NCBI GenBank assembly: GCA_050273025.1 | Contig: CP158635.1 | Coordinates: forward strand, 19,034,001 to 19,098,000 | Length of the DNA stretch: 64,000 nucleotides | Origin: Cenococcum geophilum | Taxonomy: Eukaryota | Direction of reading: 5' to 3' | Shown here: in pieces, positions 1 through 64,000 of the stretch | Layout: every line of letters starts with the position of its first letter | How positions within the stretch are numbered: the first letter of the stretch is position 1 | Program-made: the position numbers and the translations under genes | The notes under the pieces: model-generated | Told to the model about the DNA's origin: nothing | Databases searched by the model: none | What the model saw: the letters and a program-made list of their open reading frames with translations, nothing else

Positions 1-1125
1 CTATAAGAGAACACCGCGCGCCGCACTAGAACGCGAAGCGGCTGTTCTACTACTAGATATATACATTAATATAACTGCTATATAGAGAGTAGTTACAGTA
101 TAAGGCCACCTAGTAGAAGAAAAAATACGCCATACGCTAAAATGTATACGAGGAACGAGACTTATATAAGGAGTAAGGGCCCCTTAAAGGAGAGCCGCGC
201 CTAAGCATACTAGCTAGGAAGCTCTCTACCTACGAGCGGTAGAGAGAGAAAAGGAAATACGGGAACTACTAGCCTACTAGGCTGAGACCTAGCGCCATAC
301 CGGTAGAGCGCCATAACGGCGATAGAGGATAGGAGGCTACTAGCATAGATAGAGATCTACCACGCTAATCGTAAGATAGGCAGATCTTAAATAGAAACAA
401 TAATAGAAGGAGGTAGCGAAAACACAAGATATAGCCACATGGAATACCCCATAGTTAATATTAACTCTCCCCCTATATAAAGGACTAACAAAGGCAGAAT
501 CTACAGCCGCCTTCCTACTACAGATAGAGGTCCTAGGCCTAAATATATGGCTCATAAGCATCTATATTCTAAATACTATACCTTAATACACATGCGGATG
601 GCCCGCTTAGTTAGTACGCTATATACTGCTATTCTGCAGTTACCGCTTAGTAAGGGACTAGCTACTCGCTAGCGTAAGCATAAATAATATTACCTAGATA
701 CTCTTTATAAGTAGGGGCCTATATATAGCAGCAAAATAGCTTATAGGATAAGGAATCCTCTAGTAGTTCTAAACAGCACATAAGATCCAATAGGAGGATA
801 CTATAGGATATACCCCTTTCCAGCCCCTTAAGGACTGGTTACCCCCCGCCTAGCCACAGGCGGCACACTAGCAAATCGCCAGACCCTCCCTCTACTCCCT
901 CCCCCTAGATCTTCTAACATACCTAGGAAGTATGGTACGTAAGGCAGACTAAAAGACACAAGGATATACTAGCTAGGCGAAGGCGGAGCGCGTAAGACTA
1001 GCTAAGAGGAAATACCTAGGTTTTTTCCCCCTATGGGGACTTTTTTCCTATATAGATAGGTAGTAGCCTACATAGACCTAAAAAGGGACCGAATTGGGCA
1101 ATAAATAGAACAAATAATAATAATA
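1..1125 (+). mobile_element. 3' end of a RIP-mutated non-LTR retrotransposon (Tad1-like LINE)
   Basis: ~474-640 reads LYKGLTKAESTAAFLL..EVLGLN.WL then (C)TCGWPA(Q).VR(H)ILLFC, the C-terminal CCHC knuckle of fungal LINE ORF2 once RIP changes are reversed. Ends in aataaatagaacaaataataataat. Confidence 0.75.
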
Positions 1126-2084
1126 TTTAAAAAATATAATGCTTTGTAATTAAGGCTATATTATTAAAATATATATACTTTATAATCTAGTCCTAATATT
1201 TCAATTTTATAGAAGAAAAGTATACTAGATTTAAGGGTTATTATATTAAATAAAGTAGTAGAAAAATAAGTTATATATTATATTATTTATATTTTAATAC
1301 CAACTTAATTATATAGTGGCTTATATAACTATTAAAGATTAACAATTAAGCTTTATTACTAAACAATTTAGCTCTAGACAAGAATATAGTAATAAATTAC
1401 TTAAATATAATATAATAAAGTATTTTGCTCTAGCAGAACTACACTAAGTAAAGGTGCTTTTATTTAAAGACTGTAAGGAATTTAACCAATTAATTTAGAG
1501 TAAATATTATCTCTATAACAAATGCCTATTTATAATTATTTAGTAATAATATAAAAGTTTTCATTTTAAAGCCATTTAATATAGTGACTAAGTTTATATA
1601 TACGCTTAATATAACTCTAAATTAATTTATATTCTAGGTATATTTTAATTATATATTAACTTCCCTTTATGCTTTTTTATAAAGGTTATAGGATTTTAAT
1701 ATTTACTTTAGTTATACCCTATTAATTTATATACTTTCTATTACGTAAATAAAAATTTTATACAAAAATTTTATTTAAAATAGCTAATTACCTATATTTT
1801 GCTAAGGGGCTTAGCATTACTATTTTAATTAAAGATTTAGATTACAATTTTTTTTATAATTAGATATATAAGGGCATAAATCATTATAGGTCCTATTTAA
1901 GTGCCTAATTAGTAAGCAAGGCCCCCTATTTAGGAGTTAATTGCTATTTATACTAGTGTATAAATTATTATAGTAGTTTACCATTTAATTGATCGCTTAA
2001 AATTAACAAAGGGACACTATGTATAAGTATAGCTTCTCACGCAAACCTATAAGCACTGGATTTTAAATCTGTAATAGCTATTTA

Positions 2085-3102
2085 GTAGTAGTTCTTTAAT
2101 TAACGTCTAATACGGATCCTATCTAGGCCCACGCAGACTACTCCGTCATAGGGGGAAAACTTATAATTTATAGGAAGAAAACCCTGTAGTTGGGTTAGGG
2201 GAGGAAAAACCCTATAAGCCACCTTAGTAGGATAAAAAACCCTAATTTGCCATGTCCGTCCATAGCGGCGGCCCTACGGGCCTACGGCTATGTCCTGTCC
2301 TCCTTAGATGTTTAAACTCTTTAGGAACTACTGCTTTCTTCTCTAGCTTATCCTAGCTAGGGTTCACTACGTCCTAGCTAGGCCTTGCCGTTCGATTGCT
2401 GTATACTTATAGTTGTGTTCCGTATTTTAACCACCCCCTATATACTATCTCTTGTTAACTATTACTATATACGCTATGCCTCCCCCCCCCCTAAGGCCTA
2501 TTAAAGGCGTAAGGGGGATTTATCTATAAACCACTACTATACTAAAAGGCGAGCGGGATATATGTGCCTGAGTATCTTTTATACCTAGGCCCTAGTCACT
2601 AGGCCCTTACCAAGGGTTACTACTCCTTAAGAGGAGACAGGAAAACCGTACGGTGTTGTCTAGGCTGCTAGGTAGTATTTAATAGTTAATGGCGAGTGAC
2701 CGCATGCTCCGCGGGCGATCGCCCTGGGGGTTAGGAGGGGCCGTATATTTGCTCGTTACTCGTTTGTTCGCAATCGCTTGTTCGTTAATGTAAGAGGTCG
2801 TTGATGCTCTCTACTGGGGGTCAGGGGATGTTATCGAATGCCGCGCATCTATGTTGGATCGTATAGGTGCCTTAATAGGAGAATAGTGTTGCTGTTATCG
2901 TAAGGGGCACTCAGTGGTGGTTTTCGAGATCTCACTATCCCATGTAAAAACCTTTTACCACCGCCCATAATACCCATAACCACCACCACTAGGTCGTATC
3001 ACACGCTGTATGACGTCTCTGCGTTGGCTCTAAGTCTAAACTTCAAAGACTTAGGTTTGTAGCTATCACCACGTATAGGTGCAGAGTCCGTTTTCGACGG
3101 CC
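2085..3102 (-). mobile_element. Non-coding ~1.02-kb SINE-like retroposon, copy 1
   Basis: End-to-end reverse-complement homologue of 6883-7903. Flanked by TSD tgtaatagctattta (2070-2084) / tataatagctattta (3103-3117). Short TAC-repeat tail; no ORF. Confidence 0.88.
3017..3102 (-). ncRNA. Predicted HDV-like ribozyme at 5' end of retroposon copy 1 (P1 3' strand damaged by transitions)
   Basis: Minus strand: P1 GGCCGTC / GATAGCT (copy 2 has GACGGCT); P2 CTCTGC/GCAGAG; P3 ACC/GGT; L3 TATACGT; P4 CTAAGTCT/AGACTTAG; J4/2 CCAAC. Confidence 0.75.
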
Positions 3103-3797
3103 TATAATAGCTATTTATAAATTCTACTTAGTTTGGTCTATATTAATCAGCTAGTTATAGAGAAAATAGGTCGGTAAGCTAGAGAGTTAATTTTAGTAAG
3201 GCGACCGAGTTTCGGAGGTCCGAGTTTAACTATTTAAGGAGATATAGTCTATAACCCTTTTTTATAATTCCCTACGTTACTAATATATTACTTCTATATT
3301 TACCTTTAGGCTATTATATATAGTTAAGTAATTAATTAGGTAATTAAAGAGACTTATCTCTTAAGATTTAGTGTATTCCTATACTATATAATTGGCGTAG
3401 CTCTACTACCTAGTAAATAGGAAAGATACTTTATAATAGCATCTGTAGCTATTATACAATTATTAAAAACGTTTATAACGTTATTCTTTAATACCGTAGT
3501 ATCGTTTAGGTATAATTTAACCTATATACGTTAAATATTAACGTCTTAATTACCTTTCCCTGGCCGCGTAATTAGTTTTTATAAAAAAGTAATAGCTAGA
3601 TAGCTTATACGCATATTTCCTTTTTTTTAAAAAAAAATTGCGCTATTATAACGGAATTATATTAGTAAGATTGCAGCTATTTACTAAAAGGGTATTAGAT
3701 AGTAAAGTATAAAGACAACTTACTTATTAAGCTTAATCCTTTTTCTTAATACCTTACTTCCTATTATTAATCTTTACCTAATTTAGACATATCTCTA

Positions 3798-4760
3798 ATC
3801 TATACACACGCTCGCAGAGGTATATTCCAAATAATGTATTTATATTGTATTGGGGGGTGTAGGCCCAAGAAGAGGGTAATCTCGCCCAGCCTGCTGTATT
3901 GCATAGTAGGTTCCCTACTACTTAAGCAGTGGTAGATAATTACACACTTATTGCCCCCCTTAGGCCTACTGTAAGCCTAAAAGGCTGCAAAACTATCTAT
4001 AGGGTAGAGGGTGGGAAAGCGAAAAGCCGAAAGGCTAATTGTAATAGATATTAATGTTACTGTTTAAAGGAGGCGTAACTTCGCTTTAAATAGACATCTT
4101 TATCTATGCATACGCTCGCAGAGGTATATTCTAAATAATGTATTTATATTATATTGGGGGGTGTAGGCCCAAGGAGAGGGTAATCTCGCCTAGCCTGCTG
4201 TATTGCATAGTAGGTTCCCTACTGCTTAAGCAGTAGTAGATAATTACACACTTATTGCCCCAAATAACGCGTACCGTTAGAACCTAGCGGTATAAGGCCT
4301 GCGCCATAATAACTAATATGAATGTAGGAATATATGTCGTCTCTTTGCGCCCATAGGGTATTATTAATAGACCGTTTAAGTAACGTAGAATCTCTAGGTA
4401 GTATTGAAGGCTATTAACGACGACGACGTAGTAGGAAGGAGAAGGAGAGGAAGCTGGAAAGCGTTAATTTAAAACCTGTTAAAAACCCTGTGGGAAAAAT
4501 TGTTAGGAAAGACTACTTATTAACAGCTGTGGAAAGACGCGACGCGAAACTTCGCGATCCTCTAAGGGGTAAGACGTTTTATTGCGTCGACGACGTAGCG
4601 CCATACGGCATAGTATTATCGAGGCTATAAAACGAATGAATAACAAATTCTCTATTAAATAAGCCTTATTTTAAAGCGAAAAGCCAAAAGGCTGATTGTG
4701 ATAGATATTGATGTTGCTGTTTAGAGGAGGCGTAACTTCGCTTTGAATAGACATCTTTAT
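3798..4760 (-). mobile_element. Non-autonomous element with split direct repeats (Ngaro/PAT-like tyrosine-recombinase retroelement layout)
   Basis: Repeat Y (~160 bp) at 3798-3959 and 4102-4261; repeat X (~86 bp) at 4016-4101 and 4673-4758. The minus strand reads X-body-Y-X-spacer-Y. No ORF, no TSD. Confidence 0.55.
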
Positions 4761-6882
4761 ATATTATTAAGATTTTTTTTTCTATTATTAATTTAATATA
4801 CCTCTTTATTTTCTTACTAACTGCTCTTTTAAGCTAATTTCTTAGCGTATTTTAGCCCTACTGTAACGGCTTATATAAATGCCTCTAAACCAAAGCTAGT
4901 AAAATGCTATCTTATAAAGGTACTAAGCTAAGGAGAAGGAAAGGGGGTCGTTAGGGCTGGTGTAAATAAACAAGCAGCACAAGCCGCCAAGGCGCTAGCA
5001 GTAGGCGAGCTAATAGTAGAAAATAGTACTAGATAGTATGCGATAATATAAGATAGTATAATAGGTGGCAGAATATAGCAGAACTTGAGCAGAATTTGGC
5101 AGATAACGCGCTCTAGCGCCGTTATATTACCCCCCCCCTTTCTAAAAAAGCCTGCCTTTAGGCGTTATTTAAGCTCCCTATTATTCTTTAAATTGTTATA
5201 GTTATCTAACCCTTCTTTCTAGCACTTAATCTAGTTATTTAATTTATATGGTGGTTTAGGGAGGTTAGGGTAGGCTATATAAAAGTCCTGTAGCTTATAG
5301 GGAGAGTACTTAAAATTAGATATGGGGTACCATTCTAAGTCTTTATTGTGGCCTACCTAGCTTATATAATATTTTAAGACATTATGGTCCTTTTTAACTA
5401 CTAGGACTTCTTTAACTTCCTATTTCTTATTCTCTATAATCTAGATTAGCGGTAGGGGGTTATTATACTACCTAGGTAGTAGATTATTTATAGCCTTTTA
5501 TAGTTAGTCCGGGGAGAAAACGGGGTAAATCCTTATTAACTTTAGTAGCTTAACCTTAAAAGAGTATTTTACCCTTTAAAGAATCTTATATAGGCTAGCT
5601 ATTTAGTAGTTTAGCTTATAGCTTAGCCTCTAGGTTTTCTAGTTCTTTATTAACACCTATACTTTATCTCCTACTTAAAAGTCTACCTTATAATAATATC
5701 GGTTTATATTAGACTCCTTTTTCTTTTACGCCTTTTTTATAATTGCTTAAGCAGTCTCCTAGGCTCCGTATATTCTCTTAGCAAATACCTAGGCCTCTTT
5801 ATAGCTAAGGCGTTCGCGGGCTGTAGTGGGTTTAGTAGGCCTATCCTAATTAAAGGACGTTTATAGTGCATACCTATAGAGCAGTTTAAATGGCGATATT
5901 CTTATACTATTATAGAGGAGTATAAGCTGCGCGTAGTCTATTATAGGTAGTAGTTCCAACTAGTTATCCTAATAGTAGTCTATAAAGGGACGTGGTTGCT
6001 AGTTAAGGTACTAGTTTATAATCTTGGTTTAGCTATTGGTTTAAGGATAGAATATAGTAAAAAGCTTAATCTTAATCCTAAGGATACGGTAGAATTTGTT
6101 TTAGAAATCTAATATAAACTAGGGACTATAGAATTAATAGATGTTATTAATATAGAGGTAGGCTATATCCTTCGCCATTATAGTCTTAAAATAAGGGAGG
6201 GAGATAAATTACTTATATAGTCAGTTAATTACAATAAAGGCCGCATTATGGCCGTAGGCGTCCTTTAGAAACGACTTAAAGTCCATTATAATATATTGCT
6301 AAGGGCGTTTTAGAACTAGCAGCGGTTATAACTACCTAGGAGTTTAATCCCTAGGGGCATCTACGCGTCTATAGGCGTGGCAGTTTCTAATAAAATCGAT
6401 CTATATCTAATAAAAGTCCTCGCTAATAGTAATGGGGTATTAGTAGTTAGTAGGTCTTATCTTAACTAGGGTATACTATAGAGACTTAATAGTGGGCTTT
6501 ACGGATTAGCTCTATTTATAAGTTGTTAACATCTAGAACTATAAGCTATTCTTAGTATAAAAGTAGTCCTTCTATTTCTAAATTGGGGTTACCTTTTATA
6601 GCTTAGTCGCGGAGGGCCTTTAGAGAGTTGGCTATGCGGTTTATAGTTAGGATATAATTAATTAGCCCTATTAGTTTATTTAAGACTTCTTCTATAGATG
6701 CCAAATTATTCTATTTAGAGTCTAGCTCCTTAAGAATCTGCGAGTTAAGCTATTTAGGGTAAAAGAGGGCGCGCGTCCGGTATTAGGCTTTTAGCTTACC
6801 CTAAGGTCCTATATCTTATTCCCTTTAGGTTAATATATTAGCCTTAAAGTTTTACTTACTAGAATAATATATAATTATAAAA

Positions 6883-6967
6883 GGCCGTCGAAATCGGACT
6901 CTGCACCTATACGTGGTGACGGCTACGAACCTGGTCTTTGAAGTTCAGATCTAAAGCCAATGTAGAG
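6883..6967 (+). ncRNA. Predicted HDV-like ribozyme at 5' end of retroposon copy 2
   Basis: P1 GGCCGTC (6883-6889) / GACGGCT (6918-6924) with G1.U wobble; P2 CTCTGC (6899-6904) / GTAGAG (6962-6967); P3 ACC/GGT; 7-nt L3 TATACGT; P4 hairpin; J4/2 CCAAT. Confidence 0.8.
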
Positions 6968-7903
6968 ACGTCGCATAGCGTGCGGACAGGACCTAGTGGT
7001 GGTTATGGGCGTTAAGGGCGGTGGTGAAAATTTTTTGGATGGTGAGATCTTGAAAACCACTACTGTTAGCCCTCTATAATACGACGACTACTACACTATT
7101 CTATCTAGGGCACCTGTACGATCTAATATGGATGAGCGGTTTTCGATAACATCCCCAAAAAACCCCAATAGAAAGCATTGATGACCTTATATCAATGAAT
7201 AGACAAGCGCGAACGAACGAACGAACGAGTAAATATACGGCCCCTCCTAACCCCTAGGGCAATCGCCCGCGGAGCATGCGGTCACTTACTGTACTACCGT
7301 AATACTACTAAAAGGCAGCTGGATAACCCCGTACGGTTTTCCTTGTCTCCTCTTGACGGAGTGGTGCCCTTAGAGAGGGCCTAGTGACTAGGGCCTAGGC
7401 ATAAAAGATACCCAGATATATATACACACACATCCCGCTTTCGTCTTTCGGTATTAGGATGGTAGAACGGATGAATCCCCCTTACGCCTTCGATAGGCCT
7501 TAGGGGGGGGGAAGGCAAGGCGTATTAGCAATGGTTAATAAGAGATAGTATATAGGGGGTGGTTAAGATATGGGACATAACTACAAGCGTACGGCAATTA
7601 ATTAGCAAGGCCTAGCTAGGACGTAGTGAACCCTAGCTTTAGATAAGCTAGAGAAGGAAGCAGTGGTTCCCAAGGAGTTCAAAACATCTAAGGAGGAGGA
7701 CGTAGCTGTAGGCCTGCAGGGCCGCACTACGTGCAAATATGGCAATTTGGGGTTTTTCATCCGACTGAGGTGGCTTATAGGGTTTTTCCTTCCCCTAACT
7801 ACAGGGTTTTCTTCATGTAAACTATAAGTTTTCCCCCTATGACGGAGTAGTCTGCGTAGGCCTAGATAGGATCCGTATCAGACGTTAATTAAAGAGTTAC
7901 TAC
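6883..7903 (+). mobile_element. Non-coding ~1.02-kb SINE-like retroposon, copy 2, inserted in pol of element A
   Basis: TSD tatataattataaaa (6868-6882, 7904-7918). Removing it rejoins element A's RNase H-end reading frame. Ends ...atcagacgttaattaaagagttactac. Confidence 0.9.
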
Positions 7904-8674
7904 TATATAATTATAAAAAAGAATTAGGAGAGTATTTTAGCCTAGTAAGCTTATTATTTAGTAAGCTGCTTTATAGTTATAAAGTACTTTAGGGCTTTAT
8001 AATCTATATATACCTTAATCCGAAAGTTTGTACCTTTAAGCTCTATATACTATTAAAATAGCGATTAAATAATAGCTAGTATTTCTTTATTATATACCTT
8101 ATAGTTACACTTAGCTAGATCTATTATTTAAAAAAAAAAGGCAATAGGGTACTATTCGCCGTCTAGATATAACTATAATAGAATTCCCGATATAACTCTA
8201 TTAAAAGCGTCCGTTTTTAGCATTAACTTAAGGTCTAAGTTATAGTAATAAAGAATTAGAGAGAAGATAAGCCGATCTTATAACTCTTTAAAGGCTTCTA
8301 TATAGTTATTATTAAAGATAAAAGGCGTATCTTTCCGGGTAAGTTATATAAGAGGCCTTACTATAACTTTATAGTTATGGATAAACTAGTAATAGAAATT
8401 ATAAAACCTAAGAAAGGATTAAATCCCTTTTACTATATAAGGGAGCTTCTAGTTATAGATTACCTTTACCTTCTTAGGGTTAACTTTAATTCCTTCTATA
8501 GTTATAATAAACTTAAGGTACTTTATACGTTTTACCCTAAACTTATATTTCTTAATATTAACTTATAAGCCTATATTCTATAGTCTCTCTAGGACCTTCT
8601 TAATATAAACTTAATATTTAAGTTTATTATCTAAGTATATAAGAATGTTATCTAAGTATACTATACAGAATTTA

Positions 8675-11600
8675 TGTTACGAACGCTTTAAGTACAATGT
8701 TACGACTACTTGGAGAAGAGACGGAAGAAGCTAGTTGGTTAATTTAGGCACGGTCTAGAATGGAGCCGATAGAACTATGTGACGAGAAATGGTAACTAAG
8801 GTTATATAATATGCTACGTATTAAACAAGAGGCATAGGAGGAACTTACGTACCTTACGTATAAGACGTATATTACGTATAAGAAGGATTTTATAGGAGTA
8901 CGGTTGTGTATTTAAGGACCCTTAGTCCCTACCTAGATAGTTCCTTTTTTATAGTGATTCTTAGAATACAATTAGAGTTAATCTATTAGGCAACCACTTC
9001 ACCAGTTATTATTACGTTATTAACTTTTATACTTACATTTCCTACACGCCTAGCCTATTAATGAGCCTATTGTAGTTCCTACTATAAGGTTCTGTTACAC
9101 AATTACTACCTAATTATAGTATTAATATAAGAAGTCGAACAATATACCACTAAAAGTAGCCACCACAACGCTATTAACGGCGGCAACTATATTAAGGTTA
9201 GGTAACAACACTAGTATAGCAGACACTAACTTATAGCAATCTATAACGGTCGGATAACTATAAGAGATAGTTAACTAGCTAATAGAAAATAATACAACGT
9301 TGGAAAATAGGATTAATGGAATAGGCGCCGCAAAGGTTAAGTTACTATTAATTAAAAGATTCTCAGGAGAGAAATTAAAGCTTAAAGGATTCCTTATATA
9401 AATACACTTTAAGGTTACATAAGAGGGAGCAAAGCTAGTAACACCTATGGATTAAATAGCGTATACAGGATTGTTCTTAATAGGAAGAGCACTTAAATAG
9501 TTTAAGCCTTACCTTATAATAATCTAGGTAAATGGAATAACAACAACAAACTAAAAGGTATAGTTTATGTTCTTAAGCTAGAACGGATTTATAGAGTGAC
9601 TTATACAAATATTTAGAGACCTGGAGGCAGTAACCACGGCGGAAAGAAAACTCTAAGATATTACGTAATAAACCTTAGCAATTAAGTATATAATATAGTT
9701 CCAGACGTTAGTAATATAAGTAGAGTAGAATAATAGGGCGCTTATAGCATAGTATAAACAGGGACTTAAGGCTAAAGTTTAAGATGTAATTATCCTAATA
9801 GAAGATATAGACACCCTAAGGGAACTAATAGATTAAGCAATTAAAATTAACAATTAGATCTACTAAAGGGAATAGACTAAGAGAGGCTAAAATAGAGTTC
9901 TATAGTTATATAAGGCGTAGAGTACGCAATAACTAAAGCTAAGTTAAAAACTATAGTATGGCGCAAAGCTAATAAACCTAAGTAGTACTAAAGAAGCCTA
10001 TAAGAGATAGAGTAAACGACTATAGAAACCCAGAGGATAAGGATTAAGTAATTAAAGGTCCAAGGAGCAGAGGCTAAATTAAGGATCTTAATAGCAGAAG
10101 ATATTCAGGCGGACTCTACAGTAAGAAAAATGGTTTAAAGAGGGAGCTTATATAAATTGCGGAAAATAAGGTTATTATATTAGGGACTATAGAAGTGGGT
10201 AGAGTTACTATATAGTAAAAGGGACAAGACCAGTAGACGATATACACGTATAGAGGGATAATAATATACTGCAAGGAACAAAAGAATATTTAATTAAAAG
10301 TTTTGCGTTTTGTTATAATAACGCATACCAAATTTATAAGGACGCTAAGTACGGCGTAAGCTATTAGCTATAGAAGCTAAGTTTATTAAAATATTAAGGA
10401 ACTAATAAACTAGTTTATAGATTGAATATTAAGGACGATAAATTTAATATAGGCGAAACATTTCGTAATAATAAGGTAATAAAGGCGGTTTACTAAGAAT
10501 ACATAGCTATTAGAGATATTATATAAGAGGTAAAGAATAATTCCACTATAGAATAGGGAATATTAGTAGGGATTAAAACCCCACTAGATATAATATCTAT
10601 CGCTTTATAAAACGCAAGAGAAGTAGGATAGTAAGCCACTTTGGCACTTAATAAAGGCAAAAGGCCAAAAGCTTAAGACTCTTAAGACGAGATATGAGAC
10701 GACTAAGATTTTTAAGATAAGATGAGGCAAGCTTAAGGACCTACGACGGACAATAACCAATGGAGCAGAGTAACGGCTTAGTTTAGTAATATACGAATAA
10801 GCTTAGGACGAAGTTTCCTAAAAGCATAAGACTCTCGAGATAAGATAAATGAGATTCAAGACTCTTAAAACAAGATAAGAACACTAAGTAAGCCTAATTA
10901 GACTAAGGCTAGAGCAAAGCTTAAGATAGAAGCAAGCTTAGGATTAAGAATCTAAAGGGGTTAAGAATTCGGGGTACGAATAAGGACGCCTATAAAAAAG
11001 AGGCAAGAAGCTCCCTTATAGATTAGAGAATCTGCAGCATAAACAGTAACTAGACTGGGAGATAAATATATAGACTTAGAAGACTTACTAAAGGAATATA
11101 GTGTTTGGCCTAAAGATCGGAAGGATAATACCAAGATTAGGAAGTAAGAAGACTTTAAGGATTAGTCTATAAGACGCAAACTAAAAGAAACCATAGAAGA
11201 GTTTAGATAAAGAATTATCACATAGCAAGAATAGAAACTAGATAAGAGATCTAGCATATTAGGACGTATAAGGGACAGAGCGCTAGTATAAAGAATTACT
11301 AATAGGCTAAGAGCAGGCATACTAAGAGCTAAGTAGCTTACTAAACTAGAAGATAAAAAGGATCTAGGGATCCCTATTAGGTTTAAAGAACGATATATAA
11401 AGGGCTGTTATAACGTAGTAATAAGAAGATACTTCCTTACGGACAAGCCGTATATACTCTAGCAGGTATATTAAAAGTGGTATAGGCAACGACATAATAA
11501 TAAGTGGGAAGATTTCTATATATAGTTAGACGAAAAAGTTATCTAGGACTACCTAATTATAGAGAAGGCTATAACTTATATTAAAGGAGCCTTAATTATA

Positions 11601-14600
11601 ATGTTAAAGGATCTAAAGGAACAATTAGAGAACTAGAGAAGTAAGAGACGCATCTTAGTACCTATAAACAAAGTTATAACGTTTAGATTAGCACGATAAA
11701 GGTTTAAACTTAAAGATAAAGACAAGTTAAGAGTTAACCTAAAGCACCTAGTATACTATACACTATTATAGATTATATACGTGGACGATATATATAAAAT
11801 GTATAAAAATCTAAAGGAAAAGAATTGGAAATACCCTATAAGGATATACTAGATAACGGATAAGTAATAGTATAGAAATGCTAAATATATACACAGATAG
11901 CATCTAGCAGAGGTCTAAAAGGAAGGAAATTTAATACTTTAGCTAAGAAGATTCCTTACAGAAGAATACTTAAATGGATAATAGTAGTGGGAATACCTAG
12001 AGAATATATATCTATAGTATATTAAAGATAAAAAGCGAACTAGGCATTAGCTAAAGAGTAAGCTAAGTATATAAGGATTAAGCAGCCAATAGTTGGGAAA
12101 AGTAAAGGCCTATAGAACTAGAGGGAGCTAGTAGTAGAGCCTTAGACCCTTAAAGGAATTTAAGGATAACACCTAAATTTATAAGTAAAATAGCAAGATT
12201 AATAATTTAAAGCGCTAATAGATAGTGGAGTAACGCGAAACTATATCTTACTAGTAGTAGTTAAGAGAATAGGGTTACCTTATAGATAGAAGGAGTAACC
12301 TTACCTATTAGTTATAATTTTAGGAGATCTAATAGCCTATAGAGAAGGGATTATTAATCTTAAAACAGGACCTATTTAGATAACTATTAAAGGAAGACAA
12401 ATTAAGATGTCTTTTAATATCCTACTATTAGGACAGAATAAGGCAGTATTAGGGATGCCTTAGTTATAGGAATACAATCTAAGGATTAATTAGATTATAG
12501 GTTAGGTTAATATTAGAGATACTTAACACTATAAGATGTAATAGCAAACTAAGTTAGTATAATACTAAGTTAGAGCAACATACAAAAAGACTAAGTAAGG
12601 CTTAAGTTATATACCAAAGAGATACCACAAGTATAGCAAGAAACTATAGTTACTAGAAAGTAAAAGGCTAGCAGATTATGCAGTATAGGACTATAAGATA
12701 AAATTGGAACTAGAAATAAGTCTAAGGTTCTTTTTAATCTATAAGCTTACTAAAGAAGAAGGTAAAGCATTAAAAGAGTTTATTTAGGAAAACTTATAAA
12801 AGGGATATATTAGACTATTATAGTTATTAGCGGGTTATCTAGTACTTTTTGTACTAAAGAAAAATAGCAAACTAAGGCTGTGTATTAACTATAGATAGTT
12901 AAATAGCATTACTAGGAAGGATAGGTATCCTTTACCCTTAATTAGCGAAATCTAAGATAGGATAGGCAACGCGCAAATCTTTATAAAAATAGATCTAAGA
13001 TAGGCGTACCGTTAGATTAGGATTAAGGAAGGCAATAAATAAAAGGTAGCCTTTAAGTTAAAGGAAGGACTATATAAACCATTAGTTATACAATTTAGGC
13101 TTATAAACGCACTAGTAACGTTCTAAAAGCGTATTAACAATATATTAAGAGAATACTTAGATGAATTTGTTATAGTATACCTTAACGACATTATTATCTA
13201 CTTAATAACTAAGGAAGAATATAGGGAACACGTTAAATGGGTTTTAAAGAGACTATAAAAAGAACAGATACTAGTAGCAATTAAGAAATGCGAGTTCTTT
13301 ACTAGAAAGACCGATTTTGTTAGATTTATTATTAAACTAGGCCAACTTAGCATAGATCTAAAGAAGATTAAGGCTATAGTGAATTAGTAAGAACTAGAGA
13401 ATGTTATATAGTTAAGGTTATTTCTAAGGTTTTGCAATTACTATAGAAGGTTTATAGTATAATAGTTAAAGGATATTAAGCTATTTACGCGATTAATAAA
13501 GAAAGAAGAACTATAGGCATAGGGAAAGAAACAGTAAGAGCTATTTAAGAAAGTTAAAGGGTTATTTACCTAGGAGCTAGTTCTTAAAATCTACTAACTA
13601 GGACTAGAGACGGTTATAGAAACGGATGTATTAGACTTTATACTAGGGGCATACTTTATATAAAAATATTAAGATAGATGGCACCTAGTAGCATACTATA
13701 GTTGGAAGATAATACCACTAGAGTTAAACTATAACATCTACAACAAGGAGTTATTAGGTATAGTTATAATACTTAAAAAATAGAAAGCATTCTTATAAGG
13801 CATAGAGAAACTATTTATAGTTAAGATAGATTATAAAAACCTAATAGGATTCCTAATAATAAAGGAACTTAACTAAAGATAGGTTAAATAGGCAGAGATG
13901 CTTACGGAATACCATTTTAAGATTTAGTATACTAAGGGTACAGACAATACACGAGCAGATACTCTAAGTTAAAAAGCTAAACTACAAAATAATAAAAAGC
14001 TATTAGGGGCTTTACTGCGAAAAGACATAGACAGATTAATTAAGTATAATTATCCAAAAATTATAGCAACTTAAGAAGAACTAGATAAGGTCTATAAGAC
14101 ACTAAAAAGCTTTTAGGTATAAAGAATTCTAAAAGCATAGCTAGAAGATCTATAAACGGATATATACGAAAATTAAGAAGTAAAGTACATCCTAAGAAGT
14201 ATAGCAGAGCATTTTATAGAAGATTTCTATAAAGGAATGACTTAAGGACATAATAAAGCCACGGGCTTAGTGTCGAGACTCTAGGAGGAGTATATTATTA
14301 ATGGAATCTAAAATATCATAAGAAAAGTTATAAAGGAGTGTTTAGATTGCTAAAGGAATAAACTAATAAGGCATAAGCTATATAGAGGGCTACAACCTAT
14401 TAAAATACTAGAAAGACCATAGGAGGTTATATTATAGGATTTTATTATTAAGTTACTAAAGTTAAGAGATCCTATTACCAGACAAGATTATAACGCGATC
14501 TTAGTAATAGTAGACAAGCTTATAAAGTGGGGGTACTTTATAGCATATATAGAAGAAATCTTAGCGGAGGATATTACTAGAATCTATATTAAAGAAGTGT

Positions 14601-16622
14601 TTATAAGATATAGAGTACTAAGTAAAATTATATTGGATAGAGATCTAAGATTCATAACAGTATTCTAGGAAGTATTTTTAGCAGAATAAGAAGTTTAAGC
14701 AGCAACTTTTACCGCGTATTATCTGCAGATAGACGGTTAAACAAAAAGATTAAATTAGACGCTAGAGTAGTATCTAAGGCATTATATTAATTATGTATAA
14801 AACAATTAGGTATCGCTATTACTAGTTATATAGTTTGCATACAATGCAACACCTTAAGAAGGAATAGGCATATTACTATTTAAGGCGAATTATAGATATA
14901 AGCCAAGAATATCGTTATTACTATAGTAAGTAAAGAAAATAAGTAGCACAGCTAAAGAAAGAATAAAGACGTTAATAAATCTTTATATAAACCTTATAAA
15001 ATTAGCAAAAAAAGTATAAGAGAGAATAAAAAAGTACTATAATGCTAAAAGATCTAAGGGACTAGATCTTAAGGAGGGAGATAAAGTGTGGCTACTATAT
15101 AAAAATTTTAAGAGTTAATAACTAAGTAAGAAGTTAGACTATATTAGACTAGGACCTTTTAAAATTATATAAAGGATTTTACTAGTTATATTTAAGTTAA
15201 ACCTACCAGCTAAGATAAAGATCTACCCTATATAGTATATTATAATACTAGAGCTAGTATACGGGAATATTAAACCGCTAGTTTATAAAGTAGACATATA
15301 TAAAGAACAGGAAGAAGATAAATAGCAAGTTTTAAAGATTATTAGTTATAAGGACGTTGATAATAAAACATAGTATAAGGTTAAGTGGATAGGCTATACT
15401 AAGACTACCTAGAAGCTACTAAAGAATTTAAAGAACGCTATAAGAAAGGTATAGGAGTATTAGAGGAGATTAGGTTAGGCAGCATTAATAAAAAAGGATC
15501 GCTAAAGAATAAGTCACCTAAGGGGGACCTAAGAAGAGTAGTTACCGAACTACTTAAATCTGTTTCCTTCCCTATTAGAAAAAAATCCATTCTTTTATTA
15601 CTAAGTTTCTATAAACCTTATTTTATAAGTTTCTACTTCTTAAAATAAACCTTCTTATAAACCTTTTTAAGACGGAGTAACTAAGTAAACGCCGCGATCT
15701 GGGTATCTAGGGCCTTCTATTCCGCGTTATAAGAATATTCTAACTTAGTAAGGGCTTAAGACAGTTTACTATCTAGCCGCGTAGCAGCAGATTAAATATA
15801 AGACCCTAAAATAAATTAATTAGGGAACCAGACAACTATTAAGAGTAATAGGTCGCGTATATTTAGTATTAAAAGTAGAGTAAACGTTACAGGACGAATA
15901 AATATTTACTTTAGTGCACTTTAAATAGGAAGACGGTTATTACGAAGACGGGTTCGCCAACGTAATATAGACTAACCCCTCTTTTAAACAACAAGAATAT
16001 GGAGACAGCATAATCTCACTAAGAGATAGTATTGTAGTAACAGTATAAGCACAACGTTGGGCGTATAAAGAAGAAATTGCTTTAGGTATAATAAGTAATA
16101 ATATTAACTAAATTAATTAGACGGATATTATACCTCTAGTAAATAACTTAGAGATATTTTAAATCTTTAAGGACGAAGATAAAGAGGAGGGAGATGGTAT
16201 TATGGACGCTTTAAGTACAATATTATAACTACTTAGAGAAGAGACGGAAGAAGCTAGTTAGTTAATTTAGGCATGGTCTAAAATAGAGCCAATAGAACTA
16301 TATAACAAGAAATAGTAACTAAGATTATATAATGTGCTACGTATTAAACGAGAGGTATAGGAGGAACTTACGTACCTTATATATAAGACGTATATTATAT
16401 AAAAGAAGGATTTTATAGGAGTACGGTTGTGTATTTAAGGACCCTTAGTCCCTACCTAGATAGTTCCTTCCTTATAGTGATTCTTAGAATACAATTGGAG
16501 TTAATCTATTAGGCAACTACTCCACCAGTTATTATTACGTTGTTGACTTTTATACTTGCATTTCCTACACACCTAGCCTATTAACAAGCCTATCGTAGTT
16601 CCTGCTACAAGGTTCCATTACA
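8675..16622 (+). mobile_element. Ty3/Gypsy LTR retrotransposon B (7.9 kb, RIP-inactivated), nested in A
   Basis: 425-bp LTRs at 8675-9099 and 16198-16622; TSD attta; PPT before 16198. Degenerate gag with CCHC knuckle (~10150-10190), protease, RT (YLND from YLDD, ~13178), RNase H, integrase, chromodomain. Confidence 0.93.
15560..16088 (-). pseudogene. RIP-degenerate antisense ORF in element B with a Zn(II)2Cys6-like motif (boundaries approximate)
   Basis: Minus strand from 16011: MLSPYSCCLKEGLVYITLANPSS**PSSYLKCTKVNIYSSCNV. Reverting three TAT codons to TGT gives C-x2-C-x6-C-x13-C-x2-C-x8-C. Confidence 0.55.
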
Positions 16623-19148
16623 ATTTATCTAGGTAATTAAAAAGAATGTTATTTATATGCCTTTAGTATATAGCTAGTCCGTTTATTAGTCTAAAAGAAA
16701 GAACTTTATATTTATAGGAACTATAATAGGTATAAAACGTTATTAAATCTTTAAATGCGGGGTTTATCCTAATTCGGTAGAAAGCTTAACAGATATTAAG
16801 TTTGGTAAAGATCTTTACCTAGCTTAAATGTATAAGGGTCTTATTAATTAAAGGAATAGAATACTAATCCTTTAAAGTAATAGCGTTTAGCTTTTAATAG
16901 TTAATATAAAAGCAAAGGCCTTTATTAGGCTTTTTTATAAACAGGATAGGAGAAGTAAAAGGGGCTTAACTTAACTTAATAAACCCTTTATCTAGGTTAT
17001 CAATTAAGTACTACTTTATTACTTTTAGCTTATCTATTAATTATTAGTAAAGGGGGCTATAACCTAGCAAGTTATTAGCTTCTAATTAAATCTTATAATC
17101 GTACGTCTGGTAAAAGGGTAACTTATCTAAAGCCGCCCTTAAGAATGCATCCTTATAATTTATATAGATAGTAGAAAGGAGGTGTTTAACTAGTTCCTTA
17201 TTAGTTTCCTTAGCTAGCTCTTTCTCCCTATTATTAATAATTTGGTTAATCTTATATAGGCTTATTATAAAGGCCTTATTGTCCTTTCGGTATATATTAA
17301 AGTAAAATACTATAGCGTTAATTACGGCAATATCTCTAGTGGAGGGGTTATATAATAATAGGGGCGTATATAGCTTTAGGGACTTTTAGGGTACTAGCGT
17401 TATTATTACTCCTTTTAGCTCCTATTGCATCTTCTAGAGGTTATCCTTTATATCCTATTAATGCGTTCTTTTCTATACCGGTTAAATCCACGCGATTTAG
17501 ACGTTATCTATATTACTATTTATCCTGCTTTCGTATATAGAGTCTTTTTTAAATATAGCGCTTTAGAAGAGTATCTTTATTAGTATAGAGTTCTTTCTAG
17601 CTTTATAGCGGGCGTCTTCTTAAGTAAAGGCTAGGTTACGGGCCTGGATATCCTACTAGTAGGTAAGGTTAGCCCTTACGGCTAGTGTCTTACGGTTAGT
17701 TTAGATTTCCCTAATAAAAGAGGGTAACTTTAGTCTATCCTCTAGCCAAATAAACTGTTATTATAATATATTTAGCTAAATATTAAAATAGGATATCTAT
17801 TTTTATCTAAGGATTATATTATAGGACCCTAGGTCTAGGATATAAAAAGGGATACTATATTAGCGTCGTCCGTTAAGAGTAATATATAACTTTAAGACGT
17901 AGGTAACCGGCTAACTGGCTTAGCTGTTATAGCCTTTTACCTAAATAGGCTTCTCTAGTCGGATAGCTTCTATATTTAAAAACTTAGTAATATTATTTAT
18001 ATAAACAGTATTTATAAAGGTAAAGCTATTTGCTCTAGTATTAATTAGGGCGGTTATATTAACTTTATATCTATTTTAAGATACTATATATAGAACTATA
18101 AAATACTTTCCACCTATTAACTAACTAAGATTAATCTCTTTAAGATTAATAGGGTACTTTAGGGGAGAGTCTTTCCCTAGGGTCCTTTTTTTCCTAACTC
18201 GTTAGACGTTTCTCCTTCCTCTATCTCCTTAATATTGCCTATATCCTTTAGCTCTAGGCAAGATAAGGTAAAGTAACCCTCCTTATTATAGTTGTAGTAT
18301 ATAGCTAAGGTAGGGTTAATTAAAGTATTATAATAAGTACTAATTAATGGCGTAGTATATAGCTAGTCAGGCGAGGCTCGCTAGTGCGTAGTTATAACCG
18401 CTTTTAGTATAAAAGTGGTTATAGCTTATCTTCTTACTCTAGCTCCTATAAGTATAGCTAATAAGCTTTAATCGCTATAGGGTTACTTCTACTAATTAGG
18501 GCGAGTATTAATTTGCTTTAGTTCTAAATCTAATAATAGGTAATAAGTTATAAGTCTATTATAAGTTAATAGGTTATCTAAGGTTATAGCAATCTTCTCT
18601 TATAGCCGGATTATTAGCTTATTATATAGGTCTAATTAGTAATTCTTAAGGGGAACCTAGCCTTCTTCCGTAAAGTATAGGAATTAAGTCTAGAATTTAG
18701 TAAAGGGTTAGTTTGGTTTTATTATTAAGCAATTATAGTTATACTAGGCGTCCTATACCTTATTTAGGTTAATATAGATAGCTGCTAGGTACCGTATTAT
18801 CTTATTAATAGATATAAATTAGATAGGGGACTTATCCTTAAACTTAGCTTAAAGGTACCGTTAGGTATCCCCAGTAGTTTAACTAAAGAGGTAGAGTATT
18901 TTAGCTTCTTTAGAAAGGAAATAGTTATAGTTAATACGGAGCTTTTCTTATACTTAAATTCTCTAATTTTTAAAGGTAGGGTCTATCCCGTTACATAGTG
19001 GTAAGGGGTTAAAAAGCTTAACGGACTTTAATTACTTTATTATTATATCCGTACTCTCTAGTATATCATATTTAGTAAAGTAAATAGGTTAGCTAGGACT
19101 TTAAGAAGGGGAAGCTAAAATATTTTATAGGGCCGTAAGGCTTTCTAG

Positions 19149-22100
19149 TGTCACGGAACACCCCCGTAACACCTTGCACACATCTACCTATTTCCACCAA
19201 CTTAGCAATTAGAGACTAACTGCGAAATAGCAATTTAACGGTAATCTGATAGCAATCTAACGGCAATCTACGGCATTCTACTATATTCTGCTAAGTTCTA
19301 CTAAATTCTGCTAAGTTTTGCTAGGACTATAACCTAAACCCTATTCTGCCCATATATGTATTAACTAAGTAACTAAGTTAACAATATATGCCCTTTCTTC
19401 CCATTTTCCTACCTTCTTTTCTTACGTAACGTCTTAACCTCCTTATACAGTTTATATATATAGCTTAATAATATCTACCTTACTATATATTATCGTCGCT
19501 TATACTTACTCTATAACACTATATTACGTTAACTACCTATACTATTATTAATATGCAGAACGAACCTAAAGCCCCTATAACGGCCGCCAGTATTATATCC
19601 GCACTCTAAGAATAATTAGTAGGGATATAAAAGTCTTTTATAGACGCCCTTAAACAAAACTAAGCCACTTTAAATTAATAATAAGCTAAATAAGAAGCAC
19701 GATACTAGTAATTAAGGACCTCTAAGAAGTCCGCGCCCTTAAGATGCCTACGCTAGAACCTTAAGACTAAACGCTATCTCTAGAGATAAATACGTGGAAC
19801 GCGAGCCCTAAACCTATAGTAGCTACTTACCCTAAGCTAACCACTATATTAAAACGATCTAAATAACTACTAGATCCCCTAGTATTTACTAGTAAATAAT
19901 AAAAGCTCTAATTATTTCTAAGCTAGCTTAAAAATAAGCTAACTGGTAACGCTAACTGTTACCTAACTAAAGCTAACCCTAAGTTAACTAGAAGAAGATA
20001 TAGCTAACCTTATTAAACCGCTTTAGCCAAACTTAGTATAAAGCCTAGTTGTACTTTTTAAAGCTATATATGGTAACCTAAACCGCTAAGCTACTACTTA
20101 AAAAAAGATAAACTACATAACTTAAGGAACGAAAAGTTTCCCAGTATACTTCTCCAAATTTAACCGTTATATAAAGGAAATAGGCTAGAACGACTCTATA
20201 CTAATTAATAGCCTTATTAAATCCCTAAGCCCTAAACTAAAAATCTCCCTAATAGGCGTAGACCTACTAGGAGCCCTTAATGCCTATATAAACGTTATTA
20301 ATAAATAATATAATAATATACTACGCCTAATACTAAAGCCCGCTCTATAATATAATACGGCAACCCTATAAATATCTACTAAGTTATTATCTCAGCCTAA
20401 GCACCCTAACGCTATAGATATTAATACTAGGACCCTAGGGTACGCCCTACTAGGGTCCTCTAAATGAGAACAACGTATTAAGCTAGGCCTCTACTTTAAA
20501 TATAGAAGTAGCTCTTACCTCTCTAACTACTACTCCGTCCCTATACCTAAACACAAATTATAAATAGCTAATACTAGCAGCCGTTTACCGTATTAATCTT
20601 CCGGTTACTATCCCTAATCTTTATCTAGTTCTAGCCCTATATCCAGTAAGCACTATTTATAAAAACAAAGCTATAGCTAACGTTCTATAAGAACCCTACC
20701 CCGATTACCTCTAAAAGGAAGGTCTTAGAGCTAAGTCGCTCTCTAGGACAGCTCTACTATAGGATCTTATTAAACGCATTTAACGTTACGAACTCTAACT
20801 CTTAGGACTATAGTATAACCATTAACTGCCGTCTTTAGTAGAATAGTTAATAGGCTAACGCTTAAATCCTAATTAATATAGGAGCTAGCGGCATAGGATT
20901 TATTAATAAGATCTTTATATAAGATAATAGTTTTACCCTAACCCCCCTTAACCGGCATATTAACGTATTTAGATTTAATAGCAAACGCACCGTCTTAGGC
21001 TATATTACCTATGTAGTATTCCTAAGACTCTAATACCTAAACCATAAAGAATTAATTAAACTTTTCGTTACTACCCTAGGTTACTTAGTAATCCTTAAAC
21101 AACCCTAGATAAAGCTATATAAGGTAACTATTAATTAAAATAACCTTAAGCTTCTATTTACCACCTCCCGTTATAAGCAGAAGTGCCTTATAACTCGCTA
21201 CTTAGACCTAGAAATTCTAGCCTACCTAGGGAAACGAGCAAGAGAAAAGATACTAAAACAGTGGAAAAACAATTGGCAACAGAATAAAAGCAAAGGAAAA
21301 CACTATACTAGAATCTGTAAAGGAAACTACCCTTTCTCTTTTAAAGCTACTAAGGATAAATATCCTAAAAAGCTACAATTAGCTTTCTTTCAACTAAAAC
21401 TAGGAAAAGGCTTCTTTAAATCCTTTTCTAAAACAATAGGGAAGGATAAAGAAGGTGGATGCTTTAAGGACTGTACCGCGGTACAAACCCCTACGCACCT
21501 CTTACTAGAATGCAGACTACATTAGGAAGATAGAAAGGAAATGCAAAGACAAATAGGCTCTTCTCTCTCCTTAGAGAAGCTTTTTTATACAAAGAAAGGA
21601 AGAAGGGCGCTTTTTCTATTCTTAAGTAGGACAAAAATAGCTACTAAGAAGTGGCTAAGAGTAGAAGGATCTCTAGAAGGAGGCAACTCCTACTAAAGTC
21701 CTAGTAGATAGACTATAGAAAGCAAAAGGACAGAAATAAACTATAAAAAGGACAGGGACAGGCGTTAGGATTATTTATAATTTTATTCCAATTTTTTCTA
21801 TTATTTTCCTATCGTTTTCTTACTACCTAATAGTTGTTAGCAACCTAGTATCTTACTAGGAAGCTGTAAATCCCTAGTTTAGGGATTTATAAACTACTAG
21901 GACATAGCTACTAGTACATATTAAGCTGCCTAGAAAGGATTTATATATATAGAACTATAGCGCTATAGCCTAGAGGCTGCATGCGCAGTATTGTACGTAG
22001 TATAATATAACGGATATAAAAATAAAAAAAAATAAAAAAAGACCCAGAACTAAAATCTAAATAATCCACTATAATCCACCAGTTTAAAATTTTTATAACT

Positions 22101-25100
22101 ATCTACCCCGTACCCAAGGAATCCACTAGATTCCACTAAATTCTATAAGTTATTACTAAGCACTGCACCGCCCCAAGCTAAGCAAAAGCTCTATACACAA
22201 AAATACCAAAAGGACTAGTATTCTACTATAAAAAGGATTCTTAAAGAACCCGAACCTAAATTTAATACTAACTCTATACCTAATACCGAACCTAAACCTA
22301 AATAAAAAACTATGGATAATCTAAGTAAGCTCGGTACCCTAGATATCCGTATAATTAGAGCTACCCCGCTAGCGCAACTTGCTAAGAAACCCGAGTATAC
22401 AATCTTCGCTATTACAATGGCCAATATTAAGAAGGCCTTAGCACTAAAGAAGCATACTAACCCTGCCACGAAGGTACTAATAGAGTATTATTATTGCCTA
22501 GATGCATTCTTATAAAAGGAAGCTAATAAGCTACTAGAATACTAACTATACAACTATAAGATTATACTTAAAGAAGGAAAGTAGCCTAGATTCAGACCCT
22601 TATATAGGATATCCTAAAATAAACTCTAAGTGCTATAAAAGTATTTAAATAAGAACCTAAGTAAAGGATTTATTAGAGTAAGCTTATCGCCTATAGCCGT
22701 ACTAGTGATCTTCGTTAAGAAACCTAGTGGCGGTTTACGCTTCTATATAGACTACTAAGCTCTTAACGCCGTTACCGTTAAAAACTAATATCTAATCCCG
22801 TTAATATAAGAGACGCTAAACTAACTAAGTAAGGCTTATTACTATATAAAGCTTAATATTATCTTTGTATTTAACCGCCTTTATATTATAAAAGGGGATA
22901 AATAGCTTACTATATTTTATACCCAATATAGATTATTTAAGTACTTAGTAATACCCTTTAGCCTTATAAACGCTTTAAGCTCGTTTTAACATTATATAAA
23001 TAATACCCTACGCCCCTACCTAGATATCTTCTATACTGCTTATATTAACAATATCCTAATATATAGTAATAACCTAACCAAATATTAGAAATACGTTAAC
23101 CTTATCCTATAAGCCCTATACGGAGCTAGTCTATAATTAGATATAGATAAATATAAGTTTTATAAAACGGAAGTCTTATACCTTAGACTCCTTATTTTTA
23201 TAAACGGTATATAAATAGACCTAAAAAAAGTTGAAGTAATTATAAACTGGTAAGAACCCAAGAACGTTAAGGACGTAAGAGCCTTTATAGGATTTGCTAA
23301 TTTCTACTAATGGTTTATTAATAACTTCTCTGCCCTAGTTTTACCCCTTATAGCTCTAACCTAAAAGGATAAAGTCTTTATCTTTAATAAGGAATATAAG
23401 AAGGCTTTTACCTATTTAAAGGTTATATTTACTACTACGCTTATACTTTAATACTTTAACCTAAACCGAATAAGTATTATAGAAGCCGACTTATCTAACT
23501 ACGTTATTAAAGGCATCCTATCTTAATATAACGAGGATAGAGTATTGTACCCTATAGCATACTTCTTAAAATAACTAAGCCTAGCCGAATATAACTACGA
23601 GATCTACAATAAGGAATTATTAGCTATTATTAGATATTTTAAATAATGGCGACCTAAACTAGAAGGCGCTAGATTTCTAATTAAGGTCCTTAGCGACTAT
23701 AAGAACCTATAGTACTTTATAACTATAAAATAGCTAAGTTATTATTAGGCCCGCTAGTTAGAATATCTATCTTATTTCTAATTCTTAATTACGTATTGCT
23801 TAAGCGTCTAAGGCTAGAAGCCTAATGCCCTAACCTAACGCTCGTAAGACGCGCTAGCCCTAAAAGAAGCGCGCTCTTACTAAAATTAAACCCTACTTCG
23901 TCCTAAACTATTTAACCCTCCTACTAAAGATTTTACGGTATACGTCCTTAAAATAACTAATTAATTAATTAAATAAATTATAGTTAATAAATACCTAAAT
24001 AATAAGTTTATTTAAAAGACGCTTAAGCTAATATAAGATAGCATTAGACGCTCTAAAAAGATTTCTTTAAGTAAATATAAAGCCCGCGGAAACCGCTTAT
24101 ATTACTAGAACTATCTAGTTATCCCTAATTATAATAAGCTTAAGCTTAAACTCCTTAAACACGTATATAATCTACCTGTCGCTAGCCACCTAGGCTAAGG
24201 AAAACCCCTAAAACTACTCTAACGGGAGTATTATTGGCTAAATATATATAATATAATATAAAGGTACGTCTCTAGCTGCTATATCTACCAATAAGCTAAA
24301 GCCTTACATAAGACATATAACGGTCTTTTAAAGCTACTACCTATTCCAAACCAAAGATAGAAGGATATCTTAATTAACTTTATTATTAACCTTCCTAAGA
24401 GTAAAGGTTATATAAACATTATAGTAGTTATAGACCGACTATCTAAAATAAGATATTTAATCGCCTGCCCTAATATATTAACGCCTACTATCGCCTAACT
24501 ATTCCTAAATTATATATAGAAACTCCATAGACTCCCTAAAACGATTATCTCTAATAAAGGCAACTAGTTTATTTTAGCATTCTAGAAAGAACTAACTACT
24601 TAACTCCATATTAAAGGACTATTATTTACTACGTATTACCTAAAAACGGATAGCTAAACAGAACGCGTAAATACCATAATAGAATAGTATATTTAGATAT
24701 ACACGTTATATTTATAGGATAACTAGATTAACTGGCTTGCATTTACTAAGTTTACTATAAATAATTCCGTCTCAGAAACTATAAAAGTCTCCCCATTCCT
24801 AGCTAATTATAGCTAGTACCCACAAATGGGTTTTAAACCCTTTAGTAATGTTCCTTACCCTACTTATTACGCCTTATAAGTTATAAAAGCAAATAAATTT
24901 ATAGAGAAGATAGAGGAACTATAATAGTTCCTTACTAATAAGATAATATGGGCTTAATCTGTCTATAAAGCTAAAGTAAATAAGAAATAAACACTAGCAC
25001 TAGTCTACTAAATTAGTAATTTTGTCTAGCTAGATATAAGAAATCTAAATACAAAACGACCTACTAAGAAACTTAATTAGAAGAACGCTAGCCCTTATAA

Positions 25101-25826
25101 GGTTAAAAAGGTTATTTCTCCTTATGCCTACTAACTAAAGCTCCCTAATACGGTTAAAATCCACCCCGTATTCTATACGTTAGTCCTCTACCCTACTACC
25201 CCTATATTAAACGCCCTGCTTAGACAGATATAAGACCCTCCCCTATTAGTTAAAGTGGATGGTGAGAACAAGTACTTTATTAAAAGAATTAATAATATTA
25301 AGTACGATAAACGGAAATACTAATATATATATCTTACGAAATAAAGAGGCTTTACTAAGTCTTTATAGAAACCCATTAACTTTATAGAACTTATATAAGC
25401 TATAAAAGACTTTTATAAACTCTATCTAGAACTACTACAGCCCTATCTTATAGAAGCTTAAGTTTAAAGGGGGGGTATTATTACGGGACACCCCTATAAC
25501 ACCTTACACACGTCTACCTATTTCCACCAACTTAGCAATTAGAGACTAACCGCGAAATGGCAATCTAACGGCAATCTACGGCATTCTGCTATATTCTGCT
25601 AAGTTCCACCAAATTCTGCTAAGTTTTGCTAAGACTATAACCTAAACCCTATTCTGCCTATATACGTATTAACTAAGCAACTAAGTCAACAATATATGCC
25701 CTTTCTTCCCGTTTTCCTACCTTCTTTCCTTACGTAACGTCTTAACCTCCTTACACAGTTCATGTATATAGCTTAATAATATCTACCTTGCTATATATTA
25801 TCGTCGCTTATACTCACTCCGTAATA
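19149..25826 (+). mobile_element. Ty3/Gypsy LTR retrotransposon C (RIP-inactivated), nested in gag of A
   Basis: LTRs at 19149-19518 and 25479-25826, differing by two 11-bp repeat units; TSD tctag; PPT aaaggggggg. Degenerate gag, PR, RT, RH, IN, chromodomain. Confidence 0.92.
21214..22039 (+). mobile_element. 5'-truncated LINE inserted in element C
   Basis: Encodes ...LAFFQLKLGKGFFKSF...GCFKDCTAVQTPTHLLLEC (LINE CCHC). A-rich tail at ~22017-22039. TSD agacctagaa (21204-21213) / agacccagaa (22040-22049). Confidence 0.85.
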
Positions 25827-27299
25827 TCTAGGATCTCTTATAGGGTCTCTTATATATTTTTTGCTTTAAGACGATCGGCTTTTTAGCTAGCTGCAAGGGC
25901 GCGAATCTGCTTGCGTACGTCTATAACGTTATTATTATCTTCAATTTCTAATCCTAATTGGATCTTAGGTTCCTCTTAGGTAGAGGCAACTCTCTTAAAT
26001 AAGCTTACTTTGGGTGCTATTATTAGCTTCCTAGGGTTTGTTAGTATTATACGCTTTAGTTTTAATTCTAGGGGTATAGGTCTAGTCCTATCTAGCTTAT
26101 AAGGTAGGATATTATCTAGGCCTTCCTAGGTAATATAGAGTTGTTTTAGTGTCTAAGTATAGCGCGTTAACGCGTTATTGTAGACGAAGTTTTCTATTTA
26201 AGGTAGGATATTATTTAAGGCCTTCCTAGGCAATATAGGGAGAGCTTAGTATAATGTGACGGCTTATATAAATGCCTCTAAACTAAAGCTTATAGAATGC
26301 TATCTTATAAAGATACTAAGCTAAGGAAAAGGAAAGGGGGTTGCTAGGGCTAGTATAAACAAATAAGTAGCGCAAGCCGCTAAGGCGCTAGTAGTAGGTG
26401 AGTTAACAGTAGAAAACAGTATTAGACAGTATGCGATAATATAAGATAGTATAACAGGTGGCAGAATATGGCAGAACTTGGGCAGAATTTGGTAGATGAC
26501 GCGCTCTAGCGCCGTTATACCTACTATTATATATAAAACCCTAACCCCCGCTAACCTATAACTAGTGCTAGTCCTACTTAAATAATTTTACCTATATATC
26601 TTTAAAAGACTAAAAATCTAATAAGAGGATTTTAAAGGCTTATAATAAGATATACTACATTAAATCTAATACCTTTAGTTCTTATAATTAATGTATATAT
26701 ACTAAAAGCGGCAGTTACGCTAAGGTAAGTTTTTCTATCCTTAATAGATTTCCATTACTAACTTTAAGCTTTAATAGCCTAGGCCTAAGTAGTAACGTTT
26801 CTTTAATATTCTTAACTATTATATTAATTAGGCTCTCTCTTATTTTAGCGCTAATGCTAAATATCTAGGTTAAATTTAAGACTATACTATAGCTATTTAT
26901 ACCACCTATAACTCTTAGTAAGCTAGCTAATAGCGCTTAATATAAAAGTAAGGCTAGTACACTAAGGATAGGGTAAAGGATAGGGATAATAAGAAGAAGG
27001 TTACTATATACTATAAAAAGGAGTTTATTTATACGCATTAAGTTTTAAAAGAGCATAATATAATACGGTATTAAGTAGGTTACCCTTTAAGTACCTAGCG
27101 GATAGGTAACTAACAGTTACTATAGTAAGGTCTTAGTAGTTCTAGACTATACTAGCTAGCTAATATCTCTATTTATTCTAGGCTTAAGCGTATCTTTATT
27201 AATTATAAGCTTACGCTATAACAGCTTTATTAGTATTAGTTTAGACCTAATATTAGTATTAAGTATTTAAGGATCTTTACCCTAGCTATACCTTATCGT

Positions 27300-30200
27300 T
27301 ATTACGGCACTAGCAGAACCTAGCAGAACTTGGTAGAACTTGGCAGAACTTCGCGGTCACGTGACTAGAAGACCGCATAAAAAGAACCCTACTTTGACTA
27401 GCGCTGCTCTTCTTCTCCTTTCCTTTCTTTAGCTTTAGATCCTCGTTTATAGACTACCAATTGTATAGGCTTGCGTGTCCCTTTTGCTGTGCTCGTGCCT
27501 TAATTAACTGAGTTACTAACATTATTTAAAGCTTAACTACCCTTTCTTCCTAAGAAGGAACTTAAATATATCTACAGACTATAAACTAGAATAGAATATA
27601 GAATTAGACCTAAAGAATATTACTAGAACTAAAAGAATAGAAAAGAATAATAAGACCTATAGAATACGCATAGACTAGAACCCCTATAGAATCCTATTAA
27701 AGGTTACCCTAATAACCGTACTACGATGCTAAGAAATATAGCAGCCGGTAAAGCAGCTGTAGGACCCTTAAATACCTCTAATAGTAAAATAGCAACTAAC
27801 TTAAACTCCTAAGTAGAGCTCGTAGCAGCTAATGCCGAAATTAAATAACTTTAAGAGCTGCTTAAAGCCAAAGAACCCCCTACGCCTAGCAAGGAATTAT
27901 TAGACACCTAGAGACTTGCTATAGTCCTTAAGGCTCTAGCCTAACGTATAGTATTAGCATTATTGCGGTCCATAAAGGTTATAGACCCCCTATTGCTTAT
28001 AGACGGAACCAACCCTATATTTAATAATTGGAAGCTTTAATTATAGGATAAGCTTAAAGTTAATGCGGATTACTTCCCTACTACTTAGGCTAAAATGGCC
28101 TATGTCTTCGGCCGTACCGGCGGGGACGTATAGATGCACCTACGTCCGCGGTACGTATAGGACTTAGCAGAGCCCTTCCTTTCTAAAGAAGAGATAATTG
28201 TTTACCTATCTTCTATTTATAAGGACCCCTTTAAAGTATAGAACGCCTAACTTAATTATAAAAGCCTAAACATGAAAACGATAGAGACTTTCTTAGCCTT
28301 TTAGACCCGCTTTCTGCACCTAGCCGGCTAGGCTTGAATTCCCTAAGAAGATCTAATACTAGACCTATTTAATAAGCTTACCCTAGACCTGCAGCAAGCC
28401 GTACTGCTAGTTTTTACTACTATATAGACGCTAAAGGAACTTACAGACTAGTGCTTAGTTATTAACTAAGGCCTCCGCCAAATTAAGGCATGCGCCGAAT
28501 GGTATAAAGCTAAAAACCCTTTAAATTAGACTATAAGCAATATAAGAACGGCCTGTAATGCCCTAGCACGATTAGTAACCCCCGCAGTACTACCCATATA
28601 GCCTACCGCTAATTTAGCAGCTAGCTATGCGGCTAGCCCTGCTATAGGTCCGGCGAATGCTCGGCCTATATATAGCAACCCCTATATATAGGCCCTTAGT
28701 GATTAAGGAGCTTGCTTCTCTTACGGATAGAAAGGTCACTATATAAAGGATTGCCTAATAAACGTAAAAGCGGACGAGGTTCTATTAATCTAGGAGAATA
28801 GCGCGGAGTCGGAAAAAGAGGAACCCTAGAGGAAGACTCCTCTTTAGGGTTAAAAGGGATTAATATATTAGATATTAATCTAGGTTAGCTAGTTAGTAGA
28901 AGAAGCTACACTATCCCTTATACTTTATTCCGTAATAGATACTAAGTTTTAACCTCTGCTTTAGCTAACTTTAGAGTAAATGCCTTTGCCTTAATAGACA
29001 CCTAGTGTGCTATAAAGCTAGCTAACTTTCTAAATGTACCTATTAAAGAACTGCCTAAACTAATTTCTATCCGCGGGTATAATGGGCGGATAGGACCACC
29101 TATTACAACTATCTTATAGATTTACCTCCGTGTTAACGGATAAAGGCAGTATAACGCCCCCTTCCTTATTATGGACCTAGGTAGCTATAATATAATCTTA
29201 GGGCGAAAATAGCTAGCCTATTTAGGCTTACAGCTTAATATATAGAGTAGACGGCTTACCTAGCCTAAAACCCTACCCCCGACCCCTTCCTTTATAAAAG
29301 AAATTAGTATTATAATGGAAAACCTTATACGGCCTTAGATTAATACTATTTACTAGGCCAATGCTATGCGTAGGGATTAGGCCTTTAAGAAAGATATATA
29401 GCTTAATTTGTAACGGATCTATATACTACGTCGCCCCTAGACTACCTATATTACGCCACCCGTATTAAAGACCTAGGAAGTTAGTAATAACCTAGAAAAG
29501 CCCCCTATGGAGAGCTTAGGCCCTATACAGCCACGAAAAACAGTAAGGGATGTTGGACGTTATATTAAACTAATAGATTAGAGGGATAACCTACGGAAGA
29601 TGGAATAGGAGCTAAAAAAGATTATAAACCCTAAACTATAAAATACGGTCTGGAAAACGGCTGTAAGGAAACTAGCGGACCTCCCACTAGTTAATGTCTG
29701 CTGTATTGGTGCCGTAGGATTCTACTAGAACTTAGTTTAGCCTAATACTGTCGCCTTTATAACAAGCTTATACAAAATTAATTAAATAATTAAGGAAAAG
29801 GGAAATAAGCTTAGTGGATAAGAAAGCGAGCTTATAGATAAGGAACTAGTAGAATAAAAGCTACCCTATTAACACTAGAAATTTAAGGACATATTTTCTA
29901 AAGTAGTGTCTAATATACTTTTACCTTACTGACCGTATAACTATAAGATTAAGCAGGGTAAAGAAAACACCCTTAGCTTTAGCCCCCTTTATAAGTAGTT
30001 TATTACTAAATTGCAGGCTATAAAGTAGTATCTTATTAATAACCTAAATAAGGGCTTTATTAAGCCTAGCTAAGCCCCTTTTACCTCGCCTATTCTCTTT
30101 ATTAAAAAGCTAAATAGAGGACTTTGTTTCTGTATTAACTACCGTAAGCTAAACAATATAACCCGCAAGGATTGCTATTCGCTGCCCCTACTTAATAAGA

Positions 30201-33186
30201 CTCTAGCCTAAATAAGTAGAGCTAAGGTCTTTATAAAGCTTAATATCCGCTAGGCCTTCTACCGAATTAGGATAAACCCCGGATCTAAAGATTTTATTAT
30301 ATTTTAGACCTGTTACGGAACGTATAAATATAAAGTGCTCCCTTTTAGACTAACTAACGGACTAGCTATATACTAGCGGTATATAAATAATGTACTTTTT
30401 AACTACCTTGATGATTTTTATACGGCCTATTTAGATAATATTATAATTTACTCTGAGAACAAGCTAGAATACGAGGAGCACGTCTATAAAGTCCTATAAC
30501 AGCTCTACGAGGCTGGCCTCTAGGTCAACATTAAGAAGTTAGAGTTTAGTGTTAAGCGTATAAAGTACCTAGGTTTTATTATTAGTATAGACGGAATTAA
30601 AACCAACCTAGAGAAAACGGCTATAATTAACTAGTGGGCACCCCTATAGACTATAAAGGGGGTATAATCCTTTTTAGGGTTTTATAACTTCTACTAACGC
30701 TTTATTAAGAACTATAGTAGGATCGCCTGGCTTTTTAACTATCTTACTAAAAAAGACCAGCCCTTCTACTTTAACGCTATATATAGGCAGGCCTTTAATA
30801 AGCTTAAGAAACGGCTGGTATTGGCTCCCCTACTTGCCTATTTTGACCCGGAACGGCCCTTAATACTAGAAACTAATGCCTTAGACGGCGTAATAGCTAG
30901 TGTTTTTTCCCAGAAGCAACTGGACGGAGAGTAGCACCCTATTATATACTATTTAAAGACTATAATAGATGCTAAGCTAAATTACTATATCCATAATAAA
31001 GAAATGCTGGCTATTATCTCTAGCTTTTAGCACTGGCGTGTATAGCTAGAGGGGACCCCTAAGCCGATTAAGGTAGTTTTAGATTATAAGGCCCTAGAAT
31101 ACTTTATAATAACTAAGGCCCTTATGGCCCGGTAGGCACGCTAAGCGAATACCCTATCTTAGTTTAACTTCTTAATTATATATAGACTAGGCGCTACGAA
31201 CTATACGGATGCTCTTATAAGGTGCGAGCAAGACCTAGATAACTAGATAGCTGCGAAGATCTTACTATAGACCTAGACGCTACTATAACTAGAATACCTT
31301 AACCCCTGGATACGGGCAGAACTAAGCATAAACTCCTTAGGCGCCAAGATATGTCCTATTAACTCCTCTAAACTTGACCTTATTAATAAACTACTATAGG
31401 CTAACTAAACAACCCCCTTTCTACAGGAATACCGTAAAAAGGCAAAGAACGTTGCTAGCCTATGGTCCCTTAAAAATGGACTACTTAAGCACTAGGAATG
31501 GCTAGTAGTAGTTAAGGAATAGAACTTACGGACCCGGCTTATTGCCGAAGCTTATACCTAGGTCTCTACGGCCTACCCTAGAAAAAATAAGACCCGTAAG
31601 ATTATTGGTGACCGCTACTACTAGCCCGGAATAATTATAGATATTAACCGTTATATACGGAACTGCGACAGCTACCGTAGATCTATAATTCCACGAGATA
31701 AGACCCTAGGACTATTAAAACCTCTCCTAATACCCGACCGCCCCTAGTAGCATATCTCTATAGACTTCTATAAGCTACTAACAGACCATAACGGATATGA
31801 TATGGTTATAATTCTAGTTAACTGCTTTAGTAAGCGCCCGTTCTTAATTCCCTATTATAAGAATATTAATGCTAAGGAGGCGGCCTAACTGTATATCCAC
31901 TACGTTTACTATATTTATAGACTACTAGATACTATTATATCTAATTATAGCCCATAATTTATATTGGCCTTCTAGAACAAGTTTACCTAGATCCTAGGTA
32001 TTAGGCTAAAGCTCTTTATAGCATACTACCCCCAGATAAACGGCTAGACGGAGATTATAAATTAATATTTAGATTAGAGACTCCGGCCTTTTGTTAACTA
32101 CTTTTAGGATAACTAGGGCGAACTGCTACCCCTAATAGACTACGCCCAGGTAACCCTACCCTATAACTTTATGGGATTTGCACCTATCTAACTAGAAATG
32201 GGGTATTTACCCTAAATAAGCTTTAACTGGGATAGACTAGAAGGACTATAGACTATACGCAAGAAACTATCTTATAAGGAAGCCTAGTAGTACGCCAAGC
32301 GCTTAGAGGAAGCCTAGATGGTAGCCTGTATAAATCTAGAAAAGGCCTAGAAATTAATAGAATAGTAGGTAAATAAGTATAGGCGCGAACCTGACTTTAC
32401 CGTAGGCGATATGGTTTGGGTTATAATAAAGAACTAGAAGACGGAACGGCCTAGCTGTAAGCTAGACTATTAGATAGCGGGACCGTATAAGGTCCTTAAG
32501 AAGATAGGTAACTTATATAAAGTAAAGCTTCTAGATTTAATTAAGGTTTACCCCGTTTTCTCGCCGGATAAGCTATAGAAAGCTATAAACGACCTATTAC
32601 CTAGATAAAAGAACGAACCTCCCCTATCGATTTAAGTTAATGGTGATAATAAATAGGAAATTAAAGAAGTACTAGCCTGTAAACTAGTAAGGAAAACGCT
32701 AAAGTACCGCGTTAGTTGGAAAGGCTATGACCTAAATCCTACCTGGTACCCTATATGGAACTTTATTAGCAGTCCCTATAAGCTTTAAGAATTCTATAAC
32801 CGCTACCCTAATAAACTAAAACCCCTAAAGTACCTAGACGAGTAAATAGAGTGCTAGTATAGTAAAGACAATAAGCTACCGGAAGAATATAAAGATAAGA
32901 ACGCCCTATAAGCATAATATGGACTATAAAGCCTGAGGGCAGGCTTTTACGGAGGGGGGGGTAATGTTACGGCACTGGCAGAACCTGGCAGAACTTGGTA
33001 GAACTTGGCAGAACTTCGCGGTCACGTGACTAGAAGACCGCATAAAAAGAACCCTACTTCGACTAGCGCTGCTCTTCTTCTCCTTTTCTTTCTCTAGCTT
33101 TAGATCCTCGTTTATAGACTACCAATTGTACAGGCTTGCGCGTCCCTCTTGCCGTGCTCGTGCCTCGATTGACTGAGTCGCTAACA
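27300..33186 (+). mobile_element. Ty3/Gypsy LTR retrotransposon D (5.9 kb, RIP-inactivated, uninterrupted)
   Basis: 222-bp LTRs at 27300-27521 and 32965-33186; TSD atcgt; PPT ggagggggggg. Degenerate gag-PR-RT (YLDN, ~30428)-RH-IN-chromodomain. Confidence 0.94.
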
Positions 33187-33404
33187 ATCGTCCTACCCCT
33201 ATTAAGGGGTCTAAATCCCATTCCTATTAGCTATTACTTAATAGCCTAATAGATACTAATCCTACTCCTAAGAATAAGGCATAGTAGCTTTTTAGATTAG
33301 GTATTTAGGATTTGTTCTTATATATAGTCCTCTAGTTATATAACCGCAAAGTTCTATTAAGTTCTGCTAATTAAGTTCTGCCATTTTCTACTAGTGCCGT
33401 AATA

Positions 33405-33619
33405 CCTAATATATTTCTTAGGCGCAGTATTATATATTTAAAGGACCACAGTCCCTACCTAGATAGTTCTCTCTTTATAGTAAATCTTAGAATATAATTA
33501 GAGTTAATCTATTAAGTAACTACTCTACTTGTTATATTTATATTATTAACTTCTTATTTACCTATATACCTAACCTATTAATAAGTCTACCGTAGTATCT
33601 ACTATAAGGCTTTGTTATA
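33405..33619 (+). repeat. 3' half of a family-B LTR (relic)
   Basis: Matches the second half of LTR 8675-9099 (agtccctacctagatagtt...agagttaatctatt...gttata). Confidence 0.7.
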
Positions 33620-36351
33620 TTCTACTAGTATTAAGTTATTACCTATTTGGCGGCGCTTTCTACTTGACATTATAGAGGCGAATAGGGTAGATATATTTTT
33701 TATTAATTATAGAGCTGGTTCCGCCGATTAGTTTGACAGTATTTCTGAGACAAGAGCTGTTATGGGGTAGAGATTAATTTTGTTAAAGAAAATAACTGTG
33801 GGATGATGATCAATCTGCCCCCGAAATTCGTGCAGAGGAAAGGCCACGCATCCAGGGGGCCAGGCGCGCGTGGATGGCGAGGAACCGCGCGTCTTCCCTA
33901 GGAACTCGCCAAGTCACGTGATGATATCTGGAAAGGCTCACTAGCAGCCGCATTTTTTGTGCAGGTAAACATCGTAGTCCCCGCACTCCCGCCCCCATAG
34001 TGAGACCCCGCTAAGCAGAGCACTGTTGCACTAGATGCTCGCCATTTTGCCTGTCGTAGCTAGATCCCACCCTTTGTGCTGGAAGCTTGACCCCTCCGTT
34101 TGCAATGTCCTCTCGATTGGCTTGCAACTAGGCAGCTGCCTAACTATCCTCATCGTGGCTGTGAGGGAGAACGCTTGGCCGGCCGGCCGCCGAACCCGCA
34201 ACACTTTTTCCGTCTGCTCCAAAGTCAGCAACCGGAGCGGTTCTCAGCCTTCAACTACCTACATTAAACCAGCGCGAGAGAGCAGAACAGCTAAAGTCCC
34301 GGAACCCGATCCCAGCCTGCACTTCATCACCAATCACAAGGATGGTTTACTATTGCGCGACTTGATTGTCCGGGCGGCGGCGTTCAATGGCTGTGGGAAG
34401 CTGCCCATGGACCGCTGGCTATCAGATGGTGCTAATCCGGAGCCCGAACACGTCATAGAGGCAGGGTTCCTCGGGCATCAACAAACGACGCTGGTCTAAC
34501 TAAACTTCTGTAGACCTGAAGCATGGCGCTGACTGTTACTGAACAGCTTTCGTACCACTGATGATATTCGATTAATTTTTGACCGGAGTCCAGGATTGGG
34601 GGAGCGGTGAAGATGGTGAGGGAGCAGGTTGTTGTGGCGCTGCACATTGGTGGTTCGGATATTATGCAAGGCTTGTGGCCTTCTCGCGGCATGGAAACGG
34701 CATGGAAACGGCATTAGCGTTACGAAAACTTGTCTTGAAAGCATCTGCAGGTGTTGTTTCCAATTGGGAATTTAGACGACGGGAAGATATGGAAAGTGCA
34801 CGGAATTGAAGAACCCTCGATCACTACATTGATAATTGATAATTGATCATCGATCATTGATATCATCAATACCGTAACCCATCTCAGCACCCGGCGCGTT
34901 GACCAATCCAGCTTCGGACATACCTACGTCTCCCAACCTTGTATTCTTTTCGATAGCATGGACTACAATCACAATGGCATACGCGCTACTGCAAATCGAA
35001 TTCTTCGTGCCTCTAGTGGTGCGCCTAATGCTCTACATCCCGCCCAGCGCCGGGTTTCCGGCATTTGATACAAGCCTAGCTGTTGAATTGAAAGCACAAG
35101 GCGATGTCGCGCTTCTAGGATCGTATGGGAGGAAGAAATTTTCACGAGTGGTGGCATGGAGCTGTTTCAACGTGTTACTGTCAGTCGCATTGCAAGCCGG
35201 GATTGAGTGGCCAGTCATAGATGTGCTGAAGCTGCGGAGCATACTGGTGATCAAAGGCAGCGTTTGGAGCTTCAACCATCTCCTGAATCCATGGACCATG
35301 GCTAAGAGCATTGCCGAAGGATTAATCCTTCAAAACGCGAGTGTCGGCAATTAGAATCTACTGATGTGTACTGATCTGGATTTACTTTTCGGTTTCTCCA
35401 ATATTACATCTGCCTCTACCTCCTCCACCGCCTTAGCTCCACCTACCTCACCCGCTGGCATTTGGCCTGGCAACACAGCATCCGGGCCCCCTACTCCTTC
35501 GTCGCGAACTACAACTACCCAATATGTTTTCTTCTGCACCACTTCCTTCCTCTCTACCTCCCAGCCTACCTCTTCCGATTCCATATAATGACATACCTCA
35601 TCCTGCTCGCAATCTTCTAACTCGAAGAGATGTTTACATACTCGGGCTACAATGTGCTACCATCCACTATCATGCTGCGAGGTATGGCGCGAAGAACCGA
35701 TGTGCATATGATGAGCGTTGGGAAAGGGAACTATGCGCCAATTAGCGTGCTAGACTAGTGCCACGGGACAACGTTGGACGCGGACGTTATGGACGATGTT
35801 AGGGATGAAATGGAGAAGCATGATGTGCAGGAGAGGGCAGGAAAAGCGATGGATGATATGGGAACGGGGCAAAAAAGTGAGAGCAAGGAAGGGCGGGGAA
35901 AGAAATGAATGTTAGAGGGGGGCGAGTAAGTGATTAGATTCTAGTGGAATGTTCTTATGCATTGATAATTGATTTGGTGTTTCCTGAAATGATACTCCTC
36001 AATATTATCAACTCAATTTCGGAACACCGCGTCACATGCGCTTAGGATGTGGTGCAGTTAAAGTAAGGCCCGCTAATCACCGTTAGTACTCCGAAGATTT
36101 TACTCTTCTAATACGTTAACATTATTTTGATGTTGCTGTAAATTCATGAGACCAAGTCTATGCCATCTGCCCTATGACGCGTTTTCGGGTGGTGGTTGAA
36201 TTTGCTTGCTTGATACAAAATCGTATAGAAATGCAAACCGAGCCCTCCATGGAAATTTGCCGTGCCAGTACTAAAACTCTGCTTTTACGGCCGCAGCATG
36301 CCGATGACACTCTTCAGCCCCTGCAATAAACGCCCAACCTCAATGATCCAT

Positions 36352-37189
36352 TCAGAAAACCATCATGTGCGGCCTGTCAGCCTTGCGCAGGCTGAAGGAC
36401 GAGCTCAGGTAAGGAAGTAGCATGGGTTCCTTCTTGATGTTGGCCAACAGAGCCTTGTCGACGGACTTCTGGTCCTCCACACGGCTGCTCGCGATCTCCT
36501 TCTTCTGTCGAACCAATCAGTAACCAATATCCAGACGTTTCCTCTCGAAGAGGGCTGGCAACTGACCTCTGGCTTCTCGCCCTGCTTGAAGAAAGCCTCC
36601 TCTCCCGTCTTCTTGCTCTTCTTGTCCTTGGTGAAGTAGCCATCCTCGCTAACCTTCTCCAAAACCTTTTCATCCACACCCTTCAAATCCACAGTGGTCG
36701 AGGTTGCAATGACATATCGAGCATTGACCCTCCGTAGAGGAACGCCGTTGACTTTGAAGGGGCCGGTGACGAGGAGCACACCCTGGGGAAGGTGCTTAAG
36801 GAGGATAACGCGCTTGCCGCGGAAGCGACCAGCCAGGAGGATCAGAACGGAACCAGGTTGCAGTGACGGACGGGGCTTCGCTGGTCGGAGAGATTTGCGG
36901 GCCTAGATAAGTAGTAAATGTCAGTGTCTTGCGTCACGAAATTGCTTCAGACTGGAAGTCGAGATGAGAGAACTCCTGCGCTTAATTGCAGAACTGACAA
37001 CGCCAATTCCGGCCAGCACTTCCTCTAGTCTCTATGCGCTCTCCCCCTTCACTAGGTTAATCGTACCTTCTTGGGCGCGCTCTCGTCCTCAGCGGGATAA
37101 TACTTGTTGGCCTTCTGGGAGTGGTGAGGTATCGACCGCTCGCCCTTGCCGAACGACTTGGTTACCGGCTGTTCCTGCTTCGCCGACAT
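36352..37189 (-). CDS. RPL6: 60S ribosomal protein L6 (eL6); exons 37189-37067, 36902-36567, 36504-36352
   Basis: [24 protein letters not shown]...[27 protein letters not shown] and C-terminal [23 protein letters not shown] introns. Confidence 0.97.
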
Positions 37190-37436
37190 GTCGAATTGTG
37201 ATGCAGGAAGAATCCGTGGGAGTTGGGTGGGAGGCTTAGTTAGTAGTCGCTTGGTCGTCGAAGTCTGTGGTCTTTTTCGAAATCTCGTGTGTGGATATTC
37301 GGATTAACTAGCGTGCCGAGTATTCAAGCGCCAAGAATCATCAAAGCTCCCGTGGCTGTCAACTCCTCTATCCAGTTCCACTATCTCACCTTTTCACAAC
37401 TAAACGAATACCGCTGTCTATATTCTATAAGCCAAC

Positions 37437-39004
37437 ATGTCGATACAGCCTCTCATCACATTTAAGGCAGGTAAATGTGAGCTTGAGGTTTGTTACTGGA
37501 TCATCTATCCCGATTTACTCGATTTACTGATCTATCGTAGCCCGGCAACCCATCAAAAGTCAAAGCTGTTCCCACGCCTGGTTACATCTACCTTTATAAT
37601 GATGGTATTATGGCATCTCCAAGTTGCACTGTATTAATCTCACAAGTTTACAGAGCTTGTTCACTTCTGCTGGCGGCCACGGTCCGCTCCCGCATCCGAC
37701 CCCGAGCTTGACCTTCTCATGATTCCCGGGGATGGAAGCTTTCTCCCATACACAGGTCCCGATGGTGGATCAGACTCAGATGATCTAAAATCCCCCACAA
37801 ACGGTCGCATTTTCGTCCTAAAGTTCTCTTCAAGCTCCCAGCGACATCTTTTCTGGCTGCAGTCCAAGACTCAACACCCCCAAGGCAATCCAAGCTGGTT
37901 CAGCGAGCGGGACCAGAAGTTAGGACAGATAGTGGATATGCTATTGAGTGGCGAAGAGGTAGATGTTGCGTATGAGCTCCGGGATATCAGAAATCGCCGC
38001 GGGTCTGGCCGACCTGATGACGATGATGAAACAATGGAGGATGTAGAAGGTACTGATCATGCCCCAGATCGCCACCGACAAGGTAGTGGTGGGGCTGGTC
38101 CAGGTGCCACAGGCGGGGACATAAGAGAAGAAGGCGAGGAATCTAGGGAAGGTGGTGCTGATGGTGGCCGAGCGTAGGTTATCATTTTCAACGTCGCAAC
38201 GCTGCCGGTTTATCTGTGAAAGTGAGGGAGGCGCTAGAAAATGGTCAAAATCGGTGAGGCGTTATGGGTTCACCAACACTGCATAAGGTCATCAAACTTG
38301 GCCTGAGTGATTCAGCAAGGCAGATATGTAACTGTAAACACATCAAATAACGATTGGGTTTAGCCTTCTCCAGCGACACGACGTCTGATCTATATCTGCT
38401 GGCACCCGCTCAATTACAGACGAAAATATGCTAACTTGTTTTTAGTGCTTTCGCAGGTACGACAGATGCTGCGGCAATTGTACAAAATTTCCTCAACTCA
38501 TTGAAAAGCGGGAGCCTCTCCGGCAGCGCTCAACAACAGGGCAAACCATTCACGACACTACCAGATCTACTTCCATCGTCAACTACTATCCCAGTCATTG
38601 AAGCCGCGAACTCGACCTTCATCGACGCATTACTCTCTCACTTACCACCAACACTTCTCCTTCTCGCACAAGAAATCGACGAGCTTTCCGAAGTCGACCC
38701 TGATTCCGAAACCGCACAGGCTGCTATTCAAGCCTTAAGTACGGACCAGAAAAAGGACATCCTCAAACGAGTTCTCCGCTCTCCGCAACTACACCAGAGT
38801 CTTGGCAGCTTGACTGTTGCTTTACGGGATGGCGGGCTGCCAACCGTTAGCGAGGCGCTAGAGATCAAAGTTGAAAATGGTGGATACACACGAAATGGCG
38901 GAATGCCACTTGGGGCGGGCGAAGCAGTGGAGGCCTTTTTAGAAGGTGTCAAAAAGACTGTTCAGGAAGACAAATCAGGAGACAGCAGGATGGACATCGG
39001 CTAG
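37437..39004 (+). CDS. RPN13: Proteasome ubiquitin receptor Rpn13/ADRM1; exons 37437-37487, 37541-37604, 37654-38173, 38446-39004
   Basis: PLITFKAGKC...PGYIYLY...LVHFCWRPR...NGRIFVLKFSSSSQRHLFWLQ (Pru domain) and C-terminal LRSPQLHQSLGSLTVAL. Splice sites keep frame. Confidence 0.92.
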
Positions 39005-39517
39005 AGCGCTTTCCTGCTGTTGAGTGATGTATGAGAAACACATGCCGGCTAGAATTGATGCATGAACAATAAAAAGAATCAAAACTATAGAGGCTAGCTT
39101 CAGACGCCACTGGATATTGCTTAACTCATATCACTTGAGGCTTGCATATTTCCTAGAGTCCAAATATTCGAAATTTCGCTTAGGCCAAAAGCAACCAGTA
39201 CGAGGAGGCACTCCCAAGAGCATATGACCTAGAATCTTGGGGATGCATTTCTTAGCTGGCTTTAAACGTATTATGCATAGGATTTGCAGCAGAATAGACA
39301 TGCAGTATACACTGCTTGGATTCGTCCTGAAAGTATCTCAAGTCAACCATCGCCGTTTTGCTAACACTTCCATCTAAGAGCTCTAATACCCAATGCGCCC
39401 TAAAGCCTTTACCTGTCACTTCACCTCTCTAGCTTATCCTCAAGGAGTCCTTACATCACACTTGACTATTATTCCCAATATTGCCGTTAGTCTCAGTTGC
39501 CCCCCTCTCCGCGTCAG

Positions 39518-39870
39518 TCATTTAAGTGAAAGCAAACCCGGGAAGCCTTTTTTTTTTAGGTCTCTGCACCCATTACTTCAAAGCAACCCTTGCAGCGCAT
39601 TCAAAGAGCTCTTGCACTCCAACATTAGTCTTCATCGAGGTTTCAAAGTTTACCATGGCGCCGATTCGTTTAGAAAACGCTTCGCCTTATTACACTCTAA
39701 TGATTGCATCGGTTTTGTATTTGAAGTAGACTCAGATCATGAATTCTCCTTGATTGCTTTTTTGTTGAACTTTGATAGCTCTGTTATTTGTTCCTACCCA
39801 TAGCGAAGCTCGCTCTCGCAGCCCACCAGAATCTTAGGGACTTAGCCGCAGTAAAGTAATTAACTTCGTC
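39518..39870 (-). pseudogene. Rho-family small GTPase pseudogene fragment (C-terminal half)
   Basis: Minus strand: VPKILVGCESELRYG*EQITELSKFNKKAI ... *GEAFSKRIGAMVNFETSMKTNVGVQELFECAARVALK*, resembling the Rho G4/G5 region. Contains in-frame stops. Confidence 0.7.
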
Positions 39871-40838
39871 TGTTCACTTTCAATACTATTAGCTCTGAAA
39901 TCACATGTCTACTCTGAGCGGGTCTCTCTAGCATCCAGTTACCACGGCGGCGGCATCGCGGAATTGCTTCAGCTGCATCCCTATCTTTTTCAAGGCGGCG
40001 TCAAAGAAGTGTCAAGAAATGGGAGTCCGGTGGGTGGAGCGTAGAATTTGCCTTGGATCAAACTGAGCGGAGACGGTTTCTCTTTTGGTTCACGCTTGAA
40101 GGAAGCAGTGTTAGCTTGTGAATCAACGAGACTCTTTCTAGCACCCGTGGAGGTTTTTGAAGCTCTCCGCTATGCGTTAACACCCAAGGGTGAGCAATTT
40201 CCCAGCACACAATGCCACGTAATTAAAGTTTCCGTTAGGATGAATTACTAGCATGAAAAGATGCCTCAGAGCTTGGGCTAGAGATACTGAATCAAAGCAT
40301 TGTTGATCGTAGAACCATGCATTCAGAAAGAAATGCCTGGACGCTATGAGCTATATTTCTATTGCATCTTAGTGCTAGGGGATTTACCTATCTAAACATG
40401 GGAGAGGTTGCAATATCGAGATCAAGCGTTAAGAGGATGAAGGTAAAAAACCATTTGAGTGTTTGAAGCTGCCAATGAATCGGTGTTAGAGATTTCGATG
40501 AGATCCACTGCCGGCCCAATCTCATTGGCTAGAATCCTCCGTTATATGCTTCTTTGACCAAATCGCAGTAATAAGAATGGGTGAACAGGCAAAAGTATAG
40601 CGGAATAGATAAGATGGTTGCACATTATCAGCATTGAATGGTTTCTTTTCCACAGTCTTCGGGCTAAACCGCTTCGGGCTCCTCGACGCCAAGTGCAACA
40701 TCCAACCTCATTCCAACGGACCTCCCCTCCACCATCAACTATCTATTTCGACCCAGGATTCCGCGACTCTACCCAAAAGGGGTTTGTCAACACTCTCTAC
40801 TCCACTTCCCTTTTCTCCCCTACCTACCGTTACCGCCA

Positions 40839-41383
40839 ATGCCTCTTCTACACCCTAGCCGCTGCGCCCAGCGCGTCACCGCCTCCTTCCCATCCCGTAC
40901 GTCCGCATCGACATCTCTTGCGTTCCGCCGGTCAATTTCGTCATCGCGATCGTTACGCTCGGCTTCAGGCTCGCACGAAGATCATTATGATCCCCCATCC
41001 GGATGGCTATGGGGCGTGCCGCCAGGCCAGAAATACCAGAAGGAGGGTTGGGAAAACATTTGGTTCTGGGGTTTCTGTGGAAGCTTAGGGCTTGGAGTTA
41101 TTGCATATGCTTATAAGCCAGACACAAGGTATGTCTAAATCTACTTCCCAGAAGGACATCGATTGGACAAGGCGAGCTACGATGCGGTCACAGCTAGTAT
41201 AATGTTAATAGGATCCTTTGCGGAGGCATTGCGTAGTCATTAAGAAAATTCAATCAGGCTGATAAAGCAAATAGCATACAAACATGGGCTCTTGAAGAAG
41301 CTCGAAGGCGATTGGAAGCCGAGGGAATACTTACGGATCCAGGGTTGACGAAGGGTGAAGTGAAGGCACAGAACACTGAGTAG
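40839..41383 (+). CDS. NDUFB11: NADH:ubiquinone oxidoreductase ESSS subunit (NDUFB11 homologue); exons 40839-41128, 41275-41383
   Basis: R/S-rich mitochondrial presequence, then YDPPSGWLWGVPPGQKYQKEGWE, a TM helix, and YKPDTSIQTWALEEARRRLE. Confidence 0.9.
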
Positions 41384-41977
41384 GTCCGAGTGGTCAACGA
41401 GCGACTGAATTCAGCGGATTGAAATTAGGAAATCCATTCTTGACCACCTTGGTCATTGTCCTTTACCAATGGTCATTTTGGACGAGGAATGGGCGGATTC
41501 ATTGTACATATAGTGGAGCGGACAAGCAAGATTTCCTTTGTACCTGATCATAGAGCGTGGATGGCAGTTCCGTCATCCATATTAAGCAATACCATCACTT
41601 TGCTTGTTGCTTCTTTCCACTCCCATTACATCATTGCGCATCTCCTAAGCCCTGAGCTCCATACGGTTTCGAGTTGCCTGTTCAGATATTGGTCAGTCTT
41701 ATATTCCTTAGTCTATATCGAAATTTACCTGTTTTGGTGGCGGTACATGTCCAGCTCCTCTCGAAATGCTTCAATCTACCAAGGAACCCGCGAAAATGAT
41801 AATTGCGCGAGTTAGGGTTCCACACAGCACATAGCGCGACAACTAACGTTAATGCGGTTCATGGAAGCCGATTCAGCGCCAGACCCGCTTCAGTCATTCA
41901 TGTATATTCGGCAACTGTCATCTCCAGACTCGCATGCTCGATCATGCAAAGCTGATTTAATGGGGAGTTGACTTACC

Positions 41978-42792
41978 GGCTTGGAAATTTCCGCTGAAGA
42001 GCGTTGGAACGTTCCCACCAAGGCTGCCTTCGGCTTTGGCAATGTCTTTACCCTCAATCCAGTCCATCCAAGCATTAACATGGTAGTGGTCGTACACAAT
42101 GTTATCTTCGACAGTTGGTCCGGCGGAGGTGATTTCGGGGAAGTAACCCTCAGAAAGACCTTTACCGATTGGGCCTCATCAAATCATATGCCGGGTGCTT
42201 GTCGGTGTATGCAGTCTTGTACCCAGCGCCCACTACTACTTCAAAGGCGGTATTGACGCCGGTACGCATGTGCGGATAGATGTTTGTACACTGGCCATTA
42301 ATGATAGCTTGAGATAGATTTGCCGGGTTGATCCCGCCAGAGAAGAGCTCCGTGCTATTGTAATCGATACTCTCGTCGTATACAACTGTGAAAGGCATTA
42401 GAGATTGGTTGGCCAAGCTACTAGCTCCATATACCTTCGGCGCCAGGAGCTCCTTCGCATCCGCTGCTGGGAGCATAGAAGGTCCTGTCATAAGTGTCGT
42501 CGTACCAGACTCCAGTAGTGTGGGGATTGGCACCAGTATATTGCGCTAGAGACCCCGGATATGAGTCTGAAGGGCCAGTAGTCTAGGCATCAGTGTACCT
42601 ATATCCGGTCTTCAGCAATGCAGATATGTTAGAAGGTCCGCGAGCGAGCCACTTGTCCGGATCGCTGTTGTGCAGCCCATCCACGCTGAAAACAACTACA
42701 TATTTGGATTTGCAGCCTTCGTCGTCATCGCGCCGAGTGGCGACCTGGTTGGTGAGTGCAAGGGAGAAAAGAATGGAATTGAAGCCCCGCAT
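41978..42792 (-). pseudogene. Secreted type I phosphodiesterase / nucleotide pyrophosphatase (alkaline phosphatase superfamily) pseudogene
   Basis: Signal peptide, VVVFSVDGLH, in-frame TAG (42583-42585), TTGPSDSYPG...TGVWYDDTYDR, an intron, TAYTDKHPAYD, a frameshift near 42170, then GKGLSEGYFPEI...VPTLFSGNFQA. Remainder not found. Confidence 0.8.
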
Positions 42793-43694
42793 GGTGCTAA
42801 TTGTATCAAGCAAGCGATGTCTAGGTGTAACTATAGTTGTGTTTTACAACTATGTCCTAAAGCACCCTTCATATACACACCGGCTGTCATAGCTCCCAAG
42901 CTTTCTCAAGCTGTTCCCGGCCCATGGTCCAGGCACAAGGAACCGGTGACGTTCTACATATCTCGTTACCTGCCTTCTTAAGGTACTTAATTAAAGCCTA
43001 GAAGAATTGGCCAACAGGAGTAGCCGAGTTTGACATTGCTGCCCCACGATTGCATACTGATGGCTAGCTTGTTTCCCCATCTCGTTCTTCCTGGTTTATA
43101 GTATCCCTGCACAGTACGCTCCCTAGCGCCCCGTGCAGTTTTAAGGCGCACATAAAACGCAGTGTCCTAATAATAAAATTTTAACCCATCCTAGAGATCT
43201 TCAAGGGTTGATAAACAATCCTGTCCTTATCCACTAAACGACCTGGAAAATGCTTTAGCATATCCACATTTCCGCACGGAAAACTTTTCCTGAATATCTT
43301 TTGGGCACTCTTCCTTTGCACTTAGCCATCCTCGACGTCGCCACTGATGCGGCTTCTCTAGGCTCACCTCTTGTATTTTCTTTCGCATGAGTATCTGATA
43401 AAAGCACCAGCGAGCTGTCTGGGGACATAGTGTAGAATCAGAAGACCAGGTTGAAGATCCGCGGAGGAATCCGCGGGTTTCCGTGGTCTGGGTTTAAGTT
43501 ATGTCAGAACCCTGACTCGCAAGTATGCCTGATTATTCGCGGTTTGTGACGATTAATACTGAACAACATCAACTTCGCCTACGAAATGATTTTCCATCAC
43601 ACCAAACACGAAAAGATTCCTACGCCCAAGATCCAAAGTTGGCCGTGGTCTAACTATTACTCAACTCAGTGCCTTAAGCTGAACCACCAGGTGC

Positions 43695-45901
43695 ATGATG
43701 GCGGAGTCCGACATCGGTAGTTCTTTCATTCCCTCACTTTACAAACCTTCTTCGCTATTGCCTATAGCTCGTCATCGTGATACCATGCTCTATGTAATTG
43801 AGACATTCCCGATCACCATTATTACTGGCCAAACAGGCAGTGGCAAAACAACCCAAATCCCTCAGTTTCTAGACCAAGCAGGGTGGTGTGCCGAGGGAAA
43901 AACAATTGCGATTACGCAGGTAGGTCAGTCAAGACTGTCATTCCAGCTGTCTGGGGAGCAATATGGTTGGTCTAACTTGATATTAGCCACGCAGAGTGGC
44001 TGCTACGACGGTGGCAGCAAGAGTTGCGGAAGAGATGAGATGTAATTTAGGCCAAGAGGTCAAGTCTCATCACAAACTCATCACTGCAACAAGCATTTTG
44101 ACTTTGCATAGGTTGGCTATTCTATCAGATTTGAGGACATGACATCTTCAGCAACACGTATAAAATTCTTGACCGATGGTCTACTTCTCAGGGAGGCGCT
44201 GGTTGACCCTCTACTGTCACGGTACTCGGTAATCATGGTTGACGAAGCCCATGAACGTTCATTGAGCTCCGACATCCTACTAGGCTTACTCAAGAAGATA
44301 ATGAAGAGACGTCCCGAACTACGGATTGTTGTGAGCAGCGCCACTTTGGATGCTGAAAATTTCCTACAATTCTTTGCTGGCGACTCCATCGTAGAGAATG
44401 GGAATGGGAGTGGTGAACTTGGAGGAAGTGTTGGCCGAATCATCAGCCTTGAGGGTAGGATGTATCCTGTCGATATCCACTATCTGGAAGAGCCAGCAGA
44501 GGACTATGTGGAGAGAGCTATCAAGACTGTGTTTGATATTCACGCTAAGGAAGCCGAAGGGGATATACTGATCTTCCTCACTGGCCGGGAAGAGATTGAC
44601 GCTACAATTGAAATAATAGCAGATCGCATAGGCTCTTTAAACCCTAAGGGTCCATCGCTTCTCCCGCTACCTTTATACGCTGGGCTCTCCACGGACGAGC
44701 AAATGTATGTCTTTGAACCAGCACCAGAAGATACACGCAAGGTCATTATCGCTACTAACATAGCCGAGGCTTCCGTCACAATAGATGGGATAGTCTATGT
44801 CATCGACTGCGGCTTCGTCAAGCTCCGCGCTTACAACCCTACCACTGGCATTGAGACCTTGACTGCAGTTCCAGTCTCCAAAGCCTCTGCCACTCAACGC
44901 GCTGGCCGTGCAGGGCGTACCAACCCTGGAAAATGCTACCGGTTATACACAGAGCAAAATTATGCTAACCTTGAAGAATCTACCGTTCCTGAAATTCAGC
45001 GATCAAACCTCGCCCCTGTGATTCTCCAGCTCAAGGCCTTAGGTATCGACAACATAGCTCGCTTCGACTATCTCACCCCTCCCCCAGCTGAACTTGTCAT
45101 TCGGGCACTTGAACTCCTTTACTCTCTCGGCGCACTTGACAACTACGCGAAGCTTACCCAACCTCTCGGCACGCGGATGGCCGAACTAGCGGTTGAACCA
45201 ATGATGGGCAAGGTGCTACTTTCTGCAGCAACCTTTGACTGTCTCAGCGAAATATTATCCATTGCAGCGATGACCAGTCTTCAGGGTGCGGTATGGTTCT
45301 CCCATGAAGGCGAGAAAAAAGCGCAAGAGTCTGCTCGCAGGAAATTCGCAGCAGAAGAGGGCGATCATCTGACGCTGCTGAACGTATATCAAGCATTCGT
45401 CACTAAGGGTAAGAAGGAGGCGAAGTGGTGCCGGGACAATTACTTGAACTTCAGGTCGATGTCGAGGTCGGTGAGTATCAGAAATCAGCTGAAGAGATAT
45501 TTAGAGCGCTTTGGCAATAATGTGGATGAAAGCCTCGGGCGAGATTCGGCTGTCTTACGTGCTGGTGGTGTCGACAAGGCGGAAAAGATTCGAAGATGTC
45601 TGACGTCGGGATTTTTCGCGCACGCAGCCAGGATGCAGCCGGATGGAAGTTTTAGGACTGTCGATGGAGGTACGGTGTTGTATGCTCATCCAAGCTCATT
45701 GCTATTTGTAAGTTTCTAGGGTCGCGATAAGATTTCTGTGTTCAACATTAATGAATATTATAGAATAGAAAAGCAGATTGGGTTATCTTCCACGAAATTA
45801 TGGAAACAGGAAATAAGACATTCATCAGGGACATTACCAAGATTGAGAAGGCATGGCTAACTGAATATGCACCAGAGTACTACCAAGTAACACAGAAGTA
45901 A
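43695..45901 (+). CDS. DHX35: DEAH-box RNA helicase, DHX35-like; exons 43695-43919, 43987-44058, 44112-45707, 45764-45901
   Basis: GQTGSGKTTQ, TQPRRVAA, DEAH, SAT, TNIAEAS and QRAGRAGR motifs; very short N-terminus as in DHX35. Confidence 0.9.
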
Positions 45902-45997
45902 CAATACTATTCAACCGCCACAAGAATCGCTTTGAATTTCAGTGAAATGCAAACATAAAATTGAAACCTAACCTCGTGTCAACCGCCCAAGAACCAA

Positions 45998-46847
45998 TCA
46001 CTTCAATGCCTCCACAAAGAGTTCCCTCATTCCCTTAAGGAAACCTGCCAGGTCTCGTGTCTCATTTAGCCTATCCAGTACCCTCTCTACCTCCTCTCTC
46101 TCCACCTTAGGGCGAAATTCGCCTACTCTGTATTCCCTCTCACTTGTATCAAGCTCGAACCATGCTTCCCAGTCCCACTCTCTCTCGCTCACATTCGTAT
46201 AAATAAACTTCAGTCGATCCTGCTGACCTACCCCTTCAATCCTCAAACTTAAGTAACTTTCCCAGAAGTCCAATTCCGGTTCATTGTACCTGGCCTGTCC
46301 GTCGAGGTAGCGGCGGTGCTTAAGCTGCGCTTCGCGGCGCGCAGAGACAGCCTTCTGCACTTCAGATATTTGTGCCTTGAGAGCATCGCGGTTGGAGAGG
46401 CGTTCATCGCGTTGTGAGGTAAGGGCTGCGATTGCGGAGTGCATTTCTGCAGTTTCTGCGGACTCTTTGGCCAGTGTTTGCGCATGCGTAGTAGATTTAA
46501 GAGTTAGGATTTCTATATTACGCTTCTTCATGCGCTGGTCCTCTGTCAAAATGTGTCAATGATTTATTGTTATCACCTGATCCTCCGAATAGGAACCTAT
46601 TAGCAGATATATGCGCACCTTGCAGTTCAGCCACGTTCATCCTAAACTGGTTGCGCTCTTCTAGGACGCGCTTGCGCCCTTTTTCAATGAAGTCATCAAA
46701 TCGCGCGGTGAAGCGTGCCATGCGATCGCGAAGGTCCTCGAAACCGAAGTTAATGCTGGGAAGGGTATCGGCCATTGAGGGCACGTCGGCGGAGAGGGGT
46801 GGACGCATCGCGCTGGTTGACAGTGAGGGTTCGAACATTGTGGCCAT
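45998..46847 (-). CDS. SPC25: Kinetochore Ndc80-complex subunit Spc25; exons 46847-46619, 46542-45998
   Basis: LPSINFGFEDLRDRMARFT, a coiled coil, then NEPELDFWESYLSLRIEG...LKFIYT...RDLAGFLKGMRELF (RWD-like). Confidence 0.88.
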
Positions 46848-47188
46848 GATGGTAAATAGTGCGGAGTGGTTTGAGACAGGTTTTCTGTGGCGACTGCAAT
46901 GAGAACCGTTGATCTCGATGTCGTGTGAATTGGTGTTCTGCGGAGGAGCGATTCAGGATCCAGACTTGTTGTTGACATTTCGGTTGTCAGGAGTATCAAT
47001 ATCGGAGCTTGCTGCGAAAAGCCGACGGTCACGTGAATGTTTATCAAGATTTCGCCTAGAGATTTCAAACTTCCATACTTTCACGCTCCCAATTCTGGAA
47101 TACGCTGGACTTACATATTGGTTGGATCTTCTCATTATGCTTTGTAACTTGTCTATTATTGTACAAAAAACCCTTGAATTGAAACCGA

Positions 47189-50100
47189 ATGGCTGAATCT
47201 TTGGCGAATGACCTCAACCTTGGTCATTTTGGAGAAGCAGTCTATCACCCTGAATCCCAGCAATGGTTGTTTAACAGGAAGCCTGGAAGGCGCCGTGTCT
47301 TACAAGTTTTAGGGCCTTTGAAAGCATCTATTCCGCCCTCTATTCACTGTGGAGATCCACCGTCCCTGGATACCAGCCGCCCCACTCGTGTCCTCCAAAC
47401 CAAAACCCAAAGCCTCGTTCGCAGCAATCCAGAAGTAGTACCTGCGTTTGAGCTCCTCACACCTCTCGCGAGGACATCTACCGCTATCACTTCTATAGTC
47501 TCGAATTATGACCCCGCCAAAGGAGACCTCTTAGCTTTCGGAAGAGCAGCCGATGTCGATATTAAGCGGGGAAAAGGAAGGGTTCGGATCGCAGCCATAC
47601 CGGCAGGAGAGGCAGGGGAAGTTCTTCGTCTAGTACAGATCCGTGAAGAGCGGCAGGGTTGGGGGGAAGATAAAAGTATTTGGCTTGAAGTTCCTACTTT
47701 GGACGGTGAGAGTGGATGGTGGGGTGGAGAGGGCGCACCAATACGGCAGCTCTGCTTCGCACATTCTGACGATCGAGCTACGTTTCTCGCAGTCCGGCTG
47801 CCCACAAAGACAGTCATATTTCGTCCTCTTTATCATAGCTCTTCAGTAGCACCAAAAAGTCTCCCTCCGTACCAATTTCTACCTTCAAGGCTGAATCCGT
47901 ACCCCGCCCTGCCCATATCCATCGATCAAACTGGAGGCGTACCCCACGCTGACGTAGCTTTCAACCCCTGGTACCAGCGTCAAGTTGCGTTCGTAGATCA
48001 GGAGGGGGCGTGGAGCGTGTGGGATATAGCAGGACAGCAGAGGAAGAGGCTTGACTACACTGCGGAATGCTTCAAAACGGGGACTCTTGTCCCATTAAAA
48101 ATAGAGCCTGAAGACGATATTCCCGAAGAGACTCCTGCTCGTGAAGATGGATGGGCAAGGATACTCTGGGTTGGTGATGTCAATACTATTGTAGCCTGTA
48201 ACCGGAGGCAACTGGCGTTATTCGATCTCAGGGGGGATATTGGAGGAACTACGCAGCTGAAATGTCCAGTTCTTGATATGCCGCGTACAGCCAACTGGAT
48301 CTTGGATATGAAAAGAAGCCCGCAGAATCAGCACCAGTTCTTTGTCTTAACATCCTCACATATTTTTTTACTGGAGGTTCAATGCCTCGACGACAGTGGT
48401 AGTGGCGGTGAACAGGGAGCAGGGGCTAACGTCATGCTATCTTGGAGACACTTCCGTGGAATTGAGGACATTACACTTCAACTTGCTATAGCCAGGGAAG
48501 ATGAAGAGGGTAATATACAGATCTGTCTACGCAAATTCAACGCTAACAACCGGCCTCACAGAGACTCTAGTTATGCTTTACTCGAAGCTGAACGCATTAA
48601 TCACTACATTTCGATATTCTCAATCTACGGAGGAGCCATCATTACCGACTTCGATTTCAGATCCCACCGAGCTAAGACTTCCTGACAGCTTATTTAATGC
48701 GACTAAAACTCGAGCAATCATATCAGCCATATCGCTAGAACGAATACGATTCGAGAACGATTATCGATTTCAAGGCAACGGACCTGGGCCTGGATCTGGT
48801 TATATGAATAACAATGTTCGGTTTTACGGCTTAACAATTGCTCTAGGCAACCTCAGCACACACGAGGCCCTTATTTACTCACTAAATCCCGAACTAGAAG
48901 CTCAAAGAGACTCTTCGAATGATCAAGTCACCATAGAAATCCCCTCTTGGCATAAGAAAAGTTCCAAGGCTCAACATACTTATCGCAGTACTACGAAGGT
49001 TGCTGATACTGGATTCATTGTGCCTGACGGTACTGTCGACGAGCCAGGCAATGATTCCCTCAGAGCACGACTGCTGCTAAGACCACCACAATATTTTAAG
49101 GCACCGTCTTCAATATCCAAAATGAGAGGGAATGGGGACAACGACCCCTGGACGGTGGACAATGAATTCAGCTATCAGGAAATCACCGGACCAGGTGCGG
49201 ACGAAGATGCGGACCAGGAAAAGCCAGAGGAAGTGGTTTCAGTCTGCGAGCGGATCAATACTAAGCTTAACGAAGCTGCAATTCGAGAAGAGCCATTGGG
49301 TACGCTGTAAGTGATAACACGGTCTACCTATTAATATGCTCTAAAATATACTAGATTCGACTTTGCTCGCTCTCCAATAAAGGTCGCAGATATTGATGAG
49401 GCCTCATTAATGTTACAGGAGTTACTGCGAGAATCCCCACGAGCGCTTGATGTTGATACACCGTCGTTTGAAATTAAGAAGATAGCTTCTACGTCTTATT
49501 TCCAGCTGATCGGCTTTGAAAAGAATGATCTCTTTATAGCGACAGTCTTTGAGGATATTCTCCGTACTTCAATTGCTCCCTTACCCCGCAACATTCCAAG
49601 AGAGATGCGGAAAGCAGAGGAGAAGCTTGCGCGTCGAATTGCTGCTGAATCACTCCTTGCAAGCCTTCGAGTTCGGTTTCACGAAATAGACACGCGCACT
49701 GTATCAGCAGAGACGCAAACAGAATCTAGGCAAAGCAGCATTATTGCTCTGCCAGTGCGACCTTCACGAAAAGGCAAGGAAAAGGAATCCTCTGTCTTCT
49801 CTGAGCCCTCATCTCGGCATTATTCCATTAGCTCTCAACCCGTCGCCTCCCTACCAACTCCGGAAACAACACCCTCTCTCATCTCAGGTTCTTTCACGTC
49901 ATCGTCGTCTGACCTTAGCGACGGCCCTATCAATCGGTTAAAACAACACATCCGCATAAGCAGGCCTACCGGGCCACGGCATCATGTAGGTCACCAACTC
50001 CTCATGCACTGGCAGCGCCACTTGAACCAGGATCCCGAGACATATGATTGGGAGGCCACCACGCGAGCCATCCAGGAGGCATCTGAAGTTGAAGGAGATG

Positions 50101-50396
50101 GCCTATCTACTTCACGGCGTGCGAGGCTACAGAGGCGTGCGGAACGCCACCTTAAGCGACAGCGGCGCGAGACTGCTGCTGCTGCCGCTGCGGCATCTGC
50201 ATCTCAGCCACTGCTAGCGACAGAGTTAGCTCAATTTAGGAGCTCACCTGGGCCAGCGATACCGGGAGCTGGAAGCAGTCAATCGGGGGTGGGAAGTTCG
50301 CAGATGGTAATAGCGAGCCAGTTAGAAAGAGGCGCATTTGGAGGGAGACCAGTAGCCAAGAAGGCCAAGAAGACTAAAATGCCTGGCTTCAGATAA
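47189..50396 (+). CDS. RRN6: RNA polymerase I core-factor subunit Rrn6-like; exons 47189-48509, 48562-49306, 49355-50396
   Basis: N-terminal LGHFGEAVY, beta-propeller motifs (TGGVPHADVAFNPWYQRQVAFVDQEGAWSVWDI), and C-terminal SQ.ERGAFGGR...KK..MPGF typical of Pezizomycotina Rrn6-like proteins. Confidence 0.8.
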
Positions 50397-50863
50397 CATA
50401 GGTTAGGCCTTACTTTACAAACTCGTTAAACAAACATTTTCTTAGGTAGCCGCTCTTGTATCTAGTCTGAATAATTTAGAGATATCACATGCAACATCAT
50501 AGCGCAAATTCCTTCAACCAGCCAGCTTTAAACAGTGAGCTCAACTGATAACTAGCGCTTACCAGCATTCAGTAAGCATACTTAATTTAGCTCCTATCGA
50601 AAAAGGCCGTAATACCCAGTCAATAATGACTTTCTTAGCGCCGAATTCATCTTTCGATAATTAAGGCGGGTCGAAGTGGGGCCTTGACACGTTTCTGCGG
50701 GGTAGGTTTCCACATCCTTCGCGCTGCAGACGTTGAAAAAACTAAATATATATAGGCCATCACCAACATTCTAACTGTAGATAGGGATTATTTCGCGCCA
50801 CTCGTAGCTCTACAGTTGGGATTAATAAATTTTCTGAATTTAACTTTTGTTCCTGCAGCCACA

Positions 50864-52068
50864 ATGTCTGACTTCCCGTCCCTACAACCGGCTATGACGG
50901 TTAGGGTATGCATTATCGATATGGCGTTTTAGAGGGCGCGCAGGCTGATTAAGGTTTTAAACAGGTGGTGGCTGATTCCCCTATGCAAATTGGTACGGCC
51001 TGGCTATTGCAGTCCTTCAAATTGATTCAGTCAGGCATCAGGATGTGAGCTGATATGAAGGTTGTAAAGGCGGAGCAACCGGCACACCATTGGCCATTGT
51101 CGTAAGTTTTCTCATCTGTAGTTTTGCTTTATCTCTTATTTCTTTACTACCTAATCTTCTTTGATATCATTTCTACGTAGGAATTTTCGGAGTAATGGCA
51201 TGAACGCAATCAATAGAATAACGAACAGCTTCCGAGAACAAAAAGGAAATTTCTCGTATGTTGTTAGCTGACGTTAGAATTTTCATTTAGCCCATGACCA
51301 GCGGTACCATCAAGACCGAGCCAGGATTCGCGCCAGCACTGGATGCCGAACTGTGAGTATCATCGTCGACATTGGGAGCCCTATAGCGCTAAAGGAAGGT
51401 AGACATGGCGTTGGCTACGATTATATACACAATGACTCTAGCGGCGAGAACATGAGATTGGATGTTCGAGCGCAGGTCAAGTAAGTAAACCATTATACTC
51501 GTTACTTAGCTTCAACCTTCCCCGGAAGGATTTTTGGGCACTCGCCGCAAAAATTCCAAGAACTCACTAAATTTCCCCAGGAACAATGACGGCACCGTAA
51601 GCCTAATTCGCTTCGCAATCTTTTAAGGCACTTGCTCAGATACCCCCCAGCTGCTCGCCATGTACTATAAGGGTACCGTTGCCCTGACCGACGGCGTCAA
51701 AGCCCTTCTCACTGGCGACCCTAACGCTGGAACCACACCTTATGGGGATTCCTGTGAGTTGAGAAACCCAGCAAGTTGGGATTCTACTATTGGAAAAGCA
51801 TTCGACTAACCTTGATACTAATTTTCAGTCACAACTTTCAACTTCGAGGTCAGCCTTATTCCCTTCACTACGCTCTAGCAGCAAGGAAGTGGAGTAAAAG
51901 TGGGACGAGCCTGCTATTGATACGAAAATTAATATATGCTAGACCGGTAATCCTGCTTACAAAGCCCTCGAGAACGGCACCTACGTTTCTGCAGGCCATT
52001 TCATCAAGGAGCCGGGACAGGAGGGAATTATCGTTGAGTACAAGGTGAGCAAAGTTATCAAGGGATGA
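50864..52068 (+). CDS. DUF3237/UPF0311-like protein, 168 aa, 9 exons (50864-50905, 50965-50992, 51070-51101, 51291-51352, 51403-51480, 51581-51596, 51651-51753, 51829-51848, 51943-52068)
   Basis: Not in the ORF track. Spliced product MSDFPSLQPAMTVR...GYDYIHND...MRLDVRAQVKNNDGTLLAMYYKG...FNFETGNPAYKALENGTYVSAGHF...VEYKVSKV. All introns GT-AG and frame-consistent. Confidence 0.85.
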
Positions 52069-52379
52069 GGGTTTTCATCGGAGACTTCTAGTCATCCTGC
52101 ATATGTAGAAGTCTCCGCCAGGCCGTGCACGCTGCCAAGGCATGCACGGTCCAACCCCACCAAATCGGATTCAAAATTGAGGTTATTCACAGCCGTACAA
52201 ATGGTCAAATTGATCAAAATGCTGGTGTATAAGGCTTTAAAGATTGCTGAATCAGCTTATACCTCGCGGAATTAGTCTGCATGGACCTTAATTGGGACCG
52301 CATCAGACGTTAATCAATAGTGGTTAAGTTTCCTTATGATAAATAGTAACAATTTTAACCTCTTCTGTAGCCAATATTA

Positions 52380-52990
52380 GGTTATTTTGAACCCTTTTTG
52401 ACTTCCTTGCCTGTTTGAGTTTATTTTGCAATTGCAGCCTAAGTTATTTGGCTTCGTTGGCTTTCTGTAGAGTGACCATTTTAGCCGCAACTTCCCTCTC
52501 TCGCTATACCTTATCCTGTACACGCTGTTCCTTCCTTTGTTCCACTAAACGTCTCTTCTCATCCTTATGTAGTTACCGTTAAATCTTTTTATTAGCTTTA
52601 AGAGCTGCCTTACGCTTCTTGGCTTCCTCTTGTTCCGTTAAAAGGTCGCGAGCTTGTTGCACCTCCGTAGGACTGTAGAATATAGCCCCGCCGTTGTTCT
52701 GTGCAGCAAGCTGGTGAAAAAGAGGTTTCTAGCGTTAGCGCTTCTGCTTATTCTTAAGAGCTCGCTGGTAGCCTTGAATTCGCGATTTAAGAAGGATATT
52801 CGTTGCTGCTAGGTTCTTAATTGTATTAGTGGGCTCTTGGACTCTTGAGTTAAAAACGTTGGCAATACCATCCTTAAGCTTCCTTTTGATCCTTTTTCAA
52901 TCGGCTACCGTTAACACTAACTTACGAGGCTCACTAAACGAAAGCGTTTCTTGTTGATCAGGACGATTAGGAATGGGAACTCTGTCCATT
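52380..52990 (-). mobile_element. pogo/Fot1-like transposase C-terminal relic (boundaries approximate)
   Basis: Minus strand LAATNILLKSRIQGYQRALKNKQKR*R*KPLF...GGAIFYSPTEVQQAR, typical of fungal pogo-like transposase tails. Confidence 0.65.
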
Positions 52991-53128
52991 GAAGTTGGCT
53001 CTAGAAGCTATCTATATACATGAGGTAGGTGGCAAAAAACTAACGGCGATGCCGACAACAATATGTAACTATTACCCAATTGCCACCCGGTCAATATTGC
53101 CACTCAGTCGGTAATAGGTAATAAATAG

Positions 53129-54061
53129 CAGTAATCTTATTGGATTAGAGTGGAGTAGATTTAACCCCTAAATCCACTCCATACACCAAAAAGCTAGTGG
53201 AGCTTCAGGACTCCAATACAGCTCCAGATTAAATATATACTATAAATAGTAAGTCTTGGCATTAGGTAAGTATTTAGGTAAGAAAGAAAGATTCAATTAA
53301 GCTTATTAAATAGAGCCCAAATTGCTTAGTCTAATATACGCAGCAACTCGTGCCTTCAAGGCCTCCTTTAGTAATATTAATAGTAGTAAGCTAACGCAGT
53401 AGACCTTTTGGTTGACACAATAGGAAGCTCTTACAACTTCTTTAGCTTCTTATAAAGGTAATAGTAGTAGTATATTATTAAGCCGCCGCTTTTTTTTTTA
53501 CTATAGATCTTTACCTTAAAGCTATATTAGTAACGTACATTTCTTTATTAAGGCGATACAACAAATATAGTTTCGGCCCTATAGCTTAAGCTTTAGCACC
53601 TCCTCTATATTGTTGGCGTTTAGATTAATTAATTTAGGGGTAAGGATAACTTTATTAGAGTATAAAGCTAGCTAAACTAATAGATATTATTCCATTTTAG
53701 AGGGAGCTAAATATAATACTATAATCGTAAGTATAGATATAGATAGGTAATAGTAAAAGTAATAGCAGCAGCAGGAGAGTAAGCGGGCGTCCTAGATTCT
53801 ATAGCTAATATACTACTTTACCAGACAATAAGACAACGGTAAACCCGTTAAAGTTGCCGATTAGCTTTATATTATATACTAACTCCTTAGCGCTCTATTC
53901 CTCCTCAGCCTTACTTTAAATTAGGTATAGATCTAGAGCTCTAAGAGCCAAATTAACCTCAGATCTACTCTAATCCACTAATTAAAAGCCTAACTCTAAA
54001 TCTATATTAAGCCCCAATCCACCTAAAGCTCTAAATAGACCCCGCTCTAATAAAATCACTA
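53129..54061. mobile_element. Non-autonomous hAT-like DNA transposon
   Basis: TIRs cagtaatcttattgga / tctaataaaatcacta; 8-bp TSD ataaatag (53121-53128) / ataaataa (54062-54069). A related end fragment lies at ~54501-54634. Confidence 0.65.
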
Positions 54062-55049
54062 ATAAATAAATATCAATTAGTAGTCCGTATATTAATAAGT
54101 AAGTAAAAAATAAGGACTCTATCTATTTAAACTATAAATAAAAGAAATTATTTATATATAAGGTAGGTATTGGAAATAGGAAAGGTAAAGTATATAACTA
54201 AAATAGGGGTAGTAGTATAACCGGAATAGGAATAAGGATAGGGTAATAAAAATAGGTCAATAGGTAATAAAAATCCAACTTAGGTTAACATTTCTATAGT
54301 AGCTTCTTTTATCTAAAACAACCTCTAGCTTAAAGGGTAAGGGCTAATCTTTCCTATCTACTTTATACGTTCTTTACTATAAAAGCTCTACTATAGGCCG
54401 CCTAAAATAGTTAGAAAAAGTCTCTCTTAGTAAAACGCGAGAAATCTTCATTATTAAGGGTAAACTGGTTTAATTCCTAGCTATATAACATAGCAAGCAG
54501 TAGTAATCTTTTTAGATTAAACTGGAGTAGGTCTAGGCTCAAATTTACTCTACTAGTATATTAAATACTAGAGCCCTAGGAGCTCTATAGAGTTCTAAAG
54601 CAAATATATACTATAAATAGTAAGTCTTAGCATAAATATAGTGCTAAGGAGGTAGAGGTGGCAAATATTACTAGTATTAAATTAGGTTCTTTACTTAATA
54701 TCCTTATTAACTTCTTTATTCTTATCACCTTAATAGCAGCAAACTCTACCTCTAATACCTCCTTCTTACGCTTATACTATATCGGTAACATTTATATTTT
54801 AGTATTTTTAGGCATAACACTAAATATACTTCTTGCCGTTCCTTCCTTAATATATTAGTTCCGTTTAGGCTAATTTCTTTAAAAGTAATAAGGATATTAT
54901 CTAAGGCAGGTATATAGATAGGGAAGAATTGTTCTATATTAGTTAGTAAGGAATAATACTAAAAGGGTAAGAGGTAATACTAAGAGGGAGGTAAAAAAGG
55001 TAGTAGTATAAGGTAAGGATATAAATAGGGAGTCTAATAATAAAATAAT

Positions 55050-56982
55050 AAGGTATATTATATAGACAGAGACAAATCCTTAAGGGAAAAGGAGGAGTCT
55101 ATATGCGAGGTAAAAAGGGGTTTCCCTAGGTATATATAGAGCACGTGCCTTATAGGTAAGTCACCCCTAGGTTACCCTAGGGTCGCCCATACCTTACGGC
55201 TATATAACTATCTACTTAGGTTTTACCTAATAATACCCCCCCCTTTAAAAAGGGTTATCCCTAATCCTTTATATACTTAAGCCTTAATAAAACCCCATAA
55301 AAAACCTTAGTAAGGAAAATTTTTAAAGGGAAAAGAGTGTCTTAATTTTACGTATAGAGAGACAAGTAGTATATATACACGGCGCGAAGATATTAAGGAA
55401 CTTTAACCAACGGTCAAAGTTATTTAATTAGTTAGATTTGCCTTACTAAAACTCCCCCGCATGTAACTAAGCTAGTAGCGATTTTATATACCCAGTATAG
55501 AAAATCCTAATTAGTTTATTTAATAGGTAGAGCTAATAGAGCTCAATACCGTCGCCTAAATTTAGTAGACTAGAAATATTTTAAAAGCTTACTTATATAG
55601 GCAGGTCGCTGGTACCTCGTGGGTTAGTTATAGGTTATTTATATATAGCCAGATTTATAAACGGTAAAGCTATATATCTATTAAATCCGCCGCTAACCCT
55701 ACTTTAGCCTTACGCTATACCAGCGTAGCGCTATATATACTTCGTAGGTAAGTTATAGGTTACTTATATACAGCCAGGTTTAGGACGGCAAGGCTATATA
55801 CCTATTAAATCCGCCGCTAACTTATACTTTAGCCTTACGCGTTATCTATATAGTATATATATAGAATAGTATAAGTTATCGGTATAGATTACTACTAGTA
55901 GGTTACTAGTAGGTTATAAACCCTAGTTAAATAAACCCCGGTTATAAATAGGCCTTTTCTCTAATATATAAGCAATCTGCTTAACTAGTATAGAGTAATA
56001 AACTAGGTCTAAAAAGGGTGCTTTTTAAATTAAGCTTTATTACTACCATACGCCGTAACCTTACCTATAAGTCACTAGCATCACCAAGTTACGTTAGAGT
56101 GTAGCTTATATAGGATATTAATAAGTCAAAACTTTACCCCGTATATACGCCGCAGTTCTTATAGCAATCATTACTTATTCTTTAATCCCTTAGAACGTCC
56201 TCTACTCCGCTTTAATACAGGTTTATTACGGAACCCCACCGCAGGGGCCTCCATAGAAGAGCCCCGTGCTCTCGCGTACACCTCGCATACAGCTTATATC
56301 AGCTACGCGTAGGTATATCACCTCCTTACGCCCTCAACCCTTACGATCGATCGCGTAACGTCTTGTAGACTCCTCGAATATATACGCTCTGTAGCCACTG
56401 CCCACGTTCCGTGACAAGGTTATATTTTAACAGCGGCGCTTACTTTTCGCCTACACTTTAGCTATAGGGCTAGGGTGTCCCGCTTGCGGTACTCATCTAG
56501 TAATTATTAACAATTCTTAAGTTTTATCTCGTATTTCTATTTATTATACTTATTTAGCCATCCTAGCTATTTAATAAGGTACTATGGTTATCTAGCATAA
56601 TCCTAGTAGGCAACAATTACTTCTACTTCCTAGCTGCCTTCCTTAAGCTCTTTTACTACTAGGGGTTAAAACCTAGGGCGTAACCTATAAGGCTCTAGTA
56701 GGGAGATATAGAAGACTAGGTAGAGCTATACTATAGTAAGTAAGAGCTCTAGCTTATATACTTACTACCTTACGCGCTCTAAAATTTAAAACGGTCCTAT
56801 AAACTTATAGTTAAGCTTTTTATAGGGACGTTTTATACGGATATTCTTAAAGGAGAGTAGGACTTATTTACTGACGGCGAAATGCTTGGCCAGATAGTGA
56901 TAATTATAGTATTTTACCTAAAGCTTTTAGGCGTATATTATTAACGCCGCCGCTGCCTTATATATAAGGCGTAGGCGTTATA
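55050..56982 (-). mobile_element. 3' part of Gypsy chromovirus F (LTR ~55050-55233, left edge uncertain), interrupted by element E
   Basis: PPT complement ccccccccttt after 55233. Minus-strand chromodomain relic (WEVE.IV...YL.KW.GW...) at ~56480-56640. Confidence 0.6.
56224..56416. repeat. Solo LTR (193 bp)
   Basis: tattacggaac...gttccgtgaca inverted ends; TSD aggtt on both sides. Confidence 0.85.
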
Positions 56983-59900
56983 TATTACGGACGCTTTAAG
57001 TACAATGTTATGACTACTTAGAGAAGAGTTGGAAGAAGCTAGTTGGTTAATTTAGGTACGGTCTAGGATAGAGCCGATAGAGCTATGTGATGAGGAATAG
57101 TAACTAAGGTTATATAACGTAATCTGTATAATCTATAGGATCTATATAATCTGTAATAGAGTAAATAGAGTATACATATATTACGTATAAGAAGGATTTT
57201 ATAGGAGTACGGTCGTGTATTTAAAGGACTATAGTCCCTACCTAGATAGTTTCTTCCTTATAGTATTTCTTAGAATATAATTAGAGTTAATCTATTAGGT
57301 AACTACTCTACTAGTTATTATTACGTTATTAACTTTATCTTATATTACCTATATACCTAGCCTAATAACGAGCCTATTATAGTACCTACTACAAGGTTCC
57401 GTTATATAATTACTACCTAGTTACGGTATTAAGTATAGAAAGTTAAATAATATGCCACTAAAAGCAGCCACTATAACGCTATTGACGGCGGCAACTACTT
57501 TAAGGTTAGGGGGTAACACTAGTATAGCGGACACTAACTTTTAGCAACCTGTGACGGTTGGATAACTATAAGAGATAGTTAACTAGTTAATAACAAATAA
57601 TACAGTATTAGAAGAAAGGATTAATAGGATAGGAGCAGTAAAGATTAAGCTACTATTAATTAAGAGATACTTAGGAGAAAGATTAAAGCTTAAAGGATTT
57701 CTTATATAAATATACTTTAAGGTTACGTAGGAGGGAGCAAAGCTGCCTATACCTATAGATCGAATAGTATATATAGGACTGTTTCTATTAAGAAGGGCAC
57801 TTAAATAGTTTAAGCCTTACCTTACGGAGATATAAGTAAACGGAATGACGACCACCAATTAAGAGGTGCGGTTTATATTTTTAAGCTAGGAAGGGTTTAC
57901 AGAGCGACTTATACAAATGTTTGGAGACCTAAAGGCAATAACTATAGCGGAAAGAAAGCTCTAAGATATTACGCAGCGAACCTTAGTAATTAAGTATATA
58001 ATATAGTTCTAGACGCTAGTAACGCAAGTTAAGTAGAATAATAAGGCGCTTATAGTATAGTATAAGTAAGGACTTAAGGCTAAAGTTTAGGACGTAATTA
58101 TCTTAATAGAAGATGCGGATACCCTAAGAGAACTAATAGATTAAGTAATTAAGATTAATAATTAGATCTACTAAAGGGAATAGGCTAAGAGAGGCTAAAA
58201 TAGAGTTTTATAGTTATATAAGGCGCAGAGTACATAATAACCAAAGCTAAGTTAGAAGCTATAGTACGGCGTAGAGCTAATAGACCTAAGTAGTACCAAA
58301 GAAGCCCATAAGAGATAGAGTAAGAAACTATAAAAACCTAAAGGTTAAGGATCTAGTAATTATAGGACTAAGGAGTAGAGGCTAAACTAGGGATCTTAAT
58401 AGTAGAAGATGTTTAGGCGGACTCTATAATAAAGTTAATAGTTTAAAGATAGAGCTTATATAAATTGCGGAAAATAAGGTTACTTTACAAGGGATTATAA
58501 AGATAGTTAAAGTTATTATACAATAAAGGGAACCATACTAGCAGTAGGAGACACATATATATAGAGAGATAATAGTATACTACGAAAAACAAAAGAATGT
58601 TTAATTAAAAGTTTTGCGTTCTATTATAACAACGCATACCAAATTTATAAAAACGCTAAGTACGGCGTAAGTTATTAGCTATAGAAGCTAATAACTTTAG
58701 AGTATAAAGGAACTAACGAACTAGTTCGCAGATCGGATATTAAGGATAATAAATTTAATATAGGCGAAACATTCCATAATAATAAGGCAATAAAGGCAGC
58801 TTACTAGGAGTATGTAAACCTTAAAGATGTTATAAAAAAAGTAGAGGATAATTCCACTATAGAATAGGGAATATTAGCAGGAATTAAGACCCCGCTAGAT
58901 ATAATATCTATCGCTTTATAAGACGCAAGAGAAGTAGAATAGCGAACTATTTTGGCACTTAATAAAGGCAAGAAGCTAAAGGCTTAAGATTCTTAAGATA
59001 AGATAAGAGATGACTAAGATTTTTAAAACGAGATAAGGTATACCTAAGGACCTACAACGAATAAAAACCGATGGAGTAGGGCAGTAGCTTAGTTTAAAGA
59101 TATACAAATAAGCTTAGGACAGAGTTTCCTATAGGTATAAGATTCTTAAAATAAAATAAGTAAGATTTAAAACTCTTAAGATAAGATAAGGACACCTAAG
59201 CCTAGTTAGACTAAGGTAGGAGTAAAGCTTAAGATAGAAGCAAGCTTAGGATTAAGAATCCTATAGAACTAAGATTTTAAGACATAAATAAGGACTATTA
59301 ATAAGATTAAGAAGTAGGAGGACTTTAAGGATCTACTTAGGAGACGAAAACTAAAAAAAACTATAATAGAATTTAGAGCTAAAATTATTATATAGCAATA
59401 ACAGAAATTGGATTAAAGGACTAATATACTAGGACGTATTAGGGACAGAGTACCTGTATAAAGAATCACTAATAGGCCTAAAACAGGCACACTAAGAGCT
59501 AAGTGGCTTACTAAACTAGAGAACGAAGAGGATTTAGAAATCCTAACTAGGTTTAAAAAACAATATATAAAAGGCTATTATAATACAGTAATAAGAAGAT
59601 ACTTCCTTACGGACAAGCCGTATATACTTTAGCAGCTATACTAAAAGTAGTATAGGCAAAGGCATAATAATAAGTAGGAAGATTTCTATATATAGTTAGA
59701 TAAAAAAGTTATCTAGGACTACCCTATTACAGAAAAGGCTATAAGTCACATTAAAGGAGCCTTAATTATAATATTAAAAGATCTAAAGGAACGTTTAGAG
59801 GACTAGAGAAGCAAAAGGCGTATCTTAGTACCTACAAATAAAGTCGCGACGTTTAAATTAACATAATATAGGTTTAAACTTAAGGATAAAGACAAGCTAA

Positions 59901-62900
59901 GAGTTAACCTAAGACACTAAGTATACCATACGTTAGTATAAATTGCATGTGTAAATAATATATATAATATACACAGAGTACCTAAGAATAAGTACTAAAA
60001 ATACCCTATAAGAATATATTAGATAATAGAAAAATAAAAGTACTAAAATGCTAAATATATATATAGTTAGCATCTAATAGAAGTTTAGGAGTTAGGAAAC
60101 TTAATACTTTAGCTAAAAAAATTCCTTATAGAAGAATACCTAGACGGATAATAGTAGTGGAAATGCCTAGAGAATACGTGTCTATAGTATATTAAAGACA
60201 AAAAGCAAACTAAGTATTAGCTAAAAGTGGATTAAGTATAAATAAGATTAAGTAGCTAATAGTTAGGAAAAGTGAAGGCCTATAGAACTAGAGGGAACTA
60301 GTAGTAGAGCCTTAGACCCTTAAAGGAATTTAAGAATAATACCTAAATTTATAAGTTAAATAGTAAAATTAACAGTTTAAAGCACTAATAGATAGTAGAG
60401 TAATAAGGAACCACATCTTACTAGCAGCAGTTAAAAGAATAGGATTACTACACAGAAAAAAGGAATGTCCTTACCTATTAGTAACAATTTTAGGAGATCT
60501 AATAGCCTACGGAGGAGGCATTATTAACCTTAAAATAGGACCTATTTAGCTAACTATTAAAGGGAGATAAATTAAGATGTCTTTTAATATATTACTATTA
60601 GGGAATAATAAGGCAGTATTAGGAATACTTTAGTTACAGAAATATAATCTAAAGATTAATTAGGTTATAGGTTAAGTCAATATTAAAGATACTTAAAGCC
60701 ACAAGATGCGATAATAAGCTAAGTTAGTATAATACTAAGTAGGAGCAACCTATAAAGAAACGGAAAAAGGACTAAGTTATATACTAAAGAGATACTATAA
60801 GTATGGTAAGAAACTATAGTCACCAGAAAGTAAAAAGCTGTTAGAGTATATAGTATAGGACTATAAAATAGAATTAGAACTAGAAATAAGTCTAAAATTC
60901 TTTTTAATCTATAAGCTTACTAAAGAAGAAGGTAGAGCGCTAAAGGAGTTTATCTAGGAAAATCTATAAAAGGGATATATTAAACTATCGCAGTCATTAG
61001 CAAGTTATCTAGTACTATTTATACTAAAAAAGAATAGCAAACTAAGACTATATATTAACTATAAACAGTTAAACAGCATTACTAGAAAGGATAGGTATCC
61101 TTTACCTTTAATTAGCAAAATCTAAGATAGGATAGGCAACGCGCAAATCTTTACAAAGATAGATCTAAGATAGGCGTACTACTAGATTAGGATTAAGGAA
61201 GGCAATAAATAAAAGGTAGCCTTTAGGTTAAAAAAAGGACTATATAAGCTATTAGTTATATAATTCAGGCTTATAAACGCACTAGCAACGTTTTAGAAGT
61301 GTATTAATAATATATTAGGAGAATACTTAGATAAGTTTATTATAGTATACCTTAACGATATTATTATCTACTTAATAACTAAGGAAGAATACGAGGAATA
61401 CATTAAATAGGTATTAAAGAGACTATAAAAGGAATAGATACTAGTAGCAATTAAAAAATACGAGTTCTTTACCAGAAAAACCGATTTTATTAAATTTATT
61501 ATTAAACTAGGCTAACTTAATATAAATCTAAAGAAGATTAAGGCTATAGTAAATTAGCAAGAACTAGAGAACGTTACGCAGTTAAGATTATTTCTAGGGT
61601 TTTATAATTACTATAGAAGGTTTATAGCGTAGTAGTTAAAAGATATTAAACCATTTACGCGGTTAACAAAGAAAGAAGAACTATAGGTATAGGGAAAGAA
61701 ATAGTAAAAGCTATTTAAGAAAGTTAAGGAGTTATTCACCCAGGAGCTAGTTCTTAAAATCTATTAACTAGGTCTAGAGACGGTTATAGAAATGGATATA
61801 TTAAACTATATACTAGGGGTATACTTTATATAAAAACATTAAAATAGATAGCACCTAGTGGTATACTATAGTTAGAAGATAACACCACTAGAATTAAACT
61901 ATAACATTTATAATAAGGAGTTGTTAGGTATAGTTACAGCACTAAAGAAATAAAGAGCATTCTTATAAGGCATAGAAAAACTATTTATAGTTAAGATAGA
62001 TTATAAAAACCTAATAGGATTCCTAACAACGAAGGAACTTAACTAAAGATAGGTTAAATAGGCAGAGATGCTTACAGAATACTATTTTAAGATTTAGTAT
62101 ACTAAAGGAATAAACAACACACAAGCAGACGCTCTAAGTTAAAAAGCTAAACTATAAAGCGATAAAAAGCCATTAGGGGCTTTACTACGAAAAGATATAA
62201 ATAGACTAATTAAGTACAATTATTTAAAAATTATAGCAACTTAAGAGAAACTAGATAGAGTTTACAAGTTACCAAAGAGCTTTTAGGCGCAAAAGATCTT
62301 TAAAGCACAGCTAGAAGAATAGTTAAAGTATCTAGAGAAAAAAAACACTGTATAAATATAGAGAGGTAAGGTATATTTTAAGAAGCATAGCAGAACACTT
62401 TATAGAAGATTTCTATAAGGGAATAACTTAAGGATACAATAGAGCCACGGGCTTAGTATTAAGACTTTAAGAGGAGTATATTATTAACGGAATCTAGGGC
62501 TTAGTATAAAAAGTTATAAGAGAATGTCTAGATTACTAAAGAAATAAACTAACGAGGCATAAGCTATATAGAGGGCTACAACCTATTAAAATACTAAAAA
62601 GATTATAGGAAGTCATATTATAGGACTTTATTATTAAGTTACTAAGGTTAAAAGACCCTATTACCGGATAAGATTATAACGCGATCTTAGTAATAGTAGA
62701 CAAGCTTATAAAGTGGGGATACTTTATAGCATACACAGAAGAAATATTAGCAGAAGATATCGCTAGAATTTATATTAAGGAAGTGTTTATAAGATATAGA
62801 GTACTAAGTAAAATTATATCTAACAGAGATCTAAGATTCGTAGTAGTATTTTAGGAGGTATTCTTAGCAGAGTAAGGAGTTTAAGCAGTAACTTCTACTA

Positions 62901-64000
62901 TATATTATTTACAGACAGATAGTTAAACGGAAAGATTAAATTAAATACTAGAGCAGTATCTAAAACATTATTGTTTGAATGTAAATAGGTTACATGACAT
63001 AGTCATGTGACCTGCTTCGCTTCCGTCGCTTGGACCCACTTTCTATAGAGTATATAGAGGCCTACGTGGCCTACTTAATACAAGTCAGTCACATCCACAC
63101 AGAGCATACTAGTACTATACGTCTATAGTGCTACGTGCCCTGTGGAAGACTCACTACCCGGGAGACGCTTTATATCATGTAGAGTGATACAAACAATTAT
63201 ATTAATTATACACAGAATAATTAGGTATTACTATTACTAGTTATATAGTTTATATATAATATAACACCTTAAGAAGGAATAGGCATATTACTATTTAAGG
63301 CAAATTATAGATATAAGCTAAGAATATTGTTATTACTATAATAAGTAAAGAAGACAAGTAGTATAGCTAAAGAAAGGATAAAGATATTAATAAATCTTTA
63401 TATAGACCTTATAGAATTAGTAAAAAAGGTATAAGAGAGAATAAAAAAGTACTATAATGCTAAGAGATCTAAGGGACCAGATCTTAAGGAGGGAGATAAA
63501 GTATAGCTACTATATAAAATTTTTAAGAGTTAACTAAGCAAGAAGTTAGACTACGTTAGACTAGGACCTTTTAAAATTATATAAAGAATTTTACCGGTTA
63601 TATTTAAGTTAAATCTACTAGCTAAAATAAAGATCTACCCTATATAGTATATCGTAATGCTAGAGCCAGTATACGGGAATATGAAGCTACTAGTTTACGA
63701 AGTAGACATATATAGAGGATAAAAAGAAGACAAATAGTAAGTTTTAAAGATCGTTAGTTATAAGAATATTAACGATAAAATATAGTATAAGGTTAAGTAA
63801 ATAGGCTATAACAAGACTACCTAAAAACTACTAGAAAATCTAAAGAACGCTATAGGAAAGGTATAGGAGTATTAGAAGAGATTAGGTTAGGTAACATTAA
63901 TAATAAAAAATCGCTAAAAAATAAGTTACCTAAGGGGGACCCAAGAGAAGCAGCTACTAAGTTATTTAGATCTGTTTCCTTTTTAACTAAAAGAGAATCC
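56983..64000 (+). mobile_element. Ty3/Gypsy element E (same family as B), runs off the window
   Basis: 5' LTR 56983-57406 homologous to 8675-9099; internal sequence colinear with B through the chromodomain. Confidence 0.92.
62972..63195. repeat. Solo LTR (224 bp) inserted in the integrase of E
   Basis: tgtttg...caaaca ends; TSD attat; retains many CA/TG dinucleotides. Confidence 0.85.

What the first reader, a model, noticed from the sequence alone, without database searches (positions are those of the whole stretch)
2070..3117. Second independent insertion shows both copies are exactly full-length at the ribozyme G1
Seen: copy 1 has a different TSD and host from copy 2 and differs by indels and transversions beyond RIP. 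Yet both start at the same GGCCGTC and have nearly equal length (1018 vs 1021 bp). Inference: the 5' end is fixed by ribozyme cleavage rather than random truncation during target-primed reverse transcription, and the family has old subfamilies.
Basis: partly seen in the sequence, partly recalled or inferred. Interest (0 to 1): 0.7.

Follow-up and report, generated by a model that had tools for sequence, protein, structure and literature searches.

The report
Ribozyme-headed retroposon family in a fungus
Two 1-kb repeats in this fungal window are separate insertions of a non-coding retroposon whose first 86 bases fold like a hepatitis-delta-type self-cutting RNA, which most likely sets its exact start; such heads are known in insects and trypanosomes but I found no fungal report.

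Summary
Copy 1 (2085-3102, minus strand, 1018 bp) and copy 2 (6883-7903, plus strand, 1021 bp) each have their own 15-bp target-site duplication (TSD), start at the same G, and are 80% identical.

A 3'-end probe found 121 related loci in metagenome contigs.
- Of 62 copies whose 5' side could be judged, 54 are full length.
- With the two window copies that makes 56 full-length copies. 55 start at that G (one has T there), and all 56 have different flanks.
- 46 of the 56 have an exact TSD of 9-18 bp abutting nt 1.
- The tail is (TAC)0-5.

Element nt 1-86 can be drawn as a canonical HDV-like nested double pseudoknot.
- 95.8% of pair cells are paired, against 28-43% when partners are slid.
- One subfamily has a G-C to C-G swap in P1.
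- P4 varies in length but stays a hairpin.
- On a copy less affected by RIP (repeat-induced point mutation), the two best Rfam matches are HDV-like families aligned from nt 1, both below threshold.

Clustering on transversions alone puts the two window copies in different subfamilies.

Self-cleavage was not tested, no RNA data could be laid, and no partner LINE was found. This is a new member of a known kind (R2 SIDEs, NARTc/SIDER). My literature searches found no fungal case.

The parts
2085..3102 (-). Copy 1 of the retroposon, 1018 bp, subfamily cluster 3
3103..3117 (.). Copy 1 target-site duplication on the element's 5' side (TATAATAGCTATTTA on the + strand)
2070..2084 (.). Copy 1 target-site duplication on the element's 3' side. 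It matches the other copy at 14 of 15 positions, with one G/A transition
3016..3102 (-). Copy 1 HDV-like ribozyme candidate (element nt 1-87). RIP has damaged the 3' strand of P1 (GAUAGCU in place of GACGGCU)
   Evidence: 108.6 bits to model R1; this copy is in the training set; descriptor score 24
2105..2138 (-). Copy 1 3' hairpin (GUCUG...UAGAC), the presumed reverse-transcriptase recognition element
2085..2104 (-). Copy 1 3' tail ending in (TAC)n
6883..7903 (+). Copy 2 of the retroposon, 1021 bp, subfamily cluster 4
6868..6882 (.). Copy 2 5' target-site duplication (TATATAATTATAAAA)
7904..7918 (.). Copy 2 3' target-site duplication, 15 of 15 identical to the 5' one
6883..6968 (+). Copy 2 HDV-like ribozyme candidate. 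Element coordinates: P1 1-7/36-42, P2 17-22/about 80-85, P3 23-25/33-35, L3 26-32, then P4 and J4/2
   Evidence: 103.6 bits; training set; descriptor score 20
7231..7287 (+). Central block, the most conserved internal part of the family (element nt about 350-405). It contains short palindromes. Function unknown; a possible internal promoter or protein-binding site
   Evidence: (transversion diversity 0.001 in bin 351-400)
7850..7883 (+). Copy 2 3' hairpin (GUCUG...CAGAC)
7884..7903 (+). Copy 2 3' tail ending in (TAC)n
52273..52322 (+). Isolated fragment resembling the family's 3' hairpin module. It has the same outer stem and a different inner stem
   Evidence: (45 nt, 78% identity, E 4e-4)

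Best explanation
The two repeats are independent target-primed insertions of a roughly 1-kb non-coding, non-autonomous non-LTR retroposon in a RIP-affected fungal genome.

The element has three conserved modules:
1. A 5' head of about 86 nt that folds as a canonical HDV-like self-cleaving ribozyme.
2. A short central block of unknown role.
3. A 3' hairpin followed by a (TAC)n tail, presumably recognised by the reverse transcriptase of an autonomous LINE that I did not find.

Proposed cycle:
1. A copy is transcribed as part of a longer RNA, probably by Pol II, either as read-through from a neighbouring promoter or from an internal promoter.
2. The ribozyme cuts immediately 5' of G1 and removes all upstream sequence.
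3. The LINE enzyme nicks an AT-rich target, usually at TA, and primes on the (TAC)n tail.
4. It copies the RNA to its very first base, giving a 9-18 bp TSD that abuts G1.

What is shown: the insertions, the TSDs, the uniform 5' end, the tail, the conserved fold with compensatory changes, the subfamilies, and the RIP decay.

What is inferred: self-cleavage, which polymerase transcribes the element, and the LINE partner.
For: Retroposon anatomy:
- 50 of 56 full-length copies have an exact flanking repeat of 6 bp or more. 46 of 56 have one of 9-18 bp abutting nt 1, with a mode of 14-15 bp, and 36 of those 46 start with TA.
- Copies carry 0-5 terminal TAC units.
- The element has no inverted repeats and only one short internal direct repeat, which is not terminal.
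- ARAGORN finds no tRNA in 1500-8500.
- There is no ORF of 80 aa or more in window 1-10000, and no frame is conserved across subfamilies.
- An empty-site paralogue exists for copy 2.

Fixed 5' end:
- A 3' probe returned 121 loci, giving 129 element pieces.
- 60 pieces are cut by a contig or locus end and 2 more are too close to a locus edge to judge.
- 54 are full length, and 8 lack the 5' part. One of those 8 has a proven 14-bp TSD.
- All 56 full-length copies have distinct flanks.

Ribozyme fold:
- 26 pairs counted over 57 distinct rows give 95.8% of 1434 cells paired, against 27.9-43.4% for six slid controls.
- P1 pair 5:39 is G-C in 47 rows and C-G in 3, the GGTCCTC subfamily.
- P4 pairs 52:74 and 55:73 switch between A-U and G-C, and P4 has shortened or replaced variants that remain hairpins.
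- P1.1 (G27-C44, U28-A43) forms in copies not hit by RIP.
- C76 in J4/2 and U26 in L3 are invariant in 58 of 58 sequences.
- RNAalifold, which cannot draw pseudoknots, independently recovers P2 and the outer part of P4.
- On the less RIP-affected copy L012, the two best of 4227 Rfam families are both HDV-like: drz-agam-1 (14.7 bits, E 0.97) and HDV-F-prausnitzii (13.7 bits, E 1.8). Both align from model position 1 to element nt 1.
- My own HDV descriptor hits nt 1 in 46 of 56 copies. The background rate is 7751 of 5.12 million shuffled positions. The top score of 26 is reached by 8 copies and by 2 shuffled positions.
- The first 100 nt and the last 60 nt are among the least variable parts at transversion sites.

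Against Pol III transcription: each copy has 5-10 sense-strand runs of four or more T, the first near nt 150.
Against: - No cleavage assay was done and no RNA 5' ends were seen.
- No Rfam family reaches its gathering score. There was nothing on the window, only sub-threshold hits on L012, and nothing HDV-like on L051.
- I drew the fold from these same sequences, so the slid-partner control and my descriptor are partly circular.
- Covariation is thin because the family is young. Only 5 of 26 pairs change on both sides, and 72 of 500 shuffles reach that count.
- Many A-U/G-C switches are RIP-type transitions, which can arise without selection.
- In the GGTCCTC subfamily P1 keeps one mismatch or bulge (U3).
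- Short retroposons are usually full length whatever sets their 5' end.
- No autonomous LINE with this tail was found in the 447 kb of related DNA held or in the window.
Confidence: 0.7

Rival explanations
1. The same retroposon, but the uniform 5' end comes from precise transcription initiation. An internal promoter in the head or the central block would direct a start at nt 1. The HDV-like drawing would then be non-catalytic, a relic, or an RNA structure with another role such as protein binding.
For: - The DNA pattern (uniform start, TSD abutting nt 1) is exactly what a defined start site gives.
- Rfam scores are far below gathering.
- Covariation is thin.
- A very conserved central block with palindromes could be a promoter element.
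- In L1Tc, one 77-nt head is both promoter and ribozyme (PMC3383444, abstract from the search listing), so a promoter in the head is plausible.
Against: - A promoter acts as DNA and needs no RNA pairing. Yet P1 shows a G-C to C-G swap, and P4 is replaced by unrelated sequences that still form hairpins.
- All five helices, the L3 U...G pattern and a J4/2 cytosine sit in the HDV order starting exactly at nt 1. Background probability is 1.5e-3 per position for any hit and 4e-7 for the best score.
- The two best Rfam hits are both HDV-like and both register at nt 1.
Confidence: 0.22
2. The two window copies are the inverted arms of one composite or TIR-type DNA element (2085-7903). Alternatively they are solo LTRs or another class of repeat rather than retroposon insertions.
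For: The copies lie in inverted orientation 3.8 kb apart, with their 5' ends facing each other.
Against: - Each copy has its own, different 15-bp TSD.
- Copy 2 has an empty-site paralogue.
- The 56 full-length copies all have unrelated flanks, and most loci hold a single copy.
- The element has no terminal inverted or terminal direct repeats.
- TSDs are 9-18 bp and variable, and the tail is (TAC)n. Neither fits an LTR or a TIR element.
Confidence: 0.02
3. A classical Pol III SINE whose head derives from a tRNA, 5S or 7SL gene and whose 5' end is the Pol III start site.
For: It is short, non-coding and abundant, and its 3' module is shared with other families, as with SINE/LINE pairs.
Against: - No tRNA-like head.
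- No Rfam hit at gathering anywhere in the window.
- Each copy has 5-10 runs of four or more T on the sense strand, starting near nt 150, including T5-T6 runs. By general knowledge of Pol III termination these should stop the enzyme.
- At 1 kb it is long for a Pol III SINE.
Confidence: 0.04

Closest known systems
R2 SIDEs: short internally deleted, non-autonomous derivatives of the R2 non-LTR element (PMC3414825, abstract from the search listing)
   Same: A non-coding non-LTR derivative with a 5' HDV-like ribozyme that makes the precise 5' end by cutting a co-transcript, and a 3' end that binds the autonomous element's protein for target-primed reverse transcription.
   Different: R2 and its SIDEs insert site-specifically in 28S rDNA and are co-transcribed with rRNA. 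This family is dispersed in AT-rich repeats and next to genes, has 9-18 bp TSDs and a (TAC)n tail, and its autonomous partner is unknown. The host is a fungus, not an insect.
L1Tc/NARTc and the SIDER1/SIDER2 elements of trypanosomatids, with the Pr77 hallmark (PMC3185411 and PMC3383444, abstracts from search listings; PMC4035085, passages read)
   Same: Dispersed autonomous and non-autonomous non-LTR elements whose first ~77-96 nt is an HDV-like ribozyme cleaving at +1. The non-autonomous members far outnumber the LINE. The head may double as an internal promoter.
   Different: There is no sequence relationship. Those elements have poly(A) tails and sit in polycistronic Pol II units. Here the tail is (TAC)n, and the ribozyme has the canonical HDV layout with a 7-bp P1 and a 7-nt L3. 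Promoter activity was not tested.
Fungal HDV ribozyme variants of Li and Breaker 2017 (PMC5640933; passages read, Table S1 row)
   Same: HDV-class ribozymes in filamentous ascomycetes: 230 copies in 26 species, with 'widely variable gene associations'. Two were shown to cleave at the base of P1.
   Different: That variant has a C-G pair at the cleavage site, an E-loop in P4 and an extra nucleotide between P2 and P3. This one has G1-U, an ordinary P4 hairpin and no extra nucleotide. The word 'retrotransposon' does not occur in that paper's main text. Its alignments (.sto supplements) could not be read, so I cannot exclude that some of its members sit in retroposons.
Rfam drz-agam-1 (RF01787) and HDV-F-prausnitzii (RF02682)
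   Same: These are the best two Rfam matches to a less RIP-affected copy. Both are full-model alignments starting at element nt 1, with a similar P3/L3 core (ACC-U..ACGU-GGU-GA).
   Different: Scores are 14.7 and 13.7 bits against gathering scores of 37 and 44. This element is not a member of either Rfam family.

Membership tests
HDV-like self-cleaving ribozyme class | Nested double pseudoknot with helices in the order P1, P2, P3, P1.1, P4 | tested here: met
   26 pairs, 95.8% of 1434 cells paired against 27.9-43.4% for slid partners.: RNAalifold recovers P2 and outer P4 on its own. Caveat: I drew the structure from these same sequences.
HDV-like self-cleaving ribozyme class | Cleavage site immediately 5' of the first P1 nucleotide (G1, usually a G-U closing pair), so the whole ribozyme stays on the 3' product | tested here: met
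   G1-U in 56 of 57 distinct rows. The TSD abuts nt 1 in 46 of 56 copies. The cleavage itself was not observed.
HDV-like self-cleaving ribozyme class | Catalytic cytosine in J4/2, and a 7-nt L3 with U at position 1 and G at position 6 (features recalled from HDV structures, not taken from a call) | tested here: met
   C76, A78, A79 and U26 are invariant in 58 of 58 sequences, and G31 is kept in 90% or more. That C76 is the catalytic base is inference.
HDV-like self-cleaving ribozyme class | Compensatory base changes that keep the helices | tested here: inconclusive
   5 of 26 pairs change on both sides. These include a P1 G-C to C-G transversion swap in 3 copies. 72 of 500 shuffles reach that pair count, but 0 of 500 reach the observed cells or covariation score. 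The family is young and RIP adds noise.
HDV-like self-cleaving ribozyme class | Self-cleavage activity | not testable with these tools
Needs in-vitro transcription or 5'-end mapping of RNA.
Rfam families RF01787 (drz-agam-1) and RF02682 (HDV-F-prausnitzii) | Score at or above the curated gathering threshold | tested here: not met
   14.7 bits against 37, and 13.7 bits against 44. No hit on the window copies or on L051.
Fungal HDV variant (Li and Breaker 2017) | C-G pair at the cleavage site, E-loop in P4, extra nucleotide between P2 and P3 | tested here: not met
   G1-U. P4 is a continuous 8-bp hairpin in cluster-3 copies. P2 column 23 is followed directly by P3 column 24. Features taken from PMC5640933.
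Non-autonomous non-LTR retroposon (SIDE-like) | Variable-length TSDs, a simple-repeat 3' tail, no LTR or TIR, no coding capacity, occasional 5' truncation | tested here: met
   TSD 9-18 bp; (TAC)0-5 tail; no terminal repeats; no conserved ORF; L089: 200-nt truncated copy with a 14-bp TSD
Non-autonomous non-LTR retroposon (SIDE-like) | An autonomous LINE sharing the 3' recognition module | tested here: inconclusive
   None was found in the window or in 447 kb of related loci. Pfam on 26 ORFs gave host genes only. DNA upstream of two tail-only pieces holds a hAT fragment (L031, Pfam hit) and what looks to me like an LTR-element pol (L063, no Pfam hit). No whole genome is held.
Classical Pol III SINE | Head derived from tRNA, 5S or 7SL with an internal Pol III promoter, and no internal terminators | tested here: not met
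   No tRNA, no Rfam hit, and 5-10 runs of four or more T per copy.

The most novel reading that the evidence does not exclude
A canonical HDV-like ribozyme serves as the 'head' of an abundant fungal retroposon family, taking the place of the Pol III promoter head of ordinary SINEs. The element would then spread by riding on read-through transcripts, cutting itself free at G1, and borrowing a LINE's reverse transcriptase through a shared 3' hairpin.

Heads and tails appear to be shuffled as modules. The ribozyme head occurs with two different tails, and the same tail type occurs on a family without the ribozyme head.

If my literature searches are representative, this would be the first retrotransposon-linked HDV-like ribozyme in fungi. 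It could also explain why fungal HDV-class ribozymes show 'widely variable gene associations'.
Probability: 0.55. Interest if true: 0.65.

Novelty: new member of a known kind. Interest (0 to 1): 0.55.

Why it matters
HDV-like ribozymes that trim the 5' ends of non-LTR retrotransposons are established in insects (R2 and its SIDEs) and trypanosomatids (L1Tc, NARTc, SIDER).

In fungi, HDV-class ribozymes have been catalogued and shown to cleave. In the papers I could search they were not tied to mobile elements.

A dispersed, many-copy fungal family that starts at ribozyme G1 in all but one of the full-length copies would extend this processing strategy to another kingdom. It would also:
- offer a clean natural test set of RIP-mutated ribozyme variants;
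- supply a way to annotate such repeats, using the head model R1 together with the 3' hairpin;
- point to a LINE with a (TAC)n tail that has not yet been identified.

The mechanism is not new, so the value is in its range and in annotation rather than in principle.

Tried and rejected
- **Whole genome.** None is held for this window, so the census was done on metagenome contigs instead.
- **RNA runs.** Because nothing was laid, the runs listed are no evidence of expression or of RNA ends. That includes the metatranscriptome contigs holding 0.06-0.07 of the sampled words and the raw RNA-seq run.
- **Rfam on the window.** Nothing at gathering, and nothing HDV-like at E up to 10 in 1900-8100.
- **First descriptor.** My first, relaxed HDV descriptor was too permissive. 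The scored version found a hit at 222 of 128,000 window positions. I replaced it with a score compared against shuffles.
- **Viral contigs.** Zero matches to the 3' probe.
- **The genome search on the long metagenome contigs.** The records are not held.
- **Search for the LINE partner.** Pfam on 26 open frames from the loci gave host genes and one LTR-element gag only. Reading through stops with X upstream of two tail-only pieces gave a hAT fragment and no reverse transcriptase.
- **Window ORFs next to the 52273 fragment.** These are host genes, Rrn6 and a DEAH-type helicase.
- **Protein atlas for taxonomy.** Uninformative.
- **Earlier findings of this scan.** None by place or by sequence.
- **Family B** (same tail type, different head). 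No ribozyme hit.
- **Literature.** Five searches found no fungal retrotransposon with an HDV-like ribozyme.
- **Papers I could not read.** Subscription papers and repeat databases were not searchable. One review was not held. The .sto alignments of PMC5640933 were unreadable.
- **Syntax errors.** Three literature calls failed on term syntax.
Full report
**What is in the window**

Copy 1 lies at 2085-3102 on the minus strand and is 1018 bp long. Copy 2 lies at 6883-7903 on the plus strand and is 1021 bp long. Both begin GGCCGTC and end in TAC repeats.

Copy 1 is flanked by a 15-bp repeat at 2070-2084 and 3103-3117, matching at 14 of 15 positions with one G/A transition. Copy 2 is flanked by a different, perfect 15-bp repeat at 6868-6882 and 7904-7918. 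A 25-nt 5' probe finds only these two places in the window and none in 100 shuffles.

The copies are 80.1% identical. They differ by 141 transitions, 57 transversions and 43 gap columns. There is no ORF of 80 aa or more in window 1-10000, no tRNA in 1500-8500, and no inverted or terminal direct repeat in the element.

The two insertions sit in different host repeats. In locus L030, a paralogue of copy 2's host repeat carries the 15-bp target once and is uninterrupted. That is an empty site.

**More copies**

No genome is held for this window. I scanned metagenome contigs with a 43-nt probe from the 3' end, written with R and Y so that RIP transitions would not matter. 80 loci came with 3-kb flanks.

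blastn with both window copies gave 129 element pieces:
- 54 are full length.
- 60 are cut by a contig or locus end and cannot be judged.
- 2 have the 5' end but not the 3' end.
- 13 stop short of nt 1.

Of those 13:
- 3 belong to a different 1.1-kb family that shares only the tail type.
- 2 lie too near a locus edge to judge.
- 1 (L089) is a true 200-nt 5'-truncated copy with a 14-bp TSD.
- 3 lack the 5' part and show no visible TSD.
- 4 are tail-only pieces of 54-100 nt.

So 54 of 62 evaluable copies are full length, even though the probe could not select for that. Of the 56 full-length copies (54 plus the two in the window), 55 start with the same G, and L009 has T at that position. All 56 have unrelated 5' flanks.

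For these 56 full-length copies:
- 50 have an exact flanking repeat of 6 bp or more.
- 46 have one of 9-18 bp that abuts nt 1 directly, with a mode of 14-15 bp.
- 36 of those 46 TSDs begin with TA.
- The tail carries 0-5 TAC units.
- At least three of the six copies without an exact repeat show TSDs spoiled by single transitions (read by eye).

This is the anatomy of target-primed reverse transcription: a non-autonomous non-LTR retroposon.

**The 5' head**

Element nt 1-86 can be drawn as the HDV nested double pseudoknot:
- P1: 1-7 GGCCGUC with 36-42 GACGGCU, closed by a G1-U pair.
- J1/2: 9 nt.
- P2: 17-22 with 81-86.
- P3: 23-25 with 33-35.
- L3: 7 nt, UGUACGU.
- P1.1: G27-C44 and U28-A43.
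- P4: a hairpin of up to 8 bp.
- J4/2: AGCCAAC.

On 58 aligned heads, 95.8% of 1434 pair cells are standard pairs. The six slid controls give 27.9-43.4%. None of 500 shuffles reaches the observed paired fraction, the number of cells changed on both sides, or the covariation score. However, 72 of 500 reach the count of pairs changed on both sides.

The informative changes are those between subfamilies, because differences within a subfamily arose after insertion and are not under selection:
- The GGTCCTC subfamily (3 copies) swaps P1 pair 5:39 from G-C to C-G. This is a pair of transversions that RIP cannot produce. The subfamily keeps one U3 mismatch or bulge.
- Its P4 is a different sequence that still forms a hairpin.
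- Other copies have P4 shortened by 6-11 nt yet still hairpin-forming.

C76, A78 and A79 of J4/2 and U26 of L3 are invariant in 58 of 58 sequences. RNAalifold, which cannot draw pseudoknots, recovers P2 and the outer part of P4 without guidance.

Rfam gives nothing on the window's RIP-damaged copies. On the better-preserved L012, the two top matches of 4227 families are both HDV-like: drz-agam-1 (14.7 bits, E 0.97) and HDV-F-prausnitzii (13.7 bits, E 1.8). Each is a full-model alignment starting at element nt 1, and each is far below its gathering score. L051 gives no such hit.

I also wrote a scored HDV descriptor.
- It hits nt 1 in 46 of 56 copies.
- In 40 block-shuffled windows, any hit occurs at 7751 of 5.12 million positions.
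- The maximum score of 26 is reached by 8 copies and by only 2 shuffled positions.
- The descriptor was written after I had seen the sequence, so these odds are generous. Even so, the coincidence of fold and TSD-defined start is not chance.

**Why a ribozyme rather than a start site**

A uniform 5' end in DNA does not by itself separate cleavage from precise transcription initiation. Short retroposons are mostly full length either way.

Three things favour cleavage:
- RNA pairing is maintained by compensatory change, and a DNA promoter would not need that.
- Every hallmark of the HDV fold sits in register with nt 1.
- The head is one of the three least variable parts at transversion sites. Diversity is 0.006-0.017 in nt 1-100, 0.001 in nt 351-400 and 0.011 in nt 951-1000, against a median of about 0.03 for the remaining 50-nt bins and up to 0.135.

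Pol III transcription is unlikely, because each copy has 5-10 sense-strand runs of four or more T, starting near nt 150. The inference about termination comes from general knowledge of Pol III.

A head that is both promoter and ribozyme, as reported for L1Tc Pr77 (PMC3383444, abstract), remains possible. Cleavage itself is untested. The only read-laying run was lost, so there is no RNA evidence either way.

**The 3' end and modularity**

The last ~60 nt form a hairpin: an outer stem GUCUG/CAGAC, an inner GC-rich stem, then GUUAA and the tail.

A second tail type has the outer stem GUCCG/CGGAC, which is a compensatory change, and ends in AAGCAAUGAAU plus TA-rich repeats. That second tail occurs on four copies that carry the ribozyme head: L006 (two copies), L034 and L075. 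It also occurs on family B, which has a different head and gives no ribozyme hit.

A 50-nt fragment at window 52273-52322 has the same outer stem with another inner stem.

Heads and tails therefore look interchangeable, and the hairpin is probably the handle for a LINE reverse transcriptase. I found no LINE in the DNA I held.

**Subfamilies and RIP**

Clustering the 56 full-length copies on transversions alone gives four groups of 37, 12, 4 and 3. Copy 1 falls in the group of 12 and copy 2 in the group of 37.

Against the majority base, C-to-T changes hit 25.7% of CpA sites but only 3.9% of CpC sites. G-to-A changes hit 26.6% of TpG sites. This is the RIP signature. RIP explains why copy 1 has lost two P1 pairs.

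**Comparison with known systems**

The closest known systems are:
- R2 SIDEs (PMC3414825, abstract).
- NARTc, RIME and SIDER of trypanosomatids (PMC3185411 and PMC3383444, abstracts; PMC4035085, passages).

Both groups are non-coding non-LTR derivatives headed by an HDV-like ribozyme that cuts at +1.

Fungal HDV-class ribozymes are known: 230 in 26 species, two of them shown to cleave (PMC5640933, passages). They are a variant with a C-G cleavage-site pair, an E-loop in P4 and an extra nucleotide, none of which this head has. That paper's main text never mentions retrotransposons. Its alignments could not be read.

Five full-text searches found no fungal retrotransposon with such a head. Subscription papers and repeat databases were not searchable.

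**Verdict**

This is a new member of a known kind. The claim would be settled by one in-vitro cleavage assay and by mapping RNA 5' ends.

Noticed in passing
L047:1609-1724 (+): The only new hit of the head model R1 in 447 kb (25.5 bits, E about 4e-4 with default filters; 19.4 bits with filters off). It is a divergent HDV-like candidate. P1 is entirely different (GACUCUA/UAGAGCC, one A-C mismatch), L3 is UCCACGC, P2 is the same CUCUG, and P4 is long. It is single-copy in the held data and sits in GC-rich, non-RIP sequence that starts about 210 nt upstream of it.
   Followed up: partly
L035:1342-2453, L066:3066-4217, L032:4977-6043, L010:5478-6043: Family B is a different ~1.1-kb non-coding repeat. 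It shares the second 3' hairpin/tail type but starts GGGTATAAGCG-like and gives no ribozyme-model hit. Four copies with the ribozyme head carry this same tail, which suggests that modules are exchanged.
   Followed up: partly
window 52273-52322 (+): A lone 50-nt piece resembling the family's 3' hairpin lies at the edge of the GC-rich gene island. The genes upstream are host genes (Rrn6, DEAH-type helicase), not a LINE.
   Followed up: partly
window 7231-7287 (element nt about 350-405); same block in copy 1 near 2700-2755: This is the most conserved internal block of the family (transversion diversity 0.001). It is GC-rich and holds several short palindromes. It is a candidate internal promoter or protein-binding site.
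   Followed up: no
window 7343-7365 and 7829-7851: A 23-nt internal direct repeat (74% identity). The middle of the element holds a degenerate copy of the sequence that precedes the 3' hairpin, so the element may have arisen by fusion of two units.
   Followed up: no
window 1-34000 and 53000-64000 versus 34000-52000: AT-rich blocks (about 30-35% GC) without ORFs flank a 50% GC gene island. Long stretches at 10-16 kb and 57-64 kb have strong GC and AT skew, probably RIP-degraded large retroelements.
   Followed up: no
metagenome loci L011, L022, L027, L042, L054, L064, L068, L074, L087, L091, L093, L097, L107, L117: Many contigs begin or end at element nt about 897-921. These look like assembly break points, which suggests the last ~100 nt are shared by more repeat families than the body is.
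   Followed up: no
L006:2041-5924: Three copies lie within 4 kb (+, -, +), two of them with the second tail type. Two of the three have an exact TSD of their own and the third only an imperfect one. This is a local pile-up in an AT-rich repeat.
   Followed up: partly
element nt 3 onward in several cluster-4 copies (for example L032, L048, L012): One reading frame stays open for 87-143 codons from the very 5' end, but it has no ATG before codon ~82. The frame is broken by the P4 indels of other subfamilies, so it is probably not coding.
   Followed up: partly

What the first reader, a model, noticed from the sequence alone, without database searches (positions are those of the whole stretch)
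6883..7903. 1-kb non-coding retroposon headed by an HDV-like self-cleaving ribozyme
Seen: two diverged full-length copies (6883-7903 plus; 2085-3102 minus), each with its own 13-15-bp TSD, a TAC-type tail and no ORF. In both, nucleotide 1 is G1 of a nested double pseudoknot in HDV order: 7-bp P1 with a G.U at the cleavage site, P2, 3-bp P3, L3 ending CGU, P4, and a C-N-A-A J4/2. Each copy repairs the other's damage (copy 2 has intact P1, copy 1 intact P2). Reverting L3 TAT to TGT gives a 2-bp P1.1 with the AC after P1. Established: HDV-like ribozymes process the 5' ends of R2, RTE and L1Tc non-LTR elements. Inference: this is a fungal SINE-like family that needs no Pol III head, because it cuts itself out of read-through transcripts and borrows a LINE RT. 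I do not know of a description of this family but cannot confirm novelty.
Basis: partly seen in the sequence, partly recalled or inferred. Interest (0 to 1): 0.92.

Follow-up and report, generated by a model that had tools for sequence, protein, structure and literature searches.

The report
Fungal retroposon headed by HDV-like ribozyme
A 1-kb non-coding jumping element of a fungus starts exactly at the predicted cut site of an HDV-type self-cleaving RNA and ends with the tail of a LINE, so it most likely trims its own 5' end and borrows the LINE's copying enzyme, as known ribozyme-headed elements of flies and trypanosomes do.

Summary
Both window copies (6883-7903 +, 2085-3102 -) are real, 80% alike, and flanked by 15-bp duplications.

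A scan of metagenome contigs gave 124 or more further loci. All 126 unique copies have unrelated DNA right up to G1. 45 unique full-length copies (median 1011 nt) carry 9-16-bp duplications flush with G1.

Nucleotides 1-85 fit the HDV nested double pseudoknot.

A second, diverged ribozyme (L028, L076) keeps the same architecture, with both sides changed in 10 of 18 pairs. It also starts where homology between its two copies begins.

The last ~60 nt and the tail match a ~5.5-kb RIP-degraded LINE (RVT_1). That LINE has no ribozyme at its own 5' end.

No Pol III head and no conserved ORF were found.

Cleavage is untested, Rfam's HDV models do not reach threshold, and no RNA data could be laid.

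The principle is known from R2 SIDEs, R2/R1 hybrid SIDEs and NARTc/L1Tc. HDV-class ribozymes are already known in fungi, without a transposon link in the one paper read.

Verdict: new member of a known kind, moderately interesting.

The parts
6883..7903 (+). Copy 1 of the ~1-kb non-coding retroposon (full length, RIP-type damage)
   Evidence: It differs from the family majority at 81 of 970 compared positions, 44 of them C>T or G>A.
6868..6882 (.). 5' target-site duplication of copy 1 (tatataattataaaa). The 3' copy lies at 7904-7918.
7904..7918 (.). 3' target-site duplication of copy 1
6883..6967 (+). HDV-like ribozyme module of copy 1 (85 nt). P1 6883-6889 / 6918-6924; J1/2 6890-6898; P2 6899-6904 / 6962-6967; P3 6905-6907 / 6915-6917; L3 6908-6914; P1.1 partner AC 6925-6926; P4 region 6927-6956; J4/2 CCAAT 6957-6961, with the candidate catalytic C at 6957 (nt 75). 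Predicted cleavage is 5' of G6883. Damaged here: P1.1 has 1 of 2 pairs and there is one mismatch at the base of P4.
   Evidence: Rfam RF02682 at 6883-6967, 16.4 bits; own model R1, 115 bits
7844..7903 (+). 3' module shared with the LINE (GGAGTAGTC...GACGTTAA...) plus the TACTAC tail at 7898-7903
2085..3102 (-). Copy 2 of the retroposon (full length, more RIP-type damage)
   Evidence: It differs from the family majority at 121 of 965 compared positions, 66 of them C>T or G>A.
3017..3102 (-). HDV-like ribozyme module of copy 2 (86 nt). P1 3102-3096 / 3067-3061 (damaged: GATAGCT); P2 3086-3081 / 3022-3017 (perfect); P3 3080-3078 / 3070-3068; L3 3077-3071; P4 CTAAGTCT/AGACTTAG intact; J4/2 CCAAC 3027-3023.
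   Evidence: R1, 118.3 bits
3103..3117 (.). Upstream TSD of copy 2 (taaatagctattata). Its partner lies at 2070-2084 with one C/T difference.
2070..2084 (.). Downstream TSD of copy 2

Best explanation
This is a non-autonomous non-LTR retroposon of a RIP-affected filamentous fungus. It is SINE-like in behaviour but has no Pol III head. It has two working modules.

(1) Nucleotides 1-85 fold into an HDV-like nested double pseudoknot. When the element is transcribed as part of a longer RNA, this module cleaves 5' of G1, so the element RNA starts exactly at G1 with a 5'-OH. That is inferred from the fold and from the copies' 5' ends, not assayed.

(2) The last ~60-100 nt and the (TAC)n tail copy the 3' UTR of a ~5.5-kb LINE. 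The LINE's reverse transcriptase and endonuclease recognise this module and insert the RNA by target-primed reverse transcription at TA-rich sites, making 13-15-bp TSDs. The shared 3' module and like TSDs are shown; recognition is inferred.

Reverse transcription runs to the cleaved 5' end, so each new copy carries a complete ribozyme and no extra bases.

The LINE itself has no ribozyme. The head therefore came from another lineage, related to the second ribozyme seen in L028 and L076. That makes the element a chimaera like the R2/R1 hybrid SIDEs. The two window copies are old and RIP-damaged, and their ribozymes are probably no longer active.
For: Family and ends.
- 126 of 126 unique copies have unrelated upstream DNA up to G1. 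The majority-base fraction is 0.34-0.60 at -20..-1, against 0.91-0.99 at +38..+44.
- 48 of 59 hits with at least 1300 nt downstream have an exact 9-16-bp TSD abutting G1. Three of these TSD matches lie far downstream (1392-2654 nt): two were spurious repeats and one copy carries a 1.66-kb insertion.
- 45 unique full-length copies measure 988-1139 nt (median 1011). 36 of 45 TSDs are 13-15 bp and 36 of 45 begin with TA.

Fold.
- There is a unique parse with a 7-bp P1 (G.U at +1), 6-bp P2, 3-bp P3, 7-nt L3 U-N-N-A-C-G-U, 2-bp P1.1, a P4 of varying length (stems with 4-9-nt loops) and J4/2 C-C-A-A.
- 95.2% of 2989 cells are paired, against 28-41% with slid partners.
- P4 pair 56-74 is GC 50 / GU 25 / AU 25.
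- The strict descriptor passes in 53 of 125 copies at nt 1. Background is 24 starts per 792,576 nt.

Second lineage.
- L028:5058 and L076:122(-) are 91% alike and both start at G1, where their flanks diverge.
- The architecture is the same with different helices: P1 GCCCGCG/CGCGGGT, P2 CTGCAC/GTGCAG, P3 GCG/CGC, P1.1 CC or CT with GG, J4/2 CCAA or CTAA.
- 11 of 11 P2/P3/P1.1 pairs are kept in all 7 rows, 7 of them changed on both sides. 3 of 7 P1 pairs are also changed on both sides.
- The family-1 model finds these copies at E = 0.0013 and 0.0076.

LINE partner.
- RVT_1 is found at E = 9.3e-11, 42.3 bits against a cutoff of 29.6.
- A C-terminal C-x-C...H-x4-C motif is visible in the translation.
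- There are ~5,556-nt copies with 13-14-bp TSDs.
- The last 45-63 nt are 78-86% identical to the SINE, with a collinear 29-nt block upstream.
- One SINE copy is nested in a LINE copy.

No Pol III head and no coding capacity.
- 0 tRNA genes, 0 Rfam families at gathering score, and 0 of 45 copies with canonical A or B boxes (box consensus recalled).
- T4-T5 runs conserved inside both window copies would stop Pol III (established knowledge).
- The majority consensus has no open frame above 96 codons. Two natural ORFs have no Pfam hit.

Precedent. HDV-class ribozymes from fungi do self-cleave (Li and Breaker 2017, section read).
Against: - No cleavage assay was done and there is no RNA evidence.
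- Rfam's HDV models do not recognise the element: 16.4 bits against a gathering score of 44 on copy 1, and nothing at E up to 10 on five intact copies.
- Within family 1 the double changes are transitions of the RIP type (G to A on one arm, C to T on the other). They can co-occur without selection, and the first 37 nt were constrained by my search pattern.
- The cross-lineage covariation rests on two lineages only. The second is known from two copies, both cut by contig ends, so what it heads is unknown.
- Precise 5' ends do not need a ribozyme. The LINE's 7 copies also start within 1-2 nt of one another, and no P1+P3 core lies near that start.
- 72 of 125 copies fail the strict descriptor, as do both window copies.
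- The pseudoknot-free MFE fold is no better than shuffles (z = 0.83).
- How the RNA's 3' end is made is unexplained.
Confidence: 0.78

Rival explanations
1. The precise 5' end is a transcription start set by an internal promoter in the first ~80 nt, as Pr77 does in L1Tc. The HDV-like fold would then be non-catalytic, for example a protein-binding or stabilising structure.
For: The partner LINE has an equally sharp 5' end in 7 copies without any HDV core, so sharp ends occur here without ribozymes. Rfam's HDV models stay far below threshold. No activity data exist.
Against: All sequence hallmarks of the catalytic core sit in register with nt 1: G.U at +1, L3 U...CG, P1.1, and C-N-A-A. They are kept in a second lineage whose helices are almost wholly different. 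SINE TSDs abut G1 with no extra bases in 45 copies, whereas 2 of 2 complete LINE copies carry 7 or 20 extra bases at the 5' junction. That fits an uncapped, cleaved end. The two functions are not exclusive, since Pr77 is both promoter and ribozyme (passages).
Confidence: 0.1
2. The element is a plain internally deleted derivative (SIDE) of an unseen autonomous LINE that carries the same ribozyme head. It is moved by that LINE, not by the ribozyme-less LINE found here.
For: R2 SIDEs and NARTc share their heads with their own LINEs. A related second ribozyme heads an element that breaks contigs, as long repeats do. Only the last ~60-100 nt match the LINE found.
Against: None of the 130 head matches in 784 kb continues into anything but the ~1-kb body. 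The 3' module and tail of the LINE found match the SINE at 78-86%, and one SINE subfamily shares its GACGTTAAGCAATGAAT(TAT)n end. TSD lengths agree.
Confidence: 0.12
3. The fit to the HDV fold is a chance or ascertainment artefact in a GC-rich stretch of an ordinary retroposon.
For: My loose descriptor also fires at 3 unrelated places in the window's minus strand. It fired at 23 places in the flanks scanned, not counting the type-2 copy.
Against: The background rate is about 3e-5 per position, yet the match sits on the independently defined first base in two unrelated-looking sequence versions.
Confidence: 0.02

Closest known systems
R2/R1 hybrid SIDEs and R2 SIDEs of Drosophila (Eickbush and Eickbush 2012, PMC3414825; abstract read)
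   Same: A non-coding element built from a 5' HDV-like ribozyme and the 3' end of a LINE, and moved in trans. In the hybrid SIDE the ribozyme comes from one LINE and the 3' end from another, with the TSD typical of the second. That matches the chimaeric make-up seen here.
   Different: SIDEs insert site-specifically in rDNA, are co-transcribed with 28S rRNA and are rare. This family is dispersed in AT-rich DNA at TA-rich sites, is about 1 kb long, and is present at 124 or more loci in the contigs scanned. Its source of transcription is unknown.
NARTc/L1Tc and the Pr77 hallmark of trypanosomatid ingi-clade elements (PMC3185411 passages; PMC4035085 abstract)
   Same: A dispersed non-autonomous retroposon whose first ~77 nt are an HDV-like ribozyme cleaving at +1, thought to release the element from long co-transcripts.
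   Different: NARTc shares its head with its LINE (L1Tc). Here 7 of 7 LINE 5' ends lack any HDV core. Pr77 is also a promoter; that was not tested here.
Fungal HDV ribozyme variants (Li and Breaker 2017, PMC5640933; section 7, Table S1 row and term searches read)
   Same: HDV-class self-cleaving ribozymes in Pezizomycotina genomes, in many copies with 'widely variable gene associations'. Cleavage at the base of P1 was shown for two of them.
   Different: Those variants typically have C-G at the cleavage site, an E-loop in P4 and an extra nucleotide between P2 and P3. This family has G.U at +1 and an ordinary P4 helix, and fits the general consensus. The paper never mentions transposons ('transpos' occurs 0 times). 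Its alignments (.sto files) could not be read, so overlap with this family is untested.
HDV-like ribozymes at the 5' ends of RTE, Baggins and R2 LINEs (Ruminski et al. 2011, and Webb et al. 2009, as summarised in the review PMC6765202; passages read. The originals are not held.)
   Same: Promoter-less non-LTR elements that rely on read-through transcription and 5' processing by an HDV-like ribozyme. Hundreds of copies have a conserved downstream sequence and variable upstream sequence.
   Different: Those are mostly autonomous elements of metazoans. This one is non-coding and fungal.
Canonical SINEs
   Same: Short, non-coding, with TSDs, and a 3' end shared with a partner LINE.
   Different: There is no tRNA, 5S or 7SL head and no A or B boxes. 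At about 1 kb with internal T runs it is unsuited to Pol III.

Membership tests
HDV-like self-cleaving ribozyme | Nested double pseudoknot in the order P1-J1/2-P2-P3-L3-P3'-P1'-P1.1-P4-J4/2-P2' | tested here: met
   Unique parse in 8 of 8 representative copies. 95.2% of cells are paired across 118 distinct rows, against 28-41% with slid partners.
HDV-like self-cleaving ribozyme | 7-bp (or 6-bp) P1 starting at the cleavage site, with a purine-pyrimidine or wobble pair at +1 | tested here: met
   G1.U in 106 and A-U in 11 of 118 rows. G.U is also found in the type-2 lineage.
HDV-like self-cleaving ribozyme | 3-bp P3 closed by a 7-8-nt L3 (first U and a C-G near its end, as in HDV U20/C24/G25; that numbering is recalled) and a 1-2-bp P1.1 | tested here: met
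   L3 is TGTACGT in family 1 and TCTACGT or TCCACGT in type 2. Both P1.1 pairs form in the majority (pair 27-47 G-C in 73 of 118 rows; pair 28-46 U-A in 117 of 118 rows, 1 gap). The two window copies keep only 1 of the 2 pairs.
HDV-like self-cleaving ribozyme | Catalytic C in J4/2 followed by N-A-A | tested here: met
   CCAA at nt 75-78 (or 76-79), and CTAA or CCAA in type 2. Alignment positions C75, A77 and A78 are at least 90% conserved although not constrained by the search pattern. This shows presence only, not function.
HDV-like self-cleaving ribozyme | Compensatory base changes that support the helices | tested here: met
   Between the lineages, 7 of 11 P2/P3/P1.1 pairs and 3 of 7 P1 pairs are changed on both sides. 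Within family 1 the result is inconclusive, because RIP-type transitions confound it. Only two lineages are available.
HDV-like self-cleaving ribozyme | Match to a curated Rfam HDV-class model at gathering score | tested here: not met
   RF02682 scores 16.4 bits against 44. There were 0 hits at E up to 10 on 5 intact copies. Most HDV-like ribozymes were found by structure descriptors, not sequence models (text of Li and Breaker).
HDV-like self-cleaving ribozyme | Site-specific, divalent-metal-dependent self-cleavage that gives 5'-OH and 2',3'-cyclic phosphate ends | not testable with these tools
   A bench assay is needed.
Non-autonomous non-LTR retroposon (SINE/SIDE sense) | TSDs, a 3' repeat tail, no coding capacity, and a 3' end shared with an autonomous LINE in the same genome | tested here: met
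   TSDs and tails; no ORF or domain; LINE with RVT_1 and the shared 3' module
Canonical SINE | Pol III-type head derived from tRNA, 7SL or 5S, with an internal promoter | tested here: not met
   ARAGORN found 0 genes. Rfam gave 0 hits at gathering score. A and B boxes were found in 0 of 45 copies.
R2 SIDE | Site-specific insertion in the 28S rDNA and a head shared with R2 | tested here: not met
   Insertions lie in varied AT-rich flanks. No rRNA was found in the window. The partner LINE lacks the head.

The most novel reading that the evidence does not exclude
The ribozyme head is a portable 'start-anywhere' cassette. It was captured from one retroelement lineage (related to the type-2 ribozyme of L028/L076) and fused to the 3' recognition module of a ribozyme-less, promoter-bearing LINE. 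The result is a promoter-free parasite that reached 124 or more copies. The same logic may explain the hundreds of fungal HDV-class ribozymes with 'widely variable gene associations' that were reported without a biological role. If so, HDV-class ribozymes in fungi would be mainly the 5' ends of non-LTR retroposons.
Probability: 0.4. Interest if true: 0.7.

Novelty: new member of a known kind. Interest (0 to 1): 0.55.

Why it matters
It gives fungal HDV-class ribozymes a concrete job. They are known to cleave, but the one paper read (Li and Breaker 2017) assigns them no role. Here the job would be to define the 5' end of a retroposon that has no promoter of its own.

It is also a clean natural case of modular assembly, with a ribozyme head from one lineage and a LINE 3' module from another. 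Until now that was documented mainly for the rare rDNA-specific hybrid SIDEs of Drosophila.

Practically, repeat annotators that look for Pol III heads will miss such families. The 85-nt head is a short, assayable candidate ribozyme with natural P4 length variants.

Tried and rejected
- Whole genome: none is held.
The RNA and DNA runs therefore remain unlaid and count for nothing, including the small shares in six metatranscriptome runs.
- Rfam at gathering score found nothing in the window. Rfam with E-values found nothing on five intact copies.
- Pseudoknot-free folding of an intact head was uninformative (z = 0.83).
- My own descriptor on the window missed both copies because of RIP damage and gave 3 unrelated places. 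One hit with relaxed P1.1 at 3112 is a false register caused by the TSD pairing with the mutated P1 strand.
- Long ORFs in the 124 loci (9 of at least 300 aa) were host genes or had no Pfam match; none was an RT.
- A six-frame read-through of the window was too large to be accepted.
- The LINE C-terminus in L007 gave no Pfam hit. RVT_1 was found only in the L068 copy.
- Extending the type-2 element failed: both copies end at contig ends and nothing else in the loci or window matches.
- A coding role was rejected. A frame open from nt 3 for 143-161 codons occurs in a few copies, but it is absent from the majority consensus and has no Pfam match.
- The window hit at 52273-52317 (45 nt, 78%) has no RT-like ORF upstream and was left unexplained.
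- The originals of Webb 2009, Webb and Luptak 2011 and Ruminski 2011 are not held.
- Six literature searches found no description of a ribozyme-headed retroposon in fungi. Repbase and Dfam could not be searched.
Full report
**What is in the window.** Copy 1 (6883-7903, +) and copy 2 (2085-3102, -) align over their whole length at 80.2% identity. Copy 1 is flanked by a perfect 15-bp duplication (6868-6882 and 7904-7918). Copy 2 is flanked by a 15-bp duplication with one transition (3103-3117 and 2070-2084). Both copies end in TACTAC.

The window is fungal. It holds Rrn6, Spc25, Rpn13, RPL6e and a DEAH helicase in a GC-normal island at 34-52 kb, set between AT-rich stretches. Against the family majority, copy 1 differs at 81 positions (44 of them C>T or G>A) and copy 2 at 121 (66 of them C>T or G>A). 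That fits RIP-like decay.

**The family.** No genome is held for this window. I therefore scanned metagenome contigs with the first 37 nt, opened to transitions.
- Upstream DNA is unrelated in all 126 right up to G1. The majority-base fraction is 0.34-0.60 at -20..-1 and 0.91-0.99 at +38..+44, positions the pattern did not constrain.
- BLAST of copy 1 gave 144 HSPs, of which 135 start in the first 25 nt and 60 are single full-length alignments (mean 82.8% identity).
- Of 59 matches with at least 1300 nt downstream, 48 have an exact 9-16-bp repeat of the bases abutting G1. Three of these lay far downstream: two were spurious repeats, and L073 carries a 1.66-kb insertion.
- Counted once each, 45 full-length copies measure 988-1139 nt (median 1011). 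36 of 45 TSDs are 13-15 bp and 36 of 45 begin with TA.
- Tails are (TAC)n, or (TAT)n where mutated.
- Among 92 tail matches in the loci, only 2 were not attached to a headed body. One was a LINE end and one was the rest of an interrupted copy. So clear 5'-truncated copies were not seen, although the loci were chosen by their heads.

**The ribozyme fold.** The least-mutated copies read, for nt 1-85/86:
- P1: GGCCGTC, pairing with GACGGCT
- J1/2: 9 nt
- P2: CTCTGC, pairing with GCAGAG
- P3: ACC, pairing with GGT
- L3: TGTACGT
- P1.1: the GU of L3 pairing with AC just after P1
- P4: a stem of varying length
- J4/2: CCAAC

This is the HDV order, with G.U at the cleavage site and C-N-A-A in J4/2. 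In the 85-nt form the candidate catalytic C falls at nt 75 (window 6957).

Across 118 distinct rows, 95.2% of 2989 cells pair, against 28-41% when the partners are slid.

P4 exists as GGG/CCC, GGG/CUC (wobble), GAG/CUC and AAG/CUU versions, and in shortened forms that still pair. Because G>A and C>T are both RIP-type changes, I do not count this within-family variation as proof.

**Descriptor and model tests.**
- A descriptor I wrote from recalled HDV rules passes at nt 1 in 53 of 125 copies, or 66 if one P1.1 pair suffices.
- It passes at 24 start positions in 792,576 nt of flanks.
- It fails both window copies.
- A covariance model built from the family finds only the two copies in the window: 118.3 and 115 bits, with the next best at 8.9 bits.

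**Against membership by sequence model.** Rfam gives only RF02682 at 16.4 bits against a gathering score of 44. That match does span exactly 6883-6967. Rfam gives nothing on five intact copies.

**A second ribozyme lineage.** Both the model and the descriptor flagged L028:5058. It has a 91% identical partner at L076:122(-). Their flanks diverge immediately upstream of G1. Both copies are cut by contig ends after 154 and 122 nt.

Their parse has the same architecture with different helices: P1 GCCCGCG/CGCGGGT, P2 CTGCAC/GTGCAG, P3 GCG/CGC, L3 TCTACGT or TCCACGT, P1.1 CT or CC with GG, and J4/2 CTAA or CCAA.

On a MAFFT alignment of five family-1 copies and the two type-2 copies, all 11 P2/P3/P1.1 pairs are paired in all rows, and 7 are changed on both sides. 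P1 was misregistered by one column there. By the explicit parse, 3 of its 7 pairs are also changed on both sides. This is the strongest structural evidence, but it rests on two lineages only.

**The LINE partner.** A tail-like match in L007 sits behind a frame that reads ...PRCKCG..(7 residues)..H....C.., a C-terminal zinc-knuckle pattern typical of non-LTR ORF2 (recalled).
- This 1-kb piece has at least 11 near-full matches in the loci.
- Two copies define a ~5,556-nt element (L044:1075-6632(-), and L050 from 2741 to about 9312). A SINE copy is nested in the L050 copy. Truncated copies occur elsewhere.
- Read with X at stops, the L068 copy hits RVT_1 at E = 9.3e-11, 42.3 bits against a cutoff of 29.6. 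All copies are heavily degraded.
- LINE TSDs are 13 and 14 bp.
- SINE and LINE share the last 45-63 nt at 78-86% identity, plus a collinear 29-nt block. The alignment shows GGAGTAGTC.GCGT.GGCC...GGATCC..ATC.GACGTTAA...(TAY)n in both.
- One SINE subfamily carries the LINE's own GACGTTAAGCAATGAAT end.
- Seven LINE copies start at the same (N)GGAGCTCTTGC, and no P1+P3 core lies within -25..+15 of that start.
- The 2 complete LINE copies have 7 and 20 extra bases between the TSD and that start. The 45 SINE copies have none.

**What it is not.** There is no tRNA, no Rfam family at gathering score, and no A or B box (0 of 45 copies). T4-T5 runs lie inside both window copies. So it has no Pol III head.

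There is no conserved ORF. The majority consensus has at most 96 open codons. The longest ATG ORF is 144 aa, with a median of 51. Two natural open frames have no Pfam match.

**Mechanism.**
- Shown: the element's structure, its precise 5' ends, the TSDs, the HDV-type fold in two lineages, and the shared 3' module with an RT-bearing LINE.
- Inferred: transcription as part of longer RNAs, self-cleavage 5' of G1, recognition of the 3' module by the LINE's RT, and TPRT.
- Unknown: the source of transcription and how the RNA 3' end is formed.

**Comparison with the literature.**
- The review PMC6765202 (passages read) summarises HDV-like ribozymes at the 5' ends of R2, RTE, Baggins and L1Tc, and the R2 SIDEs. 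It also describes loci with hundreds of ribozyme copies that have conserved downstream and variable upstream sequence.
- Eickbush and Eickbush 2012 (abstract) describe R2/R1 hybrid SIDEs: an R2 ribozyme joined to an R1 3' end, with R1-type TSDs.
- NARTc shares the ribozyme-bearing Pr77 head with L1Tc and cleaves at +1 (passages; abstract of PMC4035085).
- Li and Breaker 2017 (section 7, Table S1 row and term searches) report 230 HDV variants in 26 fungal species plus 11 canonical ones found earlier. Cleavage was shown for two, gene associations are described as variable, and transposons are never mentioned.
- Six searches found no ribozyme-headed retroposon described in fungi. Repbase and Dfam, the .sto supplements, and the Webb and Ruminski originals could not be consulted.

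**Verdict.** This is a new (fungal, dispersed, chimaeric) member of a known kind. Confidence that the head is, or was in the master copies, a working ribozyme that sets the 5' end is about 0.78. Interest is 0.55.

Noticed in passing
L028:5058-5142 (+) and L076:38-122 (-): A second, GC-rich HDV-like ribozyme lineage, with P1.1 CC/GG as in HDV itself. It heads an unknown element, and both copies are cut by contig ends, as long repeats tend to be.
   Followed up: partly
L044:1075-6632 (-); L050:2741-9312 (+) with a SINE nested at 6431; L007:10783-11814 (-): A ~5.5-kb RIP-degraded LINE with RVT_1 and a C-terminal zinc knuckle, a (TAT)n tail and 13-14-bp TSDs. Its 5' end is sharp in 7 copies, with a variable first base and extra bases at the junction. 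Its clade was not determined.
   Followed up: partly
window 7850-7886 and L007/L044 3' ends (alignment A4): Inside the shared 3' module, the arms GTCTG...CAGAC of the SINE read GTCCG...CGGAC in the LINE. That is a U-A to C-G double change in a possible RT-recognition stem.
   Followed up: no
window 52273-52317 (+): A 45-nt stretch is 78% like the 3' module of the SINE/LINE, at the edge of the gene-rich island. No tail, TSD or RT-like ORF lies upstream.
   Followed up: partly
window 34000-52000 against 1-34000 and 52000-64000: A GC-normal gene island (47-50% GC; Rrn6, Spc25, Rpn13, RPL6e, DEAH helicase) lies between AT-rich blocks (28-40% GC). The blocks at 10-16 kb and 58-64 kb have strong purine skew and look like RIP-degraded retroelements. 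They were not annotated.
   Followed up: no
L073:4364-7037 (-): This SINE copy is interrupted by a 1.66-kb insertion between nt 121 and 127, just behind the ribozyme. The insert was not identified.
   Followed up: no
L075:7003-7485 (+), L068:6607-7035 (-): A few little-mutated copies have a frame open from nt 3, through the ribozyme, for 143-161 codons. It has no Pfam match and is absent from the majority consensus. It recalls R2 and RTE, where the ORF runs up to the ribozyme, but is probably chance in GC-rich DNA.
   Followed up: partly
loci L001-L124, bases -15 to -12 before G1: There is a weak target-site signal. TSDs start with TA in 36 of 45 copies, and T/A is enriched (0.5-0.6) about 13-15 nt upstream of G1. 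This suggests an endonuclease nick in a T-rich/TA context.
   Followed up: partly
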